The position numbers were made by a program, and so were the translations under genes. Below are positions 1 through 64,000 of a DNA stretch of 64,000 bases, piece by piece. How positions within the stretch are numbered: the stretch's first letter is position 1; the number at the start of each line of letters is the position of its first letter. The notes beneath the pieces are model-generated. The model was not told the origin of the DNA and searched no databases. It worked only from the letters and a program-made list of their open reading frames with translations. Location: the NCBI GenBank assembly GCA_017461385.1, contig JAFTXZ010000003.1, positions 146,392 through 210,391 on the forward strand, written 5' to 3'. The DNA comes from Clostridia bacterium. Lineage in GTDB: Bacteria; Bacillota; Clostridia; Oscillospirales; CAG-272.

Positions 1-653
1 GAGTATTGCTGTAAATATGGGTCATGCTCAAGTATAGTTACGTCAAGAGTTCCACCGCCCAGGTCAAATACCATAATGGTTTGCTTCTTTGCGTAAATTC
101 TTCTTAAATCGTCGCTATACAGATATGCAATTGCTGCGCCAACCGGCTCTTGAATAATGCTTATTTTCGACTTATCAAGGCCTGTGATTTCCACAACGGT
201 ATCAACGAGAAGCTGGTTATAGTCAGTAGCCGTCATTTGACCCTCTGCAATACCAACAGGGGCAGTTATCGTTACTCTTTCGATATCAATATTTGAAAAC
301 TCTCCACTGCGCTTTGCGTTATCCTTAGCCTTTGCAAGCAAAAACGTCAGGTACTTCTTAAGCACCTCTTTAATTGTGTAGGTTTTGCCGTTACTTGTAA
401 TAGGGGCATTCAGATTTGAAGGATTTTGCCTTACAATCCTTTTCATATATCTGATAACCTCTTTACTATTTACAACAGCCTCACCGATTTCACAATCTGC
501 GCCGTATAGCTCAGAGTTTAATGCTCTTGAATACATAAACAGAGATGGAATACCTCTTTCATCTCCCTTTGAGCCAAAGTTTGTAATTGGAATCTGACCA
601 TTCATAATTGCAATAGATGAATAACAGGTACCAAAGTCAATTCCGATAATCAT
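1..653 (-). CDS. Divergent Hsp70-family ATPase (actin-fold nucleotide-binding domain). Only the N-terminal 217 codons lie in the window; the gene continues beyond position 1.
   Basis: Hand translation of the reverse strand from ATG at 653-651 (RBS GGAG 8 nt upstream) gives MIIGIDFGTCYSSIAIMNG...TITAPVGIAEGQ...IIQEPVGAAIAY...MVFDLGGGTLDVTIL. These match the Hsp70 phosphate-1, connect-1, phosphate-2 and DLGGGTFDVS motifs with correct spacing. The rest is too divergent to be canonical DnaK. The ORF track did not list it because no stop lies in the window. Confidence 0.7.
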   Translation of the reverse strand, partial: MIIGIDFGTCYSSIAIMNGQIPITNFGSKGDERGIPSLFMYSRALNSELYGADCEIGEAVVNSKEVIRYMKRIVRQNPSNLNAPITSNGKTYTIKEVLKKYLTFLLAKAKDNAKRSGEFSNIDIERVTITAPVGIAEGQMTATDYNQLLVDTVVEITGLDKSKISIIQEPVGAAIAYLYSDDLRRIYAKKQTIMVFDLGGGTLDVTILEHDPYLQQY

Positions 654-668
654 TTGTATTTACTCCTT

Positions 669-1718
669 TTATAAGATAATTCTAATTTTTGCAATTACTG
701 CATTGTCGTTTGTTTTCACCATCAAATATGGCTCGTTATCTATCATATTTACTACAAATCTAAGAGATTTGTCGAATCTTCCTGCGTAATCCTGCAAAAG
801 CACCTTGTCGCCGTATTCAAGGCGATAATAGGTATTGCTTGGAATTCTGTAGCCGTAAATTCTTCTCATTGGGAACACGCCTCTGATTTGTAGAGGGTTC
901 TTTCTTTCATTAGTATTTGAGCAATACAGAACTAATCTTTCTGCCAAAACAAATTCATCGCTTTCGTTAAGGGTTGCATTTGGCGTTTCTTGTGGTTCTT
1001 TTTGTGGTTCTTCCTCTTTTTGTGGTTGTTCCTGAGGCTCGTTGCCTGATTCATCGCTTGGAGTCTCAGCCTGTGGCTCATCACTCTGTGGCTTTTCCTC
1101 ATTCTGTGGCTCGTCGCTTGACACCTCGTTTTGTGGCTCGTCATTTACTTCGCCGAGCCTTACCTCGTCATCGTAAAGCTTGATAATCGGCTCCTCGTCC
1201 TTTTCCTCCTCAAGCTCGGATACGTACTTATAAACAAGCACATTTTCCATTATTTCCTCGGGGTCCTCGTTGTGAATTATACAGCCTATTTGCGTGGTAC
1301 GTGCGATTTTGCCATCAAGCTCCTTGTCATTTGTTACTCTGCAAGCTCCACCCACCTTTTCAGTTGGGTCAAGAATTTCGTTTTCCTTATGCATTTTAAG
1401 CTCGACGCCTATGTTTTTAAGGTGAGCCGACATACTTCTGATATAAATGCCGATTGCTCTTTTTAGCTCCTCTAAATCCTGTGCGTCCTCGGCGTCGTTT
1501 TTGATATCGGTAATCACTGGCAAAATAGCCTCTAAAACGTCTATTGCCTGTACCTTGTTTCTGTAAACGTCTGCCTGCTTCTTTTCCCAGCTAACCATTC
1601 TGCTAAGGTCGTCAACCTCGCTGGTTATAGTTTTCTTTAATTGCTCTATGCTTTCATCAAGCTCTGCAAATCTTCCATTTACGTATTTTGCACTTGAGCT
1701 AAGCTGATTATTATCCAT
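669..1718 (-). CDS. GrpE-like nucleotide-exchange-factor domain (N-terminal half), followed by an acidic Asp/Glu/Pro/Gln repeat linker and a C-terminal domain of unknown function
   Basis: N-terminal segments WEKKQADVYRNKVQAIDVLEAILPVITDI and LKNIGVELKMHKENEILDPTEKV align with the GrpE signatures ENLRRR...ELLPVIDSL and FGVEVI...LDPNVHQA. The central DEPQNE-type repeats are encoded by imperfect about 24-30 bp DNA repeats at roughly 1000-1140. The gene lies directly upstream of the Hsp70-like gene, in the same order as grpE-dnaK. Confidence 0.5.
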   Translation of the reverse strand: MDNNQLSSSAKYVNGRFAELDESIEQLKKTITSEVDDLSRMVSWEKKQADVYRNKVQAIDVLEAILPVITDIKNDAEDAQDLEELKRAIGIYIRSMSAHLKNIGVELKMHKENEILDPTEKVGGACRVTNDKELDGKIARTTQIGCIIHNEDPEEIMENVLVYKYVSELEEEKDEEPIIKLYDDEVRLGEVNDEPQNEVSSDEPQNEEKPQSDEPQAETPSDESGNEPQEQPQKEEEPQKEPQETPNATLNESDEFVLAERLVLYCSNTNERKNPLQIRGVFPMRRIYGYRIPSNTYYRLEYGDKVLLQDYAGRFDKSLRFVVNMIDNEPYLMVKTNDNAVIAKIRIIL

Positions 1719-1726
1719 ATATCCTC

Positions 1727-2083
1727 CTATCCCTTGGTGGTACGCTTAGGTGGCTCACCACTTGCGTATTCCTTACCTAAAATTACAATTCTCAAATTTC
1801 CCATATACATATCAACACTGCCCTCGACAGAGCTTGCTATGTTATCTCTCAATTGCTTAAGCCTTTGATCCCTCTCGTTCTCAATTACGCTAATTTGAGC
1901 TTGGGTGGACTTTGATTTTTTCGCCTGCGCGATTCTTGCTTCAAAGTCCTTTTCCGCCTTTTCTATCTTCTTATTGAAGAACTCTATTTCGTCCTTAAGG
2001 TCGTCAATTAGTCGTTGCTCCCTGGTTTCCATAAAGCTCTTTGTAAATGATAACTTTTGTTCAACGGTTTGCTTTTCCATCAC
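1727..2083 (-). CDS. Small (118 aa) predicted coiled-coil protein, function unknown
   Basis: Charged heptad-rich sequence with no HPD or WXG motif. Tightly packed between the giant ATPase gene and the GrpE-like gene (8-15 nt gaps), so it is very likely part of the operon. Confidence 0.45.
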   Translation of the reverse strand: MMEKQTVEQKLSFTKSFMETREQRLIDDLKDEIEFFNKKIEKAEKDFEARIAQAKKSKSTQAQISVIENERDQRLKQLRDNIASSVEGSVDMYMGNLRIVILGKEYASGEPPKRTTKG

Positions 2084-2098
2084 TTACACCTCACTCAC

Positions 2099-5000
2099 TT
2101 AGCGAAAGGAAATAGGTCTTATTCTGCAAAGGCTTGCGCCCCTTACGAGAATAGCCTTATAGCCTTCCTCTTCCTTTTTGATTTCCTCAAGGGCTGAGGC
2201 AAGTCGCTCCCTGCCCACTATTCCTATTCCGTCGCAGTCGCACTCCTTAGTTACAAGGCAGGCAGGCACCTTCTTAGCAAGCTCCTCTATATCTGCTCTT
2301 TGACTTGCTGAGGCAATTACGTAAATACCATACTTGCCACCCAGTGTTGCTATTGTGTATAGCGCCTCAAGAGCACTGGTATTGGAGTCTCTTACCTCCT
2401 TTTGCGCCTGCTCCTTTGCTTGAATAGCAAAGTTCATTTTGTTTTCCTTCATCTTGAGCATATTGAATATGTCCTCGATTGATGCGTCCTGATTCTTCGA
2501 CGGACTTGACGGTGCACTTCCGTATCTTGGCGCTCCGTCAGAGGTTGAAATGCTTCCCTTTAGTCTGGAAAGAGAGGAAAGCCTATTAACCATTACGTAT
2601 AGAGGTGATGGCTTGTATTCCTCGTCAGCCTCACATCTTTTTCTTCTTTCGAGATACTCTGCATAGGCATCTCTTACAAGCTCGCAAATATCTGCGCGCT
2701 CATACTTTCTTACGCTTAAGCCCTTTAGCCCCTCAAGGATTGGATGAAGAACGTTTTCAGTTACCTCCTCACCGTTACAGCAAAGCACCCTTGCGCTCTC
2801 TTTTTTGCTTATGCCCACTAGCATGCAAGCAAGAATTGATGATTGAATGGTCTTATTTTCGCTGATAACCAGCATAGATGAGCTATTTTTACTTAGCTCA
2901 ATTGACACCGGCAGACCAGAATAATCGTTTTCACCAATTGTGAAGCGAGAGTCCTCTGCTCCTCTTACAAGCTGTGCATAGGTTTTTTCTCCATCTGCCT
3001 TATCCTCAAGCAAAACAAAGCGACATTTTTCCTTATCCTGTACGCTCTTGTGCTTTTCCTTGATTTTTTCAATATAGCCCTCAAGCTCGCTTGATGTGGC
3101 GTAGGCGGTTTTTACAAGGGAGCTCTCCCCCTTGCAATAAAGATATGCTTCTCCTCGCTTCAAGGAGCTAAGCTCACTTGATTTTTCATCAAGCGCCATA
3201 CCTGAAATGTTTTTCTTTTCCAGTCTGAAGCATATCATTGTTTTTATTTGATTAAATACAGGGTTCCTTTCCACCTCGCCGTTTGCAATTATTATAAAAT
3301 GCACGCCTGCACATCTGCCCTGTAAAACAGTTTGCGCAAGGCTAAGGATTGTTTCAGAATAAGGCTGATCCTTTTCTCCCTCAAGTAAAGCCTGTGCCTC
3401 ATCAAGCACCACGACTATTCTCGGAAGCACCTTGCCTCCATTCCTTCTCATATCCTCATTATATTCATATACCGTGTTTTTTCCAAGTGAAGCAAAAAGC
3501 GCTTTTCGCCTTTCGATTTCCTCGGAAAGCGCCTCTATGGTGTAGTAAATATCCCACTGACTACAGCCGTCCTTTGCCAGTCTTACGTGGGGCAGTCCCT
3601 TGCTTATATATCTACCAACGGCTCCGTTTTTCTTAAAGTCCAAGAGCCAAAGCTCCAAAAGCTCCCTTGAATACTGCATACAGCCGTTAATTACTATACT
3701 GTGCAAAAGGGAGGACTTTCCCGTGCTGACCTCTCCTAACACCAAGCAGCCTCCCAGCTGAGTGTCCTCTGCCTTACAGCTAAGTTTTAAGCATACCTCT
3801 TTTCCGTTGGACACGCCAATCGGTAGAAGCATTACCTCGCCATCATCTCTTGTAGCTTTATCAAAGCCCAAGTCATTATATGTTACTCTTTGCTCATTTT
3901 TACCATTCACAAGGGACGCCATTTCGGAACAAATTCCCCTTACAAAGGCCACGGAATCCTCTCCTGCCGGAATCATACAAGGGGTGATTTTTGAGTCGCC
4001 CTTGAATATTTCCTTGCCCCTTTGCTCAAGCTTAACGCCTGTATTAAGAAGCTCCTCGTCCTTGTCGCAGACAATTATCAATCTAACGCCTGCCCTTACT
4101 CCATTTTCAGAAAGAAGCTTTCTTAAAATTGATTTTTCCTCAGCGTTTTCCAAAAGCTCCGTCAGCTTATCTCTTATAACAAGCAGGGTATGCTCCTTAT
4201 CGGTTAGTCCTGTGTCTAGTGGAGCTAAAATTTCCATTGGCTCACTTGATATAGTAACAAGCTCACTTGAGAGGGTGTCCCTTATTGTCTCAAGCACAGG
4301 GCATTCCCTTGAAATTATCTTGACGCTCAGGTCTCCTAAAGGAAACTCCTCCAGATATTTCAGCGTCAAGCCACCTATTATTTTATCAAGATAGTCGTTG
4401 TTTTTTCCGTCTCTTTTTAGAATTACTGCCTCGCCACACTGCACGTCAACGCTAAGTATTGCCGGAATTTCCACACTGCGTGAACCGTAAACCTCCTCAA
4501 GAAGCTCACATTTTGCAAGAGCCGTGCCGAAATCTCCAATTGGAATAAATTTTGGCACGCTTCCCTTGTAATCTCTTATTTGACCTATTGAAAGGTCCTT
4601 GCTTTTTTCAATCAGCTCGCCAAGCTCTGCCCTTGCCTTATCAAGAATGCCTGCAAGCTCGCTCTCGCCCTGCTCGCAAAATTCCTTTAGCTTGACCTTT
4701 GCCTGTTGCAAAAGCTCCTCGTGCTTTCGTAGCTCGTCTGCCTTAACTAAATTGAACATTCTTGTCTTTGCGCCCTCGCCCCTTGACAAGTCCTCAACCA
4801 GCCTTCCGCTTTCCTCCACAAGCTCCTTTTCAAGTCTTTCTATCTCATTATCAATTTGAATTGCCCTTTGGAAAACCTCTTGATTTTCTCCACCAGAGCC
4901 GTCCATTTGTCTTTCCAAAATAGCCTTTTCGCTACTATAATTTTCGTTTTCTCTCTCAAGCTCGCTGGCATACCACTCGCTAATGTCCTTAATTGAGCTC

Positions 5001-5770
5001 TCGTGATCCTCCTTTGCCCTTTGGAGCCTTTTCTCGTTATACTTAACAAGCGGGTCGCTTTCCCCTGTGGGCTTGAGCTGAGTGTTTAGCTCCTCCAATC
5101 TGTCCTGTCCCTTGTAGTATTCCTCTGCCAGCTCAAGAAGCTTTTTTCTTGATGGTGGTACAAAGTCCTTGCCACCTAGCTTAAGATAGTCGGAAAGGGC
5201 CTCCTTGTATCTGTCAAGCTCCTTATAAATCCTTGATCTTATTTCTCCGTTTTTCTTTTCCTGTTCCTCAATTCTCTTGATTAAATCACGGTTTTTTCCG
5301 CTATTTATCATTGCATAAACGTCTGAACGAACGCTAAGAGAGCTTTCAAGCTCTGCCTTTAATTGCTCATACTCGCTATCAGCATTGTTCTTCATTCGCT
5401 CATATCGGCAGGATAGGTATTCAAGCTTTTCAGAATGCTCTCTTTCAAGTCCCTCAAATCTTTCGTTGTATGCCTTTTTTACGTTGTCGAGTCTTTCGCC
5501 CTCGTCTGAAAGAAGCTTTTCTCTTTCCGCCTTCAGAATATCTATTTTTTCAATAGCTACCCTTTCGATTTCTCCAAGGCGCTCCTTTTTTGTTGCATCA
5601 AGAATGGAAAGAAGCTCCTCCTCCTCGCGCTTGAATCTTTCAACTTCCTCGTTTAAGGATTTTTGTGCCTCCTCAAGTATTGCGTTAAGGCTGGCTCTTT
5701 TTTCCTCAAAGGTCCTTTTGGCTTCCAAATATTCTTTGTTCTTTTCTTCGATAAGACTCTTTATATCCAA
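2099..5770 (-). CDS. Giant (1223 aa) cytoplasmic protein: about 400 aa N-terminal coiled coil, an FtsK/SpoIIIE/EssC-family P-loop ATPase domain, and a probable second degenerate FtsK-like domain
   Basis: Walker A LGEVSTGKSSL. Walker B IVVVLDEAQALL. The following GVHFIIIANGEVERNPVFNQIKTMICFRL...GEAYLY matches the FtsK block GIHLILATQRP...IKANIPTRIAF...GDMLY. The C-terminal GIYVIASASQRADIEELAKKVPACLVTK resembles a second degenerate copy. No TM helix or FHA motif seen. The start codon is TTG at 5770, preceded by RBS AAGGGGGAG. Confidence 0.7.
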   Translation of the reverse strand: MDIKSLIEEKNKEYLEAKRTFEEKRASLNAILEEAQKSLNEEVERFKREEEELLSILDATKKERLGEIERVAIEKIDILKAEREKLLSDEGERLDNVKKAYNERFEGLEREHSEKLEYLSCRYERMKNNADSEYEQLKAELESSLSVRSDVYAMINSGKNRDLIKRIEEQEKKNGEIRSRIYKELDRYKEALSDYLKLGGKDFVPPSRKKLLELAEEYYKGQDRLEELNTQLKPTGESDPLVKYNEKRLQRAKEDHESSIKDISEWYASELERENENYSSEKAILERQMDGSGGENQEVFQRAIQIDNEIERLEKELVEESGRLVEDLSRGEGAKTRMFNLVKADELRKHEELLQQAKVKLKEFCEQGESELAGILDKARAELGELIEKSKDLSIGQIRDYKGSVPKFIPIGDFGTALAKCELLEEVYGSRSVEIPAILSVDVQCGEAVILKRDGKNNDYLDKIIGGLTLKYLEEFPLGDLSVKIISRECPVLETIRDTLSSELVTISSEPMEILAPLDTGLTDKEHTLLVIRDKLTELLENAEEKSILRKLLSENGVRAGVRLIIVCDKDEELLNTGVKLEQRGKEIFKGDSKITPCMIPAGEDSVAFVRGICSEMASLVNGKNEQRVTYNDLGFDKATRDDGEVMLLPIGVSNGKEVCLKLSCKAEDTQLGGCLVLGEVSTGKSSLLHSIVINGCMQYSRELLELWLLDFKKNGAVGRYISKGLPHVRLAKDGCSQWDIYYTIEALSEEIERRKALFASLGKNTVYEYNEDMRRNGGKVLPRIVVVLDEAQALLEGEKDQPYSETILSLAQTVLQGRCAGVHFIIIANGEVERNPVFNQIKTMICFRLEKKNISGMALDEKSSELSSLKRGEAYLYCKGESSLVKTAYATSSELEGYIEKIKEKHKSVQDKEKCRFVLLEDKADGEKTYAQLVRGAEDSRFTIGENDYSGLPVSIELSKNSSSMLVISENKTIQSSILACMLVGISKKESARVLCCNGEEVTENVLHPILEGLKGLSVRKYERADICELVRDAYAEYLERRKRCEADEEYKPSPLYVMVNRLSSLSRLKGSISTSDGAPRYGSAPSSPSKNQDASIEDIFNMLKMKENKMNFAIQAKEQAQKEVRDSNTSALEALYTIATLGGKYGIYVIASASQRADIEELAKKVPACLVTKECDCDGIGIVGRERLASALEEIKKEEEGYKAILVRGASLCRIRPISFR

Positions 5771-6004
5771 TTTATCTCCCCCTTCTATAAGGTGTATTGG
5801 CTTTGCGAATTTTTGAACTAGCTGACGTCTTGTTCATATTTTCGAATTACGATTTTTTCAAGAACTTAAGTCCATAAAAACGCGCAAATATAGGTACAGC
5901 TTAATTCTAGCACAGTTTTTTTCTACTGTCTATAATGTTTAAGTGATTTTAGAAAATGTTCTTATTTTTTGAACTTTACTCCATTTGAGGGTTTTTTTGT
6001 TTTC

Positions 6005-6052
6005 ATTTTTTGAAAAACGAAGCAAAAGGAGAGCGAATCAATCGCTCTCCTT
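6005..6052 (-). terminator. Rho-independent terminator for the glycoside hydrolase gene
   Basis: Stem AAGGAGAGCG/CGCTCTCCTT at 6026-6052 directly after the stop at 6053-6055, with a T-run on the minus strand. Confidence 0.5.
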
Positions 6053-8080
6053 TTACTCTTTGATTTCTGTAACCTTAACTAACGGTCTGTACTCGATAAA
6101 TTTGTTTTTGCCTGGGCAAATTTGATATTTACCAATAGTTGCAAGAATATACCAGGACGCCATGCTTCCGTTATCCTCATCACCTGGGAAGCCCTCCTCG
6201 GTGCTAAACAGCTCCGTGGTGATTTTTTTAACCAGCGCTCTCGTTTTTGATTTTTTTCCAAAATGTGCGTAGATAAATGGCAAATGGAAGCTGGGCTGAT
6301 TTGATATAGCAAGCTGACCTAAGCCACCTCTTGCCATTTCAGACATTTCGTGAATTTCTGCTCCATAGCTTCCAACTCGAAACTCTGCGGGAGCTGACAA
6401 AATTTCATCAAGCCTTTTCAGTAGCTTATCCCTTCCACCGTATAGCCTGCTAAGCCCCTCAATGTCGTGAACAACAGATAGGGAGCCCTGCCAGGGCGCG
6501 CACTCGGTGAAGCCGTAGCCCCACTCGTAGGGGTCAAAGTCCACTCTAAACTCGCCCCTGCTGTTTTTTGGTACAATAAAGCATCTTTCCTTGTCGAAAA
6601 GCCTTTTGTATGCGCCCTTACGAGAGGATTTCCCACATTCCTTATAATAACGTCTTGCAAGCTCCACCGTCTGTGGTTCTAGTCCAAATTTACCTGTCTT
6701 GCATAGCTCGTCATTCCTTATTATAATACAATCAGCAACTTGACAAACGCACCAGTCCCCGTAGGAATAATCAACTGTCAAATTCACACTTTCTCCATAC
6801 AAATCACTGGGGACGTATCCGTATTTTAGATAATCACCAAGTCCGGCTCTGCCATAAATTTTGCTAGGAGGACACTGACTTACGTTTTTAACCATGCCCA
6901 AAAATCCGTTTACCAGCATTTCGTCATCAAGCAAGCCCTTTGTAGCGCCATCTGCAATAACCGACTCAATAAGGGTGCTGGGCATACAGCCAACCTCACC
7001 CATGCTACTCCATCTGGGCAGCCAGCCTCCGTCCACATAGTCAACAATAAAGCCTTGAAGAATCTCTCTGAATTCCTTCTTAGCAATTATGGTAAAGAGA
7101 GGCAATTGAGTTCTGTATGTATCCCAAAAGCCACTGTCAGTATATCGAACACCTTGCCTTTTTTCCTTTAACAGCGGTGCATAGTGAACGCACTCACCAT
7201 TTTTTTCAATCTCGTAAGCCTTGTGTGGGAACAAAAACGCCCTATACATACAGGAATAAAAGGTTCTTAAAATCTTTTCGTCAGCCTCTATCTTAATCCT
7301 CGAAAGCTTTTCCTCCCAAGACTCTTTGGCTCTTTCTCTTACTTGCTCAAGGGTTTTGCCTTGAATTTCCCTTTCCATATTTACAAGCGCTTGAGCATAG
7401 CTAATATAGGAAATTCCTACACGTACCTCGGTATTTTTTGCGCTAAGTGGCAAATGAAGATACGTTTTGCCATCCTCGCTTCCGCATTCTGCGCTTTCCA
7501 AAAGCGCATCACCTAGCTCAAGCACAAAATATGTTTTGAAGTCTGGCGCGTCTGCCTGGTGAGTGCCCTTTATAACTCCGCGAACTTGCTTTCTTTCCTT
7601 ATCAAGCTCTTCTATTTCAAGCTGACAGGAGGTTGAAAAAATCGAAAGCACAGGTTGACTCTTTCCCTCGTAGCTTAGCTTTATAATAGCGCATCTTTCA
7701 CTTGGTGCTAGCTCTAGAGTGCATTTAGGCTTTATTAGTCTAACCTTAATGTAATCGGGGGATAGCTGACACTCTGTCGGCAAAAAGCTGGAGCACGCCG
7801 AGGAGGCGCTGTTTTTTATTTGGTCGCACTGGGGAACAAAAAGCATCGTACCATAATCCCCAATCCAAGGACTCGGCTGATGCGTTAGCCTAATTCCCTC
7901 CATATAGCTTGCTCTCGGCTTATAAAACCAGGTCTCCTTGCCCGCCTCAAGCTCCGTCTGTGGGCAAAAGGACACCATACCAAAGGGAAGCTGGCAAAGT
8001 GGCAGGGTGTTTCCCGTTGAATATTTAATGGTACTCTCTGTACCCATTTTTACATTGACATAATCTAAATATCCCATCAT
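6053..8080 (-). CDS. Cytoplasmic glycoside hydrolase, probably GH92-like (alpha-mannosidase-type). Family assignment is tentative.
   Basis: N-terminal GT...GNTLP...PFGMV...P.T resembles the GH92 N-terminal signature. No signal peptide. The ORF track start is TTG at 8095; RBS GGGAGA favours the ATG at 8080 or 8077. Confidence 0.4.
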   Translation of the reverse strand: MMGYLDYVNVKMGTESTIKYSTGNTLPLCQLPFGMVSFCPQTELEAGKETWFYKPRASYMEGIRLTHQPSPWIGDYGTMLFVPQCDQIKNSASSACSSFLPTECQLSPDYIKVRLIKPKCTLELAPSERCAIIKLSYEGKSQPVLSIFSTSCQLEIEELDKERKQVRGVIKGTHQADAPDFKTYFVLELGDALLESAECGSEDGKTYLHLPLSAKNTEVRVGISYISYAQALVNMEREIQGKTLEQVRERAKESWEEKLSRIKIEADEKILRTFYSCMYRAFLFPHKAYEIEKNGECVHYAPLLKEKRQGVRYTDSGFWDTYRTQLPLFTIIAKKEFREILQGFIVDYVDGGWLPRWSSMGEVGCMPSTLIESVIADGATKGLLDDEMLVNGFLGMVKNVSQCPPSKIYGRAGLGDYLKYGYVPSDLYGESVNLTVDYSYGDWCVCQVADCIIIRNDELCKTGKFGLEPQTVELARRYYKECGKSSRKGAYKRLFDKERCFIVPKNSRGEFRVDFDPYEWGYGFTECAPWQGSLSVVHDIEGLSRLYGGRDKLLKRLDEILSAPAEFRVGSYGAEIHEMSEMARGGLGQLAISNQPSFHLPFIYAHFGKKSKTRALVKKITTELFSTEEGFPGDEDNGSMASWYILATIGKYQICPGKNKFIEYRPLVKVTEIKE

Positions 8081-8479
8081 TTCTCCCGTTTTCAAAATCT
8101 CACACTGGGTGAGGCTTTTTTCGATTTTATATAAAATTACCAGTTACATTTTATCACACTCCTCCTTATTATGTCAACAAATCCGACACTCCTTTTAAGG
8201 AAATTATTCAAATCCTCTAGTAATATAAGAAAAAACGTGCTACAATAAAAGAAAAAAAGACACCCCGTTCCCATTATTTCTCTCTAACTAAATCTATTTT
8301 TTCCTTTTCTTTGTTAAAAATATAGCAAAGTTACCTGCAAAGTGGAGATTATATGGCAAAAAGCTATCTTTTTAACGAAATGTTTAGGATTTTTTAGGTT
8401 AAAATTAAAAAGCGTGCATATTAGTATTGTAAAATGTTAGTGTATCTTAGCTGTATAAAATTTAGAAAGGATGTTTTTT

Positions 8480-8692
8480 ATGTATCAGCGAATTCGCGAT
8501 TTAAGAGAAGATAAGGATCTTACTCAGACACAAATTGCAAAAATGCTTGGTATGTCCCAAACTGGATATTCAAAATACGAAACGGGCGAAAACGATATTC
8601 CGACAGACATTCTCATTAAGCTAGCGCGTTTTTATGGAACTAGTATTGACTATTTACTTGGTGAAACCAACAACCCCGAGAGGTACAAATAA
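8480..8692 (+). CDS. XRE-family (Cro/CI-type) helix-turn-helix transcriptional regulator
   Basis: LTQTQIAKMLGMSQTGYSKYETGENDIPTDILIKLARFYGTSIDYLLG is a classical XRE HTH. RBS GAAAGGA is 8 nt before the ATG at 8480; the track ATG at 8471 has no spacing. Confidence 0.8.
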   Translation: MYQRIRDLREDKDLTQTQIAKMLGMSQTGYSKYETGENDIPTDILIKLARFYGTSIDYLLGETNNPERYK

Positions 8693-8696
8693 CAAG

Positions 8697-8725
8697 GACA
8701 GGAGCGTTTTGCTCCTGTCTTTTTA
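8697..8725 (+). terminator. Rho-independent terminator after the XRE gene
   Basis: GACAGGAGC-GTTT-GCTCCTGTC followed by TTTTT. Confidence 0.75.
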
Positions 8726-8842
8726 TCGTATAAGCTTGAAAAGAGCACACAAGGCGGACATTTTCTGTCTCAATCAGAAAATTGCATTTGTCCAGCAAAT
8801 ACAAAAGAGCTAGAATAAAGCCTATATTAGCGAGCACTATAC

Positions 8843-8890
8843 AAAAAAAGAGAACAACCTGACTGTGCAGTCAGGTTGTTCTCTTTTTTA
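8843..8890. terminator. Bidirectional terminator hairpin downstream of the GH3 gene
   Basis: Perfect 17-bp stem AGAGAACAACCTGACTG/CAGTCAGGTTGTTCTCT with a 3-nt TGC loop, flanked by an A-run and a T-run. Confidence 0.75.
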
Positions 8891-8894
8891 TATA

Positions 8895-11027
8895 TCATAG
8901 TATCTCGGTTTCCTTACAAGCTACAGTAAAGCTTGCAGGCGCATTTTTTGTTAGCTGTGTCGCTCTTTGCGTTCCTTGACCATTGCCGACAAAAACAGTA
9001 TATTCGCCCTCGTTTAGCGTAAGCTCACCATTCTCGTTATAAAGAGCAAAGTCTCTTTTTCCAAGATGGAGTGTTATTTTCTTTGCTTCACCCGGCATAA
9101 GCTCAACTCGCTTGAATGCCCTTAGACTCATAACGGGTGCGTCCTTGCTATGTGCCTTTACATAAGCCTGAACGACCTCGCTTCCCTGAAGCTTGCCTTT
9201 GTTTTCTACCTCTACCGTCACATTTATTCCCTTGTCGGTCAGCTCCAAAACATCAAGCTCAGCGCTGATTTTATATGAGTTGTATGAAAGACCAAAGCCA
9301 AATGGATAAAGAGGCTCCCTCGTCATATAGCGATAGGTTCTGTCCTTCATTTCGTAATTTGTGAATTCAGGCAAATCCTCAAGAGATTTGTAAAAGGTTA
9401 TTGGTAGCTTACCCTCAAAGGAAAACTCGCCGAATATTGCCTTAGCAATAGCCTCGCCACCCCTTTCGCCTGGATACCAGCCTTGAATTATAGCATCAAA
9501 CTCCTCATCCTGCCAGCTTAAATCCATAGCGCTTCCTGTCATTGACACAAGGATTGATTTTTTTGCGTTTTCTGAAATTTCCTTCATTATTTGATTTTGT
9601 ATGCCTGGAAAGGAAAGGGTTGGCTTATCTCCCTGCATGCCAAGTCCGCCTGGCATTTCCTCTCCCTCTAGGCTTTCATCAAGCCCAAAGACTCCAATTA
9701 CTACGTCGCATTCCTTGCAAATTTCTCTCACCTCATCAAGACGATCGTTGTCATACCACTCGGTAGTTGGCTTTATAAGGTCACAGCCCTGGGAATAATA
9801 GACACGTATCCCCTCTTTTTCGCAATAATCCTGCACTCCCTCTAGCGCAGTTACGTATCTTGAAGCAATGCCGTGGTAGTTACCTTGAAGCGCAGCTCGG
9901 CTATCTGCGTTAGGTCCAATTACACCAATTGATTTAATTTTCTTTTTGTCAAGAGGCAACGCCCCATTGTTTTTCAAAAGCACAATGCTCTTTTTTGCGC
10001 ACTCCAATGCCAAGGCTCTGTGCTCAGGGCAAGCCACAACAGAATAAGGAATATTGTCCCAAGGGGTGCTTTCGTCAAACTCACCCAGCTTCATTCTTGT
10101 TGTAAATAGTCTTACGCAGCATTCGTCAATATATTTTTCCTCGAGCAAGCCACTTTTTACTGCATTGACAGCGTGCTGATACATACAGCCACAGTTTAGG
10201 TCACAGGTGTTTTCAACTGCAAGCTTAACCGACTCCATAGGCTCCTTTGTTACCTTGTGATACTCGTGGAAATATCTAATAGCCTCACAGTCAGAGGTTA
10301 CGTAGCCGTCAAAGCCCCATTTATCTCTTAAAATTCCCTTTAGGAGTGTAGGACTTCCACAACAGGGCTCATCATTAGTACGGTTGTATGCGCCCATTAC
10401 TCCCTCAACCTGTGCTTCCTTGACACAAGCCTCAAAGGCTGGCAAATAGGTTTCCCACAAATCTCTTTGACTTACCCTTGCATTAAAGCTACTTCTTATT
10501 CCCTCAGGTCCTGAGTGCACCGCGAAATGCTTAGCACAGCCAGCCGACTTTAGGTACTTTTCGTCATAGCCTTGAAGTCCATTTATAAATGCAACGCCAA
10601 TTTTTGATGTAAGATATGGATCCTCACCATAGGTTTCGTGACCTCTGCCCCAGCGTGGGTCGCGAAAAATATTAATGTTAGGAGACCAAAAGGTAAGCCC
10701 CTTGTAGCCCTTATAGTCCTTTACTCTTTGTGAAGCGTTAAATTTTGCTCTTGCCTCCGTGGAAATTACGTCTCCAACCCTTTCCACAAGCTCAGTGTCA
10801 AAGGTGGCACCAAGCGCAATAGCCTGTGGAAACATAGTAGCAACGCCTGCCCTTGCAACGCCATGAAGCGCCTCATTCCACCAGTCGTATTCCTTAATGC
10901 CTAGATGCTCTATTTCAGACGCCTTGTTTATTATTTGAGAAACCTTCTCCTCAAGCGTCATTTGGGAAACTAATGCCCTTGCACGCTCCTCAAATTCCTT
11001 TTTGTACTTTTCCTTTACGTTTGCCAT
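8895..11027 (-). CDS. Glycoside hydrolase family 3 (beta-glucosidase/beta-xylosidase type)
   Basis: GFDGYVTSDCEAI matches the GH3 GFxGxVxSDW motif. Length and domain order are typical. Confidence 0.8.
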   Translation of the reverse strand: MANVKEKYKKEFEERARALVSQMTLEEKVSQIINKASEIEHLGIKEYDWWNEALHGVARAGVATMFPQAIALGATFDTELVERVGDVISTEARAKFNASQRVKDYKGYKGLTFWSPNINIFRDPRWGRGHETYGEDPYLTSKIGVAFINGLQGYDEKYLKSAGCAKHFAVHSGPEGIRSSFNARVSQRDLWETYLPAFEACVKEAQVEGVMGAYNRTNDEPCCGSPTLLKGILRDKWGFDGYVTSDCEAIRYFHEYHKVTKEPMESVKLAVENTCDLNCGCMYQHAVNAVKSGLLEEKYIDECCVRLFTTRMKLGEFDESTPWDNIPYSVVACPEHRALALECAKKSIVLLKNNGALPLDKKKIKSIGVIGPNADSRAALQGNYHGIASRYVTALEGVQDYCEKEGIRVYYSQGCDLIKPTTEWYDNDRLDEVREICKECDVVIGVFGLDESLEGEEMPGGLGMQGDKPTLSFPGIQNQIMKEISENAKKSILVSMTGSAMDLSWQDEEFDAIIQGWYPGERGGEAIAKAIFGEFSFEGKLPITFYKSLEDLPEFTNYEMKDRTYRYMTREPLYPFGFGLSYNSYKISAELDVLELTDKGINVTVEVENKGKLQGSEVVQAYVKAHSKDAPVMSLRAFKRVELMPGEAKKITLHLGKRDFALYNENGELTLNEGEYTVFVGNGQGTQRATQLTKNAPASFTVACKETEIL

Positions 11028-11028
11028 A

Positions 11029-13014
11029 TTACTCTCCCTTAAATAGCTCAGTAGTAAGCTCGCTACCCTTTCTTATAAATACAGGTATTTTCTCAATAGG
11101 TGCATCAACAATTATAGACACTCCCCCTTGAATTTCCTCGCCAGAGAATGCATCAATCCAAGAGCTTCCATTTGGTAAATACACCTCTCTTTGTCGCTTT
11201 CCTAAATAGCATACAGGACAAACTAAAAGGTCGTTACCAAGCATAAATTGGTCCTCAATTTCCCAACATTTTAAGTCAGTTGGAAAATCATAAAATAGTG
11301 GCCTTGTAGGTGGTGTACCCTGCTTGTGGGCTACGTCCATAATTTCCTTTAGATAAGGTCTTAGTCTTTCTCTTAGGAAAACGTAGTCCTTCATTATTTG
11401 GAAATTATCCTCACCATAGGACCAAAGCTCGTTATTTCCACCACTAAAGCATTGACCGGCACCCGTTGCTCCCTCCCTTGCAGGAATATATGGCGCACGA
11501 TAGCCGTGCATACGAAGGACGGGCAAGAAGGTTGCATACTCAAACCATCTTACAACAAGCTCACGATAGTCCTCGTCGTCAGGGTCACCCTCGTCAAAGC
11601 CTCCAATATCGGTAGTCCACCAAGGAATACCAGCAATTGCCATATTAAGCCCGGCTCTAATTTGACACCTTAACGCCTCAAAGGTTGGCATAATATCGCC
11701 ACTCCAAACAAGAGCACCATATTTTGCGCTACCTGCCCAAGCACAACGAATAAGACAAATAGGCTCCTTTTCCCCTGCCTCTATAAGTCCCTCATAAAAG
11801 CCCTTTAGATAGTCAACGGGGTAAACATTTCCCACCTCGGCACAATGGCCCTTGTAGTATCTATGATTGTCAAAATCATAGGTCATATATTCAGGCTCAG
11901 CCTCATCAAGCCAGAAAAGGCGAATACCCTTATCGTAATAATTTTTCTTTATCTTATTCCAAACATATTGTCTTGCATCTGGGTTAGTCGCATCATAGAA
12001 TACAGCCGGCTGTACGCAATCCATTTGCATAAATGAGCCTCTGTCATTCTTAATAAGCATACCTCCCTCAAGCATTTCCTCGTAGCTTTCTCCACCCTTT
12101 TCAACGGTAGGCCAAACGGACACCATAAGCTCTGTGCCCATTTGTGCAAGCTCCTTAGTCATAGCAAGAGGGTCTGGGAAATAATCATAGTCAAAGCGAT
12201 AATCCCCTTGGTGAGGCCAATGGAAAAAGTCGCAAACTATAACGGAAAGCGGAATACCAAGCTCCTTATATTTCCTTGCAACGCTCATTAGCTCCTCTTG
12301 AGTGCTATAACGCAACTTAGATTGCCAAAGTCCTAGTGCGTACTCAGGCATTTTAGGTGGCTTACCTACTGCCTCCATATACCTCTCAACTATTTTTGCA
12401 GGAGTGTCCTCTACTATTATTAAGTAGTCTAATACGTCAGTTGACTCTGCCTTAAATTTTGTCAGGTTAGTGCCGAAAATAGCCTCGCCAATAGCTGGCA
12501 AATTCCAAAGAAAGCCATAGCCAAGGCTAGATAAATAAAAGGGCACGCTAGCCTGTGAATTTCTGTGTGCTAGCTCCAAAACAGCACCCTTCAGGTTCAA
12601 AAGCTCCTGCTGGTACTGACCCATACCAAAAATTTTCTCATTGGCAATTGACTCAAAGGTCATTGTAAGCTGATACTTGCCTAGGTGATTAGCCTTAAAA
12701 AATCTTGCAGGCGCCTTTAAGGGCTTTTGCCTTAATGCTTCCTCAAGCAATTTTTCTCCCCTTTGATTGTAGAAGGTAATTTTTCCGTTTTTGTCTATTT
12801 CTGCCCTTGCGTTTCCGTTTTTAATAGTGGCACAATCTTCAAAAATTTCAATCTCTGCCTTTTCCTTGTTTACGTCAAGCAAGGCTCTTGCTTCATTGTC
12901 AAGCCTGCCAATAGGTGTTGCCCTTACACGTAAGGAGTTTTTGCCCCAAGGCTCAATTCTTACAAGCTCACCATCAAAAAATCTAATAAGTCCGTTGTTA
13001 TCTATCTTAAGCAT
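11029..13014 (-). CDS. Glycoside hydrolase family 31 (alpha-xylosidase/alpha-glucosidase type)
   Basis: YicI-like N-terminus MLKIDNNGLIRF...RVRAT. Catalytic region LFWLDEAEPE. GGFDEGDPDD...ELVVRWFEYATFLPVLRMHG matches the GH31 C-terminal catalytic block. The gap to the GH3 gene is 1 nt, so they form an operon. Confidence 0.75.
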   Translation of the reverse strand: MLKIDNNGLIRFFDGELVRIEPWGKNSLRVRATPIGRLDNEARALLDVNKEKAEIEIFEDCATIKNGNARAEIDKNGKITFYNQRGEKLLEEALRQKPLKAPARFFKANHLGKYQLTMTFESIANEKIFGMGQYQQELLNLKGAVLELAHRNSQASVPFYLSSLGYGFLWNLPAIGEAIFGTNLTKFKAESTDVLDYLIIVEDTPAKIVERYMEAVGKPPKMPEYALGLWQSKLRYSTQEELMSVARKYKELGIPLSVIVCDFFHWPHQGDYRFDYDYFPDPLAMTKELAQMGTELMVSVWPTVEKGGESYEEMLEGGMLIKNDRGSFMQMDCVQPAVFYDATNPDARQYVWNKIKKNYYDKGIRLFWLDEAEPEYMTYDFDNHRYYKGHCAEVGNVYPVDYLKGFYEGLIEAGEKEPICLIRCAWAGSAKYGALVWSGDIMPTFEALRCQIRAGLNMAIAGIPWWTTDIGGFDEGDPDDEDYRELVVRWFEYATFLPVLRMHGYRAPYIPAREGATGAGQCFSGGNNELWSYGEDNFQIMKDYVFLRERLRPYLKEIMDVAHKQGTPPTRPLFYDFPTDLKCWEIEDQFMLGNDLLVCPVCYLGKRQREVYLPNGSSWIDAFSGEEIQGGVSIIVDAPIEKIPVFIRKGSELTTELFKGE

Positions 13015-13094
13015 AAAAATTCCCCTTTCTATTCCTATGTTAAACCATAATCATACCTAAAACAATTCAACAATCATAAATTTATAGTCATAAA

Positions 13095-13868
13095 TTAAGA
13101 TTTTGAACCTCTATCTTGTCTAAACTCCTTAGGTGTTACACCTGTTATCGCCCTGAAGTTTCTATTAAAGGAGCAAAGACTATCATAGCCACATTCGTAG
13201 GCTATTTGGGAAATGCTTTTATTTTCCGTTGTCAAAAGGTGCTGTGCGTGAGAAATCCTGTACTCGTTAAGAAGAGCTCTAAAGGTGCTTTTTAATCCCT
13301 TTTTAATAAGAGAGGTTACGTATCTGTGGTCGTAGCCCAGCTCCTTAGCCACGTCAATTGCCGTAATAGGCTCCTGATAATGCTCGGAAATGTAGGTAAG
13401 AATTCTTACGTAGTTGTCAGCGCTTTTGCTTTTTCTTTCAACGAAGCTTGTGCTTTTGTTAAAGATATGGGCGATTTTATAATAAATCGACTTCAAAAGA
13501 TACTTGTCTGCCCCTTCTGTGTGAAGCTCGTCAAGGACTGAAAAATCAAGCTCAAAAACAGGATTGAGCGCCATTTTATCCTTCACCTTGTGATAAAATG
13601 AGCTTATGTAATTGTTTGCAAAAATATGGACTCTGCTTTTTGATTTTACCGGTGTTCTGTATGAGTGAATCCTGTTTGGTAAAATCATAATTGCCTGTCC
13701 ACCAGAAACACAATAATCGCACCCCTCAATAGTTACAATAACCTCGCCGTCAATTACATAAAAAATCTCAAAGCTATTGTGTAAATGAAGGTCAAAGGAT
13801 ATATTTTCATCATCTCTTTCAAAGGTTTCATAATTTAAGTAAGACCTAAATTCTTCATATATTACCAT
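13095..13868 (-). CDS. AraC-family transcriptional regulator (cupin sensor plus AraC HTH), likely regulating the xylose/xyloside genes
   Basis: N-terminal cupin and C-terminal paired HTH (SISQIAYECGYDSLCSFNRNFRAITGVTPKEFRQ). RBS GAGGTG precedes the ATG at 13868; the track TTG start at 13880 is less likely. Divergent to xylA. Confidence 0.8.
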   Translation of the reverse strand: MVIYEEFRSYLNYETFERDDENISFDLHLHNSFEIFYVIDGEVIVTIEGCDYCVSGGQAIMILPNRIHSYRTPVKSKSRVHIFANNYISSFYHKVKDKMALNPVFELDFSVLDELHTEGADKYLLKSIYYKIAHIFNKSTSFVERKSKSADNYVRILTYISEHYQEPITAIDVAKELGYDHRYVTSLIKKGLKSTFRALLNEYRISHAQHLLTTENKSISQIAYECGYDSLCSFNRNFRAITGVTPKEFRQDRGSKS

Positions 13869-13980
13869 AAAGCACCTCAAAATATTAATTTGTGATTATA
13901 ATTATATCACTAATGAATAGAATTTTCAACAAGTATGTATTAAGATTATAATAGATAAATATTTTTTAAGGAGTAATATC

Positions 13981-15297
13981 ATGTCAATTTTTGAATCAAT
14001 TCCACAAATCAAATACGAGGGTCCTAAGAGCAAAAACCCACTTGCGTTTAAGTATTATGACCCAGACAAGGTAATTATGGGCAAAAAAATGTCCGAGCAT
14101 CTTCCCTTCGCAATGGCTTGGTGGCACAATCTTTGTGCAGAGGGTACAGATATGTTTGGCCGTGGCGTTGCAAACAAATCCTTTGGCTGTGAGTACGGCA
14201 CAATGGAGCATGCAAAAGCCAAGGTAGATGCAGGCTTTGAGTTTATGCAAAAGCTAGGTATTAAGTACTTCTGCTTCCACGACGTTGATATCGTACCAGA
14301 GGCAGATGATATCAAGGAAACAAATCGTCGTCTTGATGAAATTACCGACTACATTCTTGAAAAGATGAACGAAACAGGCATTAAGTGTCTTTGGGGCACA
14401 GCTAATATGTTCTCAAATCCTCGCTTCTGTAACGGTGCAGGAAGCTCCAACAGCGCTGAAGTATTTGCCTTTGCTTGCGCACAGGTAAAAAAGGCACTTG
14501 AGCTAACGGTTAAGCTCGGTGGTCGTGGCTACGTGTTCTGGGGTGGTCGCGAGGGCTACGAAACACTTATAAACACAGACGTAAAATTTGAGCAGGACAA
14601 TATCGCCCGCCTAATGAAAATGGCAGTTGAGTATGGTAGAAAAATAGGCTTTACAGGCGACTTCTACATAGAGCCAAAGCCAAAGGAGCCAATGAAGCAC
14701 CAATACGATTTTGACGCAGCAACTGCAATAGGCTTTTTGAAGGCGCATGGTCTTGACAAGGACTTTAAGATGAATATTGAGGCAAACCACGCAACCCTTG
14801 CAGGTCATACCTTTGAGCATGATTTAAGAATTAGCGCAATCAATGGTATGCTTGGCTCAATTGACGCTAACCAAGGCGACTATTTGCTGGGCTGGGACAC
14901 TGATGAGTTCCCATTTGACGTTTATTCTGCAACTATGTGTATGTACGAGGTGCTAAAGGCTGGTGGCTTGACTGGTGGCTTTAACTTTGATGCAAAGAAC
15001 AGACGTCCATCCTACACCTACGAGGATATGTTTATCGGCTTTATTCTTGGCATGGATACATTTGCACTTGGCCTTATGAAGGCTGCTGAGCTTATTGAGG
15101 ACGGACGCGTTGACGAGTTTAAGGCGCAAAGATATTCAAGCTACTACAATACAGAAATCGGCAAAAAAATCCTTTCAGACAATGCAACGCTTGAGGAAAT
15201 CTCAGCTTATGCAGAGGGACTTGGTAAGGCCTCACTTCCAGGTAGTGGTAAGCAGGAATACCTTGAGGGTGTTATTAACCAAATTCTTTTCAACTAA
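13981..15297 (+). CDS. xylA: Xylose isomerase
   Basis: [37 protein letters not shown]...FAMAWWH is the canonical XylA N-terminus; full length 438 aa. Confidence 0.95.
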
Positions 15298-15306
15298 GGT
15301 ATAAAA

Positions 15307-16779
15307 ATGAATACTTATATCGGAATAGACCTGGGCACCTCCTCGGTAAAGCTATCACTAGTTGGTGCCGATGGTAAAATATTAAAATCAGCAACGCGCT
15401 CTTACCCTGTCAACTATCCACAAAGTGGCTGGAGCGAGCAAGCCCCAGAGAATTGGTACGACTCTACCCTTGACGCAATAGTTGAATTGCTAGAGGGACA
15501 GAACAAAAAAGCAGTACGTGGCATTTCCTTTGGCGGACAAATGCATGGTCTTGTAATTCTTGATAAAAACGACAAGGTTTTGCGTCCTGCTATACTTTGG
15601 AATGATGGCAGAACCTTTAAGGAAACCGAATACCTAAACACAGTAATCGGCAAGGAAAAGCTATCAGAGTATACAGCAAATATTGCCTTTGCAGGCTTTA
15701 CCGCACCAAAAATTCTATGGGTTAAGGAAAACGAGCCTGAAATTTTTGAAAAAATTGAAAAGATTATGTTACCAAAGGACTATCTTGCATATATGCTAAG
15801 TGGCGCCTTTGCAACAGATTTTTCCGATGCCTCGGGTATGCTGCTTTTAGACGTTGAAAACAGATGTTGGAGCAAGGAAATGCTAAATATCTGTGGTGTA
15901 ACGGAAAATATGCTACCTACCCTTTATGAATCAAGCGAGAAAATAGGCACGCTTAAGATTGACCTTGCAGAAAAGCTGGGTCTTGATAAGGACGTAGCAA
16001 TTGTTATAGGTGCAGGAGACAATGCAGGCGCTGCCGTTGGTACAGGCACTGTAAACAATGGTAGCTGTAATATTTCTCTTGGTACAAGTGGTACTGTTTT
16101 TGTATCTCAAGATAAGTTTTTTGTTGATTCCTCAAATGCGCTTCATAGCTTCTGTCACTCAAACGGCAAATATCATCTTATGGGCTGTATTCTTTCTGCG
16201 GCATCCTGTAATAAGTGGTGGGTTGAGGATATTCTCGGCACAACCGATTTTAGGAAAGAGGAGTCAGAGTGCGATTCTTATCTTGGCGAAAACGAGGTTT
16301 TATTCTTGCCTTACCTAATGGGTGAAAGAAGTCCTCACAACGATACCGATGCCCGTGGCGCATTTATAGGTATGCGACCAAACACCAAAAGGTGTCAAAT
16401 GACTCTTTCCGTTTTAGAGGGTGTTGCCTTTGCCCTTCGTGATTGCGTGGAAATCGCTAATGAGGCAGGCATCAAAATCGACAAAACAACAGCCTGTGGA
16501 GGCGGAGCAAAGAGTCCGCTTTGGCGTAAAATCTTGGCAAATGTTCTTGGTATTCCCGTGCTTCGCACAGAAATCGAGGAGGGTCCCTCCTACGGTGGTG
16601 CAATCCTTGCAATGGTAGGCTGTGGCGAATATAAAACTGTAGAGGAAGCCACAGAAAAGCTAATTAAAATAAAGGACGAAACAGCCCCCGACACTATCCT
16701 TACACAAAAATACGAGCAAAAATATCAGCTTTGGAAAAAGCTTTACCCTGCATTAAAGGACGTATATAAGCAATTCTAA
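15307..16779 (+). CDS. xylB: Xylulokinase (FGGY carbohydrate kinase)
   Basis: MNTYIGIDLGTSSVKLSLV and FGGY-family motifs throughout. Immediately downstream of xylA. Confidence 0.9.
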   Translation: MNTYIGIDLGTSSVKLSLVGADGKILKSATRSYPVNYPQSGWSEQAPENWYDSTLDAIVELLEGQNKKAVRGISFGGQMHGLVILDKNDKVLRPAILWNDGRTFKETEYLNTVIGKEKLSEYTANIAFAGFTAPKILWVKENEPEIFEKIEKIMLPKDYLAYMLSGAFATDFSDASGMLLLDVENRCWSKEMLNICGVTENMLPTLYESSEKIGTLKIDLAEKLGLDKDVAIVIGAGDNAGAAVGTGTVNNGSCNISLGTSGTVFVSQDKFFVDSSNALHSFCHSNGKYHLMGCILSAASCNKWWVEDILGTTDFRKEESECDSYLGENEVLFLPYLMGERSPHNDTDARGAFIGMRPNTKRCQMTLSVLEGVAFALRDCVEIANEAGIKIDKTTACGGGAKSPLWRKILANVLGIPVLRTEIEEGPSYGGAILAMVGCGEYKTVEEATEKLIKIKDETAPDTILTQKYEQKYQLWKKLYPALKDVYKQF

Positions 16780-16785
16780 TAAAAA

Positions 16786-16816
16786 AGATGCAATCAGTTC
16801 CGATTGCATCTTTTTA
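16786..16816 (+). terminator. Rho-independent terminator after xylB (first of two)
   Basis: AGATGCAATC-AGTTCCG-ATTGCATCT then TTTTT. Confidence 0.75.
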
Positions 16817-16821
16817 TATTC

Positions 16822-16853
16822 AAAACGGAGCAGATTTCTCTGCTCCGTTTTTG
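16822..16853 (+). terminator. Second tandem terminator after xylB
   Basis: ACGGAGCAG-ATTTCTC-CTGCTCCGT then TTTTT. Confidence 0.7.
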
Positions 16854-16861
16854 TTAATTTA

Positions 16862-17338
16862 CGCACCAACTAACAACTAGGGAAAGTTAGAAACAAGAAT
16901 TTCTCGTGAACCCCCAAAACTCATACCTCGTTTCGGGGAACCCCTCCCACGGCGCACCGCAGGCAGGGGACGAAGTCGTACTTTGCGTACGTCGAGGTCA
17001 CTGCCGAGGAGCAACACAGAAATGCGACGCTTATCGCACCAACTAACGACTAGGGAAAGTTAGAAGCAAGAATTCCTCGTGAACCCCCAAAAATTCGCAG
17101 AATTTTCGGGGAACCCCTTCCACGGCGCACCGGAGTTGGCAGATGATGACGTACTTTGCGTACGTCGAATTTGTCAGCGAGGAGCAACAACGAATTTCGT
17201 AGCTTATCACTTTACCTAGCATCTAGATGAACAAGAAGCAAACATTTCAAGGCGCACCGCAGGCAGGGGACGAAGTCGTACTTTGCGTACATCGAGGTCA
17301 CTGCCGAGGAGCAACACAGAAATGCGACGCTTATTGCG
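16862..17338. repeat. GC-rich 173-bp tandem repeat array, about 2.7 copies, non-coding
   Basis: Copy 1 is 16862-17034 and copy 2 is 17035-17207. The third unit has a divergent 5' part, but its 3' half (17251-17334) is near-identical to copy 1 (one mismatch). Each full copy carries the hairpin motif GAACCCCCAAAA...TTTCGGGGAAC (16908-16941 and 17081-17114). The array abuts the infB stop codon at 17339-17341. Confidence 0.85.
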
Positions 17339-20137
17339 TTATCTCGCAACTTCTTGCATTTCGTAAGCTTCTAATATATCCCCTTCCTTTATGTCGTTAA
17401 ACTTATCTAGTCCAACGCCACACTCGTAGCCAGCTGCAACCTCTTTTGCATCGTCCTTGAATCTCTTCAAGGAAGAAATTTTGTCTTCTGCTATTACTAC
17501 ACCGTCACGAATAATTCTTATGAGGGATTGTCTTGTAATCTTACCGTCTTGAACGTAGCTACCTGCAATTGTACCAACGTTTGGAACTCTGATGGTCTGA
17601 CGAACTTCAGCGTGGCCGTTGATAACCTCTTTATAGGTTGGTGCAAGCATACCCTTCATAGCAGCTTCGATTTCTTCTATGATTTCATAAATAATTCTAT
17701 GGGTTCTAATATCAACGCCCTGTCTTTCTGCAGAGTCAATAGCACTCTTGTCAGGACGTACGTTAAAGCCAACGATAATTGCATTTGATGCAGCAGCAAG
17801 CATAACGTCGCCCTCAGTAATACCACCAACGGCTGTATGAATTACGCTAACCTTAACCTCTGGATTGGAAAGCTTAACAAGTGAAGCCTTTACAGCCTCT
17901 GCGCTTCCTCCAACGTCTGCCTTAACGATAATATTGATTTCCTTAGCACCGTCGCTAATTTGAGCAAATAGGTCGTCAAGGTTAACCTTTGCATTAGCCT
18001 TGAATACCTCCTCCTTAGCCTTAGCCTTTCTTTGCTCAGCAAGCTCTCTTGCCATCTTTTCATCCTTAACGGCATTGAACTCATCACCTGCCTGTGGAAC
18101 CTCGGAAAGACCAGTAATTTCAACAGGAACAGATGGACCTGCAACCTTAAGTGATTTTCCGTTGTGGTCAGTCATAGCTCTTACGTGACCTACTGCAGTG
18201 CCTGCAATAACAACGTCACCAGACTTAAGTGTACCATTTTGTATAAGAATTGTTGCAACAGGTCCTCTACCCTTATCAAGCTTAGCCTCAATAACGATAC
18301 CCTTAGCAAGTCTGTCAGGATTTGCCTTAAGCTCCTTAACCTCAGCAATAAGCAAAATACTTTCAAGTAGGTCGTCAATACCCATCTTTGTGTGAGCAGA
18401 AACAGGAATACACATAACGTCACCACCCCATTCCTCCGGAACAAGGTCGTATTTTGTTAGCTCCTGCATAATGTTGTCAGGATTTGCAGTTGGCTTATCC
18501 ATCTTATTTATAGCAACAACGATATCTACGCCAGCAGCCTTTGCGTGGTTGATAGCCTCAACGGTTTGTGGCATAATTCCGTCGTCTGCTGCAACAACGA
18601 TGATTGCAATATCAGTTGCCATAGCACCACGTAGACGCATAGCAGTAAATGCCTCATGGCCCGGGGTGTCAAGGAACGTAATGTCCTTGCCGTTAATATT
18701 TACTCTGTAAGCACCGATGTGCTGGGTAATACCACCAGCCTCACCAGTTGTAACGTGAGTGTGTCTGATTGCGTCAAGAAGTGATGTTTTACCATGGTCA
18801 ACGTGTCCCATAACGCAAACAACCGGAGCTCTCTCCTTAAGGCTTTCCGGAGCATCAACCTCCTCCTCAAAGAGCTTTTCCTCGATTGTAACCACAACCT
18901 CTTTAGAAACCTTAGCGCCAAGCTCATCACCAATTAGATATGCTGTATCATAGTCAATTACTTGGTTTACGGAAGCCATAACGCCCATAAGCATAAGTCT
19001 TTTGATAACCTCGCCAGAGTTTACCTTAAGTCTTGTTGCAAGCTCACCAACGGTAATTTCGTCTGGAACAGTAATAGCAAGCTGAGTGTTCTTAGCCTTT
19101 TCAAAGATAGCTCTCTTTTGCTTATCAAGCTGTCTTTCCTTGTCCTTTTTAGAGCCGAAGCCCTCCTTGTTATTCTGCTTTTTGAGCTTTTGTCTGTTGC
19201 TTCCGCCACCTTGGTATCTCTCGTTCTCGTCCTCGTATGCCTCAAACTTTTCATCATACTTAGAAAGGTTTACGTTAGATGAACGAGTATCTACAAGACG
19301 GGTTGCACCTGTCTTTGTCTTAATCTCGATAACGTTGCTTTCAGGCTTCTTGGTTTTTGGCATAACGTTGTAGGTACGGCGCTCGCCACCGTCTTTATCG
19401 AAGCCACCAAATTGACCCTTTTGTCCCTTATCAAACTTATTGTTGTTATCGAATTTGCGGTCAGGTCTTTGTCCTTGACCCTGTCCCTTATTATCAAAGG
19501 ACTTCTTTTCAAACTTGTTCTCGAATCTGTCATTTTTATTCTCGAACTTGTTTTCGCCCTTAAAGTCAGGCTTTTTATCGAACTTTTGGTTGTTACCAAA
19601 ATCCTTTTTCTCAAATTTCTGCTCTGGCTTAGTCTCAGGCTTCTTTTCTACCTTAGCCTCAACCTTTGCTTCAACCTTTGGTTCAGGCTTCTTCTCTACC
19701 TTAGCCTCAACCTTAGGTTCAACCTTAGCTTCTACCTTCTTTTCAGCCTTTGGTTCAACCTTTGATTCAACCTTTGGCTCAGGCTTCTTCTCTACCTTAG
19801 CTTCAACCTTTACTTCAACCTTTGGTTCAGGCTTCTTCTCTACCTTTACCTCTGGCTTAGCTTCAACCTTAGGCTCAACCTTCGGTTCGGCCTTTACCTC
19901 TGGCTTCTTTTCTGCCTTTTTCTTCCTTGTGCCAATGGTAATCTCACCATTTAGGTATTTCTCCATCAAGCCCTTTGCCTGATGCTCCATTGTATATTTG
20001 TTCAAGAAAACGGAGATTTCATCATCTTGAATATTTCCTGTCTGTTGCTTTTGTCCTAAGCCGTATTTCTCAATTAGGTCAAGAGCGTCCTTTATATCAA
20101 GGCCTAAATCCTTTGCAAAGTCTTTAATTCGTGCCAT
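17339..20137 (-). CDS. infB: Translation initiation factor IF-2 with an N-terminal KPEVK repeat region
   Basis: GTPase motifs [16 protein letters not shown]...DTPGHEAF...NKMD, 932 aa. The gene context is that of the nusA operon. Confidence 0.95.
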
Positions 20138-20154
20138 ACGCTACACCTCTTTCT

Positions 20155-20445
20155 TTAATTGTTGTGTATTAGGGTTTTTAGTTGATTTGAGAAGCTTTCA
20201 TTGGTTATGCCGAGGACACAAACGCTTCCACTCTTGCCAATAGCACTGCTTACCTCATCTGAGGTATGCTCCGTCATTTCGCATTCGACACCGTAAAACT
20301 TACATTTATCTGTAACTCTTTTGGTGGTATTTTGAGAGGAATTTTGCGTATATATAACCAGCTTTACTTTCCCGCTGGCAAGAGCTTTAGTCACCAGCTC
20401 CGTGCCGATTATAATAGCGCCTGCTTTTCTTGCAAGTCCAAGCAT
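20155..20445 (-). CDS. L7Ae-family ribosomal-protein-like RNA-binding protein (YlxQ-type)
   Basis: MLGLARKAGAIIIG...GKVKLVIYTQ is the L7Ae/L30e fold signature. The internal Met start avoids overlap with the ylxR-like gene. Confidence 0.7.
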   Translation of the reverse strand: MLGLARKAGAIIIGTELVTKALASGKVKLVIYTQNSSQNTTKRVTDKCKFYGVECEMTEHTSDEVSSAIGKSGSVCVLGITNESFSNQLKTLIHNN

Positions 20446-20455
20446 AAATAAAAAT

Positions 20456-20728
20456 CTATTCGTCAATTTGCTCAAGCTCCCTCTGAAGTGCATCATATAG
20501 CTCATCTGGTATTTCTACCTCAAGGCTACGGGATACCCTTTTTGATTTAATTGCCTTTTTTAAGCATTCCTTGCTCTTACAAATATATGCGCCTCTACCG
20601 TTTGCTCTTCCTGTTTTATCAAGAATTACGTTTCCCTCAGGAGTCCTTACAACCCTTGCAAGGTCCCTTTTAGGGAACGAGCACATACATCCAAGGCATT
20701 TACGCAGTGGAACCTTTTTTGCTTCCAT
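20456..20728 (-). CDS. YlxR-family (DUF448) RNA-binding protein
   Basis: LRKCLGC...RDLARVV...GRGAYIC is typical of YlxR between nusA and infB. Confidence 0.75.
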   Translation of the reverse strand: MEAKKVPLRKCLGCMCSFPKRDLARVVRTPEGNVILDKTGRANGRGAYICKSKECLKKAIKSKRVSRSLEVEIPDELYDALQRELEQIDE

Positions 20729-20772
20729 TTTCTAAACCCCCTTTGACAGAATACTGTCAGTTTGGCAAGCGA

Positions 20773-21837
20773 TTACTCGCTCTTAATATCAATCTTACAG
20801 CCTGTTAGTCTTGCAGCAAGACGAGCATTTTGTCCCATCTTACCAATTGCAAGTGAAAGCTGATCTGGTGCAACGATTGCTCTTGTCTGTCTGTCGCCGA
20901 TAAGCTCAACGCTCTTAACGGTTGCAGGAGAAAGCGCGCTCTTAACGTACTCACAAATATCGTCGCTATATGGAATAACGTCAATCTTTTCGCCGTTTAG
21001 CTCATTTACTACAACGGAAATTCTTGAGCCTCTGTTACCGATACAAGCGCCTACTGCATCAACCTCTGGATTTCTTGATTGAACAGAAATCTTTGTTCTT
21101 GAGCCTGCCTCACGGGAAATAGCTCTTACAGTGATTGTGCCGTCAACGATTTCAGGAACCTCAGCCTCAAAAAGTCTTTTTACTAGTGTTGGGTGAATTC
21201 TTGTTAGGCTAACAAGTGGACCCTTACCCTCTGAATTTACCTGTGTTGCAAAAACCTTAATTCTGTCGTCAACCTTGATAACCTCACCAGGAATTTGCTC
21301 CTCCTTTAGAAGAACAGCCTGTGAAATACCAGTATCAACTACTACGTTTCCTGTTGAATCCTCAACCTTAGTTACGATACAGGAGAGCATTTCGCCCTTC
21401 TTATCCTCGTATTCCTTAACCTGATAGCTTCTTTCAGCCTCACGAATGCCTTGAATAATTACCTGCTTCGCACTTTGTGCGCTTAGACGTCTGAAATTCT
21501 TTGTTTGTAGCTCATACTCATAGTCGCTACCGATTGAACGACGGCGTGAGCGTACCTTATGCTTAATGCCGAGTGCCTTTTGTGTCGCCTCAAGCTCCTC
21601 GATTTGCTCCTTTGTGATCTCTGTTGATGGGTCCTCAACCTCAGCAACGATTTTGTACTTACGGTAAACCTTCATATCCTCCTTAACAGGGTCGATAACG
21701 ACTGTTATGTTGGTTGTACCAAGCTCTCTCTTACATGCGGTTGCCATAGCAGCCTCAATTTTTTCAATCATGTAAGCCTTTGGAATGTGACGCTCTTTTT
21801 CAAGAAGGTCAAGTGCCTCAAAAAACTCCTTGTTCAT
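20773..21837 (-). CDS. nusA: Transcription termination/antitermination factor NusA
   Basis: N-terminal domain, S1 domain and two KH domains are recognisable; MNKEFFEALDLLEKE is a typical start; conserved operon position. Confidence 0.9.
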   Translation of the reverse strand: MNKEFFEALDLLEKERHIPKAYMIEKIEAAMATACKRELGTTNITVVIDPVKEDMKVYRKYKIVAEVEDPSTEITKEQIEELEATQKALGIKHKVRSRRRSIGSDYEYELQTKNFRRLSAQSAKQVIIQGIREAERSYQVKEYEDKKGEMLSCIVTKVEDSTGNVVVDTGISQAVLLKEEQIPGEVIKVDDRIKVFATQVNSEGKGPLVSLTRIHPTLVKRLFEAEVPEIVDGTITVRAISREAGSRTKISVQSRNPEVDAVGACIGNRGSRISVVVNELNGEKIDVIPYSDDICEYVKSALSPATVKSVELIGDRQTRAIVAPDQLSLAIGKMGQNARLAARLTGCKIDIKSE

Positions 21838-21882
21838 TTTTGTCTCCTTTTTCTTTTTTATTCAACATATTAAAATAAGCAA

Positions 21883-22344
21883 TTAAAATTCGAAAAACAA
21901 ATTCATTTTCGCAATGTTTTTCCTAGGTATTACAATTTCGCTTTCATCTCTTAGCACGAGGCTTTCCTCGTCATAGCTACGGAGAGTGCCCACTGCTACC
22001 TTACAGCCATCAATCGGTGCATAGAGCTTAATCTCAATAACCTGGTCAATTGCCCAGTCAAGATGCTCATTTGTTCTTATCTCCCTCTCAAGTCCAGGCG
22101 AGGATACCTCAAGCCTGTAAAAGCCCTCGATTGGATCAGCCTCGTCAAGCACAGGGTCAATTGCACGGGACATTTTCTCACAATCCTCAATACCAATGCC
22201 CTCATCAGAATCAATGGTGATTCTCAAAATCCATTCTGTGCCCTCTTTAACGTATTCCACGTCCCACACAGAATAACCAAGCTCACCTGCCACTTTTTCA
22301 ACCATTGGGTAAACCGTTTCCACAACGCTTTTTGATGATTTCAT
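21883..22344 (-). CDS. rimP: Ribosome maturation factor RimP
   Basis: 153 aa, EKVAGELGYSVWDVEY...LEVSSPGLEREI is the RimP signature; lies upstream of nusA. Confidence 0.85.
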   Translation of the reverse strand: MKSSKSVVETVYPMVEKVAGELGYSVWDVEYVKEGTEWILRITIDSDEGIGIEDCEKMSRAIDPVLDEADPIEGFYRLEVSSPGLEREIRTNEHLDWAIDQVIEIKLYAPIDGCKVAVGTLRSYDEESLVLRDESEIVIPRKNIAKMNLFFEF

Positions 22345-22497
22345 TCTGCTCCTCCTAACTATAAAAGAGAGAGTGAACTGTTCTGTCCACTCTCGCCTCG
22401 GTATGAAACTACGGGTATTATAACACGCATTTTTCCAAATTGCAACAGTTTTTTATAAATTTATTAACAAATTAAGTATTAAAATATATAAAATAAT

Positions 22498-22526
22498 ATT
22501 TACAAACGTATTTTTGTGTGCTAAAA
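22498..22526 (+). promoter_or_regulatory. Sigma-A type promoter for the CPBP-cysS transcript
   Basis: TTTACA, 17 nt spacer, TGnTAAAAT extended -10, about 30 nt upstream of the RBS. Confidence 0.5.
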
Positions 22527-22554
22527 TATCTTTAATTCAAGGGGTGGTGATGGA

Positions 22555-23358
22555 ATGAACAAAGCAGGTGGAATAAAGGAAGTGCTTATTTCTCTTTTGA
22601 AATGTGCGCTCTACTTTGGGCTGTGGTATGGAATTTCCACAATCGTTACCTCGGTTGTTACGTCAGCCATTACCGTATCAAATCCCGCCTCCACACCCGG
22701 GGCTATTTTAGAAAAATTTATGCCCTATGCAACAGGCGTCAGCGCCCTGTCGGGAATACTGTTCGTAATTTTATGCTCATTCCTTTACAGGTCAAAGGGC
22801 TACACTCTTTTTGAAAGAACCAGAATAAAGCCAGTTAAGGCTTCGCTTATTTATCACTCAATACTTTTTGGAGCAAGCTTTGTCTTTGTAATAAATTTGA
22901 TGCTTTTTGCACTGGAATACGTGCTTCCTGCCTCTTGGTATACATCCTTTGAGGACAACTCAGTTTTTGGAATGGGCAATCAAATGATAGAAATGCTTTC
23001 CGTTTGCGTGGTTGCTCCTATTTATGAGGAAATTTTATTCCGCGGACTTATTGCAAAGAAGCTTCAGTCCATTATGCCAAGCTGGTTTGCCTTGATTTTA
23101 AGTAGCTTGCTATTCGGTGCGCTACACAACGGTATGATTGGTTTTATTTATGCAACAATTTGTGGTGGAATTATGTGCTTGATTTACTTTAAGACCGGCT
23201 CACTGGTGCCCGGCATTTTATTCCACGTTGCCTTTAATACCACATCTACACTGGTTTCGGGCACTACTATTCCGATATTCGTGTTCGTTTTAACTACGAT
23301 AGTTACTATAGCAGAGCTTATTTATCTATTTATCACATACAGAGGTTTTAAGAAATGA
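22555..23358 (+). CDS. CPBP-family (CAAX protease/Abi) intramembrane metalloprotease
   Basis: Multi-TM protein with EEILFRG (EExxxR) and FGALHN motifs. Confidence 0.75.
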   Translation: MNKAGGIKEVLISLLKCALYFGLWYGISTIVTSVVTSAITVSNPASTPGAILEKFMPYATGVSALSGILFVILCSFLYRSKGYTLFERTRIKPVKASLIYHSILFGASFVFVINLMLFALEYVLPASWYTSFEDNSVFGMGNQMIEMLSVCVVAPIYEEILFRGLIAKKLQSIMPSWFALILSSLLFGALHNGMIGFIYATICGGIMCLIYFKTGSLVPGILFHVAFNTTSTLVSGTTIPIFVFVLTTIVTIAELIYLFITYRGFKK

Positions 23359-24794
23359 AGATTTACAATACACTTACAAAAAAAGTTGATGAATTTATTC
23401 CAAACGAGGCTGGTAAGGTTAAAATGTACACCTGTGGCCCTACCGTTTACCACTTTGCACACATAGGCAATCTTCGCTCCTACATTATGGAGGACGTGCT
23501 TGAAAAGTTTCTTCGCTTTTACGGCTATGACGTTACCCGTGTAATGAACATTACCGACGTTGGCCACCTATCAAGCGATGGCGACACAGGTGAGGACAAA
23601 ATGCTCAAGGGTGCAAAGCGTGAGAAGAAAACCGTTTTGGAAATTGCAGAGTTTTACAAAAACGCCTTTTTTAGTGATTGCAAGAAGCTAAATATCAAGT
23701 ATCCCGATATTGTTGAGCCTGCTACAAATTGTATTGACAGCTTTATCGAAATGGTTCAGGCTCTTATTGAAAAGGACTACGCATATTTTGCAGACGGCAA
23801 CGTTTATTTTGACACCTCTCGCGTGGAAAACTACTATGCTTTGACTGGACACAACCCAGAGGAGCTTATGGTTGGCGTTCGTGAGGACGTAACCGAGGAT
23901 ACCAGTAAGAGAAATAAGAGCGACTTTGTTCTTTGGTTTACTAAATCAAAGTTTGACGATCAGGAGCTTAAATGGAATAGCCCTTGGGGCGTTGGTTATC
24001 CTGGCTGGCATATTGAATGCTCAGCTATTTGTATGAAGCATCTTGGTCAGAGCCTTGATATTCACTGTGGCGGTGTTGATAACATTTTCCCACACCATAC
24101 AAACGAAATTGCTCAAAGCGAGGCATACACAGGCAAAAAATGGTGTAACTACTGGTTCCATGTTCATCATCTAAACGATGAAACAGGAAAAATGAGCAAA
24201 TCAAAGGGAGATTTCCTTACAGTTTCACTTATTGAATCAAAGGGCTACAATCCTCTTGCATATAGATTCTTCTGCTTGCAATCTCACTACAGAAAGCCTC
24301 TTGTGTTCTCTTATCCCGCACTTGATCAGGCGCAGGCCACCTACGAGAAGCTTCTACGCAGAATTGCATCTCTTAAGGACGAGGGCGAGGCTGATATGTC
24401 CTTTGTTAACGAGGCAAGGGCGCAATTTATTGACTCTGTTGGATCCGACCTTAACACTGCCCTTGGTATTACAAGCATTTATAATATTCTTAAGGCTAAG
24501 ACAAGCGACAAGTCAAAGCTTGAAACACTTAAGGAGATTGACAAGGTGCTTTCTCTTGACCTAATTGAGGGTGCTAAGGCCCTTGCTCCACAAAAGGCTG
24601 ACGAGAGCGCTTCACAGGGTGCCGATATTGACCCAGAGCTAAAGGCAAAAATCGAAGCACTTATTGAAGAAAGAGCAAGCGCAAAAAAGGAAAAGAACTT
24701 TGCACGTGCTGACGAAATAAGAGCTCAGCTTACCGAAATGGGAGTTACTATTAAGGACACCCGTGAGGGCACAACATATACAGTAAATCAATAA
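23355..24794 (+). CDS. cysS: Cysteine--tRNA ligase
   Basis: CGPTVYHFAHIGN (HIGH) and KMSKS motifs. The start overlaps the CPBP stop (ATGA). Confidence 0.95.
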   Translation: MKIYNTLTKKVDEFIPNEAGKVKMYTCGPTVYHFAHIGNLRSYIMEDVLEKFLRFYGYDVTRVMNITDVGHLSSDGDTGEDKMLKGAKREKKTVLEIAEFYKNAFFSDCKKLNIKYPDIVEPATNCIDSFIEMVQALIEKDYAYFADGNVYFDTSRVENYYALTGHNPEELMVGVREDVTEDTSKRNKSDFVLWFTKSKFDDQELKWNSPWGVGYPGWHIECSAICMKHLGQSLDIHCGGVDNIFPHHTNEIAQSEAYTGKKWCNYWFHVHHLNDETGKMSKSKGDFLTVSLIESKGYNPLAYRFFCLQSHYRKPLVFSYPALDQAQATYEKLLRRIASLKDEGEADMSFVNEARAQFIDSVGSDLNTALGITSIYNILKAKTSDKSKLETLKEIDKVLSLDLIEGAKALAPQKADESASQGADIDPELKAKIEALIEERASAKKEKNFARADEIRAQLTEMGVTIKDTREGTTYTVNQ

Positions 24795-24854
24795 AAAGCT
24801 AACAAAAAAGAGGTGCTTGCACCTCTTTTTGAAAATTTAGTGAAAGGATATAAA

Positions 24855-25031
24855 ATGCCTAACATCTGTGAATCCTGCGAGTATTACGACTACGACGAGG
24901 AATTTGAAGAATACTACTGCAAAATAAACCTTGACGAGGACGAATATCTTCGCTATATATCAAGTAAAAACCAATCCTGTCCATACTACAAATTTTACGA
25001 CGAATACAAATCTGTACAAAAGCAAAATTAA
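24855..25031 (+). CDS. Small (58 aa) acidic Cys4 protein, possible zinc ribbon
   Basis: MPNICESCEYYDYDEEFEEYYCKINLDEDEYLRYISSKNQSCPYYKFYDEYKSVQKQN. RBS AAGGA lies 7 nt upstream. Its 3' end is the first unit of the 127-bp tandem repeat. Confidence 0.5.
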   Translation: MPNICESCEYYDYDEEFEEYYCKINLDEDEYLRYISSKNQSCPYYKFYDEYKSVQKQN

Positions 25032-25285
25032 CTGCTTTATACTACACCTCATCCGTCTGCCTTGCAGACACCTTCCCCTCCGAACAAAGGGGAAGGCTTT
25101 AACCTGTCCGTACTACAAATTCTACGACGAATACAAATCTGTACAAAAACAAAATTAACTGCTTTATGCTACACCTCATCCGTCTGCCTTGCAGCCACCT
25201 TCCCCTCCGAACAAAGGGGAAGGCTTTAACCTGTCCCTATTACAAATTCTACGACGAATACAAGTCGGTACAGAAGCAAAATTAA
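24978..25285 (+). repeat. 127-bp tandem repeat, 2.4 copies: a 54-nt coding segment (CPYYKFYDEYKSVQKQN plus stop) and a 73-nt spacer carrying the hairpin CCTTCCCC-TCCGAACAAA-GGGGAAGG
   Basis: Units begin at 24978, 25105 and 25232. The period is not a multiple of 3. All nine substitutions in the coding parts are third-position synonymous. Confidence 0.85.
25166..25285 (+). CDS. Possible 39-aa small ORF created inside repeat copy 3 (MLHLIRLPCSHLPLRTKGKALTCPYYKFYDEYKSVQKQN)
   Basis: An A-to-G change in the spacer creates an in-frame ATG at 25166. The C-terminal 17 aa are identical to the upstream small protein despite 6 synonymous changes. No obvious SD. Confidence 0.25.
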   Translation: MLHLIRLPCSHLPLRTKGKALTCPYYKFYDEYKSVQKQN

Positions 25286-25299
25286 ATCACGCAAAGCGT

Positions 25300-25410
25300 G
25301 TATGGAATCGACACAACGCGTCGTATGGAATTACTACCACAGGTAGTGTATGGAATCGACACAACGTGTCGTATGGAATTACTACCACAGGTAGTGTATA
25401 GAATCAACCC
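25300..25410 (+). repeat. 48-bp tandem repeat, 2.3 copies, in the dus leader
   Basis: Unit GTATGGAATCGACACAACGCGTCGTATGGAATTACTACCACAGGTAGT at 25300 and 25348, then a partial third. Each unit contains an internal GTATGGAAT direct repeat. Confidence 0.8.
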
Positions 25411-25440
25411 ATAGGTTGTATGCTTGGAAAGGAGTCAAAA

Positions 25441-26433
25441 ATGGACTTTAAGAATAAAATAGTTTTGGCTCCTATGGCAGGGGTTACGGACTACCCATTC
25501 AGAAAAATAGCAAGGCGCTATGGTGCCGACCTTACTGTGTCAGAGATGATAAGCTCCCGTGCTATGGAGTACAGCGACAAGAAAACTGCAACTCTTATAT
25601 ACACAAAAAATGACGACGTGCCCTATGGCATACAAATCTTTGGTCATGAGCCAAGTGCCATGGCACAAAGCGCATATCTTTTGTCAAGAGGTCTTTACAA
25701 TCCTGAAAATATAGACACTCCTCGTGGCTTTTTAGAGCCACTTCCCTCATATATTGATATAAATATGGGTTGTCCTGTAAAGAAAATCGTTTCCGCAGGA
25801 GACGGAAGTGCCCTTATGAATAACCCTTTGCTGGTTAAGGAGATAGTAACTGCTTGCGTTAAGAGCTCTGCTTTGCCTGTTACTGTAAAAATCCGTGCAG
25901 GCTGGAGCAAAGACAAAATCAACTGCGTAGAGATTGCAAAAATAGTCGAGGGCTGTGGTGCCTCAGCTATTACAATCCACGGACGCACCAAGGAGCAAAT
26001 GTATGAGCCAAGCGCCAACTGGTCATACCTTGAGGCTGTAAAAAAAGCAGTTTCAATCCCTGTTATTGGAAATGGTGATATTTTCACAGGTGATGATGCA
26101 ATCAATATGCTTGACAGAACCGGTGTGGATAGCGTTATGGTGGGCAGAGGCGCTATGGGTAATCCCTTTATTTTTGAGGAAATCAAGTGCAAAATGAACA
26201 AAATTCCGTACACTCCCCCAACAATTCACCAAAGAGTCGAGGTTGCCCTTGAGCAGGTTTCCCTTATGGTTGAGGAAAAGGGCGAAAGAGTTGCAATTTG
26301 CGAGGCTCGAAAGCACCTTTCCTGGTATCTTCGCGGTGTACATGGTGCTGCCCAAGCCCGTGTTCAAATTAACAACGCCACCACCCTTGAGCAGATAAGT
26401 CAAATCTTGAATAATTTTCTACTAAATAGATAA
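25441..26433 (+). CDS. tRNA-dihydrouridine synthase (DusB-like)
   Basis: MDFKNKIVLAPMAGVTDYPFRKIARRYGADL, TIM-barrel Dus motifs; RBS AGGAG before the ATG at 25441. Confidence 0.85.
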   Translation: MDFKNKIVLAPMAGVTDYPFRKIARRYGADLTVSEMISSRAMEYSDKKTATLIYTKNDDVPYGIQIFGHEPSAMAQSAYLLSRGLYNPENIDTPRGFLEPLPSYIDINMGCPVKKIVSAGDGSALMNNPLLVKEIVTACVKSSALPVTVKIRAGWSKDKINCVEIAKIVEGCGASAITIHGRTKEQMYEPSANWSYLEAVKKAVSIPVIGNGDIFTGDDAINMLDRTGVDSVMVGRGAMGNPFIFEEIKCKMNKIPYTPPTIHQRVEVALEQVSLMVEEKGERVAICEARKHLSWYLRGVHGAAQARVQINNATTLEQISQILNNFLLNR

Positions 26434-26460
26434 AAAAAGACGGCGCAGCCGTCTTTTTAA
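26432..26460. terminator. Bidirectional terminator between dus and the LRR gene
   Basis: AAGACGGC-GCA-GCCGTCTT flanked by A and T runs. Confidence 0.75.
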
Positions 26461-27389
26461 TTCTTTCTTTTATTTCCCCAGGTGTAGGTGATTGTGCCAC
26501 AGGACCAGCCCTCGCTCCAGCCCTTTGGCACATCGTCTGCCTCGCAATATGCGTACACGTTGCTTTGCCAAAATACGCAAAAGCCCATATATTCCACACT
26601 TGACGGAATAAAAATTCGCCTTAATTCCTTGCAATACGCAAAGGCATAGTCGTCAATAGTCTTAAGGCTTCTTGGCAAGCGAATGCTCTTTAGCTTTCGA
26701 CAACCAGAAAAAACGTTTCTGCTAAGAGTCTCTAGTCCCTCAGGTAGCTCCACGGAGGCAAGCTCCCCACAGCCTTCAAGCACGCTATCGCCTAAGTACT
26801 TAATTCCCTTTGGTATCTCTATATGCTTTAGCTCAAAGCAATCCTCAAAGGCACCGTCTCCGATTTCAACAAGGGTGTGTGGTAGGCTTATTTCGCAAAC
26901 AGCCCTGCACCCAAAAAAGGCTTGAATTCCTATTTTTTCAAGGTGTGGTGGGAGAATTATCTTTTCAAGCTCCCAACAGGCTGAAAAGGCTCTTTCGCCA
27001 ATTTCCTTAACTCCCTCGGGAATAGTAACTCCTATAAGCTTAAAGCAACAGTAGCAAAGATTGTCTGGTATTTTTTCAATACCCCTGGGCAAAATCAAGT
27101 ATTTTAGCTCCTCACAGCCTAAAAATGCTCCCTCTCCAATATAATTTACTGTGTCGGGCACCTCAATCTCCTCAATTTTTTCACAGCCACGAAATGCATC
27201 CTTGCCAATATACTCAAGCCCATCGGGCAAGCAAGCTCTTTTAAGGCTTGTGCAATCCTTAAAGGCTCCGTCCTCTATCTTCAAAACGCCCTTTGGCAGG
27301 ATTACCTCAACTAGCTCCTCATTTTCTGCAAAATCGCTTGTAATTATTGTTTCACCCTCTAAAACAAGAGCTCCGTTTTCTATTTTCAT
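26457..27389 (-). CDS. BspA-type leucine-rich-repeat protein with no signal peptide
   Basis: Repeated about 23-aa units of the form IxxxAFxxCxxLxxIxIP. Confidence 0.65.
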   Translation of the reverse strand: MKIENGALVLEGETIITSDFAENEELVEVILPKGVLKIEDGAFKDCTSLKRACLPDGLEYIGKDAFRGCEKIEEIEVPDTVNYIGEGAFLGCEELKYLILPRGIEKIPDNLCYCCFKLIGVTIPEGVKEIGERAFSACWELEKIILPPHLEKIGIQAFFGCRAVCEISLPHTLVEIGDGAFEDCFELKHIEIPKGIKYLGDSVLEGCGELASVELPEGLETLSRNVFSGCRKLKSIRLPRSLKTIDDYAFAYCKELRRIFIPSSVEYMGFCVFWQSNVYAYCEADDVPKGWSEGWSCGTITYTWGNKRKN

Positions 27390-27463
27390 AAAATTCTCCT
27401 TACTTAAAACAAGCTTCCCTCTTATTATAGCACACTTGTGTTTTTATGTAAAGACGCGCACAG

Positions 27464-27494
27464 GACAAAAAAATCCTCCGTGTAATCACGGAGG
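27464..27494 (-). terminator. Terminator for mscL
   Basis: TCCTCCGTG-TAAT-CACGGAGGA with a T-run on the minus strand. Confidence 0.7.
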
Positions 27495-27503
27495 AAAATT
27501 TTA

Positions 27504-28127
27504 TTACTTTGTGGACTTATTCTCTGCCAGCAAGTCTCTGATTTGCTTAAGTAGATCCTCGGTTGTTGGATTAGCAAGTCTTTCAGCCTCTGCTGCTTCC
27601 TCAGCTGCCTTAGCCTCTGCCTCAGCTTGAGCCTGAGCCTCTGCTTCCTTCTTTGCAAGGTAAGCTGCAACCGCTTCCTTGTCCTTTTTGTCAATACCGT
27701 TTGCCTTAAGCTCTGCCTTTAGTGCGCGCTTAGCTTCCTTTGCCTTCCTAGCTTCCTCGCCACCCTCTCTTACACCATTAATAATCTTAACGATTGAGAA
27801 AAGAACGAATGCGATGATAAAGAAGTTGATAATAGCGCTGATGAATGAGCCCCAGTCAATGTAAATGGAGCTTGCAAGGTCGATGACATCAGTAGCAGCA
27901 CCGTTTTCATCAAGAACGTATACTGGCGAAAGCACAGTGATAGCGCCACTAAGTCCGTCCTTGCCGATAATCAATGCCAAAACTGCGTTAATGAGTGGCT
28001 TTAGCACGTAGTTGCTGAGTCCGTTTACAATACCTGTGAATGCACCACCAACGATAACGCCGACAGCCATATCAACAACGTTGCCACGGGTAATAAACTT
28101 TTTGAATTCTTCAAAAAACTTTTTCAT
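27504..28127 (-). CDS. mscL: Large-conductance mechanosensitive channel MscL with an unusual about 70-aa Ala/Glu/Lys-rich C-terminal extension
   Basis: FITRGNVVDMAVGVIVGGAFTGIVN is the MscL TM1 signature. 207 aa versus the usual about 130-150 aa. Confidence 0.8.
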   Translation of the reverse strand: MKKFFEEFKKFITRGNVVDMAVGVIVGGAFTGIVNGLSNYVLKPLINAVLALIIGKDGLSGAITVLSPVYVLDENGAATDVIDLASSIYIDWGSFISAIINFFIIAFVLFSIVKIINGVREGGEEARKAKEAKRALKAELKANGIDKKDKEAVAAYLAKKEAEAQAQAEAEAKAAEEAAEAERLANPTTEDLLKQIRDLLAENKSTK

Positions 28128-28279
28128 TGTTTTTCTCCTTTATGTAGTTTTACATAAAAATTATACATTCAAATTAGACACTTGTCAAGAGAAAAGTCGA
28201 ATAATGCTTGATTTTGTCAATTTTATAAAATATAATAATTATAATAATACTGGAATATTACGAAAGGGGAATTTGCAAA

Positions 28280-29524
28280 ATGGCTAGCGAGCTTATAAAA
28301 AATTACGAAAAAATCCGTGATTATATGAGAGAATTTTACGTATACGGCTTTAAGTATCGTGAGGATTACAGCTCAAAGAGCGCTCGCTCCTATGATTACG
28401 AAAAGCACAGAATCGAAAGCTGGCTTGGAGACTATATGTCCTTTAACAGAACAGCTGATGGCAAAAACGTTTTTCTTTCTATTGATAGCCGTGATATTGT
28501 ATCAAACCCCCTGTTTCAATCCTTAAGGTCAAAAAGCTTCACGAGCAGAGATATCGCTCTGCACTTTTTAATTCTGGATTTACTACACTCCCCCCACGTC
28601 TCTCTTTCCCACAAGGAAATTTTGGAGGGAATCGATAAACAGCTTGCGGAAATGGGAAAAAGCATAACTGAGCTTTGCGATGAGTCCACCCTTAGAAAGA
28701 AGCTGAAGGATTATGAGGGTCAAGGTCTTCTTTGCTCCTTTAAGGAAGGTAAGACGGTAAAATACACTCGCCCCACAGAGCCGAGCCTTACCGAGCTTTA
28801 TCTCGCAATTGCATTTTTTGCCGAAACCTCTCCCTTAGGTGCACTAGGCTCTTTTATACTAAAGCGAGATGAAATGTCCCAGTTTCCTCTTTCCTTTAAG
28901 CATCACTACATTACCTCTGCCCTCGACAGTGATATTTTGTGCCAGGCACTTTTAGCCATAAGAGAAAGGCGAGAAATAGTGGTAAAAAGCAAAGCCAAGA
29001 GTGTCAAGGAGGGTCAAATAAGGGTTGTTCCCATAAAAATCTTTTCCAGCGCGCAAAATGGTAAGGTGCATCTTATGGCTTACGACCTGCGCCTGCAAAA
29101 AATGGTTCCTCTACGGGTTGATTACATAAAAAGCATTACTCTCGGTCAAAGCTACGAGGATTATGAATCTCTTTGTCAGCTATTTTCAAAAATGCGTAGC
29201 CACATTTGGGGCGTGTCTATGAAAAAGGATCTGGATGATACTGAATACGTGGAATTTACTGTGGAAATCAACAAGGGCGAGGAATATATATACAACCGAC
29301 TTATTCGCGAAAAGCGCTGTGGATTTGTGGAAATGATTGACGAAAATCACGCAAGATTTTATGCCTACATTTACGACAGTCAAGAAATTATACCTTGGGT
29401 GCGTACCTTTATCACAAGAATTACAAGCGTCAATTTTCAAAACAAGCACGTTTGTCAGCAGTTTTATAAGGATTTTGACTCTACCTACAAGCTTTATTTC
29501 AAAGACGAGGGGGAGAGTGTATGA
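28280..29524 (+). CDS. WYL-domain protein, first of a coupled pair (PafB/PafC-like architecture)
   Basis: IRVVPIKIFSSAQNGKVHLMAYDLRLQKMVPLRVDYIKSI has the WYL-domain pattern (beta-strands ending in an RxD-type motif). No confident N-terminal HTH seen. Confidence 0.45.
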   Translation: MASELIKNYEKIRDYMREFYVYGFKYREDYSSKSARSYDYEKHRIESWLGDYMSFNRTADGKNVFLSIDSRDIVSNPLFQSLRSKSFTSRDIALHFLILDLLHSPHVSLSHKEILEGIDKQLAEMGKSITELCDESTLRKKLKDYEGQGLLCSFKEGKTVKYTRPTEPSLTELYLAIAFFAETSPLGALGSFILKRDEMSQFPLSFKHHYITSALDSDILCQALLAIRERREIVVKSKAKSVKEGQIRVVPIKIFSSAQNGKVHLMAYDLRLQKMVPLRVDYIKSITLGQSYEDYESLCQLFSKMRSHIWGVSMKKDLDDTEYVEFTVEINKGEEYIYNRLIREKRCGFVEMIDENHARFYAYIYDSQEIIPWVRTFITRITSVNFQNKHVCQQFYKDFDSTYKLYFKDEGESV

Positions 29525-30444
29525 TTTTTAATGAAATTTACGGCGTATATTATGATACTGTTTCCAAAATCATAGCAAAAATTTTGGAAAAAGGCTCTCT
29601 TGAAAAGGGAGAGCTTTTAGAAATTGTAGAAAAATATGCCTTTTCCGATAGTTATATTGAAATTTCGCAAGCAATAAAGGATGAAAGGTGGCTCTTTCTT
29701 ACTAAGGACTTCAAAACTTGCCTTAAAAATCCACCTAAAACGCCCCTTACCACCTTGCAGTTAAGATGGCTTCGCTCCCTGCTTGAGGACAAAAGGTTTA
29801 AGCTTTTTGTAAAGGAAATTCCCTATCAGCTTTGGTGCTATGAGCCCTTATTTTTGCCTAGTGATATAGAATTTTACGACAAGTATGAGGATAGCGACCC
29901 TTATGAAAACGACTTCTATAAGGAAGTGTTTCATACTATTTTGGAGGCTATTGAGAGCCAAAGCGCCCTTGAGCTTTCCTTTATTACAAGGGCAGATAAA
30001 GCGAGACGCGTACAAGTTTTACCTAAGCGACTTGAGTATTCACAAAAGGACGACAAATTTCGCCTTATTGTGTCTGGCAACAAGGACATAGGAGTTATTA
30101 ATCTTTCGACTATCGTCTTTTGTAAGGCTGTACCTAAGCTTAATTGGCTAGCAGATAAGAGTCGCGTGTCAAGAACAAAGACCCTTACCCTTGAGCTAAC
30201 TGACAAAAGAAACACTCTCGAAAGGCTTATGCTACATTTTGCCCACTTCAAAAAGCAAGCAAGGAAAACCGACAAGGACAAATATACGGTGCAAATTGAG
30301 TATAGCGCCCAGGACGAAAGCGAGCTTTTAATTCGCGTGCTTTCCTTTGGCCCAACGGTGCGTGCCGTTGCCCCACAAGATTTTGTGGAGCTTATAAAAG
30401 CGCGACTTGAAAAGCAACAACTTCTCTTTTCCAGTAAAAAATAA
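29521..30444 (+). CDS. WYL-domain transcriptional-regulator-like protein, second of the pair: N-terminal wHTH-like, WYL, C-terminal WCX-like
   Basis: RVQVLPKRLEYSQKDDKFRLIVSGNKDIGVINLSTIV is WYL-like; C-terminal VRAVAPQDFVELIKARL is WCX-like. The start overlaps the upstream gene by 4 nt. Confidence 0.5.
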   Translation: MIFNEIYGVYYDTVSKIIAKILEKGSLEKGELLEIVEKYAFSDSYIEISQAIKDERWLFLTKDFKTCLKNPPKTPLTTLQLRWLRSLLEDKRFKLFVKEIPYQLWCYEPLFLPSDIEFYDKYEDSDPYENDFYKEVFHTILEAIESQSALELSFITRADKARRVQVLPKRLEYSQKDDKFRLIVSGNKDIGVINLSTIVFCKAVPKLNWLADKSRVSRTKTLTLELTDKRNTLERLMLHFAHFKKQARKTDKDKYTVQIEYSAQDESELLIRVLSFGPTVRAVAPQDFVELIKARLEKQQLLFSSKK

Positions 30445-30523
30445 TAAAAGGAACAGACGCTATGGAGCGTATTCTTAAGGACAGTTTTTGAAATGTAATA
30501 AAGTACGTTACCTACCGACAGGA

Positions 30524-30565
30524 AAAGGACGAAGAGTTGTAAAGCTCCTCGTCCTCTTTTCTTTG
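30524..30565 (+). terminator. Terminator after the WYL pair
   Basis: GGACGAAGAG...CTCCTCGTCC stem with one mismatch, then a T-rich tract. Confidence 0.5.
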
Positions 30566-30589
30566 CAAGCACTGCTTTTGTAGCCACAA

Positions 30590-30790
30590 ATGCAAATTTA
30601 GTGAAGTTTTCGCTTATGCGAAAGTGAAGTTGCTTTGCAGTGAAGTTCGTGCTATCGTACGAGTGAAGTTAAGTTTGCCCACCTTGCCGAAGGCAAAACT
30701 TCACGATCTGCAGGATCACTTCACTTACGAAGTAAACTTCACTTGCCCGCAAGGGCAAACTTAGTTGCGTAGTGTCCTTAAGGGCACTAC
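30590..30790. promoter_or_regulatory. Iteron-like array: 4 direct GTGAAGTT motifs, then 3 inverted AACTTCAC motifs, interleaved with at least 6 short perfect palindromes
   Basis: Read directly from the sequence. Palindromes are TTCGCTTATGCGAA, TCGTACGA, TTGCCGAAGGCAA, GATCTGCAGGATC, TTACGAAGTAA, TTGCCCGCAAGGGCAA and GCGTAGTG..CACTACGC. Confidence 0.6.
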
Positions 30791-31047
30791 GCATAGATGT
30801 CTGTTCTTTTTTTACTCAAAAAGCATAAAAAGATGCAAAAATCAAGAATTCGCAAGTTTTTTTCCGTGATTTGTTCCGTTTTATGCCATAAACTGATATT
30901 GTCAGCAGGACAGTACCAGTGATTTGTCGGTAAGTCAATTAAGACCTGGCGTCACGGAGATACACGAGTGTCCCATCGTTTTTTGCAATTTGCAAAAAGG
31001 GCTAATATTTCTCTTGTGTATATCAGCCTGCAAAAATGTGGTTCGAT

Positions 31048-31064
31048 TCCACGGAGTGTTGCTT
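31048..31064 (+). other. tRNA-like T-arm fragment (GTGG-TTCGATT-CCAC) with no complete tRNA around it
   Basis: GGTTCGATTCC matches the T-loop consensus GGTTCGAATCC with a 4-bp stem. No acceptor or anticodon arms could be built. Confidence 0.35.
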
Positions 31065-31453
31065 TTACACTTGTTGGTTACAATTTTTTTGCCAGAAGAA
31101 TAAAATCTTCCCAAAAATAACTAAGGAGTTATAAAAAACATAAACACACTCTTGAACCCCGTCTCCATGCCTTTCCCTAAGGGCAAGCCTGCCTATAATA
31201 AATAGGTAGGCCTTAAGAGTGCCATTGCCACACGCCGTGGCAATGGCTAACGCCTAATGGTAAAGGATATACAAGCGAGCCTTGTTGTTTTAAGGATATC
31301 GTAAAGGGCGTTTTGGCGCCAAGCTATAAAGCCCCGCTCCTTCTCCCCCTTTACTAAATTGAAATACCGCCGTTTGTATAAGAGGCGAGTTCATTCGCAT
31401 TCACCACGGCTTAGCCGCTTAATATAAGACTAAATACTAAAGGAGAAAACAGA

Positions 31454-32548
31454 ATGAAAAAGTATCTAATTAATGAAAATCAAAGAGGCTTACTTTTCAA
31501 AAAGGGTAAGCTTGAAGGGCTACTTTCCGCAGGTACATATAGATTTTTTGGACAAAGAGAGGTTGAAATAGTGTCTATTGATGCACCAATTGTCTCAAGC
31601 AGATGCTCACTTGATGCCTTGCTTGCCAACGAGAAAATCAAAAGCGCCTTAAACGTTTATGATATTCCTGCAGGAGAGTACGCAATGCGTATTGTAAATG
31701 GCATTTCTACTTCCTTTTTAAGGGAGGGTAGATATGCTTATCTTAAAACTCAAGGGTGTGAGGAGCTTTATCGCTTCGACACCTCCAGCCCAATAATTGA
31801 GAATGTTCCCTCTCAAATTATGGCGAAAATTCCTGCCCTTTACTATCAAAGGGTATCAGTTGCTTCCTACGAAAAGGCTCTGTTGTACCTTGACAACAAG
31901 CTTGACAGAGTGCTTGAGAGTGGAGTTTACTACTTCTGGAAGGGCTTCACTGACGTAAAGGTAATCCCTGTTGACACAAGACTCCAGCGAATGGACGTAG
32001 CGTGTCAGGAAATTCTTACTCAGGATAAGGTCAATGTTCGTATTAACTTCGTTTGCAATTATCGTGTTACAGATGCTGTAAGGGCTGTTACACAGCTTAA
32101 CTCTTACGAGGAGCAAATCAGACTCTATGCACAGCTTGCTATGCGCGATTACGTAAGCAAGGCAAGGCTTGATGAAATCCTTGAGAACAAGGACGCAATT
32201 TCTAAATACGTCTTTGAACAGCTTGTAAGTAAGGAGTCCGAGCTTAGCGTTAGCTTCTCTAACGCAGGCGTTAAGGATATCATTCTTCCAGGCGAGATAC
32301 GAGCTATAATGAACACCGTTCTTATGGCTGAAAAGAAGGCTCAGGCTAGCGTTATCGCTAGGCGCGAGGAGGTTGCTTCAACCCGTTCGCTTCTTAACAC
32401 TGCCAAGCTTATGGATGAAAATGCAACCCTTTACAAGCTTAAGGAGCTTGAGTACCTTGAGCGCATTTGCGAAAAGGTTGACACTCTTAACCTAAGCGGT
32501 GGCTCTAATGCAATCACAGAGCTTGCTTCAATTCTTAGAAGCAAATAA
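31454..32548 (+). CDS. SPFH/band-7 (stomatin/prohibitin-like, slipin-type) domain protein
   Basis: NENQRGLLFKKGKLEGLLSAGTYRFFGQREVEIVS and the C-terminal coiled region match the SPFH pattern. RBS AAAGGAG. Confidence 0.6.
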   Translation: MKKYLINENQRGLLFKKGKLEGLLSAGTYRFFGQREVEIVSIDAPIVSSRCSLDALLANEKIKSALNVYDIPAGEYAMRIVNGISTSFLREGRYAYLKTQGCEELYRFDTSSPIIENVPSQIMAKIPALYYQRVSVASYEKALLYLDNKLDRVLESGVYYFWKGFTDVKVIPVDTRLQRMDVACQEILTQDKVNVRINFVCNYRVTDAVRAVTQLNSYEEQIRLYAQLAMRDYVSKARLDEILENKDAISKYVFEQLVSKESELSVSFSNAGVKDIILPGEIRAIMNTVLMAEKKAQASVIARREEVASTRSLLNTAKLMDENATLYKLKELEYLERICEKVDTLNLSGGSNAITELASILRSK

Positions 32549-32659
32549 TTCAAAGAAGCTATTCAAGCTTGCTCCCATCTCTTATAAATTGACAAAGCTG
32601 ATAAAAAATATTATAATTGAATAAGATACATACTTTTAATACACAAGGAGGTTTAAGTT

Positions 32660-33871
32660 ATGGTAGAGGTTTATGGTAAATATAACGTAGCAAAGTGCTA
32701 CACTGATATTTTAGCAGAGGACGCTTATGGTCAAATATTAAACGCCTGCAATAACGAGGCGTTTAAGGATTGTAAAATCAGAATTATGCCTGACGTTCAC
32801 TCAGGCAAGGGCTGTACCATTGGTACAACTATGACTATTATAGATAAGGTTCCACCCTCAATGGTTGGCATTGATATTGGCTGTGGTATGGAAACCGTTT
32901 GCATAGGCGATGGCGAGGTTGATTTCAAGAAGCTTGACGATTGCATCAGAAAAAACATTCCATCAGGCAACTCAAACAGAAAGACCTATCACAAATACGC
33001 TGAAAAAATCGACCTTAAGAAGCTTTACTGCTATGACAAAATTGAGGCTGAAAAGGCACTTTTCGGCTTAGGCACACTCGGTGGTGGTAATCACTTTATT
33101 GAGATTGACAAGGACGAGGACGGGCTCAAGTATTTAGTCGTTCACTCTGGTAGCAGACGTTTAGGCAAGGAGGTGGCTGAATTTTACATAAAGGAAGCCT
33201 ACGAAATGCAACGCACATTCCCAGAGTCCTTACGCGACAAGGTAACAAAGGAGCTTTTAGCTCAAGGCAAGAAGCAGGGCGAAATTGCTGAAATAATTGA
33301 CAAAATGAAAAAGGACTACGCCCAAATACCTGTTCTGAGAGATACTGCGTGCCTTGAGGGCAAGCTATTCAATGACTATATTCACGATATGAAAATAGTT
33401 CAAGAGTTCGCTACCCTTAACAGACAGGCAATTGCTGATACGATTATTTCCTGCCTGGGTCTTGCTCAAAGAGAGCGCTTCACCACTATTCACAACTATA
33501 TCGACACAGAGTCAATGATTTTGAGAAAGGGCTCCGTTTCTGCCAAAAAGGGTGAAAAGCTTTTGATTCCTATCAACATGCGTGACGGCGCGCTTATCTG
33601 TATCGGTAAGGGCAACGAGGATTGGAACTGCTCTGCTCCTCACGGCGCAGGCAGACTTCTAAAGAGAAGCACTGCAAAGGAAACCTTGTCTCTTGAGGAA
33701 TATCAAAAGCAAATGGAGGGCATCTATACAACCTGTGTATCTCAGGGCACTCTTGATGAGTCCCCTATGGCGTACAAGGATATGGACGCAATCGTTTCTC
33801 AAATCACTCCTACTGCCGAGATTGTAAAGGTGATTAAGCCTATATATAATTTCAAAGCATCAGGCAAGTAA
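32660..33871 (+). CDS. rtcB: RtcB-family RNA 3'-phosphate ligase
   Basis: MPDVHSGKGCTIG, DIGCGM, GGGNHFIEI, IHNYID and APHGAGR motifs in the canonical order. RBS AGGAGG. Confidence 0.85.
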   Translation: MVEVYGKYNVAKCYTDILAEDAYGQILNACNNEAFKDCKIRIMPDVHSGKGCTIGTTMTIIDKVPPSMVGIDIGCGMETVCIGDGEVDFKKLDDCIRKNIPSGNSNRKTYHKYAEKIDLKKLYCYDKIEAEKALFGLGTLGGGNHFIEIDKDEDGLKYLVVHSGSRRLGKEVAEFYIKEAYEMQRTFPESLRDKVTKELLAQGKKQGEIAEIIDKMKKDYAQIPVLRDTACLEGKLFNDYIHDMKIVQEFATLNRQAIADTIISCLGLAQRERFTTIHNYIDTESMILRKGSVSAKKGEKLLIPINMRDGALICIGKGNEDWNCSAPHGAGRLLKRSTAKETLSLEEYQKQMEGIYTTCVSQGTLDESPMAYKDMDAIVSQITPTAEIVKVIKPIYNFKASGK

Positions 33872-33982
33872 GGCGCGCCAAATCCGACTTCGTCGGGCTG
33901 TGGTTAGCTTCATCTGAGTGTTAAACGAAGATTTCGTTCAAGCTTGCTTGGTTTCATTTCTTTATAACTGCATAAGTTAGAA

Positions 33983-34022
33983 AAAGATAGTATTTCTACT
34001 GGTAGAAATACTATCTTTTCTA
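33983..34022 (+). terminator. Strong terminator after rtcB
   Basis: Perfect 17-bp stem AAAGATAGTATTTCTAC/GTAGAAATACTATCTTT with a TGG loop, then TTTTCTATT. Confidence 0.8.
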
Positions 34023-34083
34023 TTGCAAACCCTTCGCCTCTATGCTAAAATTATGCTATAAAAGCATTGTGCGAGGTACTAAT

Positions 34084-35757
34084 ATGTTAGATTTTGCAAA
34101 AGACAAGAAATTTTGGGAAAACGTGCGTCTTTCTGATGACTACGCCCAACACAGACAGGAAATTTTAGACTTATATAAGGAGGCATTCAAAACCGAGCCT
34201 CGTCCTCATTCTGCAAGGGAAATTTTGGAAAATAACGACCACGGCCTTTGGAGATTGCAATTCGACCAGCTACAAACAGCCTCAATGCTTTCTCTGATTT
34301 ACCCAGATAACGAGGAGTATTATAGCAATCTATTAAAAATAGTTTGGGCATATCTTGGCGAATACACCTGGGCTCCCTTAGGACACTATAATAGCTACTA
34401 TAATAGAACCCCTAAGGATTACGACATAGGTCTTATAGATATTTTTGCATCTAGCACTGCCCTTGCTCTTGCTGAAATTAAAAATCTTTTTGCTGATCGC
34501 TTTCCTCAGCTACTAAAGGACAGAATCAGTGCAGAGCTAAGGCGCAGAACAATTGAGCCATTCCTTACAAGGACGTATTTCTGGGAAAAGCACCCTAACA
34601 ACTGGGCAGCAGTTTGCGCAGGAGGTGTAGGTGGTGTTTTAATGTACGAATGCCCCGAGATCTTTTTACAGCAAAGAGAGCGTCTTGACTCCGTTATGCA
34701 GGTTTACCTGGATTCCTATCAAGACGACGGCGTTTGCGTTGAGGGTACAGGCTACTGGTCCTTTGGCTTTGGCTTCTTTGTAACCTACGCTCTTTTAGAA
34801 AAGGAGCTAACCGGTGGCAAGGTTGACTGGTTTCCTTTACCTAAGGTAAAGGAAATTGCAACCTTTATGCAAAAAATGTTTTTACAACGTGACGTTATCG
34901 TTTCCTTTAGTGACTGCGCAGGTGTACAAAACTATTCCGTATGGCTTCCACACGTTTTAAGGACAATTTACGGTGAAGCCGTTGAAAGACTACCAATCAA
35001 GCTTGCAATTATGGCAAAGGACAATACACACCACAATTTTCTCCTTCGTTGTATCCTTTATTTCCGTCCCGAATACGTAACTAACGAAATTGAGGAAAGC
35101 GCCACATATCACATGAAGGACTCTGCTTATTTTGTTAAGCGCACGCCACACTACGGCTTTGCAACCAAGGGTGGTAATAATGGAGAAAGCCATAACCACA
35201 ACGACGTTGGCTCCTTCATTTTTGCAAGAAACAATCACCAAATCCTTTGCGACCTTGGCGCAGGTCCATACAAAACTGGCTACCACGAAAACGCAAGATA
35301 TACCTTCTTTAACCCCTCTGCCTTTTCTCATAATATTCCATTCTTTGACGGTGTTGGTCAGGACGGTGTCCGTCGCGATAACGTTTATCTGAACGTAAAC
35401 GAGGATAACTCGGTTGTATCAATGGACTTTACAAACGGATATGGTCAAGATTACCTAAAAAAAGCCGAGCGTACCTTTACACTAAGTGATGATAAAATAG
35501 CGCTTTGCGACAAATTTATCCTAACTAAGGAAAGCGTAATAACAGAACGCTTCGTTTCCGTAATCGAGCCAAAAATTGTTGGCAACAAGGTAATTATTGA
35601 GGACACAACTCTTGAATGTAAAGAGGGTATAATACCAAATATTTCTATCCACGAGGCAGAAACCCACATAGGCGAGGTAAAGTTTAACGCATACCTAATC
35701 GACTACGTTTTACCCACAGGAGTGTGTGAATTTAACCTTTCAATTAGTACAAAATGA
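34084..35757 (+). CDS. Heparinase II/III-like protein, cytoplasmic
   Basis: Alginate-lyase-like N-terminus and HNHNDVGSF...HNIPFFDGVGQ matching the Hepar_II_III C-terminal pattern. RBS GAGGT precedes the ATG at 34084. Confidence 0.6.
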   Translation: MLDFAKDKKFWENVRLSDDYAQHRQEILDLYKEAFKTEPRPHSAREILENNDHGLWRLQFDQLQTASMLSLIYPDNEEYYSNLLKIVWAYLGEYTWAPLGHYNSYYNRTPKDYDIGLIDIFASSTALALAEIKNLFADRFPQLLKDRISAELRRRTIEPFLTRTYFWEKHPNNWAAVCAGGVGGVLMYECPEIFLQQRERLDSVMQVYLDSYQDDGVCVEGTGYWSFGFGFFVTYALLEKELTGGKVDWFPLPKVKEIATFMQKMFLQRDVIVSFSDCAGVQNYSVWLPHVLRTIYGEAVERLPIKLAIMAKDNTHHNFLLRCILYFRPEYVTNEIEESATYHMKDSAYFVKRTPHYGFATKGGNNGESHNHNDVGSFIFARNNHQILCDLGAGPYKTGYHENARYTFFNPSAFSHNIPFFDGVGQDGVRRDNVYLNVNEDNSVVSMDFTNGYGQDYLKKAERTFTLSDDKIALCDKFILTKESVITERFVSVIEPKIVGNKVIIEDTTLECKEGIIPNISIHEAETHIGEVKFNAYLIDYVLPTGVCEFNLSISTK

Positions 35758-35848
35758 AAAATATGGTCGATTTTCGACCATATTTTTTTCAGATACTGTA
35801 ACTAGCCTTTTATATTTCCCGTCATTATTTATGAAAGGAGTGATTCCT

Positions 35849-36958
35849 ATGAAAAGGCTAAGTATAATTCTTTTGTTGCTATTTGCACTTGCCTTGGGTA
35901 GCTGTGGCACACCACCTCCACAAAGCGAAACGGGCAATGAGGACACAACGCCAAATACGACCATCACAGACACGTCAACCGACACAGGCATAACAACTAA
36001 TAGCCAAGTGGTCGATACCTCTACACAAGGTGGCTTAATAGATGACCCCTCCCCTGAATTGCCAAGCGACCCACAGCCTGATACAATTGACCCTGTGCTT
36101 ATAAAGCTAGACAAAGTCCTAGCCGATGCAATTAGTGGCTACGAGAGTCTTACCACACTTCACGACATAATTATTATAAAGGAGGATGGCTCCCTTATCC
36201 TTGGTGCAATGCTTTATAAATCAGCAAAGAACACAACCTATACCTCTGAGTTAGTAAATAGCCTTGACGGCGACTTTAATGGTAGCATAACAAGGAAGGA
36301 AATCCGTACACTTGATGACGATTTTCTTGGAATTGACACAATCTATGGCAAGTCCTACTACCTACCAGAGGGCGACGGCTGGCGCCGTTATGACGGCTCT
36401 TATCTTGAGGAATCAATCTTTTCCTTTATCGCCCTGGGCAATCTCAGATTAAGCATAAGAGACTTCACCTACGATAAGGAAACAGACCTGTATAAATCAA
36501 CCTCTATTAAGGGTTATTCAAGCATTTCCAATTTAGAAATTAAGCTAAATGACACACATATAAGCCATATCAGCTATGAATGTGGTGGTACCTATCCGGG
36601 TGCAAAAAAGGAATACCACACCCTTACTCTTTATGATATAAACGAAACAAAAATTTCAGGTCCTACTTCTGAGCTTGTAGAGGACTATACCGAGCCACTT
36701 TACTACTTCGAGGAGGAGGAATTAGCCACGATAAGCAGGCAAACTGCTTGCTTCCTTGCAGAATATCACTACAGAAATTATCTTGACAAATCCCCCGAGG
36801 ACATTTTGTCCTTGCACGCAACTTGTCTTAGTGCAGGTGAATACTACACCATTTATTTAAGTGGCGCAAAGGATACCCCAGGCCCCCAGGACAATGCCGA
36901 GGAAATTAACCTGACCTATAAAATCACCCCCGAGGGTGAAATCCTGCTTCTCAGGTAA
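35849..36958 (+). CDS. Lipoprotein of unknown function
   Basis: MKRLSIILLLLFALALGSCG is a signal peptide with a lipobox Cys. RBS AGGAG is 9 nt upstream. Confidence 0.7.
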   Translation: MKRLSIILLLLFALALGSCGTPPPQSETGNEDTTPNTTITDTSTDTGITTNSQVVDTSTQGGLIDDPSPELPSDPQPDTIDPVLIKLDKVLADAISGYESLTTLHDIIIIKEDGSLILGAMLYKSAKNTTYTSELVNSLDGDFNGSITRKEIRTLDDDFLGIDTIYGKSYYLPEGDGWRRYDGSYLEESIFSFIALGNLRLSIRDFTYDKETDLYKSTSIKGYSSISNLEIKLNDTHISHISYECGGTYPGAKKEYHTLTLYDINETKISGPTSELVEDYTEPLYYFEEEELATISRQTACFLAEYHYRNYLDKSPEDILSLHATCLSAGEYYTIYLSGAKDTPGPQDNAEEINLTYKITPEGEILLLR

Positions 36959-36992
36959 AAAAGGATAACGAAAATTTCGTTATCCTTTTTTG
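36956..36992. terminator. Bidirectional terminator
   Basis: AAAAGGATAACGAAA-ATT-TTCGTTATCCTTTT. Confidence 0.8.
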
Positions 36993-37000
36993 CTATATAT

Positions 37001-37597
37001 CTAATTTTTAAGCATATTATATTCTCTTTCTCTGTCCTTTTCCGTTACCTCTCTGTGCACACGGCAGGGATTGCCGAAGGCGACAACCCCCGAGGGGATA
37101 TCCTTAGTTACAACACTACCTGCGCCGATAATTGTATTATCGCCAATAGTAACACCGGGGCAAACGATTACCCCTGCGCCCAGCCAACAATTTTTGCCAA
37201 TATGTACGGGCAAGTTATATTGATACGCCTCTTGGCGAAGTGTGGGGTCAATGGGATGAGATGCAGTTGCAATAACACAGTTAGGGCCAAAAAGCGTATA
37301 GTCTCCTACGTAAATGTGAGTGTCGTCAACTAATGTAAGATTATAATTTGCATACACTCCCTTGCCAAAATGAACGTGATGCCCACCCCAATTTGCGTGA
37401 AGCGGTGGCTCAATGTAACAGCCCTCTCCTATTTCTGCAAACATTTTCTTTAGCAGTTCTTCTCTTTTGTCAAGCTCGGTAGGTCTTGTCATATTAAAGT
37501 CGTATTGCATATTCACGTAAGAAAGCTGTTCCTTCATTATATCATCTCCACTTGGATAATAAAGCTCACCCGAGTGTATCTTTTCTCTATCGGTCAT
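37001..37597 (-). CDS. Hexapeptide-repeat sugar O-acetyltransferase (maltose/galactoside acetyltransferase-like)
   Basis: Left-handed beta-helix repeats GKNCWLGAGVIVCPGVTIGDNTIIGAGSVV with a Maa-like N-terminus. Confidence 0.8.
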   Translation of the reverse strand: MTDREKIHSGELYYPSGDDIMKEQLSYVNMQYDFNMTRPTELDKREELLKKMFAEIGEGCYIEPPLHANWGGHHVHFGKGVYANYNLTLVDDTHIYVGDYTLFGPNCVIATASHPIDPTLRQEAYQYNLPVHIGKNCWLGAGVIVCPGVTIGDNTIIGAGSVVTKDIPSGVVAFGNPCRVHREVTEKDREREYNMLKN

Positions 37598-37659
37598 TTT
37601 AGGTATCTCCTTTATTGTTGCTATTTACATTTTATCATAAATCATAATAAAATCAATAC

Positions 37660-37688
37660 CTAAAAAAGAGCCTTTCGGCTCTTTTTTA
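37660..37688. terminator. Bidirectional terminator after the rubredoxin gene
   Basis: AGAGCC-TTTC-GGCTCT flanked by A and T runs. Confidence 0.7.
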
Positions 37689-37841
37689 GCTCTTACTAAA
37701 ATTAGTCTTGTCAACGCCACATAGAGGACATTCAAAATCCTCTGGCAAATCCTCAAATTTTGTGCCTGGTGCAATTCCGTACTCAGGTGCGCCTGCCTCC
37801 TCGTCGTATTCCCAGCCACATACGTCGCATACATATTTCAT
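37686..37841 (-). CDS. Rubredoxin (51 aa), absent from the ORF track because it is under 60 aa
   Basis: Hand translation gives [51 protein letters not shown], with both CxxCG knuckles. RBS GGAGG. It lies 12 nt downstream of the flavodiiron gene. Confidence 0.9.
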
Positions 37842-37852
37842 AATAGATCCTC

Positions 37853-38992
37853 CTATTTACATAGCTCTTTTGCAAGAGCCTTAATTTGACTTAGATTTTC
37901 CTTACTGATTGAGGACAAAATCGTTACCCCTGTGTCTAAAATCGTAAGATTTTTTGAGTCCTCTAGCATTGATGCCATTTTCTTTTTTGCAAGTGGTGCC
38001 CAGCTTCCGTTTTCAATAAGGGCTACGGTTCTGTTTTGATAATTTCTCTCGGTCAGGTGGTTTATAAATTCCTTCATATAGGGGAATATATCACCATTAT
38101 AGGTGGTGGTTGCTAAAACTAGCCTGTCGTACTTAAAGGCGTCCTCTATTGCCTCGTGTATATCTTCTCTTGCAAGATCACAGGTGGAAACCTCGTAAAG
38201 CCCTCTATCAAGTAGCATATCCTTTAGTATCATAACTGCCTTTTCAGTATTGCCATACACAGAGGTATATGCAATTAAAACGCCCTCTTTTTCTGGCTTG
38301 TAGCTTGACCATGTATTATACAAATCAAGATAATAACCAAGATTTTCACGCAAGGCTGGTCCGTGCAAGGGGTAAATCCCCTCTATTTCAACACCCTCCA
38401 GCTTTTTAAGAAGCGCCTGCACCTGCGCACCATATTTTCCAACAATGCCAAAATAATAGCGCCTTGCCTCGCAAGCCCAGTCGTCCTCTATATCAAGTGC
38501 CCCAAATTTTCCAAAGGCGTCAGCTGAAAATAGTGCTTTTTCCGTGTTAAGATAGCTTACCATTACCTCTGGCCAATGAACCATCGGTGCAGAAAAAAAG
38601 GTTAACTCCCCCTTACCTAGCTGTAGGGTGTCCTTATCTCCTACTACCACTGACCTTTGTAGATAGTCCTTACCATAAAAAGCGTTTATCATACCAAGCC
38701 CCCTTTGGCTGGTAACGATTTTTGCATTCTCGTATCTTTCCATAAAGGCTACAATGCTTCCAGAATGGTCAGGCTCCACGTGATGAACGACTAAGTAATC
38801 AGGAGCTTTTCCCTCAAGCGTTGCATCTATATTTTCAAGCCACAGTCCACCAAAGCGTCCGTCTACGCTGTCCATAATTGCAATTTTTTCATCAAGCACC
38901 ACATAGGAATTATATGCCATTCCGTTTGGTACGATGTATTGACCCTCAAATAAATCTATTTTGTGGTCGTTTACTCCAATATATTTTATCAT
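37853..38992 (-). CDS. Flavodiiron protein (rubredoxin:oxygen/nitric oxide oxidoreductase, FprA-type)
   Basis: Metallo-beta-lactamase-like HHVEPDHSG di-iron motif plus a C-terminal flavodoxin domain. RBS GGGAGAG favours the start at MIKYIGV (38992) over the track start at 39046. Confidence 0.85.
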
Positions 38993-39197
38993 ATTTTCTC
39001 TCCCAGATTTATTATTTGCCATCACTTCTCGGTTATATTCTACCACAGAATTTTTCTCTTTTCAATTATATATTTATACCATTTTTACATTTTTTAAGTG
39101 TCGTGTTTTCAGGACACCTTATATCTTTACAAAAACACGCTTCTGTGCTAAAATAATCTCACAAGGGCAAGAAAGCCCAAGAAGGAGATTACAAAAA

Positions 39198-39458
39198 ATG
39201 AAAGAAAAAATTAAAGCTTACTTTAAGCAGGATACAGATACAACTATTGATTTTATAGGAAGGCTTTTTGTTTTGCCTGTGCTTGCACTTTTTTATTCTA
39301 TTATTTTTCCATTTAATCTTGCGTCAAATGGTCTTGAGGAGTTTTCTCGCCTTGAGTCCACAAAAGCAAAGCTTCTGGGTCTTGGAAAGCTTTTGCTTGG
39401 CGTTTTGATTTTCGGCGCTCTTATGTGTCTTTTCACCCTTATTGGTAGGTTGATATAA
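39198..39458 (+). CDS. Small (86 aa) two-TM membrane protein, hypothetical
   Basis: RBS GAAGGAG, two hydrophobic helices, followed by a terminator. Confidence 0.45.
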   Translation: MKEKIKAYFKQDTDTTIDFIGRLFVLPVLALFYSIIFPFNLASNGLEEFSRLESTKAKLLGLGKLLLGVLIFGALMCLFTLIGRLI

Positions 39459-39490
39459 AAAAAGGACAGATTGAATCTGTCCTTTTTTAT
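39459..39490. terminator. Bidirectional terminator
   Basis: AAAAGGACAGATT-GAA-TCTGTCCTTTT. Confidence 0.8.
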
Positions 39491-39492
39491 TT

Positions 39493-42400
39493 TTAGTCAA
39501 CTACAATGTAGATTGGATTTTCGCTAACGTTAACCTTTACGTAACCAAGCTCATCAGCCTCAAGCTCGGTCTTTTTACCCTCGGTTAGTCCGTTTACGTT
39601 TTCAACCAAGGTTGCACCTGTGCTATTAATTCTTACACAGTAGTCTTCAACCTTTGTTCCGTCAGAGGTTGGGCACCATACTGCGTAAGCTGTCTTGCCG
39701 TCCTCGTTTTGGTATTCGTAAAGCATTACGTTTTCGTCATAGGTTTCAATCTGCCTTGTGAAGATATAATCGCCAAGAGTATTTTTTAGTGTATATAGAT
39801 AATAGTAAGAATCCTTCTTGAACTCTACCACGTTTCCATCCTCATCATACTCATAGCCGATAACACCTGAGGAGCCAAACTTACCAACTGCCTCGTTTTC
39901 AACGCCTGTGTCCTCACACATATACATAGTTGCCTTATCTACACCAGATGCAGAAAGCAGTAGATATGCACGAGTTAGCCACATTGCCTGTACCTGTCTG
40001 CCTGTGTATTCACCATAAGCATGCGCAGAGTTTACTGTTGCGTAGCTTTGGTTAGTATCCCAACCAAACTCAGTTAGCCAAACCTCTTTATCCTTATAGT
40101 ACTTGTCTCTTATTTCAACAAGCTGTGAAAGGATACCAGGTAGGTCTGCTTCCTCTGGAGACATACCAACGTAACGAATCTTATCGCCGGCAACCGTAAT
40201 CGCCTTTGACATATATTGGTGAACGTTGAATGCGTCGATTGCAACCTTGCCGTCAGCACGGTTTGCCTTCATCCAATAGCACATAGCTGTAATGTACTCA
40301 TTACTTGCAGCAGAAATACCTGCCATGCCAACGCCCATATCGGTATTTGCGTTCTTTGCACCGAAGTGGTAAGTTCCTGTCGAAACTGCTGTGTTGATTG
40401 TTGAGCAGTGTCCGTCGTAGCCTGCAGAGGTCAACGCAGCAAGCTGATATGCTGAGAAGTAACCGTCAATTCCGCCGTGCCATGAAGCGTCTGGCTCGTT
40501 TCCAAGCTCAAGCCACTTAACAAGGCCAAGACCAACTGTTGGTGAATCGTTATAGTGCTCTCTTACAGCATCAAGAAGTGCTGTGGAGGTGTTTGTGCCA
40601 TAACGTGCAGAGTATGCAAACATTAAATCTGCGTATGTATAATAGGTGTTAGGATCGAACTTATCCCAATAATCACCCTTAACAAGTTTGCCCTCGGTAT
40701 CTCTTACCGGAACACCGTCCTCATCAATCTTATTTGATACGCCGTTCTTTTGTAAATCCCATTGAATACAAGGAATTAGGTTAATTCCAGCCTTTACGTA
40801 TTCTGCATAGCGCTGGTCAAAGTTACCCATTCCGCTTGATGAGAAGTATGACGCCTTACCTGGGAAGTCAGATTCCACGTACGCCCAGCCAAAGTTGTGA
40901 TATTCTCTTAGTACAGAGGTACAAATTACAGAATCAACAGGTGTGTTACCACCACCGATAGCAGTGAAGCCACACATACCCATCATTTCGTTGATGCTTG
41001 GTAGATTATTCTTGCTTGTGTTAATCTTGTCGCCCTCGCCGTTTTGATAACCGTAGGTTAGCATCTCGTAAGGAGCAGTTCCGTCTGTAAATACAATTTG
41101 AATATATCTTGTGTCTGTACCAATCTCAATTTCATTCCAGCCAGTAGCCGTTGTGAACGTGTAGTAGCCGTCCCAGACTGAATTCTCTGACATAAAGTCA
41201 AGAGGTGTGTCGCTCCATCTAACGGTTACATTATAGCCCTCATCTGCATAATACAAATATACAGAGCTTATATAGTGGAGTGTTTCAAGGTCAACGATTG
41301 GAGCAAGTCTTAGATTGTAATATTTGCTTTCTGTATCTGTAAAGTTTCTTGCAATTACAGTGCTTGGCATTGTTGAGCCAGTTCTGAACTCATCACTTTG
41401 CTCATCAAATAGATTTGCAAAGGAGGAAAGAATTTCACCGTGATATACGTTTGCCTGCTCGTAATCAATAGGAATTAGCTTATTTCCACCAACTCTTACG
41501 CACTTAACCGTTCCTAGGTTAGTGCCAGAGTATGGTCTTACCGCTACGTAGTAGCACTTATCAAGGCTTGCATCAAGGTTAAAGGTAGCAGTTATTTCTC
41601 TGTTGCCAGAAATCGTTGCGTTTAGCTGTGTTGCGCTATCGAAGTTTTCGCTTGTGATTTCGCTTGTGCTATATCTGATATCGTAAGCCACGGGGTTTGT
41701 GTAAATGTTGAACTTTAGCTTAACCTGTGTGCCGTTTACCTGAGTTACTCTTAAGTACTTGATTTCCTCAAGAGCAAGCGCCTTAACCTCGCGCTCCTCC
41801 TCTAAATTACAGCCTACGCACCTATAGGTTGCCATTCCATTTGAGGATATGCTGGGCGCCTTTGTATATGAAACAAATCTTTGATAGTTATGTCCTGTTG
41901 CGTCAAGAGTAATTGTTCTTCTATACGCGCCACAGGTGCATAGATAAACCGCCTGTCCCTTTTCTGTACAGGTAGGTGCTGTATAGGAAACCAGTTGAGT
42001 GAATTCTCTTACAAGCTTTGGAGTGTAGTAGTCTCCAGTTTTTCCACAGTAGCAAGCATACTTAGCTGTACCTCTTTCTACACAGGTAGAAGGAGTCATT
42101 TGCTCAACAAACTCTCTATGGTCGCAAATATGCTTATCATCAACACTAAGAAGTCTTGTATCCTCCTTAGCACCATGAATTTCTATCTCTGTTAGCTTGA
42201 AGGTCTGATAGCTTTCCTTAATAGAGGTAATTTCAACCTCAATTGTATATACTCTGTACTTTTCGCCCTTGAACACCTCAATCTTATCGCCAGGTCCACC
42301 ATAAGCAGAGGCATTTGCTCTTACGCTTTCACTAATTAGCGTTTGACCGTTTGCATTCTTTACTCTTACGGTTGCAGTAGTCCAGTTACCTGCAACGTAA

Positions 42401-43110
42401 ACGTATAGCTCCTTAAGAATGATTTCTTGACCAAGAGTAACAACTAAAACGTCACCCAAATCCCCAAACCAGTCGCTTCCCTGTGCATAGATACCAGCAC
42501 TATCCGTATTGCCGTCAAACACCTTCCAAACGTTATCAACAGCAGGGTTATAAATGCTACTTGCTTCAACGGTGTAAATGTCATCCTTTGTCAGCTTCTT
42601 TGTGATAAGCTGAGGAAGCGCTTGACTGTTTGTCTTGCCACAGTTTACGCACTCAAAGGTTGCTCTGCCAGCCTGGGTCAGAGTTGGTTTCTGAGAAACA
42701 CTTGCAACCTTTGAAAAATCGTGGTCATCAGACTTTGGAAGCTGCTGCTGAGATTTTAACAATGCATCACACACGGAGCATTTCTTTCCCTCTGTTTTAC
42801 CAAAGGTTTTGCAGGTTGGAGCAACTGCAGGAATAATTTCCTCTGTATGGCCAATTGCGTTTATGTATCTTATTCCTATTTCTCCACAAAGAGTACACTT
42901 ACTGTGCTCCTCGCCTCTTATGTCGCATTTTGGCTCGTAAATTACTTCCCACTCCTCATAATTGTGCTGACAGGTGTCGGGGTTTCCTCCTCCACCTTCG
43001 CCACTTCCCGTCTCAATTGCTGGAGGCTCTTCTCCTCCACCACAGGCAGAGAAAACGCAGACAATTAAAAGCAATGCTATAATTAGTAAGCTTAATTTCT
43101 TTACGTTCAT
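39493..43110 (-). CDS. Giant (about 1205 aa) surface lipoprotein with Cys-rich CxxC repeats, an F5/8 type C (discoidin)-like domain and a C-terminal clan GH-A glycoside hydrolase catalytic domain
   Basis: Lipoprotein signal MNVKKLSLLIIALLLIVCVFSAC. WLELGNEPD is the acid/base NEP motif and VWLTEFGWD the nucleophile TEFG motif of clan GH-A. The start is taken at MNVKK. Confidence 0.65.
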   Translation of the reverse strand: MNVKKLSLLIIALLLIVCVFSACGGGEEPPAIETGSGEGGGGNPDTCQHNYEEWEVIYEPKCDIRGEEHSKCTLCGEIGIRYINAIGHTEEIIPAVAPTCKTFGKTEGKKCSVCDALLKSQQQLPKSDDHDFSKVASVSQKPTLTQAGRATFECVNCGKTNSQALPQLITKKLTKDDIYTVEASSIYNPAVDNVWKVFDGNTDSAGIYAQGSDWFGDLGDVLVVTLGQEIILKELYVYVAGNWTTATVRVKNANGQTLISESVRANASAYGGPGDKIEVFKGEKYRVYTIEVEITSIKESYQTFKLTEIEIHGAKEDTRLLSVDDKHICDHREFVEQMTPSTCVERGTAKYACYCGKTGDYYTPKLVREFTQLVSYTAPTCTEKGQAVYLCTCGAYRRTITLDATGHNYQRFVSYTKAPSISSNGMATYRCVGCNLEEEREVKALALEEIKYLRVTQVNGTQVKLKFNIYTNPVAYDIRYSTSEITSENFDSATQLNATISGNREITATFNLDASLDKCYYVAVRPYSGTNLGTVKCVRVGGNKLIPIDYEQANVYHGEILSSFANLFDEQSDEFRTGSTMPSTVIARNFTDTESKYYNLRLAPIVDLETLHYISSVYLYYADEGYNVTVRWSDTPLDFMSENSVWDGYYTFTTATGWNEIEIGTDTRYIQIVFTDGTAPYEMLTYGYQNGEGDKINTSKNNLPSINEMMGMCGFTAIGGGNTPVDSVICTSVLREYHNFGWAYVESDFPGKASYFSSSGMGNFDQRYAEYVKAGINLIPCIQWDLQKNGVSNKIDEDGVPVRDTEGKLVKGDYWDKFDPNTYYTYADLMFAYSARYGTNTSTALLDAVREHYNDSPTVGLGLVKWLELGNEPDASWHGGIDGYFSAYQLAALTSAGYDGHCSTINTAVSTGTYHFGAKNANTDMGVGMAGISAASNEYITAMCYWMKANRADGKVAIDAFNVHQYMSKAITVAGDKIRYVGMSPEEADLPGILSQLVEIRDKYYKDKEVWLTEFGWDTNQSYATVNSAHAYGEYTGRQVQAMWLTRAYLLLSASGVDKATMYMCEDTGVENEAVGKFGSSGVIGYEYDEDGNVVEFKKDSYYYLYTLKNTLGDYIFTRQIETYDENVMLYEYQNEDGKTAYAVWCPTSDGTKVEDYCVRINSTGATLVENVNGLTEGKKTELEADELGYVKVNVSENPIYIVVD

Positions 43111-43239
43111 TTTTTCTCCTTCTCTTGCTAATATAAGCAAGGATTAAAAGTTTCTAATATAATTATAAAGTATAATAATCGATATTTCAATAATAAAATT
43201 TGATTTCACCTTTAATATAAATATTTTTCTAAAAATATA

Positions 43240-43268
43240 TTGACACGTAGAAAAAAGTGTGATATATT
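43240..43268 (+). promoter_or_regulatory. Sigma-A promoter driving the tRNA-Ser leader transcript
   Basis: TTGACA, 17 nt, TATATT, rightward, about 340 nt upstream of the tRNA. Confidence 0.5.
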
Positions 43269-43326
43269 AATTAAGCAACAAAATTTGTGCTTTTATCATT
43301 TAGTACGGAGTAACGAGAAAATAGCA

Positions 43327-43601
43327 GATTTGAAAAATAAAATTTTTCAAGCCACTTCTCAATTCTGCGTATTAAATCGTAGTAAACCACAATTTTTTCT
43401 ACGGGGTAGCAAAACTTTCGTTTTGTGCTACGGACGGTCCCTTGTGAACAACCTGCGAACCCCCCTAAACTCATTCTTCGTTTTGGGGAACTCCAGTTGC
43501 TCCCAGATGACCTTGTCCTTGCATACGCAGCGGATTTGAAAAATAAAATTTTTCAAGCCACTTCTCAATTCTGCGTATTAAATCGTAGTAAACCACAATT
43601 T
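43327..43601 (+). repeat. 69-bp direct repeat (43327-43395 and 43533-43601) flanking a 137-bp segment that contains the GAACCCCCC...GGGGAAC hairpin (43457-43491)
   Basis: Read directly. Each repeat contains the palindrome TTGAAAAAT-AAA-ATTTTTCAA. The second copy forms a 13-bp inverted repeat (CTGCGTATTAAAT/ATTTAATACGCAG) abutting the tRNA 5' end. Confidence 0.8.
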
Positions 43602-43606
43602 AATAC

Positions 43607-43694
43607 GCAGGGGTATCGAAGCGGTCATAACGAGGCGGTCTTGAAAACCGTTTGGCCAAAAGCCACGTGGGTTCGAATCCCACCCCCTGCGCCA
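43607..43694 (+). tRNA. tRNA-Ser (anticodon UGA) with a long variable arm and encoded CCA
   Basis: Acceptor GCAGGGG/CCCCTGC, anticodon loop CTTGAAA, variable stem TGGCC/GGCCA, T-arm GTGGG-TTCGAAT-CCCAC, discriminator G plus CCA. A terminator follows. Confidence 0.85.
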
Positions 43695-43695
43695 A

Positions 43696-43735
43696 AAACA
43701 AAAAGGACACATCTCGTGTCCTTTTTGTTTTTTTG
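43696..43735 (+). terminator. Terminator after tRNA-Ser
   Basis: AAAAGGACAC-ATCTC-GTGTCCTTTTTG then TTTTTT. Confidence 0.8.
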
Positions 43736-43866
43736 GCTTAGTGGGTGATTCCGAAGACATCTTTGTAAATGCAACGCATTTGCAAATTGGGTGCGCAAGT
43801 CCAACGAAAGCCGTTGTCAGCTTGCTAGCAAAAGGCTCGTTGTGGCTCTTTGCAAAAAGCAAAGCC

Positions 43867-43887
43867 TCCCACCCCCTGCGCCAAAAA
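43867..43887 (+). repeat. 21-bp direct repeat of the tRNA-Ser 3' end (TCCCACCCCCTGCGCCAAAAA), an att-like scar
   Basis: Identical to 43678-43698. Followed by its own terminator hairpin at 43888-43919. Confidence 0.8.
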
Positions 43888-43919
43888 ATTCGACAAGCTT
43901 AGACTTGTCGAATTTTTTT
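43888..43919 (+). terminator. Terminator-like hairpin after the tRNA 3'-end copy
   Basis: AATTCGACAAG-CTTAG-ACTTGTCGAATT then TTTTTT. Confidence 0.7.
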
Positions 43920-44098
43920 ATCCATTGTGAAAGCAATGGCATATCATCACGCATTAGCGTGTATCTCATCACCGAAGGTGTATATCATCAGCCGTGGGCT
44001 GTATTGTACCTTCCCTTTGATACACCAAAATTCAAAGACAGAAATGCTTTGCATTTTCTGTCTTTTTTCATCTTATAAGGGAATTTTTTCTTTATATA

Positions 44099-44164
44099 TT
44101 GACAAATTCTTGAAAATCGTGTATAATTTGGTTGTGAACAAGTTGTTCACGAACAAGTTGTTCG
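44099..44164 (+). promoter_or_regulatory. Consensus sigma-A promoter with two tandem palindromic operators for the TetR gene
   Basis: TTGACA, 17 nt, TATAAT at 44099-44127. Operators GTGAACAAGTTGTTCAC (44134-44150) and CGAACAAGTTGTTCG (44150-44164), plus a third half-site. Confidence 0.65.
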
Positions 44165-44198
44165 CGAACAAGCGAGCTTGATTGGAGGGACTTACAAA

Positions 44199-44924
44199 AT
44201 GGCACACATAAATACACAACGACCAAACACAAGATTGCAAATTATTCAGCTGGCTGCGAAGCTATATATTGAAAACGGATATTCTAAGACCACGAACAAG
44301 GAAATTGCCACACTCTTGGACATTAGCCCTGGAAATATAACCTTTTATTTTCCAACAAAGGACCATTTGCTCTCTGTTTTAGTAGATGAGCTTTGCAACT
44401 TCCAAGAGCTACTAATGGAGCAGGTTGCGCAGGAGGGCAAAAGCTCACTTCTTGCCTATTGCCTTGAGCTAACCTCTATGGTGGCAGCCTGTGAGGATTG
44501 CGCCGTTACAAGGGATTTCTTTGTGTCTGCCTATTCATCAGAGCTAACCCTAAGAAAAATTCGCGAAAACGATACTCAAAAAACAAAAGAGGTTTTTGGT
44601 GAGTTTTGTCCAGATTGGAGTGAGGAAATGTGGCAGGCAACAGAAAATATTGTATCTGGCATTGAGTATGCTACTCTTATGACAAAGGAGCAGGATATTC
44701 CTCTTTCCGTTCAAATTGAAAGAACGCTAAATACTATTATGACCATATATAACGTTCCCGAGACTCTTCGCAAAAGCAAGCTTGAAAAGGTGCTCAAAAT
44801 AGACCAGCACGCACTGGGACAACGAATTCTTGTGGAATTTAAGGAATATATTGAAAAGGTAAACGAAGAAAATCTTAAAAAAGCAATTTGCGACAAGGCA
44901 AAAAAAGCAAGCTCGTCGCATTAG
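44199..44924 (+). CDS. TetR/AcrR-family transcriptional regulator
   Basis: N-terminal HTH LQIIQLAAKLYIENGYSKTTNKEIATLLDISPGNITFYFPTKDHLL. RBS GGAGGG precedes the ATG at 44199. Confidence 0.85.
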   Translation: MAHINTQRPNTRLQIIQLAAKLYIENGYSKTTNKEIATLLDISPGNITFYFPTKDHLLSVLVDELCNFQELLMEQVAQEGKSSLLAYCLELTSMVAACEDCAVTRDFFVSAYSSELTLRKIRENDTQKTKEVFGEFCPDWSEEMWQATENIVSGIEYATLMTKEQDIPLSVQIERTLNTIMTIYNVPETLRKSKLEKVLKIDQHALGQRILVEFKEYIEKVNEENLKKAICDKAKKASSSH

Positions 44925-44937
44925 TAAGGAGCAAGAT

Positions 44938-47097
44938 ATGAAAAAAATTACAAAAAGAATCATTTCTGTGCTACTTGTTGCTTGTCTTTTAGGAGCAATT
45001 GTGCTTCAGCTTGCAGGCTGTGCGCTATTCAGAGTTCCTATTGATACAGGCACGGAGGCAGCAAAGCTACTTTTGGCAAATGAACGATTGGACGAGGGGC
45101 TTCTAGGCTCTAATATAGACGTGGGATTTTCTAGCAGAGCGACCCTTTCTGCAAAGGACCACTTCGAGATTATGAAGCTCTCCTCTAATACTCTGCTTTC
45201 CACTGAGGCTGTTAGTCAATCCTCGGGCAGACATACCTGGTATGATTTCCCTGCAAAGTCTTCATCCTTAACTGAGTTTAATCAATTTGTGAAATCAGTT
45301 GACGAGGAGGTAAAGTGTGTAGCAGAGGATATTGCTAATATGAAGCAAAACGTTGGCGTTACTGACAAATGGGTTGAATTTCTAAATGGCGAAAAGCAAA
45401 TGCTAAGAGTTTTTGAAAATTACGATTGCTTGCTTGTCTATGGTATATACGACGACGTACATGTATATTACAGATACACCGATGAAAACGCACGCAACTA
45501 TTACGAAATGTACTCTTTTATGTCCTACGAGGACGGCACAACTGGTGATATAAAAACCATCTACGTACCAAATGAGCGCTATGAGTATATGTATGAAAAC
45601 TCTAATGGCTTTAGGGATTACTTTATTGCAGAAAATTCTCGTGGCTACTGGGTAAACACTCGTTTTAATACGATAGAATATAGCGAAAACAGCTCCGTTG
45701 CAGGCTTTTCCACCTACATTATAAGGGACGGCCTTGGCTACGGCTTTATTACAAGCTATGAAAAGAATAGCACCAGCGAATCAAGCAGAACACAGGGTCT
45801 TTACGTATTTGACCCAAATCTTGACAGGGAATTATTCCACGTATTCCAAATAGGAAGCAGCTATGATTTCGACTTGTATTTTTCAGCAATTAAGGACGGC
45901 TTTGTTTCAGCATCTGCAAGTGAGTTTTCTACCAATGAGGGCGTTTACGAAACAAATCAAATCGACACACTCGTTACAACTAACGGCACTTACACGGCTA
46001 CCGAGGAAGATGCAAATGGTGAGTTTGAATTTACACGTGGACACGTTCAATACTATTATGGCGATGAGATTTATTACGGCTCACTTTCGTTTAGCGCCAC
46101 TTCTCCAAATTGGACCATGGCTATTGCCTGTGAGGAGCTTGGCAAATACGTAAGCAGTCTAGGCTTAACCCTTTGGTGCGATATGGAAAGCGTTGCAAAA
46201 TCCCTTGAGCATGCCTCACTTATGGCAGAGGGCTTTAATGAAAGCTTCCGTTGGTATGACAGCGTAATAAGTAATATGAGCGCGCTTGAAGAAGCCGTTG
46301 TATTGCTTCGCAACGATTATAAAAGCGCCTACGAGGACTATGAGGTGGTAAAGGACTTTGAAAAGGTACAGGTGCGTCAGGTGCTTTCGCCAAATGCACA
46401 CTTTGCAAGCGTTAGCATCACCTCAAATGGCGATAACAAAATGACCGGCGAGACGATTCAGATAGATGGAATTACAATTTTGACCGATGACGTGGCGCTT
46501 TTCGAGACTGGAATGAGGTACGTTTTGAAGGTTGGTCTTTCCCTGGTTGACGAAAACGGCAACCCTATTAGCGTTAATACTGTGGCGCTAAAGGGTGGAA
46601 ATGAATCCCCTATTGCCTTTGAGGGTGATGGTATTGGTCTTTCTATCTCTGGGGAATACGCTATTCCTAAAAACCTTCATAACGGACGATATGCAGCAGT
46701 TGTGTATATTGCAACGGCTGATGATGGCATACGTGTTAGCGAAATGAAAAAAATTGCCTTTGCAGAAATCAAGGAGGGCGAGATTGAGTCCGCTGCGATG
46801 ATAATGGAGGCCTTTGACGAGGAAGCCAGCCTTATAGTAGAATACAAAATTAAAAATACTCGTTCTATTTCAATAGTGGCAACGAAGGAAGGCTATAGCT
46901 ACAAGGAAATTGAAAAAATCATTATGGCTGAAATTTTAGCCTATGGCACACCTTTCCAAAGCGCAACCCTTGAAACACAGACAGGAGAGGAAATTGGAGG
47001 CGAGCAAACCCTTGGCAAGGGTACTTATCGAATGATGTGCTACTTTAATACCTCTGACGGACTTGCACAGGGCTACGTGTACTTAACGGTAGAATAA
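44938..47097 (+). CDS. Large (719 aa) lipoprotein of unknown function
   Basis: Signal peptide with lipobox LQLAGC. Immediately downstream of the TetR gene. Confidence 0.6.
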   Translation: MKKITKRIISVLLVACLLGAIVLQLAGCALFRVPIDTGTEAAKLLLANERLDEGLLGSNIDVGFSSRATLSAKDHFEIMKLSSNTLLSTEAVSQSSGRHTWYDFPAKSSSLTEFNQFVKSVDEEVKCVAEDIANMKQNVGVTDKWVEFLNGEKQMLRVFENYDCLLVYGIYDDVHVYYRYTDENARNYYEMYSFMSYEDGTTGDIKTIYVPNERYEYMYENSNGFRDYFIAENSRGYWVNTRFNTIEYSENSSVAGFSTYIIRDGLGYGFITSYEKNSTSESSRTQGLYVFDPNLDRELFHVFQIGSSYDFDLYFSAIKDGFVSASASEFSTNEGVYETNQIDTLVTTNGTYTATEEDANGEFEFTRGHVQYYYGDEIYYGSLSFSATSPNWTMAIACEELGKYVSSLGLTLWCDMESVAKSLEHASLMAEGFNESFRWYDSVISNMSALEEAVVLLRNDYKSAYEDYEVVKDFEKVQVRQVLSPNAHFASVSITSNGDNKMTGETIQIDGITILTDDVALFETGMRYVLKVGLSLVDENGNPISVNTVALKGGNESPIAFEGDGIGLSISGEYAIPKNLHNGRYAAVVYIATADDGIRVSEMKKIAFAEIKEGEIESAAMIMEAFDEEASLIVEYKIKNTRSISIVATKEGYSYKEIEKIIMAEILAYGTPFQSATLETQTGEEIGGEQTLGKGTYRMMCYFNTSDGLAQGYVYLTVE

Positions 47098-47100
47098 AAC

Positions 47101-47134
47101 AAAAAGAAAGCACCGACAGGTGCTTTCTTTTTGT
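47101..47134 (+). terminator. Rho-independent terminator
   Basis: AAAGAAAGCACC-GACA-GGTGCTTTCTTT then TTT. Confidence 0.8.
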
Positions 47135-47192
47135 AGATTGCAAATACGATGCTTTTATGGTATAATAAGTACATCAAAAAAAGGAGAGGCTT

Positions 47193-48338
47193 ATGAAAAA
47201 GATAGTATTTGCTTTACTTTTCTTTGTTCTGATTTGTCTTTCTGCTTGTGGCTCAAACGAAAGCAGGGAGCAACAAATTGGCAAGCAGTATGACGTTTCA
47301 GAATACAGAACAACTATGCAATATCACGACAATTTCGAAATTCTTCAGCTGACGGATTTACACCTTGGAATTGAAAGCGACCTTAAGGCTCAGCTTGGAA
47401 TTATTGAAAAATCAATCAAGGAATCCGACCCAGACTTAATTATTCTGACTGGCGACAACTTTATGTATGCCACAAAAAGCATTGTGCGTCAGCTTATAAG
47501 CACGCTAAACGAGCTTTGTGGTGAGCTTACAAGCAATCACCCAGACAGGCTTACAAAGTTTGCCATTACCTACGGAAATCACGACAATCAGGGAGATTAT
47601 CCTCGCTACTACACAAACAGCGTGGTAAAGGAATTTACCTGTCCCGACGGCAAGGAAATTGAAACCGGTAAGTATGCAGCCTTCGTTGACTACGAGGACG
47701 ACAATTTGTTTGGTCTTACCAATTATTATATTGACCTGGTTGACGACAGAGAAAAATCCCTTGACACGGTTGACGTAAAATATCGCATACACATAATTGA
47801 CTCAAATACCTACTACTCTCTCGGCATGAAATACGGCTATGACGTAATTCACACTGAGCAATTGCTCCACGCAAAAAGCATTTACGAAAGCGCAACTGCA
47901 GACAAGGAGTATATTGGTATGGCATTTTTACATATTCCCTTCCAGGAATACGACCAGGTAAGAATTCAATATCAGCAAAGTGAGCATCCTGAAAAAATAG
48001 GGCAGGGAGAATTTGGCGAAAATACATTTTTCCCATACGAAAACAACGGCTCATTCACCATGCTAAGGGAGGCTAATATTGTTTCCTTTTTCGCAGGCCA
48101 CGACCACGTAAATTATGGCGATTTTATATATAACGAATCAAGCGATAAGCTAGAGGACAAGGCAATTCTTTCTTATGGTGTTAAGGCAACGAATCAGCTA
48201 TATCACGAAAAGGACAAAATAGGATACAAAGAGATTACGCTGAAGGACAACCTTACCACAGAGGAATTTATAAGCATTGAAAATATAAAGGAAAACTTCA
48301 AAAATATAACGACAGGATATGACTACTATGAAGAATAA
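47193..48338 (+). CDS. Calcineurin-like metallophosphoesterase lipoprotein
   Basis: Lipobox LSAC. ILQLTDLHLG, ILTGDN and GNHD motifs. Confidence 0.75.
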   Translation: MKKIVFALLFFVLICLSACGSNESREQQIGKQYDVSEYRTTMQYHDNFEILQLTDLHLGIESDLKAQLGIIEKSIKESDPDLIILTGDNFMYATKSIVRQLISTLNELCGELTSNHPDRLTKFAITYGNHDNQGDYPRYYTNSVVKEFTCPDGKEIETGKYAAFVDYEDDNLFGLTNYYIDLVDDREKSLDTVDVKYRIHIIDSNTYYSLGMKYGYDVIHTEQLLHAKSIYESATADKEYIGMAFLHIPFQEYDQVRIQYQQSEHPEKIGQGEFGENTFFPYENNGSFTMLREANIVSFFAGHDHVNYGDFIYNESSDKLEDKAILSYGVKATNQLYHEKDKIGYKEITLKDNLTTEEFISIENIKENFKNITTGYDYYEE

Positions 48339-49269
48339 TATTAAAAAATCAAGCATTTGTATCCATGCTTTAACAGGTGTTCTGCTTCTTTTGTCCTGCT
48401 TCTTTATGTATAACTTTTACAAGTGCCTTTCTGGCTTTGTAGCAAACGAGTTCAGAGAGCCTCTTGTAATGCTTCCGATGATTCTTTCATACCTTTTGCC
48501 CGCAATTTCCTTTGCATTCTATTTTTATAGCTTCTACGTAAAGAAAATGTCCCGCCCTGTGTCTATTTTTTACATTTCCTTTGCGTCGATTTTAGCTATT
48601 TTGAATCTTGCTCTTATCTTTGTAAGCATTGAGAGATTTGCATCAAATAGCGCACTTGGAGTTTATGACTCCTTGCTTTCAATTTTTGTAAAATTCCCTT
48701 ATGACGTAATAGTCGTAAACGTAATAATTTTAGCTATGCAGGTGATAAGCATTATTGCTCTTGCGAAGCCAAAATCAAAGCTGGCAGATTTTAAGGAATC
48801 ACTTTTACAAAATGGCAAAATTGAGGTTAAGAGGTACGAATATGCTCTGCTTTGCCTTTTGGCAATCTGGGCGTTTGTGTTTACCGGCGACGGACTTTGC
48901 TCCTTTAACGCCATTGAAAACGTGCTTTATGATGCAAGGCTTATTTTCCTGATTTTGTGGGTGCTTTTAATTCCAATTTCAAATCTTGTTTTTCTATGCG
49001 TGAAATTTGAAAAGCGAGATATATCAAAAACAAAGAAAATCGTGCTTCTTTCAAGTATGATTTTTGCAAATCTTCTCTTTGGTATTTTATTTTTAATCCT
49101 TGAGCTGGTAACGCCTGGATTTATAATCCACGTGGGCAAGCCACTTTTCTTAATTGCCTTTTCAGTTTCAATACCAATTGAGGTAATTATTCTTATTTTA
49201 ATAATGGTTATTTCAACTGTGCTTTTAACTATTAGACTGATTTCAACTATTAAAGAGAAAAAAGCATAA
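48319..49269 (+). CDS. Polytopic membrane protein of unknown function; start is either 48319 or 48328
   Basis: At least 8 hydrophobic helices. Overlaps the end of the upstream gene. Confidence 0.5.
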   Translation: MTTMKNNIKKSSICIHALTGVLLLLSCFFMYNFYKCLSGFVANEFREPLVMLPMILSYLLPAISFAFYFYSFYVKKMSRPVSIFYISFASILAILNLALIFVSIERFASNSALGVYDSLLSIFVKFPYDVIVVNVIILAMQVISIIALAKPKSKLADFKESLLQNGKIEVKRYEYALLCLLAIWAFVFTGDGLCSFNAIENVLYDARLIFLILWVLLIPISNLVFLCVKFEKRDISKTKKIVLLSSMIFANLLFGILFLILELVTPGFIIHVGKPLFLIAFSVSIPIEVIILILIMVISTVLLTIRLISTIKEKKA

Positions 49270-49363
49270 AAAAGGGGCATAGTTCCCCTTTTTATTTTTC
49301 ATAAGCATTGATTTTATTTTATGATATGATATAATAAAAGCATCACTTCAATGGGAGGCAATT

Positions 49364-50386
49364 GTGGACAACGTACAGTGGTTTAAGAATGCAAAATATG
49401 GCTTAATGGTGCATTTTGGCTTATATTCTCTTTTAGCTGGAACGTATAAAGGGAAAAGAAGCAGTCAATATGCTGAATGGATTGAAAGCGCCCTTTCTAT
49501 TCCTAATAGGGAGATAGAACGCCTAGCAGATGTTTTTAATCCTATATATATCGATGCAGAGGAATGGGTTTTGTTTGCCAAGGAATGTGGCATGGAATAC
49601 ATAGTTCTCACCTCAAAGCATCACGAGGGCTTTGCTCTTTTCAAGTCGGAGGCTGATAGCTTTAACTGCTATGACGCAAGCCCCTTTCATCGTGATATTG
49701 TGGACGAGCTTGCAAAGGCTTGTAAGAAGCACGGACTAAAGCTAGGACTTTACTATTCACAGGACCTTGATTGGCACGAATACCACGGTGGCGGTTACCT
49801 TTCCGACCCTAGTGGTTGCTGTGGCGTTTCCTGGGACAACTCATGGGATTTTAAGGGTGAAAAGGACTTTTCAATAGCTTATGAAAAGAAAATTCTTCCT
49901 CAGGTCAAGGAAATTATGTCAAAATACGGAGATATTGCTCTTGTTTGGTTTGACGTGCCAATGACCCTTTCCAAGGAGCAAAGCGAGGAATTATACAACG
50001 TAGTTAAAAAATATCAGCCTAATTGCCTAGTAAACTCTCGTCTAGGCAACGGAAAATACGACTACGTATCCCTAGGCGATAACGAAATCCCCGACAAAAT
50101 AGACACTCCTCTAGGTGAAATTGATTATAATGATATATGTGGCTTTAAGCCATCTCCTCTTGGGCTTTACGAGTCAGCATGCACTCTAAACGACACCTGG
50201 GGCTTTTCAACAATTGACACCAACTGGAAAAGCGCTAAACAAATTTACGAAAACAAAAAGCGTCTTAATGCCCTTGGAATTAATTATCTTATAAACATAG
50301 GACCCGACCACTTAGGTCGCTTCCCTGTTCAAGCAACAGAAATTCTAAGAGAGGTAAAGCGCCTCGAAAACGAGGAAAATAAATAA
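49364..50386 (+). CDS. Alpha-L-fucosidase-like glycoside hydrolase (GH29), catalytic domain only
   Basis: WFKNAKYGLMVHFGLYS...EWVLFAKECGMEYIVLTSKHHEGFALF is the GH29 N-terminal signature. GTG start with RBS GGGAGG. Confidence 0.7.
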   Translation: MDNVQWFKNAKYGLMVHFGLYSLLAGTYKGKRSSQYAEWIESALSIPNREIERLADVFNPIYIDAEEWVLFAKECGMEYIVLTSKHHEGFALFKSEADSFNCYDASPFHRDIVDELAKACKKHGLKLGLYYSQDLDWHEYHGGGYLSDPSGCCGVSWDNSWDFKGEKDFSIAYEKKILPQVKEIMSKYGDIALVWFDVPMTLSKEQSEELYNVVKKYQPNCLVNSRLGNGKYDYVSLGDNEIPDKIDTPLGEIDYNDICGFKPSPLGLYESACTLNDTWGFSTIDTNWKSAKQIYENKKRLNALGINYLINIGPDHLGRFPVQATEILREVKRLENEENK

Positions 50387-50388
50387 CA

Positions 50389-50447
50389 AAAAAGGCTCGC
50401 AAGAGCCTTTTTCTATTAAAAAATGCGACACAGTGTCGCATTTTTTA
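50389..50447. terminator. Two adjacent terminator hairpins; the second is bidirectional
   Basis: AAAAGGCTC-GCAA-GAGCCTTTT, and ATGCGACAC-A-GTGTCGCAT flanked by A6 and T6. Confidence 0.8.
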
Positions 50448-51188
50448 GAATTCCATTGTGAATCCTGCATAAAAACTGTGCCATTCGGTTGATATTCTTG
50501 ACTTTCTATAATCCTTAAGCAAAAGTTTACCAGGTTTACTCCAATAATTATCATATATTCCAGAAAAAATAATATTGTCTTTTCTCAGGCGTTCACACAA
50601 CATATCAAGGATGCTTATCAGTTCTACTGGCAAGCTTTCTATCCCTATTATTAATATAGATTTACGATTTGTTGTTCCATATCCAATTACTTTTTCATAA
50701 TAGTCGAAGCTAGAGCTTTCATTGTCACTGTGAAACCTTATTCCCAATTCCCTTGCAAAATCATATTTCATGATACTCTTATATACGTCCTGCCCGACAA
50801 CGTTTCCATTTTCATCCGCTCTATCATAGCGATGAATGTTGCAAAACATATCGTATTCCATAATTCTTCTTTCGAAAGAATCCATAAGCTCTTTTGGAAG
50901 CCTTTTTTGTTCCCAAGTACTAATATAAACCTTTACAATTTTCTTTCCTTTTTTGGTTATATAATCTTTGTTCTTAACCTTTTCCATTATGGCTTTTTTT
51001 ACCGATTCATATAACCCGTCGAAGAACTCCTTGTACATTTCATCACAAATGACTTGCAGTTCCTTCTTGATTTTTTCTAGTTCTTGCTTTCCAAGCTCTT
51101 CTTTTCTCTTTTCCGCATTATCTGCTAGATTCAACTGCTCGGCAAAGCTAAGCTCTTTCTTTTCGTTTGAACCCTTTGTGTCGTTCAT
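50445..51188 (-). CDS. Hypothetical protein (247 aa), N-terminal coiled coil
   Basis: ORF with good terminators on both sides. No recognisable motifs. Confidence 0.4.
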   Translation of the reverse strand: MNDTKGSNEKKELSFAEQLNLADNAEKRKEELGKQELEKIKKELQVICDEMYKEFFDGLYESVKKAIMEKVKNKDYITKKGKKIVKVYISTWEQKRLPKELMDSFERRIMEYDMFCNIHRYDRADENGNVVGQDVYKSIMKYDFARELGIRFHSDNESSSFDYYEKVIGYGTTNRKSILIIGIESLPVELISILDMLCERLRKDNIIFSGIYDNYWSKPGKLLLKDYRKSRISTEWHSFYAGFTMEF

Positions 51189-51256
51189 TTCGTTGTCTCC
51201 TTATGTAATAATCAAACACGCCCCTTGGATTTTATTTCAAGGGGCATTTTATAGCT

Positions 51257-52030
51257 TTATTCGTTTGTGTTGATATATTTTCCGTAAATTCTTAGGTAGT
51301 TTATGCCTGATGCTACGGTCATAAATAGCATTGCTAAAATTGCAATATAGGAAGCTATATAATAGGTGCTAAATGAGCCTAGGTTGCTTTCATTAATTGC
51401 AAACTCAACAAGAATTATTATAACTGCAAGTATTTGTGTAACGGTCTTTGCCTTACCAAAGAAGTTTGCAGGAATTACGCCCACCTTTTTATTTGCGCAA
51501 ACGAGACGGATTGAGGTAACGCCAAGCTCGCGTAAGAATACGATAACGCTAGCCCACAATAGCACGTTAAACATAATTTGTGCGTTTGTATTTTCTACAA
51601 CTTCTCCTACCGGGAAGCCAAAGAAGCTTCCGGTTGTGATTTTGAAGGTTTGCTCACCAGCTATGGCAAACTTACCTGTCAATGCAAGAAGCATACCAAA
51701 AATCATAATTTTATCTGCTACTGCATCTATAAACTTACCAAAATCTGTTACAAGATTATATTTTCTTGCAATTTTGCCGTCAAGAAAGTCGGTAAATCCG
51801 GTAATTGCAAATACTATTGCAGTTACAACGCCACAAGCAACCGGATTTTGAATATAAATTAAGCAAGCAATAAAAGCAGGCACTAAGGCTACTCTTAAGA
51901 GAGAAAGCATATTAGGCACGTTAAGTGTGCTTTTGTACTTTTCCTTTTCAATAACTCTAGGCTCTGCTTCGTTTTTCAAAACAGGAGCTTCCTTTTGCTC
52001 TTGCTCCTTGAGCTGTTCATTTTTGTTCAT
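51257..52030 (-). CDS. pgsA: CDP-diacylglycerol--glycerol-3-phosphate 3-phosphatidyltransferase with an about 35-aa N-terminal extension
   Basis: LNVPNMLSLLRVALVP...DFLDGKIARKYNLVTDFGKFIDAVADK is the CDP-alcohol phosphatidyltransferase motif. Confidence 0.8.
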   Translation of the reverse strand: MNKNEQLKEQEQKEAPVLKNEAEPRVIEKEKYKSTLNVPNMLSLLRVALVPAFIACLIYIQNPVACGVVTAIVFAITGFTDFLDGKIARKYNLVTDFGKFIDAVADKIMIFGMLLALTGKFAIAGEQTFKITTGSFFGFPVGEVVENTNAQIMFNVLLWASVIVFLRELGVTSIRLVCANKKVGVIPANFFGKAKTVTQILAVIIILVEFAINESNLGSFSTYYIASYIAILAMLFMTVASGINYLRIYGKYINTNE

Positions 52031-52056
52031 ATTTTCACTCCAAGACTATTAAATAT

Positions 52057-53388
52057 TTACTTTTCAGTAGCATAAATGTTGTGGTCGTCGATTTCGTCAA
52101 TTACTACGTTTACAAAATCCCCCACAGAGTGTTTGATTTTTGATTGATAGAACACCAAATCGTCAATTTCCGGAGCATCGGTATAGGCTCTTGCAATATA
52201 CCTTTTTTCTAGCTGATCGTAGCCCTCGGTAAGAACTCTTATTGTTTTTCCAGCTTGATTTTTTGATAGCTCCTCGCAAACGCTTTGTTGCTCTCTCATT
52301 ATAATTTCTTCTCTTTTAGCCTTTATATCCTCGTCAATTTGCTCCTCAAAGTCGTAAGCCGGAGTTCCCTCCTCGCGAGAATAAGCAAAGGCGCCAAAAT
52401 GCTCGAACTTAACCTCTCTTATGAACTGGCAAAGCTCCAAAAACTCCTCCTCTGTTTCAGAGGGAAAGCCAACGATTGCAGTTGAGCGAATAACCATTCC
52501 CTCAACCTCTCTTAGGGACTTAATCGCTTCCCTTATGGTATTCCCATTTCCACGCCTGTTCATTCTTTTTAGAATTCTGTCGTTTATATGCTGAATAGGT
52601 AGGTCTATGTACTTAACCAGCTTAGGATTTTCCTTAAATTCGCAAATTAGCTCCGGAGTGATTTTATCTGGATAGCAATAAAGAACCCTTAGCCACTCAA
52701 CGCTTGTTTCCTTAGCCAAGCGAGAAAGCAAATGCGCGAGCTTATACTCCCCGTAAAGGTCCTTGCCATAGGCAGTTGTATCCTGTCCTATAACGATAAG
52801 CTCCTTAACTCCAACGTCGCAAAGCTCCTTAGCCTCAGTTATAATATCCTCAATAGGCCTTGAACGGAATTTTCCTCTGATAGACGGAATTGCACAATAG
52901 GTGCAACGGTTATCACAGCCCTCGCTTATCTTCAGATATGCGTAAGCGTCGCCTGTGGTAATTATTCTATCTCCGCCAAGGGGAACAAGATTTTTATCTA
53001 AATAGGAGGTATATTTCTCTTTTTTAGACACTGCCTCCACTGCTTTTACAATTTCGTGAACGCTTCCAGTTCCCAAAACTGCATCAACCTCGGGCATTTC
53101 CTTCATTATCTCGTCCCTGTATCTTTCTGCAAGACAGCCAGTTACAACAATGCCCTTTAGCTTGGAATTTTCCTTTAGCCAGGCTATATCAAGAATATTG
53201 TCAATAGACTCCTGCTTCGCATCACCAATAAATGCACAGGTGTTTATTATGATAATATCTGCCTCAGTTTCCTCGGGAGTAATCTGATACCCTGCCTTAG
53301 CAAGATGTCCTAGCATTACCTCTGTATCAAGAAGGTTTTTAGGACAGCCAAGGGAGACAAAGCCTACCACCACGTCCTTATTCTGCAT
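52057..53388 (-). CDS. rimO: Ribosomal protein S12 methylthiotransferase RimO (MiaB-family radical SAM)
   Basis: VGFVSLGCPKN, radical-SAM CxxxCxxC and a TRAM domain. RBS AAGGAG precedes the ATG at 53388, which overlaps the recX end by 11 nt. Confidence 0.8.
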   Translation of the reverse strand: MQNKDVVVGFVSLGCPKNLLDTEVMLGHLAKAGYQITPEETEADIIIINTCAFIGDAKQESIDNILDIAWLKENSKLKGIVVTGCLAERYRDEIMKEMPEVDAVLGTGSVHEIVKAVEAVSKKEKYTSYLDKNLVPLGGDRIITTGDAYAYLKISEGCDNRCTYCAIPSIRGKFRSRPIEDIITEAKELCDVGVKELIVIGQDTTAYGKDLYGEYKLAHLLSRLAKETSVEWLRVLYCYPDKITPELICEFKENPKLVKYIDLPIQHINDRILKRMNRRGNGNTIREAIKSLREVEGMVIRSTAIVGFPSETEEEFLELCQFIREVKFEHFGAFAYSREEGTPAYDFEEQIDEDIKAKREEIIMREQQSVCEELSKNQAGKTIRVLTEGYDQLEKRYIARAYTDAPEIDDLVFYQSKIKHSVGDFVNVVIDEIDDHNIYATEK

Positions 53389-54028
53389 CGCTATTCTCCT
53401 TAACGATATCAATTGCGTTCTTAATATCCATTACAGTATAGCCAAGACGCATTAGGCTCGCTATCATTTTCTTAATATCCTCGCCTGTCTTTGGTAGTGG
53501 GTTATGCTTTTGAACGATAACCTGTGCGCACCTTTGACCAAAGTCAATCTCTGCCAGACTGTCGGAAACGTAGTTCATTACGTCCTCTCTTTGATAGCCC
53601 TTTGTAACAAGCTCGTTTATAATCTTTTGCTTGCCAAAGCCCTTTCTCAGATAGCCCTCGCAAAGAAGTCCAATTTGCTTCTTTTCATCAATGTAGCCTC
53701 TGTGCTCCATATAAACGGCTACGTTTTTAGAAAGCTCATAGGAGAAGCCTCTTGCCTGAAGCTTCATTGATAAAGTCTTTTTGTTGTTTTCTCCACAGGA
53801 TAGAATTGAAAAGGCAGCACGTCTTGCATTATCAAAAAGCATTTCCTCTCTTATTGAAAGAAAGCGATTATCGTCAAGAACTGCGCCCTCCTTAATTCCA
53901 AAGCGTAAAAATTGCTCCTCGGATATTTGCATCTCAAACGTTGTTTCCATATTCGATCTGATGCACAATATTCTTCCCTGTGTTGTCTTTTTTATTTTTT
54001 CAACCTTGTAGTATATTTCTTTTTCCAT
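53378..54028 (-). CDS. recX: RecX-like regulatory protein
   Basis: Three-helix-repeat protein directly downstream of recA; length 216 aa. Confidence 0.6.
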   Translation of the reverse strand: MEKEIYYKVEKIKKTTQGRILCIRSNMETTFEMQISEEQFLRFGIKEGAVLDDNRFLSIREEMLFDNARRAAFSILSCGENNKKTLSMKLQARGFSYELSKNVAVYMEHRGYIDEKKQIGLLCEGYLRKGFGKQKIINELVTKGYQREDVMNYVSDSLAEIDFGQRCAQVIVQKHNPLPKTGEDIKKMIASLMRLGYTVMDIKNAIDIVKENSDAE

Positions 54029-54031
54029 AAA

Positions 54032-55138
54032 TTAATCATCCAAATTAAGTGACTTAATATCGAAATCATCGCCTATATCAATATCGTCGTCATCGCCACC
54101 TGTTGCACCGCTTTGTATCTTTGCTATAATCTTTTCCTCTAGCTCCTTCATAAGAGCAGGGTCCTTTTCAAAATATGCTCTTGTATTATCCTTACCCTGA
54201 GCAACCTTTTGTCCCTCATAAGAGAACCAAGAGCCACTCTTTTGTACAATGTCAAGAGTCAAGGCAAGCTCCATCATTTCAGAAGCCTTTGAAATGCCCT
54301 TACCGTAAAGAATATCAAATTCAGCAACCTTAAACGGTGGCGCTACCTTATTCTTTACAACCTTACATTTTACGTGGTTACCGTAAGCCTCTGTTCCGTT
54401 TTTCAAGGTATCTGCCTTTCTAACGTCGATTCTTACAGATGCGTAATACTTAAGCGCCTTACCACCAGTGGTTGTTTCTGGGTTTCCGTACATTACGTTT
54501 AGCTTATCACGAAGCTGGTTAATAAATATAACGATACAGTTTGTCTTAGCAATCGCACCAGAAAGCTTACGAAGCGCCTGAGACATAAGCCTTGCCTGAA
54601 GTCCCATGTGAGAATCACCCATTGAGCCCTCAATTTCCTGCCTTGGAACAAGTGCAGCAACTGAGTCGATTACTACAATATCAACGGCACCTGAGGAAAC
54701 AAGCTTCTCTGTAATTTCAAGTGCCTGCTCTCCGTTATCTGGCTGAGATACAAGTAGCTCGTCAATATTTACTCCAATTGCCTTTGCATATACTGGGTCA
54801 AGGGCATGCTCTGCGTCGATAAACGCAGCAGTTCCTCCCTGCTTCTGCGCCTCTGCCACTGCGTGGAGAGCAACAGTTGTCTTACCTGAGCTTTCAGGAC
54901 CGTAAATTTCAACAATTCTTCCTCTTGGCAATCCACCAACACCAAGAGCTAAATCAAGAGTCAGTGAGCCTGTGGATACTGCGCCAATTTGAATATCGCC
55001 CTTTTCACCCAGACGGCGAATGGATTCCTCTCCGCATTCTCTTTTAATTTGACTTAGGGCAGTTTCAAGCGCCTTTCTTTTTTCCTCCGGGCTAACTACC
55101 TGCACATCGTCCTTAGCCTTAACTGCTTTTTTAGCCAT
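54032..55138 (-). CDS. recA: Recombinase RecA
   Basis: GPESSGKTT Walker A, L1/L2 loops and a C-terminal acidic tail. Confidence 0.95.
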
Positions 55139-55171
55139 TATTTTCTCCTATTCCAGAGCCGTGCTCTAATT

Positions 55172-55738
55172 TTAATAGGTTGTGCTATTTATTCGCCAAC
55201 CATTTTTCTCAAGCCTTACCTGAATGCTTTTTATATTTCCATCAATGGTAGTTACCTGAGCATTTATTATATTACTTGTAGTTTCCTTAATTTCTATTGT
55301 GTCAAGGTCATAAACGTAAACGTCCACTAGTGGCTCAATGTCCTTTCTCACCAAAATTGCACCGCCAACCTCAATATATCTTGGCTGAGCAAGGGTGCCT
55401 CCACCTGCGCTATATCTTCCCTCAAAGGTAGAAACGATAAGCTCCTCGGCGTAGCTTTCAGTAAGAATAGACCTTGTAAAAGCCTTTATTTCCTCTAGGC
55501 TTTTATATTTTTCACTTGAGCTCATTTCCACGTAAGCATTATTAGTTTCTATATCTATATGCTCAAGACCGTCTCCGTAATGAATACGGTTTATTTCAAA
55601 GACACCCTCCATTAGCTTTTGAACTATTGGAAGCGCCTCCTCCTTAGAAATGGACTCCTCTCCGTTACAGCCCACCATTAGGGTAGCCAAGGAGGCTACC
55701 ACTAATAGCATAGCTAGAATCTTAGTTAATTTTTTCAC
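55172..55738 (-). CDS. Lipoprotein of unknown function between gyrA and recA
   Basis: [24 protein letters not shown]. Overlaps the gyrA stop by 4 nt. Confidence 0.55.
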
Positions 55739-58302
55739 GCCTCGTCACCCTGTGGCTTGTCGTTTTGGTTGTTTTCCTCATCAACAGCCTCGCCCTGCGC
55801 TGGAGTAGCTGGCAATTCCTCGCCCTCTGCTAAGGAGTCAGAAATTTCCTCCTCGTCCTCCTTGTCAACAAGGGTTGTATTTGCAACGATTGCATTTTCA
55901 TTGAGCTTCATTATTCTTACACCTGTTGTCGATCTCTTATAGGTTGGAATAACGTCTGTCGCTGTTCTTATTATTGTGCCCTCGTTTGTAATTACCATTA
56001 CGTCCTTACCCTCGTCTACGCAGGAAACAGATGCCAAAAGTCCTGTCTTATCGTTGATATTATGAACTATAACGCCCAAAATACCACGATTTCTAGGCTC
56101 AAATTCAGAGAATTCACTCTTCTTTCCATAGCCCTTTTCAGTTATTGTGAGTAGCTTCTTTGTTTCGTCGACGATAACTGCGCCACAAACAATATCGCCC
56201 TCACGTAGATCAATACCACGAACGCCACGAGCTGTTCTGCTGACAACCTTAACCTTGTCCTCATGGAATCTGACTGCATAGCCGTTCTTTGTAGCTATAA
56301 GCACGTCCTCCTTGCCAGTTGTATGTCCAACGAAGATAAGCTTATCGCCCTCGTCAAGATTTATAGCAATCTTACCACCCTTACGCTGGTATTCGTATTC
56401 CTCAAGGTCTGTGCGCTTAATAATACCGTTTTGAGTAATCATTGTTAGATACTCACCGTGTGTAAACTCATCAAGAGCAATCATAGCCGTTACTCTTTCA
56501 CCCTTTTCAATTTCAATAATATTGATTAGGTTAGAGCCCTTAGCTGTTCTTGAAGCCTCTGGAATTCTATATACCTTACGAACGAAAATCTTACCATTAT
56601 CAGTAAACATAAGCAGGTATGAGTGGCTATTTGCAACGAGAACTCTTTCAATAAAGTCCTCCTCCTTAGTATGCATAGCAATAAGTCCCTTACCACCACG
56701 TCTTTGTGCTGAATATGTATCAGCTGGGATTCTCTTGATGTAGCCAGAGTTTGTAAGTGTAATTACACACTCGTGTCTTTCAATTAAGTCCTCAATATCA
56801 ATTTCGTCATCATTATCAAGGATTTCTGTTCTTCTTTCATCAGCATACTTGCGCTTGATTTCAGAAAGCTCGTCCTTAATAATAGACTTGATTTTTTCCT
56901 CGCTTCTAAGAATTTCAGTATATTCCTTAATAAGCTCATAAAGCTTAGCAAGCCTGTCCTCAATCTTTTGTCTTTCAAGACCAGACAAGCGTCCAAGAGT
57001 CATTTCAACAATAGCCTGTGCTTGTACGTCAGTTAGGTCAAAGCGCGCAATCAGGTTTTCCTTTGCAACAGGAGTTGACTCAGATGAACGGATTATGGAA
57101 ATAACCTCATCAATATTGTCAATTGCTGTCTTGTAGCCCTCATAAATATGAGCCTCGTTTTGAGCCTTATTTAGGTCAAACTGTGTTCTTCTTCTAATTA
57201 CGTCCTCCTGGAAGGATATGTAGTTATTAAGAACGTCCTTCAGACCAAGTGTCTTTGGCTCACCATTTACAAGTGCAAGCATATTTACTGCACAGGTGTC
57301 CTCAAGCTGAGTATTCTTGTAAAGTAGATTTAGTATAATGTGTGGGTTTGCATCTCTCTTATATTCAATAACGATTCTCATTCCTGCACGGCCACTCTCG
57401 TTACGAATATCAGTAATACCCTCTATCTTCTTATCCTTAACTAGTCCAGCCATTGACTCAATGAGCATTTGTCTGTTAACCATATAAGGAATTTCAGTTA
57501 CAACAATGCGTCTGTTCTCCTCCTCAATAGTAGCCTTGGAGCGCACTCTAATTCTTCCCTTACCTGTTGTATAGGCATCAACAATGCCACGCTTTCCATA
57601 GATAGTTGCGTAGGTTGGGAAGTCTGGACCCTTAATGTATTCCATAAGCTCGGAAACCTCGCACTCTGGATTATCCATTAGGTAAATAGTACCGTCAATA
57701 ACCTCTCCTAGGTTATGTGGGGGCACGTTTGTTGCCATACCAACCGCAATACCAACGCTTCCGTTAACCAGGAAGTTAGGGAAACGAGATGGAAGAACAG
57801 TTGGCTCCTTTCTTGAGTTATCAAAGTTAGGAACAAAATCAACAACGTCCTTTTCAATATCGCCCATTAGCTCGTTTGCGAGCTTGGACATTCTTGCCTC
57901 TGTATAACGGTAAGCAGCAGCGCCGTCGCCGTCAACGTTACCAAAGTTACCGTGTCCGTCAACTAATGGATAACGAAGTGAGAAGGGCTGAGCCATTCTA
58001 ACCATAGTTCCATATACGGACTGGTCGCCGTGTGGATGGTATCTACCGAGCACGTTACCGACGGTTGTAGCTGATTTTCTGAAGGGCTTATCACTTGTCA
58101 GGTGATCCTCATACATAGCGTACATAACACGTCTTTGACCTGGCTTCATACCGTCTCTTATATCTGGTAGGGCACGGCTTACAATAACACTCATTGAATA
58201 CTCAAGAAATGCCTCTGGTACTCTTGACTCGATAGTTTTGCCAACTATCATCTGTTCAATATTTTCATAATCTAAATCATCATGCTTTAATTCCTTTGCC
58301 AT
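55735..58302 (-). CDS. gyrA: DNA gyrase subunit A
   Basis: [21 protein letters not shown]-terminus, active-site region and a beta-pinwheel C-terminal domain. Confidence 0.95.
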
Positions 58303-58316
58303 CTTAAGCCACCCCC

Positions 58317-60260
<1,944 letters not shown>

Positions 60261-60291
60261 CTATGCTCTCCTTTTTTAATTCTCAAACCTT

Positions 60292-60516
60292 TTATTTTAT
60301 CGCTTGTACATTAAGTGGGGATAAATACACAGTCTTATCTGTGGTTACAATAAAGGATTTTGGCAAGCTGTAGCCTAATGCTATAACTCTTTTTTCCCTT
60401 TGCGCCTTGTTAAGAAAATTTCTTGTATTTACAGAAACCGTTGCAAAGTCAAGGTCAAATATACCGACTATATTTTTATCTCTTAAAACCTTGCCCTCTC
60501 CTATGTGTAAATACAT
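60292..60516 (-). CDS. remB: DUF370 (RemB/YaaB-like) small protein between recF and gyrB
   Basis: 74 aa at the conserved position in the Firmicutes origin cluster. Confidence 0.55.
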   Translation of the reverse strand: MYLHIGEGKVLRDKNIVGIFDLDFATVSVNTRNFLNKAQREKRVIALGYSLPKSFIVTTDKTVYLSPLNVQAIK

Positions 60517-60530
60517 AACAATTCTCCATT

Positions 60531-61754
60531 TTATTCGTCGTCAATGCTTCCAATATCGTCAGGGTCATACTCATAAGGAATATCCTCATCCTCATTTTCA
60601 GCCTCTATATCAATATTTTCATCATTTTCTGATTTTTCTATTTCCTCGCCCTTAAAAAGTGCGCCGTTTCTTATTTCTATAAAGTTGGCAACCTCTGTTT
60701 TATCAAAGCCGGATTTATCACAGGCAGTAATTATAACCTGTCTTTTACTTATATTTGCAAGAATATATTGCTTTCTTGTATCATCAAGCTCTGACAAAAC
60801 GTCATCAAACAAAAATACAGGATATTCTCCACTATATTCACGGCTTATTTCACCCTCAGCCATTTTCATAGCCAGAGCAAGTGAGCGCTGTTGACCCTGT
60901 GAGGAGTAAAATCTTGAATCCTTTCCATTAAGCTCTATTTTCAAGTCGTCCTTATGAATTCCAAACAGAGTTGCCCCATATTTGAATTCTCTTTCTAGAT
61001 TGTTCTTTAATAGGTCAAAATATTTATTTTTAAGGAGTTCTCTTGTTTCAAAGTCATTTTCCTGTGCATTAGTTTCGTAGGTGATTTTTGGCTTTTCTCG
61101 CCCCTTTGTCATTTCCTCAAAGAAAATCCTTACCCAGGAATCTAGCTTTTTAATATAGTCAATTCTCATAAGAGCTATATCAGCACACAGATAAGCAAGC
61201 TCCCCTGAATATACCTCAAGCATATCAAGAAACTTTTCTCTTTCCTGTGGCTCCATTTTCAAAATAGCATTTCTGCTTTCAACCACACTATTATATTGAG
61301 TTAGCATTTTAATATAAATTGGTCTTAGCTGAGAAATTGCAACGTCAATAAATTTTCGTCTTACAGAGGGTGAATCCTTAATTATTCCCAGGTGAGAGGG
61401 ACAGAATAAAACTGAACGAAACTCACCTATAATTTCAGAGGTCTTTGAAACCTTTACCTTATTTCTGTAAAACCTTTTAGTTTGATACTTCGGAATTTCA
61501 ACGCCCAAGGTCGTTTCTTTTCCGCTTTTATCAAACTCTAACACTGCGTAGGCACAGCTTTTATTAAAGGCAACGGTTTCCTTATCCTTAAATGCGCGGA
61601 AGCTTTTTCCCCTTGCAAATATGTAAATTGCCTCTAATATGTTAGTTTTACCCTGAGCATTTTCTCCGTAAATTACATTTATACCATCAGAAAACTCAAT
61701 TTCTTCATTTTCGATATTACGAAAATCCTGAAGCTTAATTTTCTTACAATACAT
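60531..61754 (-). CDS. recF: DNA replication and repair protein RecF with an about 35-aa acidic C-terminal tail
   Basis: GENAQGKTNILEAIY Walker A, SMC-like signature and FDDVLSELD Walker B. Confidence 0.9.
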   Translation of the reverse strand: MYCKKIKLQDFRNIENEEIEFSDGINVIYGENAQGKTNILEAIYIFARGKSFRAFKDKETVAFNKSCAYAVLEFDKSGKETTLGVEIPKYQTKRFYRNKVKVSKTSEIIGEFRSVLFCPSHLGIIKDSPSVRRKFIDVAISQLRPIYIKMLTQYNSVVESRNAILKMEPQEREKFLDMLEVYSGELAYLCADIALMRIDYIKKLDSWVRIFFEEMTKGREKPKITYETNAQENDFETRELLKNKYFDLLKNNLEREFKYGATLFGIHKDDLKIELNGKDSRFYSSQGQQRSLALAMKMAEGEISREYSGEYPVFLFDDVLSELDDTRKQYILANISKRQVIITACDKSGFDKTEVANFIEIRNGALFKGEEIEKSENDENIDIEAENEDEDIPYEYDPDDIGSIDDE

Positions 61755-61770
61755 AATTTTTCCTTAATTT

Positions 61771-62919
61771 TTATCTTGTCATTCTCATTGGCATGATGTA
61801 GTAAAGGAATTTACCCTCATCCTGCTTAGATGGCTCAATTATAACTCCTGTAACCGGATTTACAAACTTTAGGTTCATAGGACCATCATCACAAACCTTA
61901 ATTGCCTCAATAATGCTTCTGCATTCAAAGGCAATTGTCAAGCTATCGCCACTAATTTTTTCAATATCAATTTCATCAAAGGCATTTCCATTCTGGCTTT
62001 GAGTAGAAACTGAAAGAACCTCGTCAATAGTAAACTTTACGTAAGGACGGAAGGTGTTTACAAGCTTATCCTCGATAATAAGAAGGCTTCTTTCAAGAGC
62101 TCCTCTTAAATCGCTTGCTTCAAGATTAAACTCAAGCTCACTGTTCTTTGGAATAAGTCTTGTATAATCAAAATACTGTGAATCAATTGTCTTTGAGAAG
62201 AAGGTGTATTGACCAATCTTGAAAATAACGTATTTCAAGGTAAGACGGATTTCAATTTCATCCTCTGTGTCCTTAACCATCTTTAGTATTTCAACAAGTG
62301 TTTTGCCAGGAACAATAAACTTAAGGTTTAATGCCTCACCAAACACGTTTTTATTTTCAATGTCAATATTATGCTCACAAATAGCAAGTCTGTTACCGTC
62401 GCAGGAAACAACCTTAAAGCTTGTGCCTGTAATTTGGAAATAAGCACCATTAAAGAATGGACGTGGATTATCTCTGCCAATTGCAAACATAATTCTTGTT
62501 ACAAACTTTCTGAAAAGATACTGTGGGAATACGAAGCCACGGTCTCCTCTTAAATCAGGCAAGCTTGGAAATTGATTTCCAGGCATACACTTTATGTCAA
62601 AGTGTGAAAGTCCTGATTCAATAACCGTGTTGTATGCAGAGTCAACTGAAATTTTAACGTCTCCGCTAGGCATAGCCTTAAGAAGCTGAAGTAGCTTTTG
62701 TGCGTTTATAATACAAGAGCCACCCTTTTCAATTTTACAATCAACGTAGGTTCTCATACCCTTTTCAAAGTCGTAGGTTTCAACCATACATCTTCCCTCA
62801 TCCTCGTAGCAAACAAGGTGAACACCCTCAACGGTAGGCATAGTATTTTTTGCAGCAACTGTGTGCATTGCAGGAATAAGTGCATTAACAAGCGTATCTC
62901 TGTTAAACGTAACTATCAT
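61771..62919 (-). CDS. dnaN: DNA polymerase III beta sliding clamp
   Basis: Three-domain beta-clamp length (382 aa); N-terminus MIVTFNRDTLVNAL. Confidence 0.9.
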   Translation of the reverse strand: MIVTFNRDTLVNALIPAMHTVAAKNTMPTVEGVHLVCYEDEGRCMVETYDFEKGMRTYVDCKIEKGGSCIINAQKLLQLLKAMPSGDVKISVDSAYNTVIESGLSHFDIKCMPGNQFPSLPDLRGDRGFVFPQYLFRKFVTRIMFAIGRDNPRPFFNGAYFQITGTSFKVVSCDGNRLAICEHNIDIENKNVFGEALNLKFIVPGKTLVEILKMVKDTEDEIEIRLTLKYVIFKIGQYTFFSKTIDSQYFDYTRLIPKNSELEFNLEASDLRGALERSLLIIEDKLVNTFRPYVKFTIDEVLSVSTQSQNGNAFDEIDIEKISGDSLTIAFECRSIIEAIKVCDDGPMNLKFVNPVTGVIIEPSKQDEGKFLYYIMPMRMTR

Positions 62920-63008
62920 AAATACCTCTTTACTCTTGAAAAAATCAAGAAATTTTTCTTTTATTCTTTTTATTATTTATTAATATTTAGTAGTAGTAGT
63001 TAAAGGGG

Positions 63009-63244
63009 TGTGGAAAATGTGGAATAATTTCAAACCCCAATAAAATCAAGGGCAAAATTAAAAAATTATCAACGTACCCCTGTGGACGATTGTGGAAAAA
63101 TAGGAATCTTTTTCTAAAAATTAAAAATTTCAATTCTTAAAAAAGTTTTCAACAAAATATCAACGGTTGATAACTCCTATGTGGAAAACTCATAAAAAGC
63201 CTTTTATTACATAGACTTGTCCAGATGTTGAAAGGTGTGGAAAG
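63009..63244. promoter_or_regulatory. oriC segment: cluster of six DnaA boxes (TGTGGAAAA type) plus an AT-rich putative unwinding element between dnaA and dnaN
   Basis: Boxes at 63009, 63018, 63081, 63091, 63180 and 63236, all in one orientation. AT-rich tract at 63108-63175. Confidence 0.8.
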
Positions 63245-63247
63245 AAT

Positions 63248-64000
63248 TTAGCTTATATTAAGCTCTCTTATAAGATCCTCAACCTCCATAGCAAAGGATG
63301 GATTTTTAGCCATTTCGTCCTTTACGTAGGTTTCACTGGAAATAACAGTTGTTCTATCTCTGTTAATAGCCTTGCCTATTTGTGATTGGGAAAGAGCTGT
63401 GCAGGTTCTTGCAAGGTAAACGCAAATATGTCTTGGAACTGCAATCTCCTTGGTTCTCTTTGTGGACATAATATCCTCTCTTGTAAGCTTGAACTTATTA
63501 CAAACAGCAAGAATAATATCGTCCATTTTCTTTGCCTCGGTATCTCTTGTGGGTAAAAATTCCTTAACTGAATTTTTAACTCTTTCAAAGGTAATATCTC
63601 CACCCTCAAGCAATTGAATAGCACCTAGCTTTTTAACTGCACCCTCAAGCTGTCTTATTGAGGTGGTAATATTTTCTGCTAAGAAGCTGATAACAGCTGG
63701 TGGAAGTGAAAGATTATGTAAAAGTGATTTTTGCTTCAAGATTGCGCATCTTAAATCAAAGTCTGGTAATTGAATATCAACGATAATACCTGACATAAAT
63801 CTTGTCTTAAGCCTGTCCTGTAGAGTTTTAATCTCATTTGGTGGACGGTCTGAGGTAAAGATAATTTGCTTATTTGATTCGTAAATAGCATTAAAGGTAT
63901 TAAAGAATTCCTCTTGAAGTGAAGCCTTACCTGCTACAAAGTGAATATCGTCGATAAGTAAAACGTCTGCATTTCTGTATTTCTCACGGAATTCCTTTGT
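63248..64000 (-). CDS. dnaA: Chromosomal replication initiator DnaA, C-terminal part; the 5' end lies beyond the window
   Basis: Domain III/IV sequence KEFREKYRNADVLLIDDIHFVAGKASLQEEFFNTFN...SDRPP... and C-terminal HTH KEIAVPRHICVYLARTCT. The reading frame stays open upstream of the track start. Confidence 0.9.
   Translation of the reverse strand, partial: TKEFREKYRNADVLLIDDIHFVAGKASLQEEFFNTFNAIYESNKQIIFTSDRPPNEIKTLQDRLKTRFMSGIIVDIQLPDFDLRCAILKQKSLLHNLSLPPAVISFLAENITTSIRQLEGAVKKLGAIQLLEGGDITFERVKNSVKEFLPTRDTEAKKMDDIILAVCNKFKLTREDIMSTKRTKEIAVPRHICVYLARTCTALSQSQIGKAINRDRTTVISSETYVKDEMAKNPSFAMEVEDLIRELNIS

Follow-up and report, generated by a model that had tools for sequence, protein, structure and literature searches.

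A Clostridia operon joining a soluble EssC-like ATPase gene to a divergent GrpE-Hsp70 gene pair: a probable reduced variant of a rare toxin-associated system

Operon organisation and borders

The window, i.e., the whole 64-kb stretch of Clostridia DNA that was analysed, carries at its beginning four tightly packed minus-strand genes which, as the first-pass annotation had described and the ORF listing documents, form one operon with intergenic gaps of 15, 8 and 15 nt. In the order of transcription these are gene A, encoding a 1223-aa soluble EssC/EccC-like ATPase (2099..5770, assigned by Pfam, NCBIfam and PDB sequence matches), gene B, encoding a 118-aa helical protein (1727..2083, B-family HMM E 7e-48), gene C, encoding a 349-aa GrpE-like fusion protein (669..1718, assigned by profile comparisons) and gene D, encoding a lid-less Hsp70 of which the first 217 of 519 codons lie within the window (1..653, Pfam HSP70). 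The D reading frame begins at position 653 of the minus strand and extends past position 1, and its complete form of 519 aa was obtained from two contigs which are 100% identical to the window (L001 and L002). The expectation that the operon would continue beyond position 1 did not hold, as just the remainder of D follows there, succeeded 3' in the identical contigs by a terminator-like hairpin with Ts and then by an unrelated GH39 gene. On the other side, a consensus scan, which is the only basis for this assignment, identified a promoter-like site (TAGACA-17-TAGAAT with a TG before the -10 element; 5904..5932, minus strand) about 130 nt upstream of A. This site is located downstream of the terminator-like hairpin of the upstream GH92 gene (6020..6058, minus strand, 17-bp stem followed by a T run), which by its sequence probably marks the upstream operon boundary.

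Glycoside hydrolase genes thus flank the locus on both sides, and neither recombinase nor transfer genes lie beside it. A canonical grpE-dnaK operon is absent from the 64-kb window and neither dnaJ nor hrcA is present at the locus. The earlier statement that the locus lacks a J-domain protein was confirmed: the HPD tripeptide and a J-domain are missing from the proteins checked from the window and from five related loci (L003, L005, L011, L124 and L104), and none of the operon proteins scanned matches the Pfam DnaJ family. In a PADLOC scan of the four proteins, B, C and D gave no match and A gave a weak mad8 match only (E 2e-11), confined to its FtsK-type domain.

The soluble EssC-like ATPase

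The assignment of A to the cytoplasmic FtsK/EssC-type ATPases was borne out by database matches. Residues 673-856 match Pfam FtsK_SpoIIIE (E 8e-10), residues 664-1043 match the NCBIfam EssC model (E 1e-22), further matches are to EccCa (E 1e-15) and EccCb (E 1e-13), and the PDB sequence matches are EccC/YukB. With 79.8 bits the EssC score does not reach the equivalog cut-off of 778, and the match is taken to indicate homology only. No TM helix was found, the highest 19-residue hydropathy being 1.43 at a threshold of 1.6, and there was no Pfam match to an FHA domain.

The N-terminal region of A (residues 1-395; 4586..5770, minus strand) is charged, helical and coiled-coil-prone, as judged from composition and a heptad test. 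The residues E, K, R, Q, L and A make up a fraction of 0.5-0.68 of residues ~1-400, where Pro and Gly are scarce. For the long coiled coil that had been claimed, a crude heptad-periodicity test detected a signal in segments only (z 2-5 at residues 1-63, 211-252 and 295-336). The following domain-sized region (residues 400-640; 3851..4573, minus strand) lacks a Walker A motif in the motif scan, is conserved in the sister group described below and is presumed to represent an inactive D1 by analogy with how the class was described (PMC3482391; PMC11090510). Residues 641-905 (3056..3850, minus strand), on which the database matches centre, are predicted to form the single active FtsK-type P-loop domain (D2). 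Here, the sole GxxxxGK[ST] motif of A is located at residue 679 (Walker A GEVSTGKS, nt 3713-3736) and VVVLDE at residue 786 (Walker B, nt 3398-3415), with none in residues 400-640 or 930-1223, and the same single central Walker A/B pattern is repeated in twelve relatives. Comparison of this domain with stand-alone FtsK-like genes of relatives gave an hhalign E of 7e-31. The C-terminal region (residues 930-1223; 2102..2983, minus strand) is likewise conserved in the sister group and devoid of Walker A in the motif scan; it is presumed to be an inactive D3, counterpart of the EssC substrate-docking domain, and the NCBIfam alignments reach about 60-110 residues into it (EssC to residue 1043, EccCb to residue 992). 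When the D1 and D3 blocks were aligned by hhalign with D2 or the stand-alone FtsK-like genes, E was 0.002-0.13 and no FtsK-like fold was detected; as internal repeats, D1 and D3 against D2 gave nothing significant. Orthologues of A were identified in seven other loci, of which a word-indexed search with full-length A, swamped by coiled-coil words, returned only 4. By its sequence, A is of the EssC/FtsK type, with an architecture already noted in the literature.

The GrpE-like fusion, the helical protein and the lid-less Hsp70

For gene C a GrpE-like N-terminal half, an acidic linker and an unassigned C-terminal domain had been proposed, a layout which was supported. Residues ~20-170 (1209..1661, minus strand) correspond to a putative divergent GrpE domain according to an NCBIfam match and hhalign, residues ~171-245 (984..1208, minus strand) to an acidic Pro/Gln/Glu-rich linker which is evident from the sequence and forms a low-confidence, unstructured part of the model, and residues ~246-349 (672..983, minus strand) to a beta-rich domain with about 10 predicted strands (pLDDT 55-70). 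The linker varies in length across relatives by means of a 30-nt tandem repeat, and conservation of the C-terminal domain extends to C proteins encoded elsewhere, among them those of L011 and L012. The N-domain matches NCBIfam GrpE PRK14160 with E 8e-5, at 22 bits as compared to a curated cut-off of 184, and the window protein has no GrpE match in Pfam; among its homologues, 12 of 43 do match Pfam GrpE (best E 3.5e-6). Alignment of eight C-like N-domains with 66 canonical GrpE sequences, the latter taken from the dnaK loci which the D-family contig scan had returned, yielded an hhalign probability of 95.5% (E 1.6e-8, 123 columns). Taken as a sequence assignment, the N-domain is probably a divergent GrpE homologue while not a family member by curated thresholds. 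The predicted succession of helices (24-52, 56-78 and 82-102) and subsequent strands fits the GrpE order; the AF2 model, built from a 9-sequence alignment, is with a pLDDT of 48 too poor to bear out the fold, and Foldseek with this model gave no meaningful match, also for the C-terminal domain. Searching PDB sequences with C, its family profile and a broader N-domain profile was uninformative, the GrpE structure 3a6m being matched with E 0.73 only. The protein is rare, as only 9 close homologues were found and its N-domain is represented by 44 sequences at 50% clustering among 1.84 billion proteins. Since C carries GrpE homology and adjoins D in every locus sampled, it may serve as the dedicated exchange factor of D.

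D had been described as a divergent Hsp70 nucleotide-binding-domain protein. The window fragment matches Pfam HSP70 (E 2e-15) and full-length D from the identical contig L001 matches DnaK (E 5e-32). An AF2 model with pLDDT 90 comprises the NBD (1-380), a linker and a beta domain (395-518), and Foldseek aligned it to DnaK and BiP, including lid-truncated forms (E 5e-36, 527-572 columns, best TM ~0.7). The divergence therefore stands, whereas the protein is more than an NBD: a beta substrate-binding domain follows and only the helical lid is missing, the chain stopping at residue 519 directly after the beta domain. D is 22-25% identical to solved Hsp70s (DnaK and BiP, structural alignment), 25-31% to bacterial and archaeal Hsp70 genes (tblastn) and, for the window copy, 80% to its orthologues. 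Residues D6, K71, E169, D197, G199-T202 and others are invariant across 43 family members, and the catalytic site is intact as judged by these residues. A contig scan with the D-family alignment returned canonical dnaK in 78 of 80 loci, the true family members being L013 and L014 only, and in all ten D-family neighbourhoods sampled a C-like or GrpE gene adjoins D.

Gene B codes for a shortened member of a family of 205-223 aa which always precedes C-D. Against the family alignment about 110 central residues are missing from the window protein, including the best-conserved motif. No relatives of B were found in Pfam, NCBIfam or, using the B profile, the PDB.

The order of a GrpE-like gene followed by an Hsp70-like gene resembles grpE-dnaK and would be explained if an ordinary stress-chaperone paralogue, a second grpE-dnaK, had come by chance to lie beside an ATPase gene. 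This is extremely unlikely given that D is 22-31% identical to known Hsp70s and lidless, that C is a fusion from a family of only 44 representatives, that neither dnaJ nor hrcA accompanies the pair and that the linkage with A and B recurs across unrelated genomic contexts; the housekeeping-chaperone reading was rejected on the grounds of the divergent D, the rare C and this recurrence.

Related loci and cargo genes

The conservation of the neighbourhood, proposed earlier as a check, was documented by 8 independent loci in which A, B, C and D occur jointly (the window, L003, L005-7, L011, L122, L124, L193 and L194). The system is rare, is found in gut and rumen Clostridia and occupies at least two genomic contexts, namely the syntenic GH92/GH39 site and the L011 site, the latter being flanked upstream by a serine recombinase gene and downstream by a TraG-like fragment. 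In 6 of the 8 loci (L005, L011, L122, L124, L193 and L194) three or four genes for small helical proteins, a toxin gene and a small gene lie between A and B. One of the small helical proteins, of 202 aa, matches Pfam WXG100 (E 1e-5). The toxins share a common N-terminal region and differ in their C-termini, which are a C39-like peptidase, Gln-amidase-like, HExxH-motif or WHH nuclease, and the small gene following the toxin encodes a putative immunity protein.

The match of A to Pfam FtsK_SpoIIIE and the recombinase and TraG-like sequences around L011 would fit a DNA translocase or conjugative coupling machine of the FtsK/SpoIIIE/TraB/TcpA kind that is equipped with a chaperone. This DNA-pump reading was rejected as very improbable: the best matches of A are EssC/EccC/YukB and not DNA pumps, A lacks a membrane anchor, its relatives are accompanied by WXG100-like and toxin genes, and the window locus lies between glycoside hydrolase genes, free of recombinase and transfer genes.

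A sister group of about 30 loci holds the same cassette. In at least 12 of these (a metagenome sample in which the remaining loci include some holding only fragments at contig ends) a single-pass membrane protein of ~785 aa replaces B-C-D. The idea that B-C-D is a split version of this protein was dropped, as hhalign with B or C found no similarity. By crude hydropathy, no membrane protein occurs in any Hsp70-type (A-B-C-D) operon, and EsaA/EssA/EssB-type membrane partners are found in none of them. Consequently there is no visible conduit for export across the membrane, and a role in secretion is drawn by analogy only.

As a portable module, the C-D pair occurs in A-less surroundings too: it adjoins HEPN/SF1 helicases in L013 and L192, and in L008 and L009 it lies near a HEPN/SF1-type helicase and a YprA-like helicase. 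Sister locus L104 adjoins a GmrSD restriction gene. Such neighbours, together with the recombinase and TraG-like flanks of L011 and the lack of a membrane component in every Hsp70-type locus, speak for a conflict system that works inside the cell, in phage defence or abortive infection, and does not secrete, the soluble ATPase and the Hsp70 triad acting as sensor and unfoldase; upon infection, the toxin might be freed from its immunity protein inside the producer, with the Hsp70 sensing viral or misfolded proteins. Bell et al. moreover view homologous soluble EssC-like/WXG100 cassettes as defensive add-ons of CoCoNuT restriction systems. Against this, the cargo resembles classical polymorphic toxin/immunity pairs with WXG100-type helpers, the sister group does carry a membrane protein, and the search for known defence families gave nothing above the weak mad8 match, so that we regard a purely intracellular role as rather unlikely. 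In characterised T7SSb, such pairs are exported for interbacterial competition. Neither the A family nor a close relative of D was found on viral contigs by the scan, an absence which is neutral as to defence and gives no sign of phage carriage.

A reduced copy

No homologues of the WXG100-like, toxin or immunity cargo occur anywhere in the 64 kb of the window. The syntenic loci form a series in which L005 is complete, L003 lacks the cargo and the window lacks, in addition, an FtsK-domain gene and four HslV-like genes, so that the window operon is best read, from gene content, as a reduced form whose cargo genes were lost. In BLASTP comparisons with the syntenic counterparts A, B and C reach 36-42% identity, as compared to 84-93% for the flanking GH39 gene, and the window's A retains 73% of the positions at which five other A proteins agree throughout. 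The changes in A, the core loss in B and the low identity of A, B and C would fit a relaxed constraint.

Carried further, the stepwise loss from L005 via L003 to the window, the internal deletion of ~110 residues which takes the conserved motif out of B, the low identity of A, B and C beside a conserved GH39 gene and the alteration of A at 27% of otherwise invariant positions would describe a non-functional relic, four genes drifting after the deletion of cargo and accessory genes. This is improbable. The four reading frames are intact, including one of 3.7 kb which neutral drift to ~40% identity would not have left open; A has kept Walker A and B, D is conserved with all catalytic residues, and the 8-15-nt spacing, promoter-like site and terminator are retained. 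The window operon appears as a reduced variant of a kind that was noted before and is experimentally uncharacterised, its mechanism being derived by inference.

Proposed mechanism and significance

Based on homologies, domain content and conserved gene order, from which every functional step is inferred, the operon represents, with slightly better than even confidence, the conserved motor and chaperone core of one of the 'mobile' T7SS-like polymorphic-toxin systems that do without a membrane part, a rare variant which here has lost its cargo cassette. In complete relatives A is followed by four WXG100-like proteins, which are small and helical, then by a toxin, a small putative immunity protein, B, C and D, and the toxin combines a common helical N-terminal domain with a swappable C-terminal toxin domain. 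It is suggested that the small helical proteins bundle with the toxin N-domain, forming a complex that is recognised by A in analogy to LXG, Lap and EssC in T7SSb, and that the one active central P-loop domain of A drives the handling of the toxin-WXG100 complex. D would be cycled by C as its own exchange factor, whose GrpE domain is tethered via the long acidic linker to the beta domain, and B may assist D in place of a J-protein. Ahead of transfer to A, D might thereby hold the toxin domain in an unfolded or inactive state or remove the immunity protein. As the sister group has the single-pass membrane protein at the B-C-D position, B-C-D may constitute an alternative accessory module. With the cargo genes absent and the core of B lost, the window system would act only on cargo encoded elsewhere, or idle. 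Points against the proposal, in which A and B-C-D are presumed to be physically linked, are the lack of a visible conduit in the Hsp70-type loci, the flanking domains of A in which hhalign detected no FtsK-like fold, the poor model of C, the signs of relaxed constraint in the window copy and the occurrence of the C-D pair in A-less loci.

A broader idea is possible if doubtful: B, C and D may be a J-protein-independent portable chaperone cassette that is plugged as a regulatory or unfolding unit into varied prokaryotic conflict systems, for example HEPN/SF1-helicase effectors or toxin cassettes of the soluble EssC/T7-like kind. In EssC-type systems it would replace the membrane partner, and a hexameric FtsK-type motor plus Hsp70 would perform fully cytoplasmic protein remodelling and not secretion, with four HslV-like subunits added in close relatives.

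Returning to the proposed toxin-system core, comparative genomics has since 2012 recorded EssC-like ATPases that are membrane-less and have WXG100 neighbours, and they raise the question of how a 'type VII' motor works without an anchor. The loci described here amount to a natural experiment, as the same cargo cassette comes with either a single-pass membrane protein or the Hsp70/GrpE/B triad, an alternative which points to the step that the accessory module serves, i.e., membrane docking as opposed to cytoplasmic remodelling. They also illustrate clearly that a dedicated lid-less Hsp70 can come with a putative exchange factor of its own and no J-protein, which bears on how Hsp70 cycles are driven and targeted without J-domains. 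The window copy is less informative than the complete relatives; its main value lies in the genes that were kept once the cargo was lost.

Comparison with known systems

Type VIIb secretion comprises EssC, EsxA/WXG100 proteins, LXG toxins with Lap helper proteins and immunity proteins. A shares the EssC-type P-loop motor, but has neither FHA domains nor the two TM helices of EssC and only one active ATPase domain, and EsaA/EssA/EssB-type partners accompany no A-B-C-D locus. Chaperones known from T7SS are EspG/EsaE or EccA, and Hsp70 is not among them (PMC11217815).

For the 'mobile T7SS' cassettes, a soluble YueA/EssC-like ATPase with three FtsK/HerA domains, only the middle one active, was described together with WXG100 proteins (Zhang et al. 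2012, PMC3482391; Bell et al. 2024, PMC11090510); an N-terminal coiled coil, the lack of TM helices and WXG100 neighbours were reported for the soluble EssC-like ATPase (PMC11090510). A further source is Anantharaman et al. 2012, considered here as cited in Bell et al. 2024 (PMC11090510), and the descriptions in PMC3482391 and PMC11090510 are computational only. The likeness extends to A, which has a long helical N-terminus, carries Walker A/B once, in the centre, and is free of TM helices, and to the complete relatives with WXG100-like genes, a coiled-coil-plus-toxin protein and then a small protein. In contrast, Hsp70, GrpE-like and B-family proteins appear in none of the published descriptions. 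The window copy is also devoid of genes for WXG100 proteins and toxins, and in the metagenome sample a single-pass membrane protein occupies the B-C-D position in at least 12 of ~30 relatives.

With canonical GrpE-DnaK-DnaJ, the operon has in common the conserved ATPase residues, interdomain linker and beta SBD of D, and a GrpE-homologous domain encoded directly upstream. It differs in that D lacks the alpha-helical lid and is only 22-25% identical to solved Hsp70s, in the fusion of the GrpE domain of C to an acidic linker and a beta domain, in the novel helical B that accompanies the pair and in the absence of a J-protein at the locus, while a housekeeping DnaJ may be encoded elsewhere.

Kaur et al. 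2020 (PMC7159879) described dedicated HSP70 and GrpE modules in the predicted GAP1-N2 GTPase-centred conflict systems of Firmicutes and Actinobacteria, some of the Hsp70s there being devoid of a peptide-binding domain. The likeness is one of module composition; those systems are built on GTPases, FNIII/DnaJ or TPR proteins, whereas here the partner is an EssC-like ATPase, with no GTPase and no DnaJ. CnuD of type III CoCoNuT has an Hsp70-like NBD/SBD with degenerate Walker-like motifs and predicted RNA binding (Bell et al. 2024, PMC11090510); D, in contrast, retains the full set of catalytic residues and is paired with a putative exchange factor of its own, and the Hsp70-like unit of CoCoNuT belongs to the McrBC part and not to the EssC cassette. 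The claim of an undescribed system stands in part: the motor architecture had already been noted (PMC11090510), whereas our literature search found no paper describing the coupling of Hsp70, GrpE and EssC-like proteins.

Operon structure and genomic setting

As described in the first-pass annotation, four closely packed minus-strand genes were found, with gaps of 15, 8 and 15 nt between their ORFs: gene A (2099-5770, 1223 aa), encoding an EssC-like ATPase, gene B (1727-2083, 118 aa), encoding a small helical protein, gene C (669-1718, 349 aa), encoding a GrpE-like fusion, and gene D, encoding an Hsp70-like protein, whose start lies at 653 and whose 3' part is cut off by the window edge at position 1. 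The missing end of D was provided by two metagenome contigs (L001 and L002), which are 100% identical to the window across 11.7 kb and give a complete D of 519 aa. The operon had been thought to continue past position 1, yet these contigs revealed only the remainder of D, followed by a hairpin-plus-T terminator-like sequence, a spacer of ~190 nt and an unrelated GH39 gene. On the other side, the strong minus-strand terminator of the upstream GH92 gene (6058-6020) bounds the operon, and upstream of A there is a promoter-like site (5932-5904, minus strand) whose -10 element is extended. Given the GH92 terminator, the promoter-like site and the terminator-like hairpin after D, the four genes form a self-contained operon amid glycoside-hydrolase genes. 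It is chromosomal, neither on a plasmid nor on an obvious mobile element, because infB (17339-20137, minus strand), gyrA and gyrB (55735-60257, minus strand) and a tRNA-Ser gene (43607-43694, plus strand) share the window. No recombinase gene was found next to the operon and no canonical hrcA-grpE-dnaK-dnaJ operon inside the 64-kb window. Elsewhere in the window, a match to the Rfam Gut-1 RNA (30693-30767, minus strand) scored just above the gathering score (53.3 versus 50 bits), and a 1215-aa predicted lipoprotein (39493-43140, minus strand), in which a signal-peptide-like hydrophobic segment is followed by Cys and by Cys-rich repeats near the N-terminus, had no Pfam match at E 1e-5.

The motor protein and the chaperone pair

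Searches with protein A gave a Pfam FtsK_SpoIIIE match (E 8e-10) and hits to EccC/YukB chains of the PDB. The EssC, EccCa and EccCb models of NCBIfam were matched too (E 1e-22 to 1e-13), with scores that fall far short of the equivalog cut-offs. It possesses a single Walker A motif (GEVSTGKS, residue 679) and a single Walker B motif (VVVLDE, residue 786), both located mid-protein, and no membrane-spanning hydrophobic segment, which bears out the earlier description of a cytoplasmic protein with an FtsK/SpoIIIE-type P-loop, albeit with one P-loop only. The long coiled coil proposed at the same time was recovered in part, as the first ~395 residues are charged and poor in Pro and Gly, but heptad periodicity is significant in segments only. 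Regions 400-640 and 930-1223 are conserved, domain-sized and devoid of P-loops; likeness to FtsK was not detected for them in profile comparisons, and the EssC and EccCb models align ~60-110 residues into the latter region. A single central Walker A motif was found in all relatives of A inspected, distant ones included, most of which are without a transmembrane segment.

For the complete D, matches to DnaK, HscA and BiP were obtained (E 1e-39 to 1e-32), and an alignment of 43 sequences identified the Hsp70 catalytic set (D6, K71, E169, D197 and G199-T202, among others) as invariant in the D family. The AlphaFold model is confident (pLDDT 90, pTM 0.88) and shows a nucleotide-binding domain (1-380) joined by a linker to a beta domain of nine strands (395-518), the helical lid being absent; in Foldseek it aligns end-to-end with DnaK and BiP, lid-truncated constructs included (E 5e-36, best TM ~0.7, 22-25% identity). 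D is thus a divergent Hsp70 which lacks only the lid and apparently retains activity. Its earlier assignment as a divergent Hsp70 holds, but not the restriction to a nucleotide-binding domain.

Window C had no Pfam match and a sub-threshold one to NCBIfam GrpE (E 8e-5, residues 19-114). When the N-domains of eight diverse C-like proteins were compared by hhalign with a reference profile of 66 canonical GrpE sequences, taken from dnaK loci in a genome scan, a probability of 95.5% (E 1.6e-8, 123 columns) was obtained, with the motifs of both the helical bundle and the beta domain in register. The GrpE HMM, applied to the 558 ORFs of seven D-family loci, put the neighbours of Hsp70 genes first. 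When 1.84 billion representatives were searched in full by HMMER, the C N-domain had only 44 homologues. Of the 43 that were scanned, 12 matched Pfam GrpE (best E 3.5e-6), and no other family came near this frequency. These profile comparisons support a relationship of the N-terminal ~170 residues of C to GrpE. The GrpE-like half formerly assigned to C thereby gains profile support, but a structural fold match was not obtained, the AF2 model of C being poor (pLDDT 48) and without meaningful Foldseek matches. Behind this domain, the chain continues with an acidic Pro/Gln/Glu linker and ends in a beta-rich domain of ~100 residues, for which the poor model likewise gave no fold match. In relatives, a 30-nt tandem repeat codes for the linker (in L005:10739-10983, 8.2 copies with PVDDTPVEDE-like units), and their near-identical C proteins vary between 404 and 464 aa by repeat number; the window linker (984-1208) shows a weak 12/18-nt repeat only.

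Protein B is without relatives in Pfam, NCBIfam and the PDB and belongs to a family of helical proteins of 205-223 aa whose genes always precede C. The window copy is devoid of the central ~110 residues, the family's best-conserved motif among them. No HPD tripeptide was present in any protein checked from the window and related loci, so these loci encode no J-domain, as had been stated before.

Complete relatives and the cargo cassette

At the GH92...GH39 chromosomal site of related Clostridia MAGs, the locus is larger than in the window. In L005, L006 and L007, A is followed by two stand-alone degenerate FtsK-like genes, genes for three helical proteins of 81-93 aa, a 395-aa protein (coiled-coil N-terminus, C39-like peptidase C-terminus) and a 147-aa protein, then by B (223 aa), C, D and four paralogous ~190-aa proteins. 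In L003, a single FtsK-like gene separates A from B, C, D and the four HslV-like genes. In L011, L122, L193 and L194, A is followed by genes for proteins of 202, 79, 92 and 88 aa and by a toxin gene; a gene for a small protein (not evident in L122) comes next, ahead of B, C and D. L124 follows the order of L011, with a C39-like toxin. The setting of L011 is different, the locus having a serine recombinase gene on its upstream side and a TraG-like fragment on its downstream side. As the assignments were confirmed by local HMMs, the four genes A to D occur together in eight independent loci, and the association was found to be conserved, which the first-pass annotation had left to a neighbourhood check.

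The small cassette proteins are orthologous between loci, the 202-aa one matching Pfam WXG100 (E 1e-5). The predicted toxins have their N-terminal region in common and end in Gln-amidase-like, HExxH-motif, C39-like peptidase or WHH nuclease C-termini; together with T7-type helpers and immunity genes, this is the signature of polymorphic toxins.

The four tandem ~190-aa paralogues lie immediately 3' of the Hsp70 gene (L005:12963-15285, L003:9525-11786) and are absent from the window. A profile built from all four matches HslV (PDB 1m4y) from end to end (E 3e-4), and one of them matches Pfam Proteasome weakly. It is unusual for such a proteasome-like four-paralogue set to lie beside an Hsp70 and an FtsK-type ATPase.

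The window copy as a reduced allele

Homologues of the WXG100-like, toxin N-domain, immunity, stand-alone FtsK-like and HslV-like proteins were found nowhere in the 64-kb window. This absence of cargo is a loss, because more distant loci have cargo between A and B. Compared with their syntenic counterparts, window A, B and C are 36-42% identical (BLASTP; B over retained segments only), whereas D is 80% and the flanking GH39 84-93% identical (L001 against L005 and L003), a strong mismatch which points either to replacement by a divergent allele or to faster evolution of the three genes. All operon ORFs are intact. Of the positions at which five other A proteins are invariant, window A keeps 73%, Walker A and B included. 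The window copy is a divergent, reduced allele, which either still acts on cargo encoded elsewhere or drifts towards loss.

The C-D pair as a portable module

The D family comprises about 130 clusters at 35-55% identity, and in the neighbourhoods sampled D always adjoins a C-like or GrpE gene, often without A. Thus D and a C-like gene (C') precede a (HEPN-)SF1 helicase gene in L013 and L192 and the gene for a 1040-aa protein in L008, an apparently archaeal contig; a Pfam-recognisable GrpE accompanies D in L010, four D paralogues surround a C-like gene in L009, and a Bacteroidaceae MAG (L014) contains a B-C-D triad without A. The C-D pair is therefore a portable module, A being one partner among several. 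The L014 triad (8313-11521), which resides between comEC and tyrS with no EssC-like gene within 10 kb, shows that B goes with C-D and not with A.

A second recurrent architecture with the same lid-less Hsp70 family was observed in L013:2166-7268, L192:10001-15080 and L008:10001-15849. There, the Hsp70 is followed by a short GrpE-like protein, whose N-terminus is Cys-rich and Zn-ribbon-like in L008 and L013, and then by a protein of 900-1040 aa. In L013 and L192 this last protein is an SF1 helicase (AAA_11/AAA_12), the L013 one also giving a weak HEPN_Swt1 match (E 0.002); in L008 it has no Pfam match. This arrangement looks like a separate candidate conflict system. In L009:8194-16640, Hsp70-like paralogues of 552, 546, 554 and 556 aa flank a 539-aa C-like gene, and the cluster adjoins genes for a 1508-aa DEAD/MZB (YprA-like) helicase and a weakly Sel1-like protein.

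Proposed function and comparison with known systems

When metagenomes were scanned with the A alignment, 51 loci were recovered. In ~30 of them, an A-like protein of ~1090 aa is encoded ahead of the same WXG100-like/toxin/immunity cassette. Next in at least 12 of these ~30 sister loci is a conserved ~785-aa protein (L104:13008-15365 and at least 11 others within L095-L123), further loci providing only contig-end fragments, and its position is exactly that of B-C-D in the Hsp70-type loci. In the L104 protein, the N-terminal half is helical and cytoplasmic, a single TM helix covers residues 352-378, and four PASTA-like repeats form the C-terminal part; no resemblance to B or C was found. The ~785-aa protein could serve as a membrane anchor or envelope sensor of soluble EssC-like systems.

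By analogy with the LXG-Lap-EssC machinery of T7SSb, the best-supported reading is a three-step handling of the toxin, each functional step of which we infer. Initially, the small helical proteins would bundle with the toxin N-domain; next, a soluble EssC-like hexamer would recognise and process the bundle via its single active domain; finally, the Hsp70 would hold or unfold the toxin domain, or remove the immunity protein, and be recycled by the tethered GrpE-like factor, with B assisting instead of a J-protein. No membrane component was found in the Hsp70-type loci, which is a real difficulty for an export role and keeps alive the idea of intracellular defence or abortive infection. This reading is favoured by Bell et al. 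(PMC11090510) for CoCoNuT-linked cassettes, and GmrSD and HEPN-helicase neighbours fit it as well.

The first-pass annotation regarded the coupling of such a motor to its own Hsp70/exchange-factor pair as undescribed, which stands for the combination but not for the motor class. The combination of an EssC-like ATPase, B, a GrpE fusion and a lid-less Hsp70 was not found described in the openly accessible full-text literature, nor in the survey of T7SS variants c-j (PMC11217815) and the polymorphic-toxin survey. The motor class of A is already known from comparative genomics, without experimental study: Bell et al. (PMC11090510) reported EssC-like ATPases that begin with a coiled coil, have neither TM nor FHA domains, use D2 as their only active domain and have WXG100 neighbours, and the architecture reported for 'mobile versions of T7SS' is the same as that of A. 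Dedicated Hsp70 and GrpE pairs are known from GTPase-centred conflict systems (PMC7159879), and Hsp70-like units occur in CoCoNuTs (PMC11090510).

Follow-up and report, generated by a model that had tools for sequence, protein, structure and literature searches.

RESULTS

Layout of the infB Locus

We analysed a stretch of 64,000 nucleotides, referred to here as the window. Its minus strand carries the operon rimP-nusA-ylxR-L7Ae(ylxQ)-infB, and convergent with infB on the plus strand lies an xylB-like FGGY kinase gene that is preceded by a xylose-isomerase-like gene (Pfam). Three tandem repeat units occupy positions 16862–17338, between the infB stop codon and two bidirectional terminators, the order on the infB strand being stop codon, three units, two terminators. 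The features are as follows (P1, P2 and P4 are helices, and R1 is a covariance model, both described below).

15307–16779, plus strand: xylB-like FGGY kinase gene, convergent with infB (ORF; Pfam FGGY_N/FGGY_C in L001)
16782–16815, bidirectional: second terminator hairpin, 14-bp stem, right after the xylB stop codon (repeat search, sequence)
16822–16851, bidirectional: intrinsic terminator, 13-bp stem, A and T runs on both sides (repeat search, terminator scan)
16862–17034, minus strand: unit C, mosaic (R1 match at 16908–17055, 62.9 bits; repeat search)
16908–16944, minus strand: GGGG module in unit C
17015–17006, minus strand: P2 5' strand of unit C
17050–17219, minus strand: unit B (R1 match at 17188–17124, 50.2 bits; alignment; MFE fold)
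17219–17209 and 17060–17050, minus strand: outer stem of unit B, CTAGGTAAAGT pairing with ACTTTCCCTAG
17188–17179, minus strand: P2 5' strand of unit B
17081–17117, minus strand: GGGG module in unit B, GGGGTTCCCCGAAA-loop-TTTTGGGGGTTC, between the P2 3' and P1 3' strands
17225–17344, minus strand: unit A, a whole long hairpin that lacks the GGGG module (R1 match, sequence, fold)
17315–17306 and 17259–17248, minus strand: P2 strands of unit A
17290–17278, minus strand: P4 tip of unit A, GTAC-GCAAA-GTAC
17339–20137, minus strand: infB (IF-2), 932 aa (ORF; Pfam IF2_N/GTP_EFTU/IF-2 on the identical gene in L001)

The initial annotation had described a GC-rich tandem repeat lying directly against infB and opposite xylB, and these points were borne out. 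Pfam identified the neighbours as an FGGY kinase and IF-2; the last base of the array is 17338 and the infB stop codon occupies 17339–17341 on the minus strand; the GC content of the array is 0.48–0.54 versus 0.41 for the whole window; and the longest ORF inside the array, at 59 aa, leaves none of 60 aa or more. TRF reported a period of 173 nt at 16862–17208 (2.0 copies, 80% matches, score 445), and a repeat search supplied the third copy by finding a 90-nt half-unit three times, at spacings of 173 and 127 nt. Half-unit copies 1 and 3 share 97% identity, and the identity of copy 2 to copy 1 is 73%, as expected from the earlier description of two near-identical copies and a diverged one. The sequence CGTACTTTGCGTAC occurs three times in the window, each time in the array, with 0.26 occurrences expected by chance.

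Model R1 matched only the three units in the 64-kb window, with E values from 9e-23 to 2e-13, the best being unit A (17208–17355, minus strand; 80.5 bits, E = 9e-23). All three units contain GTTGCTCCTC, CGGTGCGCC and (C/T)GTACGCAAAGTACG. In the predicted folds the outer arms pair in units A and B, the MFE fold of unit B joining a CTAGG.. arm to a ..CCTAG arm. Unit C matches unit A over its 5' half (97% identity) and unit B over its 3' half (95% identity).

The claim that infB has no canonical terminator beyond the repeats was not upheld. Both terminator hairpins (16782–16815 and 16822–16851) are perfect and carry T runs on both strands, and that at 16822–16851 is the first after the array on the infB strand. 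The units themselves do not resemble intrinsic terminators, there being no T run after their stems, and the terminator-scan matches at 17040–17021 are weak (6–8 pairs, 3 of them G-C). A scan of the plus strand of the array for promoter-like sites found none. Folding of the array gave −176.9 kcal/mol and 26 G.U pairs for the infB-sense RNA, compared with −148.7 kcal/mol and 10 G.U pairs for the other strand; the fold z-score of the array together with the terminators is −6.4.

The GGGG Hairpin Is a Separate Nested Module

Each full unit had been said to carry a GGGG hairpin, with a different, compensated stem in copy 2. The hairpin GAACCCCCAAAA..TTTCGGGGAAC is indeed present in the two full units, and it is a separate module nested in them and not part of the family consensus. 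It measures ∼37–45 nt and follows the P2 3' strand as an insertion in units B and C as well as in L002 and L033; it also occurs alone, twice, in viral contig L150, outside any family member. The supposed compensation in copy 2 did not survive inspection: the stem CCCC(A/G)AAA/TTT(T/C)GGGG is the same in both units, and the loop of the hairpin in copy 2 happens to be self-complementary. The third copy, formerly taken for a partial unit, is a full element without the nested 46-nt stretch that bears the GGGG module.

A Dispersed Family in Two Phyla

A genome scan with the apical-hairpin sequence recovered relatives of the infB locus. It also found an unrelated Eubacteriales MAG in which a 464-aa ORF, taken by us for asnS, is followed by two units in tandem. 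The tip of the hairpin in this MAG has covaried, CTATC-GAAAA-GATAG replacing CGTAC-GCAAA-GTACG. The family pattern, GTTGYTCCTC-N44-48-CGGTRCGCCKTG, was found in at least 120 stretches of metagenome contigs. Covariance model R1, built from 114 non-redundant members, gave 96 + 46 = 142 matches at E < 0.01 in the fetched loci, some of them not fitting the pattern. Thus the check for a dispersed family that had been proposed with the initial annotation returned matches far beyond this locus. Several contigs carry more than one copy (four in L133, three in L044).

The hosts include Clostridia MAGs and the marine Gammaproteobacteria Thalassolituus/Bacterioplanoides. Next to one subfamily lies a gene whose product, FadA, matches an NCBI Thalassolituus protein at 100% identity, and the element is present in Bacterioplanoides pacificum (GCA_042648445.1); the family therefore spans two phyla, Bacillota and Pseudomonadota.

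Rfam 15, run over the 64-kb window at gathering thresholds, matched only tRNA and Gut-1, away from the array, and the proposed Rfam search of the array itself gave no match at E ≤ 10. Among 20 member loci searched at E ≤ 0.1, the element had no Rfam match save sraL and FMN at chance level. BLAST against 72,556 plasmids found no match to the element, nor did a scan of IMG/VR with the family pattern, and a limited keyword and sequence-string search of the literature found no description of it. The element is apparently undescribed, with neither an Rfam 15 family nor a published description found.

Structure and Covariation of the Element

RNAalifold and pair counting indicated that each unit is one long irregular hairpin of ∼130–170 nt. 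From the base upward it comprises variable but compensated outer arms (P0/P1); P2, a helix of conserved sequence, GUUGYUCC/GGURCGCC, in which one pair is U.G, one U is bulged and a U.U mismatch is usual; P3, a variable helix between P2 and P4; and P4, a conserved apical hairpin CGUAC-loop-GUACG. The short CGTAC hairpin noticed earlier is present in the units and is only the P4 tip of this whole-unit structure.

Over 29 pairs, 87–89% of cells were paired, compared with 64–65% for shuffled and at most 51% for slid partners, and cells changed on both sides numbered 761–770 versus ∼280 expected. The register of P2 is set by the covariation Y79:R143 (CG in 91, UA in 20). Copies that the model alone recovered, without the pattern, have compensated inner P2 pairs (GCGAC/GUCGC and GCAAA/UUUGC) and retain GUUGC/GCGCC; the invariance of P2 is partly circular, since P2 belonged to the search pattern. 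The covariation shows almost no G.U. Together, the size of the family and the strong covariation support the earlier proposal of a structured repeat under selection for pairing. That P2 and P4 keep their sequence from one phylum to the other suggests that they have a specific partner; none was found.

History of the Array at the infB Locus

The window belongs to an uncultured Clostridia MAG from gut metagenomes. A locus identical to that of the window is present in ERZ27256818 (contig k141_920279), and four related genomes, L002, L003, L004 and L005, were compared at infB. In L002 and L003 (IF-2 86% identical) a single unit directly follows the stop codon and is followed by a terminator. The single unit of L004 (IF-2 82%) lacks the GGGG hairpin and is accompanied by duplicated tail pieces; the same two terminators come next. 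L005 (IF-2 76%) has a short remnant of the element only. The absence of rbfA after infB, noted earlier as a peculiarity, proved uninformative, the relatives showing the same infB-element-terminator layout.

Unit B shares its type with the single units of L002 and L004. The P3 helix of units A and C is of another kind, encountered in unrelated contigs as well (for example L100 and L020). With two types and the mosaic unit C, the array is not a simple triplication. These comparisons show one element long resident at the infB locus, to which a second type (A, C) was added later, unequal recombination or gene conversion then producing the mosaic units. The earlier suggestion of duplication or gene conversion among the units is in keeping with unit C, which joins an A-type half to a B-type half.

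In the MFE folds of L002 and L004 the last infB codons and the stop codon pair with the tail of the element, and these outer stems differ in sequence between the two genomes (GCGAGAU/AUCUCGC and CUAGGUAAAGU/ACUUUCCCUAG). In the window the end of infB (stop codon 17341–17339) can likewise pair with the 3' tail of unit A, AGAUAA/UCAUCU, as judged by eye. Both L004 and unit B are flanked by CTAG..CTAG, a feature that is not general in the family.

Genomic Context of the Copies

Flanking genes were taken from crude ORF calls, and the names of the tuf-, clpB-, dnaK/dnaJ-, asnS- and transketolase-like ORFs were read from their translations. Where an ORF on the same strand lies upstream, its stop codon precedes the P2 5' strand by 40 nt (median), which corresponds to the hairpin base. 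With flanking ORFs of at least 180 aa, the contexts were co-directional in 21 cases, convergent in 11 and divergent in 3. Element followed by terminator was the order in 21 + 12 cases and terminator followed by element in 2 + 15; the last 15 were taken to be mostly two-way terminators because they lie on the same side as the 21.

Copies also sit between operon genes, in tRNA arrays and in 16S-23S rRNA spacers. They follow an EF-Tu-like ORF and a ClpB-like ORF located after dnaK/dnaJ-like ORFs. In L133 one copy follows each of four successive same-strand genes of 451, 278, 311 and 247 aa, which resemble an ABC-transporter operon by size and order alone, and in L054 two copies in opposite orientations, 1.2 kb apart, flank the first of two transketolase ORFs. 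All-versus-all BLAST of 506 flanking ORFs found no gene recurring beside the element except generic ABC ATPases, and neither a transposase nor a Y1/RAYT protein recurred among the ∼500 flanking ORFs.

Orthologous Val-Asp tRNA arrays contain two, one or no elements. One "empty" tRNA spacer keeps the outer arms only, which suggests loss by deletion across the palindrome, and copies have decayed or been deleted at orthologous sites in L005, in the first L149 spacer and in L145. The flanks of 18 closely related copies shared no target-site duplication, and the termini are the most variable part of the element.

Orientation and Strand Asymmetry

In stable-RNA operons, located with Rfam and ARAGORN, the transcript always contains the strand CAAGGCGYACCG...GAGGARCAAC (at least 27 of 27 copies at 22 loci, plus L147–L149). 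In the window this is the plus strand, which is antisense to infB. Beside protein genes the two orientations are about equally common.

The two strands also differ in their mismatches. On the GTTGC strand the variable helices contain 224 pyrimidine.pyrimidine versus 39 purine.purine cells and 96 A.C versus 40 G.U cells; on the opposite strand these mismatches become purine.purine (often tandem G.A, e.g. CAGAUG/CAGAUG) and G.U. The opposite strand is on average 5–8 kcal/mol more stable. The window array is an exception, its infB-sense (minus) strand folding better, and L002, L004 and L020 give a mixed picture. No context class departs from the mismatch asymmetry, which holds even where the GTTGC strand is in the mRNA. 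Neither the fixed orientation in stable-RNA operons nor the mismatch bias of one strand is predicted for a hairpin that acts passively in either direction.

Two simple causes were rejected. Replication direction does not account for the orientation: in the window, GC skew and gene bias mark the minus strand as the leading one, and L054 has both orientations. Local adaptation of G.U pairs to the transcribed strand appeared as a weak trend (p = 0.04), and the mismatch asymmetry is the same in all classes.

Comparison with Known Elements

ERIC elements are co-transcribed with flanking genes and are reported to affect how stable the adjacent mRNA is, the effect depending on their orientation (PMC2229807). 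The family resembles ERIC/IRU (127 bp) in being an imperfect palindrome of ∼130 nt that forms one long hairpin, and ERIC, too, is confined to transcribed intergenic regions, in both orientations. By eye, the E. coli ERIC sequence also shows a likeness, with GCTGCGTT.., ..CGCCTT and a CTTAC-loop-GTAAG tip. Homology was nevertheless not supported: R1 scored E. coli ERIC at 9.3 bits, and nhmmer with the family HMM gave no ERIC match, shuffled copies reaching 5.8 bits. ERIC further differs in its short terminal inverted repeats and TA target duplication (PMC2229807), neither of which is seen in the family, and in its restriction to enterobacteria and close relatives, whereas the family occurs in Clostridia and Oceanospirillales.

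For REP/BIME/REPIN elements, roles in mRNA stabilisation and as a single-stranded DNA substrate have been proposed (PMC3733652, PMC3116915, PMC3333891). REP elements are intergenic palindromes located after stop codons or between operon genes, often clustered, in which paired changes keep the hairpin, and the family shares these properties. Unlike REP, which measures 20–40 nt, has a GTAG or CGTC head and usually occurs as inverted pairs, the family forms a single hairpin of 130–170 nt, its clusters are head-to-tail, and in the 64 kb of the window it has three copies at one locus. A REP-RAYT system fits neither the size nor the head motif, and no RAYT was found near any copy among the 506 flanking ORFs.

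Correia/NEMIS, RUP, BOX and bcr1 are likewise 100–200 bp long, with transcripts that fold into long stem-loops (PMC2229807). BOX shares a modular or nested make-up, and MITE-like repeats also insert near gene ends. MITE-like repeats are, however, genus-specific with conserved termini, and the family has variable termini and a conserved hairpin middle. We know of no report of ERIC in a fixed orientation in tRNA or rRNA operons.

Integron attC sites, of 57–141 nt, conserve fold over sequence, follow each cassette gene and act as one strand. The four genes of L133, each followed by a copy, recall this arrangement. The identification was rejected on several grounds: the core sites RYYYAAC/GTTRRRY are absent from the hairpin base, and the conserved helix is internal; GTTGCTC on the 5' arm of this internal helix pairs with GGTGCGCC and not with RYYYAAC; and the units of the window are contiguous, without cassettes and with no integrase nearby.

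Other candidates also failed. The 173-nt unit does not match the ∼36-nt unit of a type III toxin-antitoxin RNA array, and on neither strand does a gene come before a terminator or a convergent gene. CRISPR and a DGR repeat pair have the wrong architecture, and the differences between the units are not adenine-specific. A riboswitch or T-box leader is contradicted by the lack of a downstream gene after the array. A K-turn target for YlxQ (L7Ae) was tempting, as ylxQ lies just upstream of infB, but by eye the GA motifs are antisense to infB, the P2–P3 junction is not a conserved K-turn with a 3-nt bulge (GCA/GA in the window), and the family also occurs in Gammaproteobacteria. A small conserved ORF or SD-ATG on the plus strand was dismissed by eye, the frames differing between the units.

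DISCUSSION

On anatomy, position and clustering we place the element with REP/BIME- and ERIC-type repeats. The reading we favour, with roughly even confidence, is that the array is a tandem cluster of a dispersed palindromic repeat of this kind, located in the infB 3'UTR. Since it lies between the infB stop codon and the terminators, it would be transcribed as the 3'UTR of the rimP-nusA-ylxR-ylxQ-infB operon, and the last infB codons and the stop codon would join the outer stem. The RNA hairpin could then passively block 3'-5' exonucleases or provide a site for a double-strand-specific RNase, thereby setting the stability or processing of the 3' end of infB mRNA. By analogy with REP and ERIC elements, for which such an effect has been described, stabilisation of this 3' end would be the most likely role.

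If upheld, these results describe an uncatalogued structured repeat that crosses phyla and sits at the 3' ends of core genes (infB in the window, tuf-, clpB- and asnS-like ORFs elsewhere), at operon junctions, in tRNA arrays and in rRNA spacers. Elements of this sort confound the annotation of genes and sRNAs, create hot spots of assembly trouble and recombination, and can set differential mRNA stability inside operons. The strict orientation in stable-RNA operons and the mismatches of one strand offer a handle on how palindromic repeats originate and spread, and Bacterioplanoides pacificum, as a named cultured host, makes the question testable.

The core conserved across phyla, the orientation rule and the one-strand mismatches are not explained by a passive hairpin, and two rival readings were kept for this reason. 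In both, the family would be a new class of strand-specific, single-stranded element, either a functional structured RNA that has a conserved protein partner and lies within tRNA/rRNA precursors and 3'UTRs from Firmicutes to Gammaproteobacteria, or a mobile hairpin that passes through a strand-specific RNA or single-stranded DNA intermediate by an as yet undescribed mechanism, and the P2/P4 core would be its recognition site. We consider such a class possible, though well short of probable.

As a strand-specific functional RNA, the strand CAAGGCGYACCG...GAGGARCAAC would be active, for example in protein binding or processing, and would be transcribed together with tRNAs and rRNAs. Oppositely oriented copies, the infB array among them, would be inactive passengers or would be expressed through xylB read-through. 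The presence of this strand in the transcript of every stable-RNA operon copy, its greater average stability, its purine.purine and G.U mismatches and the retention of P2 and P4 in two phyla all speak for this possibility. We nevertheless judge it unlikely. About half of the protein-gene copies place the other strand in the mRNA, among them the four copies of L133 and the copies that follow infB, the presumed asnS and the EF-Tu-like and ClpB-like ORFs. The plus strand of the window array lies behind two strong terminators, shows no promoter-like site and folds less well than the minus strand. Orthologous copies decay or vanish, as at L005, L145 and the first L149 spacer, and a dedicated RNA gene would not usually occur as several copies per genome or in tandem arrays.

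Alternatively, the element may be a non-autonomous mobile single-stranded DNA hairpin, mobilised in trans by an unlinked enzyme in the manner of REPIN or IS200/IS605, in which case the hairpin and P2/P4 would be features recognised by the enzyme and any effects on RNA would be by-products. Y1 transposases are known to recognise REP hairpins (PMC3333891, PMC8266576). The independence of the mismatch asymmetry from the locally transcribed strand is in keeping with an intermediate, and not the local mRNAs, being the target of selection, and the near absence of G.U from the covariation is as for a DNA hairpin. Multiple dispersed copies, tandem clusters, the nesting of another module inside the element and its variable presence at orthologous tRNA spacers point the same way. 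This explanation, too, is doubtful: no Y1/RAYT or other transposase recurs among the flanking ORFs, neither target-site duplications nor conserved termini were seen, and the plasmid and viral collections yielded no copies. Moreover, orientation does not track the inferred replication direction in the window, L054 holds both orientations within 1.2 kb, and the "empty" sites resemble deletions that keep the outer arms rather than unoccupied targets.

An architectural role in DNA has been proposed for some REP/BIME elements. The element would then be a cruciform-prone or gyrase-binding site behind heavily transcribed genes, and many copies do follow genes or RNAs whose expression is usually high (infB, the EF-Tu-like and ClpB-like ORFs, rRNA and tRNA operons), with both orientations used at protein genes. 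We regard this as very improbable, since three features would not be anticipated for DNA read as a duplex: the conservation of P2 in the form of an imperfect helix (wobble pair, bulge, mismatch), the strand asymmetry of the mismatches, and the strict orientation in stable-RNA operons.

Finally, the confinement of the three copies to one locus in the 64-kb window would suit a neutral local tandem duplication with no wider family, an explanation that we consider ruled out for practical purposes by the hundreds of related copies found elsewhere with compensatory changes (the pattern stretches and the R1 matches) and by the fact that units A/C and unit B belong to different subtypes, each of which occurs in other organisms.

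Family members in tRNA and rRNA operons

Stable RNA operons were compared for copies of the long-hairpin element, the dispersed repeat of ∼130–170 nt to which the three tandem units A, B and C of the window belong, at the following positions.

L147/L148 8396-9170, L149 8546-8993 and L145 8494-8743: orthologous tRNA Val-Asp x3 arrays
L028 1132-1283, L078 177-619 and L096 1885-1980: family members within 16S-23S rRNA spacers

The number of elements per orthologous tRNA array was two in Thalassolituus sp., one in Bacterioplanoides pacificum and zero in a 3.9-Mb genome. One Bacterioplanoides spacer retained only the outer arms of an element, and the Thalassolituus spacers also contained partial tRNA-Asp duplicates. 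The 16S-23S spacer members all adjoin tRNA-Ile/Ala, and the length of the intergenic spacer would differ with and without a family member.

Likeness to E. coli ERIC

We compared the family with an E. coli ERIC copy.

L144 553-692: E. coli ERIC copy in the ybhJ-ybhI spacer

The two are alike in overall layout and have in common the short motifs GCTGCGTT.. and ..CGCCTT and a CTTAC-loop-GTAAG tip, but this ERIC copy did not pass profile tests for the family. The likeness reflects either a distant relationship or convergence.

The GGGG module and Gut-1 RNA

The GGGGTTCCCCGAAA-loop-TTTTGGGGGTTC hairpin (GGGG module) carried inside units B and C of the window was also present in viral contig L150 (IMGVR_UViG_3300029305_011650) as two identical free-standing copies (9271-9309 and 9415-9453) spaced 144 nt apart, with no long-hairpin element near either. 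This module may be a small repeat family in its own right.

The module is also borne by a family member on metagenome contig L033, ∼140 nt from a below-threshold match to Gut-1 RNA (1171-1240, 46.8 bits). Gut-1 RNA was detected in the window as well.

30693-30767 (-): Gut-1 RNA (RF01706), 53.3 bits

Other repeats and a promoter-like site in the window

17400-17373 (-): promoter-like site TTAACG-16-TATATT, 9/12 matches, within the infB end
19635-19919 (-): tandem repeats of 12/24/48-nt period within coding sequence, infB N-terminal region
24976-25285: 127-nt tandem repeat, 2.4 copies
25298-25405: 48-nt tandem repeat, 2.2 copies

The promoter-like site could give an independent array transcript; matches of this kind are about as frequent in the region as chance predicts (2 observed versus 1.4 expected). 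The infB repeats are the low-complexity linker of IF-2.

A small Cys-rich ORF (MPNICESCEYYDYDEE...) has its final ∼56 nt and the hairpin downstream of it, ccttcccctccgaacaaaggggaagg, duplicated in the 127-nt repeat, and the 48-nt repeat follows next. The region containing both (24856-25405) is the window's second instance of a tandemly repeated gene 3' end plus hairpin.

Follow-up and report, generated by a model that had tools for sequence, protein, structure and literature searches.

Repeated gene ends around a small hairpin repeat behind a DUF6472 gene of Clostridia, most likely a non-coding relic

In the 64,000-nucleotide stretch of DNA from a Clostridia bacterium which was analysed here, and which is called the window throughout, the last 17 codons of a small DUF6472 gene are found again twice downstream of the gene, each time behind a copy of a short hairpin element (Table 1). 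Compared with related strains, the array is most likely a non-coding relic rather than a peptide gene family. Of the three copies just the first, where the DUF6472 gene truly ends, is coding. With a confidence somewhat above even, we ascribe the repeated 17-codon segments to a gene-end duplication that went along with the insertion of the hairpin element and was followed by unequal crossing-over, which would make copies 2 and 3 untranslated relics. As a feature this is an ordinary structural relic of modest interest.

Table 1. Features of the DUF6472 locus in the window
Feature	Position	Strand	Remarks
cysS (cysteinyl-tRNA synthetase)	23355..24794	+	Pfam tRNA-synt_1e, E=1.7e-95; upstream neighbour, synteny also in relatives
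DUF6472 gene, 58 aa, four Cys	24855..25031	+	Pfam PF20076, E=6e-23; sole translated unit of the feature
A1	24976..25031	+	functional 3' end of the DUF6472 gene, 17 codons and TAA; repeat copy 1
S1	25032..25102	+	hairpin repeat element; 3' terminus CTTTAA
A2	25103..25158	+	probably untranslated pseudo-copy of the gene end, frame +1; chimera by the codon table of all strains
S2	25159..25229	+	second copy of the hairpin element; 2 sites different from S1
A3	25230..25285	+	probable terminal pseudo-copy of the gene end, frame +2
dus leader	25286..25440	+	small hairpin 25288-25300, minisatellite 25298-25405, dus ribosome-binding site
dusB-like tRNA dihydrouridine synthase	25441..26433	+	Pfam Dus, E=5.9e-86; downstream neighbour

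The array and the gene it follows

Tandem Repeats Finder reports a tandem array at 24976-25285 with a period of 127, 2.4 copies and 93% matches, and direct comparison resolves it into the order A1-S1-A2-S2-A3. The A unit consists of 'CC' and the final 17 codons and TAA of the 58-amino-acid open reading frame, and the spacer S is a sequence of 71 nt with two hairpins. Pairwise, the A copies differ at 3 sites (A1 and A2) or at 6 sites (A1 and A3, a divergence of 11%, as well as A2 and A3). Altogether seven sites are variable among the three copies, for which at least eight mutational events are needed, and every one of these differences is in third position and synonymous. All three copies encode CPYYKFYDEYKSVQKQN and then a stop. 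S1 and S2 differ at two sites, 25041/25168 (A/G) and 25068/25195 (C/A), and the G at 25168 creates an ATG at 25166 and thereby an open reading frame of 39 amino acids. Up to this point the original prediction, which had been made from the window alone, was borne out, in the array and its period, in the 3-site and 6-site differences of copies 2 and 3 from copy 1, in their silent nature, in the two spacer differences and in the new ATG; its spacer length of 73 nt has to be corrected to 71 nt, once the shared 'CC' is counted in A. It was also right that the copies do not differ in the manner of freely drifting DNA. Only 15% of all possible substitutions in the 17 codons, and 33% of the possible transitions, are synonymous, and the silent-only pattern is therefore unlike neutral change in every copy.

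Because 127 equals 1 modulo 3, the three A copies lie in the frames 0, +1 and +2. That the same tail might be kept in all three frames on purpose, or serve a programmed frameshift, was considered and rejected, as the frame relation is broken in strain L002 with its unit of 152 nt. To the left the similarity of the copies may reach 2-3 nt further, with AACC before the copies and ATCC in the gene, which would amount to a Ser/Thr-codon difference if counted in the repeat. An independent assembly, L086, contains a three-copy array which is identical to that of the window base for base.

The gene itself is a clear member of its family, matching PF20076 with 81.2 bits (cut-off 27) over model positions 3-57 of 57, and is preceded by the Shine-Dalgarno-like AAAGGA upstream of its ATG. 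Uncultured Clostridia contain hundreds of family members, and 742 homologues were found. Among the best 120 of these 742, 33 end exactly in CPYYKFYDEYKSVQKQN and the tail of the others is nearly always 1-2 residues off. As judged from these homologues the C-terminal 17 residues are almost invariant across the family, with codons that are free to vary between species. As to a function of DUF6472, searches of structures, protein families and the literature turned up neither a solved relative nor an NCBIfam model, nor any paper. At about 80 other DUF6472 loci, covered by a metagenome scan and by look-ups, there is a single tail with no second copy of it, and the idea that DUF6472 genes are a general hotspot for tail duplication was dropped on this ground.

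The spacer S is predicted to fold with -30.2 kcal/mol (z = -7) into two strong hairpins. In S1 an 11-nt arm, CTGCTTTATAC, pairs with the gene end and is followed by the unpaired ACACCTCATCC and then by the two hairpins at 25055-25069 and 25071-25096. No gene is contained in S. It is without terminal inverted repeats, as neither of its ends, CTGCTTTATAC... and ...GGAAGGCTTT, is an inverted copy of the other. The 11-mer ACACCTCATCC turns up in reverse complement within DUF6472 coding sequence of distant species as well, which was judged to be a chance match in a few lineages.

The locus in relatives and hairpin inserts at other genes

Contigs for comparison were obtained by exact-protein and neighbour look-ups and come from the species of the window and from four related species. 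The order cysS-DUF6472-dus is kept in species in which Dus is only about 71% identical, and the gap between the stop codon and dus is 16-22 nt there. The short gap, with neither S nor extra tails, is the ancestral state. Empty sites are present in L092, L094 and L003, the last of which is from a sister species (dus 79% identical) and continues directly after the stop codon with ATCACGCAAAGCGTG..., the very sequence that adjoins A3 downstream in the window.

Five loci of the window species (L001 and L004-L007) have the order A-S-A, one unit fewer than the window, and carry a change from AAA to GAA (Lys to Glu) in the downstream copy. The order is likewise A-S-A in L002, with an extra hairpin of 27-28 nt within S and a unit of 152 nt as compared to 127 nt in the window. 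Within the limits of short-read metagenome contigs, of which all comparison sequences consist and in which repeat copy numbers may be imperfect, the window and L086 thus have two units and an end copy, L001, L002 and L004-L007 have one unit, and L003 has none. In the sister species L090 the gene end is followed by a 97-nt variant, S', which shares the first 23 nt with S, departs from it in hairpin 1 and resembles it in hairpin 2, and then by a 40-nt copy of the gene end; this copy is identical to the own gene end of L090 at 39 of 40 positions and comprises 13 codons, the Cys codon being missing. L010, which belongs to the species of L003 and is 97.8% identical to it upstream, carries S and an additional 56-nt hairpin block directly after the stop codon. 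Its contig ends 170 nt further on, and within these 170 nt there is no gene-end copy after S. Neither phage or plasmid collections nor IMG/VR gave a match to the longer insert of L010, and contigs reached via neighbouring proteins break inside the repeat. In L088 the corresponding site behind the stop codon is taken by an insert of about 1 kb with a Fic gene.

With Rfam 15 nothing was found at gathering scores in the whole window or in six S-carrying loci, and at E values up to 10 the region 24700-25500 gave chance-level matches only. An exact 20-mer of S, CTACACCTCATCCGTCTGCC, does occur in the genomes of four other species in unrelated contexts, and matches to a structured pattern of S number at least 104 in at least 80 IMG/VR contigs. 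The architecture remains constant over at least four different stem-1 sequences, the second stem has compensated variants, and some copies carry additional inserted hairpins. S belongs to an abundant, dispersed hairpin-repeat family of gut Clostridia with no match in Rfam. It behaves like a multi-copy, recently mobile element, because its copies are dispersed, because S is identical at 70 of 70 positions between the window and L010, the dus genes of which are only about 79% identical, and because contigs of relatives break at S (L080 terminates at GACACCTCATCC, and L082 and L083 from the same species are without S). Long flanking duplications were absent from the roughly 100 IMG/VR copies among the matches listed, with the exception of tandem modules: the three high scorers were tandem arrays of the modules themselves. 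As most of these listed copies are without a long duplication, duplication is not a general signature of the S family.

At several other places a duplication does surround a hairpin insert. L011 belongs to another genome of the Eubacteriales. Its GH43 glycosidase gene (Pfam E=5.7e-35) ends at 5221, and the layout is gene end and S, twice over, and then a gene end, the first S lying directly after the GH43 stop codon. The final 63 nt of the gene are copied again after each of the two S elements. The second S is different from the first and is nested after the stop codon of the second gene-end copy, and the third copy adjoins the native downstream DNA. Compared with the gene, the second copy has one amino-acid and two silent changes and the third copy has three amino-acid changes (4 nt) and seven silent ones. 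By its layout this is the architecture of the window at an unrelated gene. An 83-nt repeat of L011 that had been considered as a promoter turned out to be the 3' end of the GH43 gene. Within the window, just upstream of a tRNA-Ser, a 73-nt direct repeat (43323-43395 and 43529-43601, 72 of 73 positions identical) encloses a hairpin-rich insert of 133 nt, and in L174 a gene-end duplication of about 36 nt encloses a GC-rich hairpin insert of 81 nt upstream of ssb. A reversed-sequence control of the scan for gene ends gave zero matches. The duplications measure 36, 40, 58, 63 and 73 nt in the individual events.

Origin of the array

According to the reading we favour, the dus ribosome-binding site would have stood almost directly after the DUF6472 stop codon in the ancestor. 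The non-coding hairpin element S, of about 70 nt, would then have entered immediately 3' of the stop codon, and at its arrival roughly the final 58 nt of the gene would have been directly duplicated, much as in a target-site duplication, if a very long one. The product would be a gene end, S, a displaced gene end and the dus leader, with the gene left intact. Unequal crossing-over between the gene-end copies would subsequently have added a second unit of gene end and S and generated a chimeric A2.

For this last step two things expected of unequal crossing-over are indeed found, a copy number that is polymorphic between close strains and an internal copy that is chimeric. Towards its 5' end A2 has the states CCG and TTC of the terminal copy, and towards its 3' end the states AAA, TCT, GTA and CAA, followed by S, of the A1 type; TCT is confined to A1-type copies. 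Seen as a chimera, A2 requires only one new change (AAG to AAA). Also S1 and S2 correspond to two S alleles of the sister strains. The second unit of the window is probably best explained by unequal crossing-over. The suggestion of the original prediction that gene conversion had been at work came close to the mark. A paralogue that could have been the donor is absent from the window, in which the back-translated peptide matches only the three copies.

We infer that it was the insertion which gave rise to the duplication, and that some enzyme was responsible for it. As in a long target duplication the flanks copy the target, relatives have an empty site and the phenomenon recurs at unrelated targets, and the flanking repeats are 98-99% identical in L090 and at 43323-43601 of the window. 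Absent from the picture are duplications at most copies of the family as well as terminal inverted repeats with a cognate transposase; we know of no transposase for S. Against a coupling of duplication and insertion there is also the missing gene-end copy within 170 nt after S in L010, and the fact that A1 and A3 are 11% apart while S is identical across species. This divergence needs either an old first event, after which S was homogenised or inserted anew, or an A1 of foreign origin.

Long target duplications of variable length (8-514 bp), with a mechanism that is unknown, have been described for IS1549 and IS1634, of the IS1634 family (PMC2266710). The inserts described here resemble these elements in being flanked by direct repeats which copy the target, are tens of bases long and vary in length from event to event. 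They differ from them in size, since IS1549 and IS1634 have 1.5-2 kb, a transposase and terminal inverted repeats, whereas inserts of the S type have 70-130 nt and none of these, and in that most S-family copies listed from IMG/VR show no long duplication. To our knowledge, long and variable insertion duplications are not known for hairpin repeats of 70 nt. In other respects S is reminiscent of REP/BIME of enterobacteria, BOX/RUP of pneumococcus and Correia elements of Neisseria, which are short, structured, non-coding and dispersed in multiple copies, often lie just 3' of genes, are modular with extra hairpins and vary between strains. The sequence of S is unrelated to these and has no match in Rfam, and we know of no case in which they recopy the final 13-21 codons of the gene before them.

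It is conceivable, although we regard it as doubtful, that the S family together with related hairpin modules represents an undescribed non-autonomous mobile element of gut Clostridia, which would insert directly behind stop codons, place a copy of 36-73 nt of target sequence on its far side, leave gene and promoter always intact and let silent spare gene ends accumulate. It might do so by cleavage with a wide stagger, or by target priming or template switching.

A C-terminal displacement is the alternative that fares best, and we consider it possible but rather improbable. A foreign or allelic DUF6472 fragment would have been recombined in together with S, by a homologous crossover on the left and an illegitimate junction on the right, 58 nt before the resident stop codon, and the resident gene end would have been pushed downstream. 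The copies would differ silently since each of them, while it evolved, would have been the functional gene end of a separate lineage, which agrees with a tail that is invariant across species and codons that are variable. The AACC (A-ACC, a Thr-like codon) before the relic copies is shared with the genes of L088 and L090, while the window gene has ATCC, a hint that one of the copies may have its origin in another lineage. Furthermore, the terminal copy of L002 equals the gene end of L088 over its first 39 nt, the arm CTGCTTTATAC after the stop codon resembles a native palindrome arm, TTCTGCTTTTGTAC, of another species (L080-L083) and fits a 'CAG' codon which is missing from the window gene, and the trees of DUF6472 and dus are discordant, with 93% identity for DUF6472 and 79% for dus between the window and L003.

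[quoted passage not shown] As in these loci, old gene ends are stacked downstream and the homology between the ends permits more recombination. The ends of the Rhs, CDI and T6SS loci are kilobases long and contain different toxins and immunity genes, whereas the ends in the window have 56 nt and encode the same peptide with no diversification. Several observations argue against displacement. The right end of S (...GGAAGGCTTT) is the same within 1-2 nt in three lineages, the window, L090 and L010, where illegitimate junctions should scatter. Flanking copies as similar as those of L090 and of 43323-43601 in the window indicate that they were made in place, and both relic copies of L011 begin at the same base despite their differing S elements. 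A clean double crossover, leaving gene, S and leader, would be expected to be far commoner, yet duplications are found at three loci. Finally, S is identical in L010 and in the window, but the gene end next to it differs between them at 6 of 54 sites.

An insert that lies between direct repeats of the 3' end of a gene is what classically marks integrative elements. The array could accordingly be the remnant of a site-specific integrative element, with the gene end as att site and S as what was left after an internal deletion, and the three gene-end copies would be a tandem accretion as in cis-mobilisable elements beside integrative conjugative elements. The position after the stop codon is an insertion hotspot, given the Fic insert of about 1 kb in L088 and the longer insert of L010, and as with att duplications at gene 3' ends the insert is flanked by a direct repeat of the gene end and the target gene is intact. 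We nevertheless hold such a remnant to be unlikely. No recombinase or integrase gene is found in or near the array, the neighbours being cysS, dus and an LRR protein, and the supposed element has only 71 nt and belongs to a repeat family which is dispersed over unrelated places. The GH43 array has the same layout with its own gene end, whereas a copy borne on attP would differ per target, and the L088 insert is without a second gene-end copy.

A diversity-generating retroelement, in which the 3' end of a gene is also repeated nearby in non-coding form, was rejected as a candidate. The substitutions are mixed (A/G, T/C, G/A, C/T, A/C), all silent and not adenine-specific, the peptide is not diversified, and no reverse transcriptase gene lies beside the array.

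Silent changes and the question of translation

In the insertion-coupled duplication followed by unequal crossing-over, three circumstances may together produce differences that are exclusively silent. Changes on the lineage of the functional copy would have to be silent, as the 17-amino-acid tail is almost invariant; the relic copies would have acquired few changes so far; and recombination would carry variants between functional and relic positions. The silent-only pattern would arise because A1, the nearly invariant real gene end, is one partner in the comparisons. On the relic copies of the window strain there are apparently three silent and zero non-silent changes, which by an estimated p of ~0.02-0.1 is borderline for neutrality and tells against the relic reading. 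When the window, L090 and L011 are pooled, our own count of the differences between functional and relic copies is about 15 silent and 7 non-silent, and this is the expectation for a selected copy that is paired with a neutral one.

The original prediction had taken the same pattern as a sign that each copy is, or recently was, translated separately; purifying selection would then act on every copy in place. At least eight changes among three copies that are all silent do fit such a view, as do frames into A2 and A3 which are open for 77 and 61 codons and the ATG at 25166. We regard it as very unlikely, and the comparative data already contradict it. The only in-frame starts for A2 and A3 are TTG 24931 and ATG 25166, both of which have no Shine-Dalgarno sequence before them, and the ATG is private to the window strain, the S of every other strain having ATA. 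The comparison with sister arrays, which had been named beforehand as able to refute the prediction, went against it, with the Lys to Glu change in the relic copy of five loci and the stump of L090, which retains 13 codons and no Cys codon. Unit number and spacer length vary between strains, so that frame relations are not kept (a unit of 127 nt compared to 152 nt). In more distant species the array is wholly absent, the analogous GH43 array has amino-acid changes, and extra tail copies are found at none of the about 80 other DUF6472 loci. What stands of the claim is that each copy descends from a gene end which was once expressed; it does not constitute a peptide gene of its own.

Relic gene ends of this kind mimic conserved small open reading frames under purifying selection, and annotation may take them for peptide genes. 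The array demonstrates a route to a silent-only pattern which does not involve translation, namely a constrained partner copy together with a recombinational shuffling of variants. Duplications of 36-73 nt recur at tiny hairpin repeats behind the DUF6472 gene, behind a GH43 gene and upstream of a tRNA gene, and this recurrence suggests that gut Clostridia possess a mechanism, of insertion or of repair, which has so far not been described for such small elements.

A repeat mis-joined or expanded in short-read metagenome assembly is extremely unlikely as a source of the array: the related sequences are all metagenome contigs, several of them break in or beside the array and the minisatellite next to it is interrupted by a stretch of N in L001, but the three copies can be told apart by 3-6 substitutions each, the three-copy array is present in an independent assembly and the two-copy form in at least six samples from different projects. 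The minisatellite in question, located in the dus leader, is made up of 48-bp modules, each consisting of TATGGAAT plus a hairpin, and its copy number ranges from 0 to 4 among the relatives.

Small hairpin inserts with long flanking duplications at other loci

The array at the end of the DUF6472 gene is not the only place in the genome where long duplicated sequence flanks a small hairpin insert. A second is located at 43323-43601 of the window, where a 73-nt direct repeat encloses a hairpin-rich insert of 133 nt, immediately upstream of a tRNA-Ser gene. In L011, another Eubacteriales genome, the end of a GH43 glycosidase gene is followed by relic copies, and an S-type hairpin element lies directly 3' of the stop codon in copies 1 and 2; one of the relic ends carries one amino acid change and the other three. 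In the IMG/VR contig L174 an 81-nt GC-rich hairpin insert separates the two copies of a short duplication, with the ssb gene immediately downstream.

Coordinates of the features described in this part
Feature	Locus	Position	Remarks
Direct repeat, 73 nt	Window	43323-43395 and 43529-43601	Copies 72/73 identical
tRNA-Ser	Window	43607-43694	
GH43 gene-end array	L011	5159-5640	Final 63 nt of the gene and two further downstream copies
Duplication of ~36 nt with its hairpin insert	L174	1730-1880	Each copy holds the 3' end of a small ORF and a further 6 nt
Insert of ~1 kb with Fic-domain gene	L088	2982-4000	Directly 3' of the DUF6472 stop codon
PD-(D/E)XK-like gene	L003	654-1871	Inserted between cysS and DUF6472
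PD-(D/E)XK-like gene	L090	2357-3550	Inserted between cysS and DUF6472
PD-(D/E)XK-like gene	L010		Inserted between cysS and DUF6472
dus leader	Window	25286-25440	Between relic gene end and dus, including the dus ribosome-binding site
Minisatellite, 48 bp	Window	25298-25405	Modules of TATGGAAT and a short hairpin; relic gene end on one side, ribosome-binding site of dus on the other
Gut-1 RNA match	Window	30693-30767	- strand

S-type elements were also found in 80 IMG/VR contigs labelled viral, which among the matches listed contain more than 100 of them and up to four per contig. There they frequently belong to arrays that also contain different GC-rich hairpin modules, for example ACTACCCCTCAGTC-hairpin-AGCTCCCCT-hairpin. 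The two-hairpin family has no match in Rfam and appears to be undescribed.

The DUF6472 gene and its surroundings

The DUF6472 gene occupies a locally unstable site, with insertions on either side of it in related species. In the loci L080-L083 of another species the final 17 nt of the gene and the sequence after the stop codon form a perfect palindrome, TCAGTACAAAAGCAGAA TTGA TTCTGCTTTTGTACTGA, and CTGCTTTATAC in the window looks like a degenerate form of its arm, pairing with the gene end. In the homologue P0002 (100 amino acids) an internal stretch of about 35 residues is duplicated in tandem and in frame, so that YDEDWDTYSCQMNLDEDEMVRFLTQKHQSCPYYRY occurs twice; the duplication is located between the gene's two Tyr-Asp-Glu motifs.

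The DUF6472 DNA (24855-25031) is 92-93% identical to that of the related species represented by L003 and L090, between which and the window cysS and dus show 76-81% identity. The DUF6472 tree also conflicts with the dus tree. The explanation is either a shortage of silent sites, caused by the protein's many two-fold codons, or an exchange of the gene across species boundaries.

The dus leader and a Gut-1 RNA match

The 48-bp unit occurs about four times in L002 of the same species, twice in the window, once each in L007 (also the same species) and L090, and not in L003. L088, from another related species, has comparable modules ('ATTTCAT + hairpin'), and the whole leader is absent from more distant species. 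An RsmY match (E=1.7) is at chance level.

Elsewhere in the window a Gut-1 RNA match of 53.3 bits is barely over the Rfam gathering score of 50; this sequence match points to a gut-associated source organism.

Follow-up and report, generated by a model that had tools for sequence, protein, structure and literature searches.

RNA-repair operons are widespread. To our knowledge, the RtcR system of Proteobacteria is the only one whose control is understood, and we know of no inducer for RtcB or Pnkp/Hen1 in Gram-positives. Among the regulators with a WYL domain, PafBC is the mycobacterial and actinobacterial heterodimeric activator of the DNA-damage response. PafB uses its HTH to bind the promoter and PafC touches sigma, while single-stranded DNA (ssDNA) threads the WYL/WCX tunnel (PMC11804915). 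DriD, a wHTH-WYL-WCX activator from Caulobacter, is a homodimer with a DNA-damage regulon and an ssDNA ligand; its site overlaps the -35 (PMC13004042). CapW and BrxR have the same three-domain fold and are homodimeric repressors with palindromic operators, located beside CBASS or BREX. WYL transcription factors have also been proposed as sensors of cyclic-phosphate-ended RNA that regulate RNA repair (PMC9503650); that paper cites Burroughs & Aravind 2016 on WYL transcription factors generally. RtcR, with a CARF/AAA+/sigma-54 architecture and an HTH, is a dedicated regulator beside the RtcB operon that responds to damaged RNA (PMC7790460).

Here we analyse two adjacent genes, A and B, in a window of 64,000 nucleotides (the whole stretch of DNA under study) from a Clostridia bacterium. 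Judged on sequence, A-B appears likely to be a switch for RNA repair, because in gut Firmicutes, over hundreds of species, it lies beside genes for RNA repair and a 22-base promoter element that is nearly invariant. This provides a concrete candidate regulator-operator pair for RNA repair, present in at least 577 species-level genomes, and makes testable the signal that turns on RNA repair, the sensing of RNA damage by a WYL domain, and whether the heterodimeric design recurs among WYL factors or is peculiar to PafBC. It also brings the enigmatic cofactors, SPFH with tRNA-like RNA and DUF2828 with Y-like RNA, under one regulatory scheme.

Organization of the A-B operon

The operon comprises the following features:

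28208..28236, + strand: candidate promoter for A-B, of sigma-70 type (TTGATT-17-TATAAT), from a consensus scan alone
28280..29524, + strand: gene A (414 aa), WYL-domain protein, first of the overlapping pair
29521..30444, + strand: gene B (307 aa), WYL-domain protein, second of the overlapping pair
29521..29524, + strand: ATGA in which the stop codon of A and the start codon of B overlap, with the Shine-Dalgarno (SD) sequence GAGGGGGAG just upstream, within the 3' end of A

Both open reading frames were found where the initial annotation had placed two adjacent genes with a 4-nt overlap. ATGA is present at their junction, and 49 of the 71 A-B junctions from related loci keep an RTGA overlap, with an SD-like sequence in 68. 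The ATGA overlap indicates translational coupling. B lies directly 3' of A in all the related loci (70/70), so that pairing is far above chance, and natural full-length A-B fusion proteins of 715–822 aa form at least 25 clusters; the two fusions that we checked directly, P0289 and P0360, align to the entire B (9e-54 and 7e-46, respectively).

In k-mer counts over 75 regions upstream of A, no motif other than the SD was conserved. We thus rejected a shared operator upstream of A, and autoregulation via the downstream 22-nt element is not indicated. As a separate observation, this element occurs near A only in locus L019 and in the divergent L006.

Downstream of B, the operon ends in a terminator that is interrupted in the window:

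30451..30813, + strand: A-B intrinsic terminator, its two parts separated by an insertion, with T7 at 30807-30813
30451-30458 and 30799-30806, + strand: terminator stem halves GAACAGAC and GTCTGTTC, respectively
30463..30793, no strand assigned: MITE-like insertion of 331 nt, with duplication of TA and with terminal inverted repeats that are imperfect
30599-30674 (+ strand) and 30693-30767 (- strand): two convergent Gut-1 (RF01706) motifs inside the insertion

The insertion is missing from L201, a 99%-identical relative in which the terminator hairpin is intact (-16.7 kcal/mol, z=-4.6). A pattern scan of 80 genome loci and the window detected the Gut-1 array in the window and L006 only, and blastn comparison of the insertion with 203 loci (L001-L203) retrieved related copies in L011, L006 and L067. 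What had been taken for an iteron-like array beside the pair is, then, two Gut-1 motifs in a mobile-looking insertion that lies outside the system, and we rejected the array as an operator because L201 is devoid of the insertion.

Domain architecture of proteins A and B

Domain searches and AF2 models delimited the following regions:

A, aa 1-88: conserved N-terminal domain, no known match
A, about aa 89-165: winged HTH (wHTH), from Foldseek
A, about aa 218-291: WYL domain with invariant R279-x-D281
A, about aa 295-408: WCX domain
B, aa 1-125: helical N-terminal domain without a detectable HTH
B, about aa 131-204: divergent WYL barrel with invariant EYSxKDDKFR
B, about aa 219-305: WCX domain

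Pfam WYL (PF13280) is matched by 31 of 35 members of the A family (best 1.6e-10), the match of the window's own A being sub-threshold (E=0.013, residues 224-287); five of the 35 match WCX, and the family profile aligns to the WYL domain of PafB. In Foldseek, the AF2 model of A showed full-length structural alignment to both DriD (1.9e-11) and PafBC (3e-10), and also matched BrxR and CapW. Residues ~89-165 matched the wHTHs of MecI, SqrR, NolR and ArsR-type proteins, with weak profile matches of this region to SmtB and PaaX, and the helix S136-T137-x-R139-K140-K141 is invariant in the family. The canonical R-x-D that closes the WYL barrel (R279-V-D281) is found in A only, where it is invariant; R279 is the counterpart of R211 in the FRLSRI motif of PafB, part of its positively charged ligand groove, and the position of R214, in the same motif, is mostly Tyr in the A family. 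The 88-residue N-terminal domain is arginine-rich, poorly modelled and conserved (80% mean column identity). It yielded no Pfam match and no PDB profile match, a hit to TOP7 being noise, and a phmmer search of 1.84 billion representatives located it only at the N-terminus of the A family.

B matched the PADLOC WYL model, a generic CRISPR-associated one, over residues 127-298 (4e-10), and Pfam WCX (3e-4), which is matched by 25 of 35 B family members; none of these members matched Pfam WYL at E<=0.01. Its AF2 model (pLDDT 87.7) contains five beta-strands at residues 149-204 and matches DriD (4e-8), PafBC, BrxR, CapW and the WYL1 structure 6oaw, with values ranging from 4e-8 to 1e-4. At the R-x-D position, B has I-N-L-S-T-I (family consensus INLxRI), and the positions of PafB R211 and R214 are occupied by N194 and T197 in the window's B, and by N and R in the family; B is thus without both arginines essential in PafB. 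No HTH profile matched its N-terminus, and we rejected an HTH there for want of profile support.

A and B align with each other in hhalign (E=0.0016) and, according to the models, both share the WYL-WCX fold of DriD, PafBC, BrxR and CapW. The initial annotation had described both genes as WYL cores ending in an RxD motif, and the second as having HTH- and WCX-like termini: the cores are present in both and the WCX in B, but the RxD is restricted to A, as is a confident wHTH. The analogy that it drew between a coupled WYL pair and PafB/PafC was borne out by the common fold, the constant pairing and the existence of fusions. There is no curated NCBIfam family for A or B, and domain searches detected no CARF, AAA+ or sigma-54 domains in either protein.

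As far as sequence can tell, A-B is PafBC-like in architecture, although not a PafBC ortholog. Like PafBC, it consists of two tandem paralogous WYL-WCX subunits with asymmetric features, one of them carrying the promoter-binding type of HTH and an essential WYL arginine; single-chain fusions occur naturally in both cases (Arthrobacter PafBC); and both are linked to a non-palindromic site in the -35 region of sigma-A-type promoters. However, the best PDB profile match of A was PafB, with E=0.045 and for the WYL domain only; PafC had E=2.1, and the B profile matched nothing. A carries the extra 88-aa domain and B has no recognisable HTH, unlike the PafBC subunits; A-B is found in Clostridia and Bacilli, whereas PafBC is from Actinobacteria; its context is RNA repair, with no pup-proteasome genes (pafA); and the promoter motif is distinct. 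DriD, the best structural match for both A and B, likewise has its site over the -35, as proposed for A-B, and is activated by single-stranded nucleic acid, but differs in its homodimeric state, regulon and ligand. The architecture of RtcR is unrelated to A and B, and the promoter linked to A-B is of sigma-70 type.

The pair is associated with RNA-repair cassettes

The genes downstream of the pair, and the leader preceding them, are:

30900..31453, + strand: structured RNA of the repair operon, either a leader or an ncRNA; its second conserved module reaches the SPFH ribosome-binding site
31038-31052, + strand: tRNA-like T-arm GTGG-TTCGATT-CCAC in the leader
31454..32548, + strand: SPFH/Band-7 protein, first cargo gene (Pfam Band_7, E=1.4e-26)
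32660..33871, + strand: RtcB RNA ligase, second cargo gene (Pfam RtcB, E=4.8e-59)

The Pfam matches confirm the SPFH-RtcB RNA-repair module annotated downstream of the pair, whose neighbours in the window are CysS, Dus, MscL, SPFH and RtcB. The leader has a conserved structure supported by 10 compensatory pairs, and matches the 'band-7-associated tRNA' that bioRxiv 10.1101/312249 credits to Burroughs & Aravind 2016. The cargo combines SPFH, a tRNA-like RNA and RtcB, and corresponds to the Band-7/b7a-tRNA/RtcB system of Burroughs & Aravind 2016 as cited in that preprint; the DUF2828, pseudo-tRNA and RtcB cargo of other genomes is similar to its Rot(TROVE)-like/Y-RNA/RtcB system. Both descriptions concern repair components. 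The sequence CUUCUCCCCCUUU in the leader was considered as a conserved anti-SD mimic and dropped, since it does not align between loci.

In 54 of 56 related loci, the pair adjoins SPFH, DUF2828, RtcB or RlaP, which answers in favour of RNA repair the question, raised by the initial annotation, of whether homologous pairs sit next to rtcB or to defence genes. The cargo near the pair consists of SPFH or DUF2828 with RtcB, of RlaP, or of Hen1-Pnkp. For instance, one A-B fusion protein is encoded upstream of Hen1-Pnkp, and the pair of Enterococcus raffinosus is divergent from Hen1-Pnkp-RlaP. The link to phage defence that had been suggested for the WYL pair found no such backing: PADLOC returned no defence-system match for the four proteins A, B, SPFH and RtcB, A giving only a marginal hit and B the generic CRISPR-associated WYL model, and no homologs of A were found in phage records. 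We therefore rejected an association of the pair with phages or defence.

A conserved promoter element precedes the repair genes

Between the terminator and the leader lie two promoter features:

30848..30869, + strand: conserved 22-nt element ATTCGCAAGTTTTTTTCCGTGA (consensus GTTCGCAGCTTTTTTTCCGTGA), overlapping the -35 region; candidate A-B binding site
30889..30894, + strand: -10 hexamer TAAACT, exactly 19 nt 3' of the element

The element has the form GTTCGCAGC-T7-CCGTGA, also written (G)TTCGCA-NN-T7-CCGTGA, and transcription would start near 30900. It was found once in the 64-kb window, with 0 matches expected, and in 63 of 70 genome loci; TCGCA (positions 3-7) and CCGTG are invariant in all 63, the orthologs of A being merely ~47% identical. 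The promoter has a sigma-70-type -10, located exactly 19 nt from the element in 137 of 145 unique contexts and of the extended TGn type in 58, together with a poor -35 (GTGAWW).

The element stands at the head of repair cassettes of all types; it also precedes cargo divergent from A-B and goes along with remote cargo (L013, L034, L068, L077 and L089). Conversely, two loci that have room for repair genes and contain none, L042 and L044, also lack the element. Among 120 metagenome loci anchored on the motif, B was upstream in 83/93 and repair genes downstream in 55/60, and in 200 loci the element was essentially confined to repair cassettes. Across Clostridia it co-occurs with A-B, and a diverged form occurs in Bacilli.

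The 5' half of the element also serves, in most genomes, as part of the A-B terminator: it supplies the U-tract and the 3' arm, which covaries with the 5' arm, so that its conservation is partly due to something else. The element nevertheless persists with no hairpin at about 12 loci, and also in the window, whose lineage keeps it 35 nt off the terminator and where no RNA structure forms at it.

A putative heteromeric switch for RNA repair

We consider it likely that A and B combine as subunits in a single heteromeric WYL transcription factor, dedicated to the repair operon next to it, that acts at the element to turn on RNA repair. Their co-occurrence in 70 of 70 loci, the RTGA overlap and the natural fusions speak indirectly for such a heteromer. 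We infer that the two proteins form a heterodimer and bind DNA at the element, and likewise infer which ligand they sense and in which direction they regulate. A would be the subunit that binds DNA and does most of the sensing, because the recognition helix of its wHTH is invariant and it keeps a residue equivalent to PafB Arg211. B, in which the ligand groove looks degenerate and no HTH is recognisable, would be its PafC-like partner, dimerising with A through the WCX domains and perhaps contacting RNA polymerase. The complex would sit on the element overlapping the -35, like DriD and PafBC, and, once single-stranded nucleic acid had bound in the WYL/WCX groove as a signal, would activate the transcription of SPFH, rtcB and the tRNA-like leader RNA. 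A-B probably responds to damaged nucleic acid, the most plausible signal being products of RNA damage such as cleaved tRNA or RNA ends. A-B would be the Firmicute functional counterpart of the CARF/sigma-54 regulator RtcR, doing the same job.

Only tentatively do we extend this to a broader proposal, in which A-B would be the first WYL transcription factor besides PafBC to be heteromeric, the first with damaged RNA (e.g., tRNA halves or 2',3'-cyclic-phosphate ends) as its natural ligand, and a universal Firmicute RNA-damage switch acting through one 22-bp element on interchangeable cassettes: RtcB with SPFH and tRNA-like RNA, RtcB with Ro-like DUF2828 and Y-like RNAs, and Hen1-Pnkp-RlaP.

The sign of regulation could be the opposite, with A-B, as a CapW/BrxR-type repressor, covering the -35 from the element and blocking RNA polymerase until released by a ligand. 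We find this unlikely, even if both models match BrxR and CapW. CapW-like defence wHTH-WYL-WCX proteins are ssDNA-released repressors (PMC11662680), and the good -10 hexamers, often with the extended TGn, suggest that the promoter might fire without an activator; the -35, however, is poor. Moreover, the element is non-palindromic and rigidly spaced from the -10, and this fixed spacing is expected of an activator docking on RNA polymerase, a need that a repressor does not have. The known relatives that are heteromeric (PafBC) or overlap the -35 (DriD) are activators.

It seems rather improbable that A-B is a general regulator of DNA damage or phage defence, with an ssDNA ligand and a wide regulon of which the RNA-repair operon is one target. 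The single occurrence of the element in the window, its near confinement to repair cassettes and the PADLOC and phage results all count against it, and the presence of three mechanistically different RNA-repair cassettes beside A-B argues for a dedicated role. Still, the ligands so far established for HTH-WYL-WCX regulators of this type are all ssDNA. In Salmonella, DNA damage reportedly induces the rtcBA operon by way of tRNA cleavage. Judged by title, PMC7790460 and PMC9879122 are in line with this.

We give little credence to the view that the element is a terminator plus a core promoter or UP element not bound by A-B, which would act elsewhere or have an unrelated function. Covariation with the upstream arm does reveal a real terminator function, T-runs can serve as UP elements, and GTGAWW (the last four bases of the element and the next two) could be the -35 hexamer of a housekeeping promoter; but neither terminators nor UP elements need an invariant TCGCA or CCGTG (63/63), and the element persists free of hairpins and co-occurs with A-B across Clostridia, being diverged in Bacilli. 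Finally, a role of A-B as an RNA-binding repair accessory (cf. WYL1 with Cas13d) rather than a transcription factor, with tRNA-like RNA, damaged RNA or, for read-through control, U-rich terminator RNA as its target, is highly improbable: the WYL fold is Sm-like (PMC11804915), the B model matches WYL1, the U7 of the element adjoins the A-B terminator and the N-terminal domain of A is uncharacterised and arginine-rich, but the wHTH of A is conventional and its recognition helix invariant, and the element keeps a fixed distance to the promoter, is 35 nt off the terminator and unstructured in the window lineage, and also precedes cargo divergent or remote from A-B.

Distribution of the pair

The figure of 577 species-level genomes containing A-B is a lower bound, and 80 genome loci were retrieved. 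The hosts belong to Clostridia and Bacilli, most of those among the 80 being gut or rumen Clostridia, and they include isolates or complete genomes, rather than MAGs, of Hominibacterium faecale strain SF3, Subdoligranulum variabile and Enterococcus raffinosus.

Genes A and B form a conserved pair

As the initial annotation had it, the two adjacent WYL-domain genes of the window, A and B, overlap by 4 nt. The overlap reads ATGA, and the end of A contains a ribosome-binding site, GAGGGGGAG. The features of the region are:

28160-28188 (−), perfect consensus promoter (TTGACA-17-TATAAT) of a divergent mscL-like gene
28208-28236 (+), sigma-70-like promoter upstream of A (TTGATT-17-TATAAT)
28280-29524 (+), ORF A, 414 aa
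29521-30444 (+), ORF B, 307 aa
30848-30869, conserved promoter element, window copy ATTCGCAAGTTTTTTTCCGTGA, the sole match in 64 kb versus 0 expected
30889-30894, −10 hexamer TAAACT
31038-31052, tRNA-like T-arm in the SPFH leader
31454-32548, SPFH/Band-7 protein, downstream of A-B
32660-33871, RtcB, downstream of A-B

The product of the MscL-family gene (27504-28127, −) has an unusually long C-terminal tail, rich in Ala, Glu and Lys.

We sampled 80 species-representative genomes with a relative of A, out of at least 577 found, and B was directly 3′ of A in all 70 loci with room for it. Of 71 A-B junctions, 49 are 4-nt RTGA overlaps and 14 more overlap in other ways; an SD-like sequence is upstream of B in 68. 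Searches with the N-terminal domain of A also retrieved long proteins, of which P0289, P0304 and P0360 are A-linker-B fusions; the whole of B is aligned by P0289 (9e-54) and P0360 (7e-46). A follow-up search yielded at least 25 clusters of full-length fusions (715–822 aa, 33–43% identity to P0289), some of them from NCBI genomes. PafBC is naturally fused in Arthrobacter, and the A-B fusions are evidence of the same type. On comparative grounds, A and B are an obligate unit and probably work together.

Domain architecture of A and B

That both genes encode WYL proteins was borne out, for A by the Pfam WYL matches of its family and its structural model, and for B by a PADLOC WYL match, Pfam WCX and its model. 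A alone scores below threshold against Pfam WYL (E = 0.013); its family comprises 5,791 matches, mostly of ca. 414 aa and many with a precomputed WYL match, and 31 of the 35 members of the family alignment A1 match Pfam WYL (best, 1.6e-10). Among solved structures, the A1 profile best matches PafB and PafC, with the WYL domain as the aligned region. The AF2 model of A (pLDDT 72; poor at residues 1–87 and 175–216) matches DriD (1.9e-11), PafBC (3e-10), BrxR and CapW over 300–358 alignment columns and, separately, small winged-HTH repressors of the MecI, SqrR, NolR and ArsR type. Predicted secondary structure places this wHTH at about residues 89–165, and within it there is an invariant helix, S136-T137-x-R139-K140-K141. 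Conservation in A is highest at residues 1–88 (mean column identity 80%), which had no match in Pfam or PDB and, among 1.84 billion representative proteins, were found only at the N-terminus of the A family.

The B family comprises 1,661 matches of ca. 303 aa. The WCX-like terminus proposed for B is matched by Pfam WCX at 3e-4, and likewise in 25 of 35 family members; the PADLOC WYL model matches residues 127–298 (4e-10), and the B model (pLDDT 87.7) matches DriD, PafBC, BrxR, CapW and WYL1. Pfam WYL matched none of the 35 family members tested, and the WYL barrel of B is, by its sequence, divergent: the canonical FRLxRI strand reads INLSTI in the window and INLxRI in the family, and the WYL strand is an invariant EYSxKDDKFR. 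The RxD motif originally read in both proteins is present in A only (R279-V-D281), and the HTH had been assigned to the second protein, whereas the clear HTH is that of A; the N-terminal 125 residues of B are helical and matched no HTH profile. A keeps the equivalent of PafB R211 as the invariant R279, and both arginines essential in PafB are absent from B; this would mirror the asymmetry of PafBC, where only the WYL arginines of PafB are required (PMC11804915). A and B align with WYL and WCX in register (hhalign E = 0.0016) and, by this measure, are distant paralogs only.

The pair is associated with RNA-repair genes

The position of the pair upstream of an SPFH-RtcB module holds in the window, and homologous pairs in other genomes also sit beside rtcB or other RNA-repair genes, which were found in 54 of the 56 related loci having at least 3 kb after B. 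Arrangements among them include DUF2828>RtcB (13), SPFH>RtcB (12), SPFH (8), RtcB>DUF2828 (7) and RtcB (3), with variants containing RlaP (Pfam 'RNA repair pathway DNA polymerase beta family') in six loci. DUF2828/DUF7788, which occupies the place of SPFH, is a protein of ca. 490 aa with a DxSxS motif that we take to mark a vWA-type metal site.

Hen1-Pnkp is the other classical bacterial RNA-repair system. The fused A-B gene P0403 is directly upstream of Hen1-Pnkp, and another fusion, P0399, is upstream of Band_7. On the complete megaplasmid of Enterococcus raffinosus, two adjacent genes, for which the annotation says no more than 'WYL domain-containing protein', are oriented divergently from Hen1_N-methyltransferase, Pnkp and RlaP. 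The regulator family and the promoter element also head Hen1-Pnkp(-RlaP) operons (L205 8352-12337; L207 306-4874), and one regulatory module is therefore common to two mechanistically different RNA-ligase systems. Across the genomes compared, the association of A+B with RNA-repair cassettes of three ligase/cofactor types is a dedicated one. We found no phage homologs, and, the generic WYL match of B aside, A, B, SPFH and RtcB had no match to defence-system models in PADLOC.

A promoter element heads the repair cassettes

The 22-nt element GTTCGCAGCTTTTTTTCCGTGA occurs, within a few mismatches, downstream of B in 63 of 70 loci, usually starting 1–3 nt past the B stop codon. All 63 copies agree at positions 3–7 (TCGCA), in the T-run, at CC and at G21, even though identity between the A proteins is only ca. 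47% and the DNA on either side cannot be aligned. Of 145 non-redundant contexts, 137 have a TAnAAT-type −10 hexamer at a distance of exactly 19 nt downstream; TGn precedes the hexamer in 58. The element would therefore span roughly −54 to −33 and overlap a −35 that is weak (GTGAWW). When metagenome contigs were scanned independently for the exact 21-mer, 120 loci were returned; B is immediately upstream in 83 of the 93 with room, and repair genes follow on the same strand in 55 of 60. Where the cargo is displaced or duplicated, the element goes along with it (L013, L034, L051, L068, L077, L089). Behind the fusion gene, hen1-pnkp is headed by GTTCGCAGCTTTTTTTCCACGA, 19 nt before TATTAT. L001, L006 and Enterococcus have degenerate copies; the distance to the −10 is about 17 nt in L001 and 19 nt in L006, and in Enterococcus CTCGCACCCTTTTTTAAAAGA stands 19 nt ahead of TAAGAT. 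The element is absent from L042 and L044, two loci with room but without repair genes. Comparatively, it is a promoter element common to the cassettes, at fixed geometry.

The A-B terminator shares sequence with the element in most genomes: its 3′ arm and U-tract are the element's 5′ half and T-run, and its 5′ arm is formed by the last codons of B. Element positions 8–9 covary with this arm (GCAGC, GCAAC, GCAGA, GCATC, GCACA) and the hairpin is strong (−25.8 kcal/mol, z = −6.3 in L038); the terminator therefore explains part of the conservation. The element is also kept without a partner arm in about a dozen loci and in the window, where 30835-30880 is unstructured (−3.4 kcal/mol, z = +0.6) and the terminator lies ca. 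35 nt upstream of the element. Neither a terminator nor an UP element would require the invariant TCGCA and CCGTG.

The terminator 5′ arm, AAAAGCTGCGRAC (L038 2225-2272; most loci L002-L079), codes for the conserved C-terminus of B (…QKSCEL/GL*), and it may therefore be the RNA/DNA element that drives conservation of this peptide. The C-terminus differs (…LLFSSKK) in the lineage of the window, in which the terminator stands apart from the element.

What had been taken for an iteron-like array resolved into two Gut-1 motifs (RF01706), one at 30693-30767 (−; 53.3 bits, above the Rfam gathering threshold) and a convergent copy at 30599-30674 (+; 35.9 bits), within a 331-nt insertion. The segment missing from the 99%-identical relative L201, syntenic with the window, is precisely 30463-30793; in place of the split terminator, L201 has an intact one, GAACAGAC-gctagat-GTCTGTTC-T7. 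The insertion site is a TA of the terminator loop, which has been duplicated; the block has imperfect terminal inverted repeats (TG…CTTAAGGACA), and related copies exist in L011, L006 and L067. It looks like a MITE-type insertion and, judging from L201, is outside the regulator-cargo unit. Rather than being a free-standing sRNA gene, Gut-1 may belong to a small mobile element.

A model for A-B and comparison with known regulators

We propose that A-B would bind the element through the wHTH of A, perhaps with additional contacts by its arginine-rich extra N-terminal domain, whose helix/hairpin pattern could, speculatively, be a second wHTH. B would be a PafC-like partner. Binding of a single-stranded nucleic acid in the WYL/WCX groove would turn A-B on, and A-B would then activate transcription from a promoter with a poor −35. 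DriD activates at a site overlapping the −35 (PMC13004042) and PafBC by sigma adaptation (PMC11804915). Because of the rigid 19-nt spacing and the non-palindromic site, we regard an activator as fairly probable and a repressor as rather doubtful. Damaged RNA is the most economical guess for the ligand, because of the cargo and because WYL and CARF transcription factors have been proposed as sensors of RNA that bears cyclic-phosphate ends (PMC9503650); against it, the ligands named for PafBC, DriD and CapW in the regulator papers surveyed are ssDNA.

The wHTH-WYL-WCX fold family is already known, and A-B differs from the PafBC orthologous group in sequence, taxon, neighbourhood and promoter motif. 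RtcR, the CARF/sigma-54 regulator of rtcBA in Proteobacteria, would be the functional analogue of A-B, although of unrelated architecture. Public annotation goes no further than 'WYL domain-containing protein' for A and B, neither has an NCBIfam model, and our literature search, whose scope did not extend to Burroughs & Aravind 2016, found no description of the WYL pair, the fusions or the element at RNA-repair operons. Together with its candidate operator and its cargo, A-B makes up a triad for RNA repair in Firmicutes that lends itself to direct testing.

RNAs downstream of the pair

The long leader (ca. 30900-31453), which reaches to the SPFH start codon, is conserved across SPFH-type loci and contains, besides the T-arm, a second conserved module (GCCTTGT…GGATAYCG…GCCA…CTNAA…CCGCC); RNAalifold on 16 orthologous leaders gave 23 pairs, 10 with compensatory changes. 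ARAGORN detected 1–3 tRNA-like genes where DUF2828 and/or RtcB follow B, and also in the SPFH locus L043; the anticodons of several are unusual (Arg-tcg, Phe-aaa, Ile-aat/tat, Tyr-ata, Ser-cga). Those between B and DUF2828/RtcB resemble YrlA/Y-RNA-type cofactors of the Ro-like DUF2828 protein, and the leader is probably the predicted, never validated 'band-7-associated tRNA'. Both this RNA and Y-RNA-like cofactors are attributed to Burroughs & Aravind 2016 by bioRxiv 10.1101/312249, and the leader T-arm and the tRNA-like genes fit them. The tRNA-like genes lie between B and DUF2828/RtcB in L020, L027, L048, L052, L057, L066, L070 and L076, and in L019, L072, L077 and others they are embedded in repeated …ACAGCA…CTTGT… stems.
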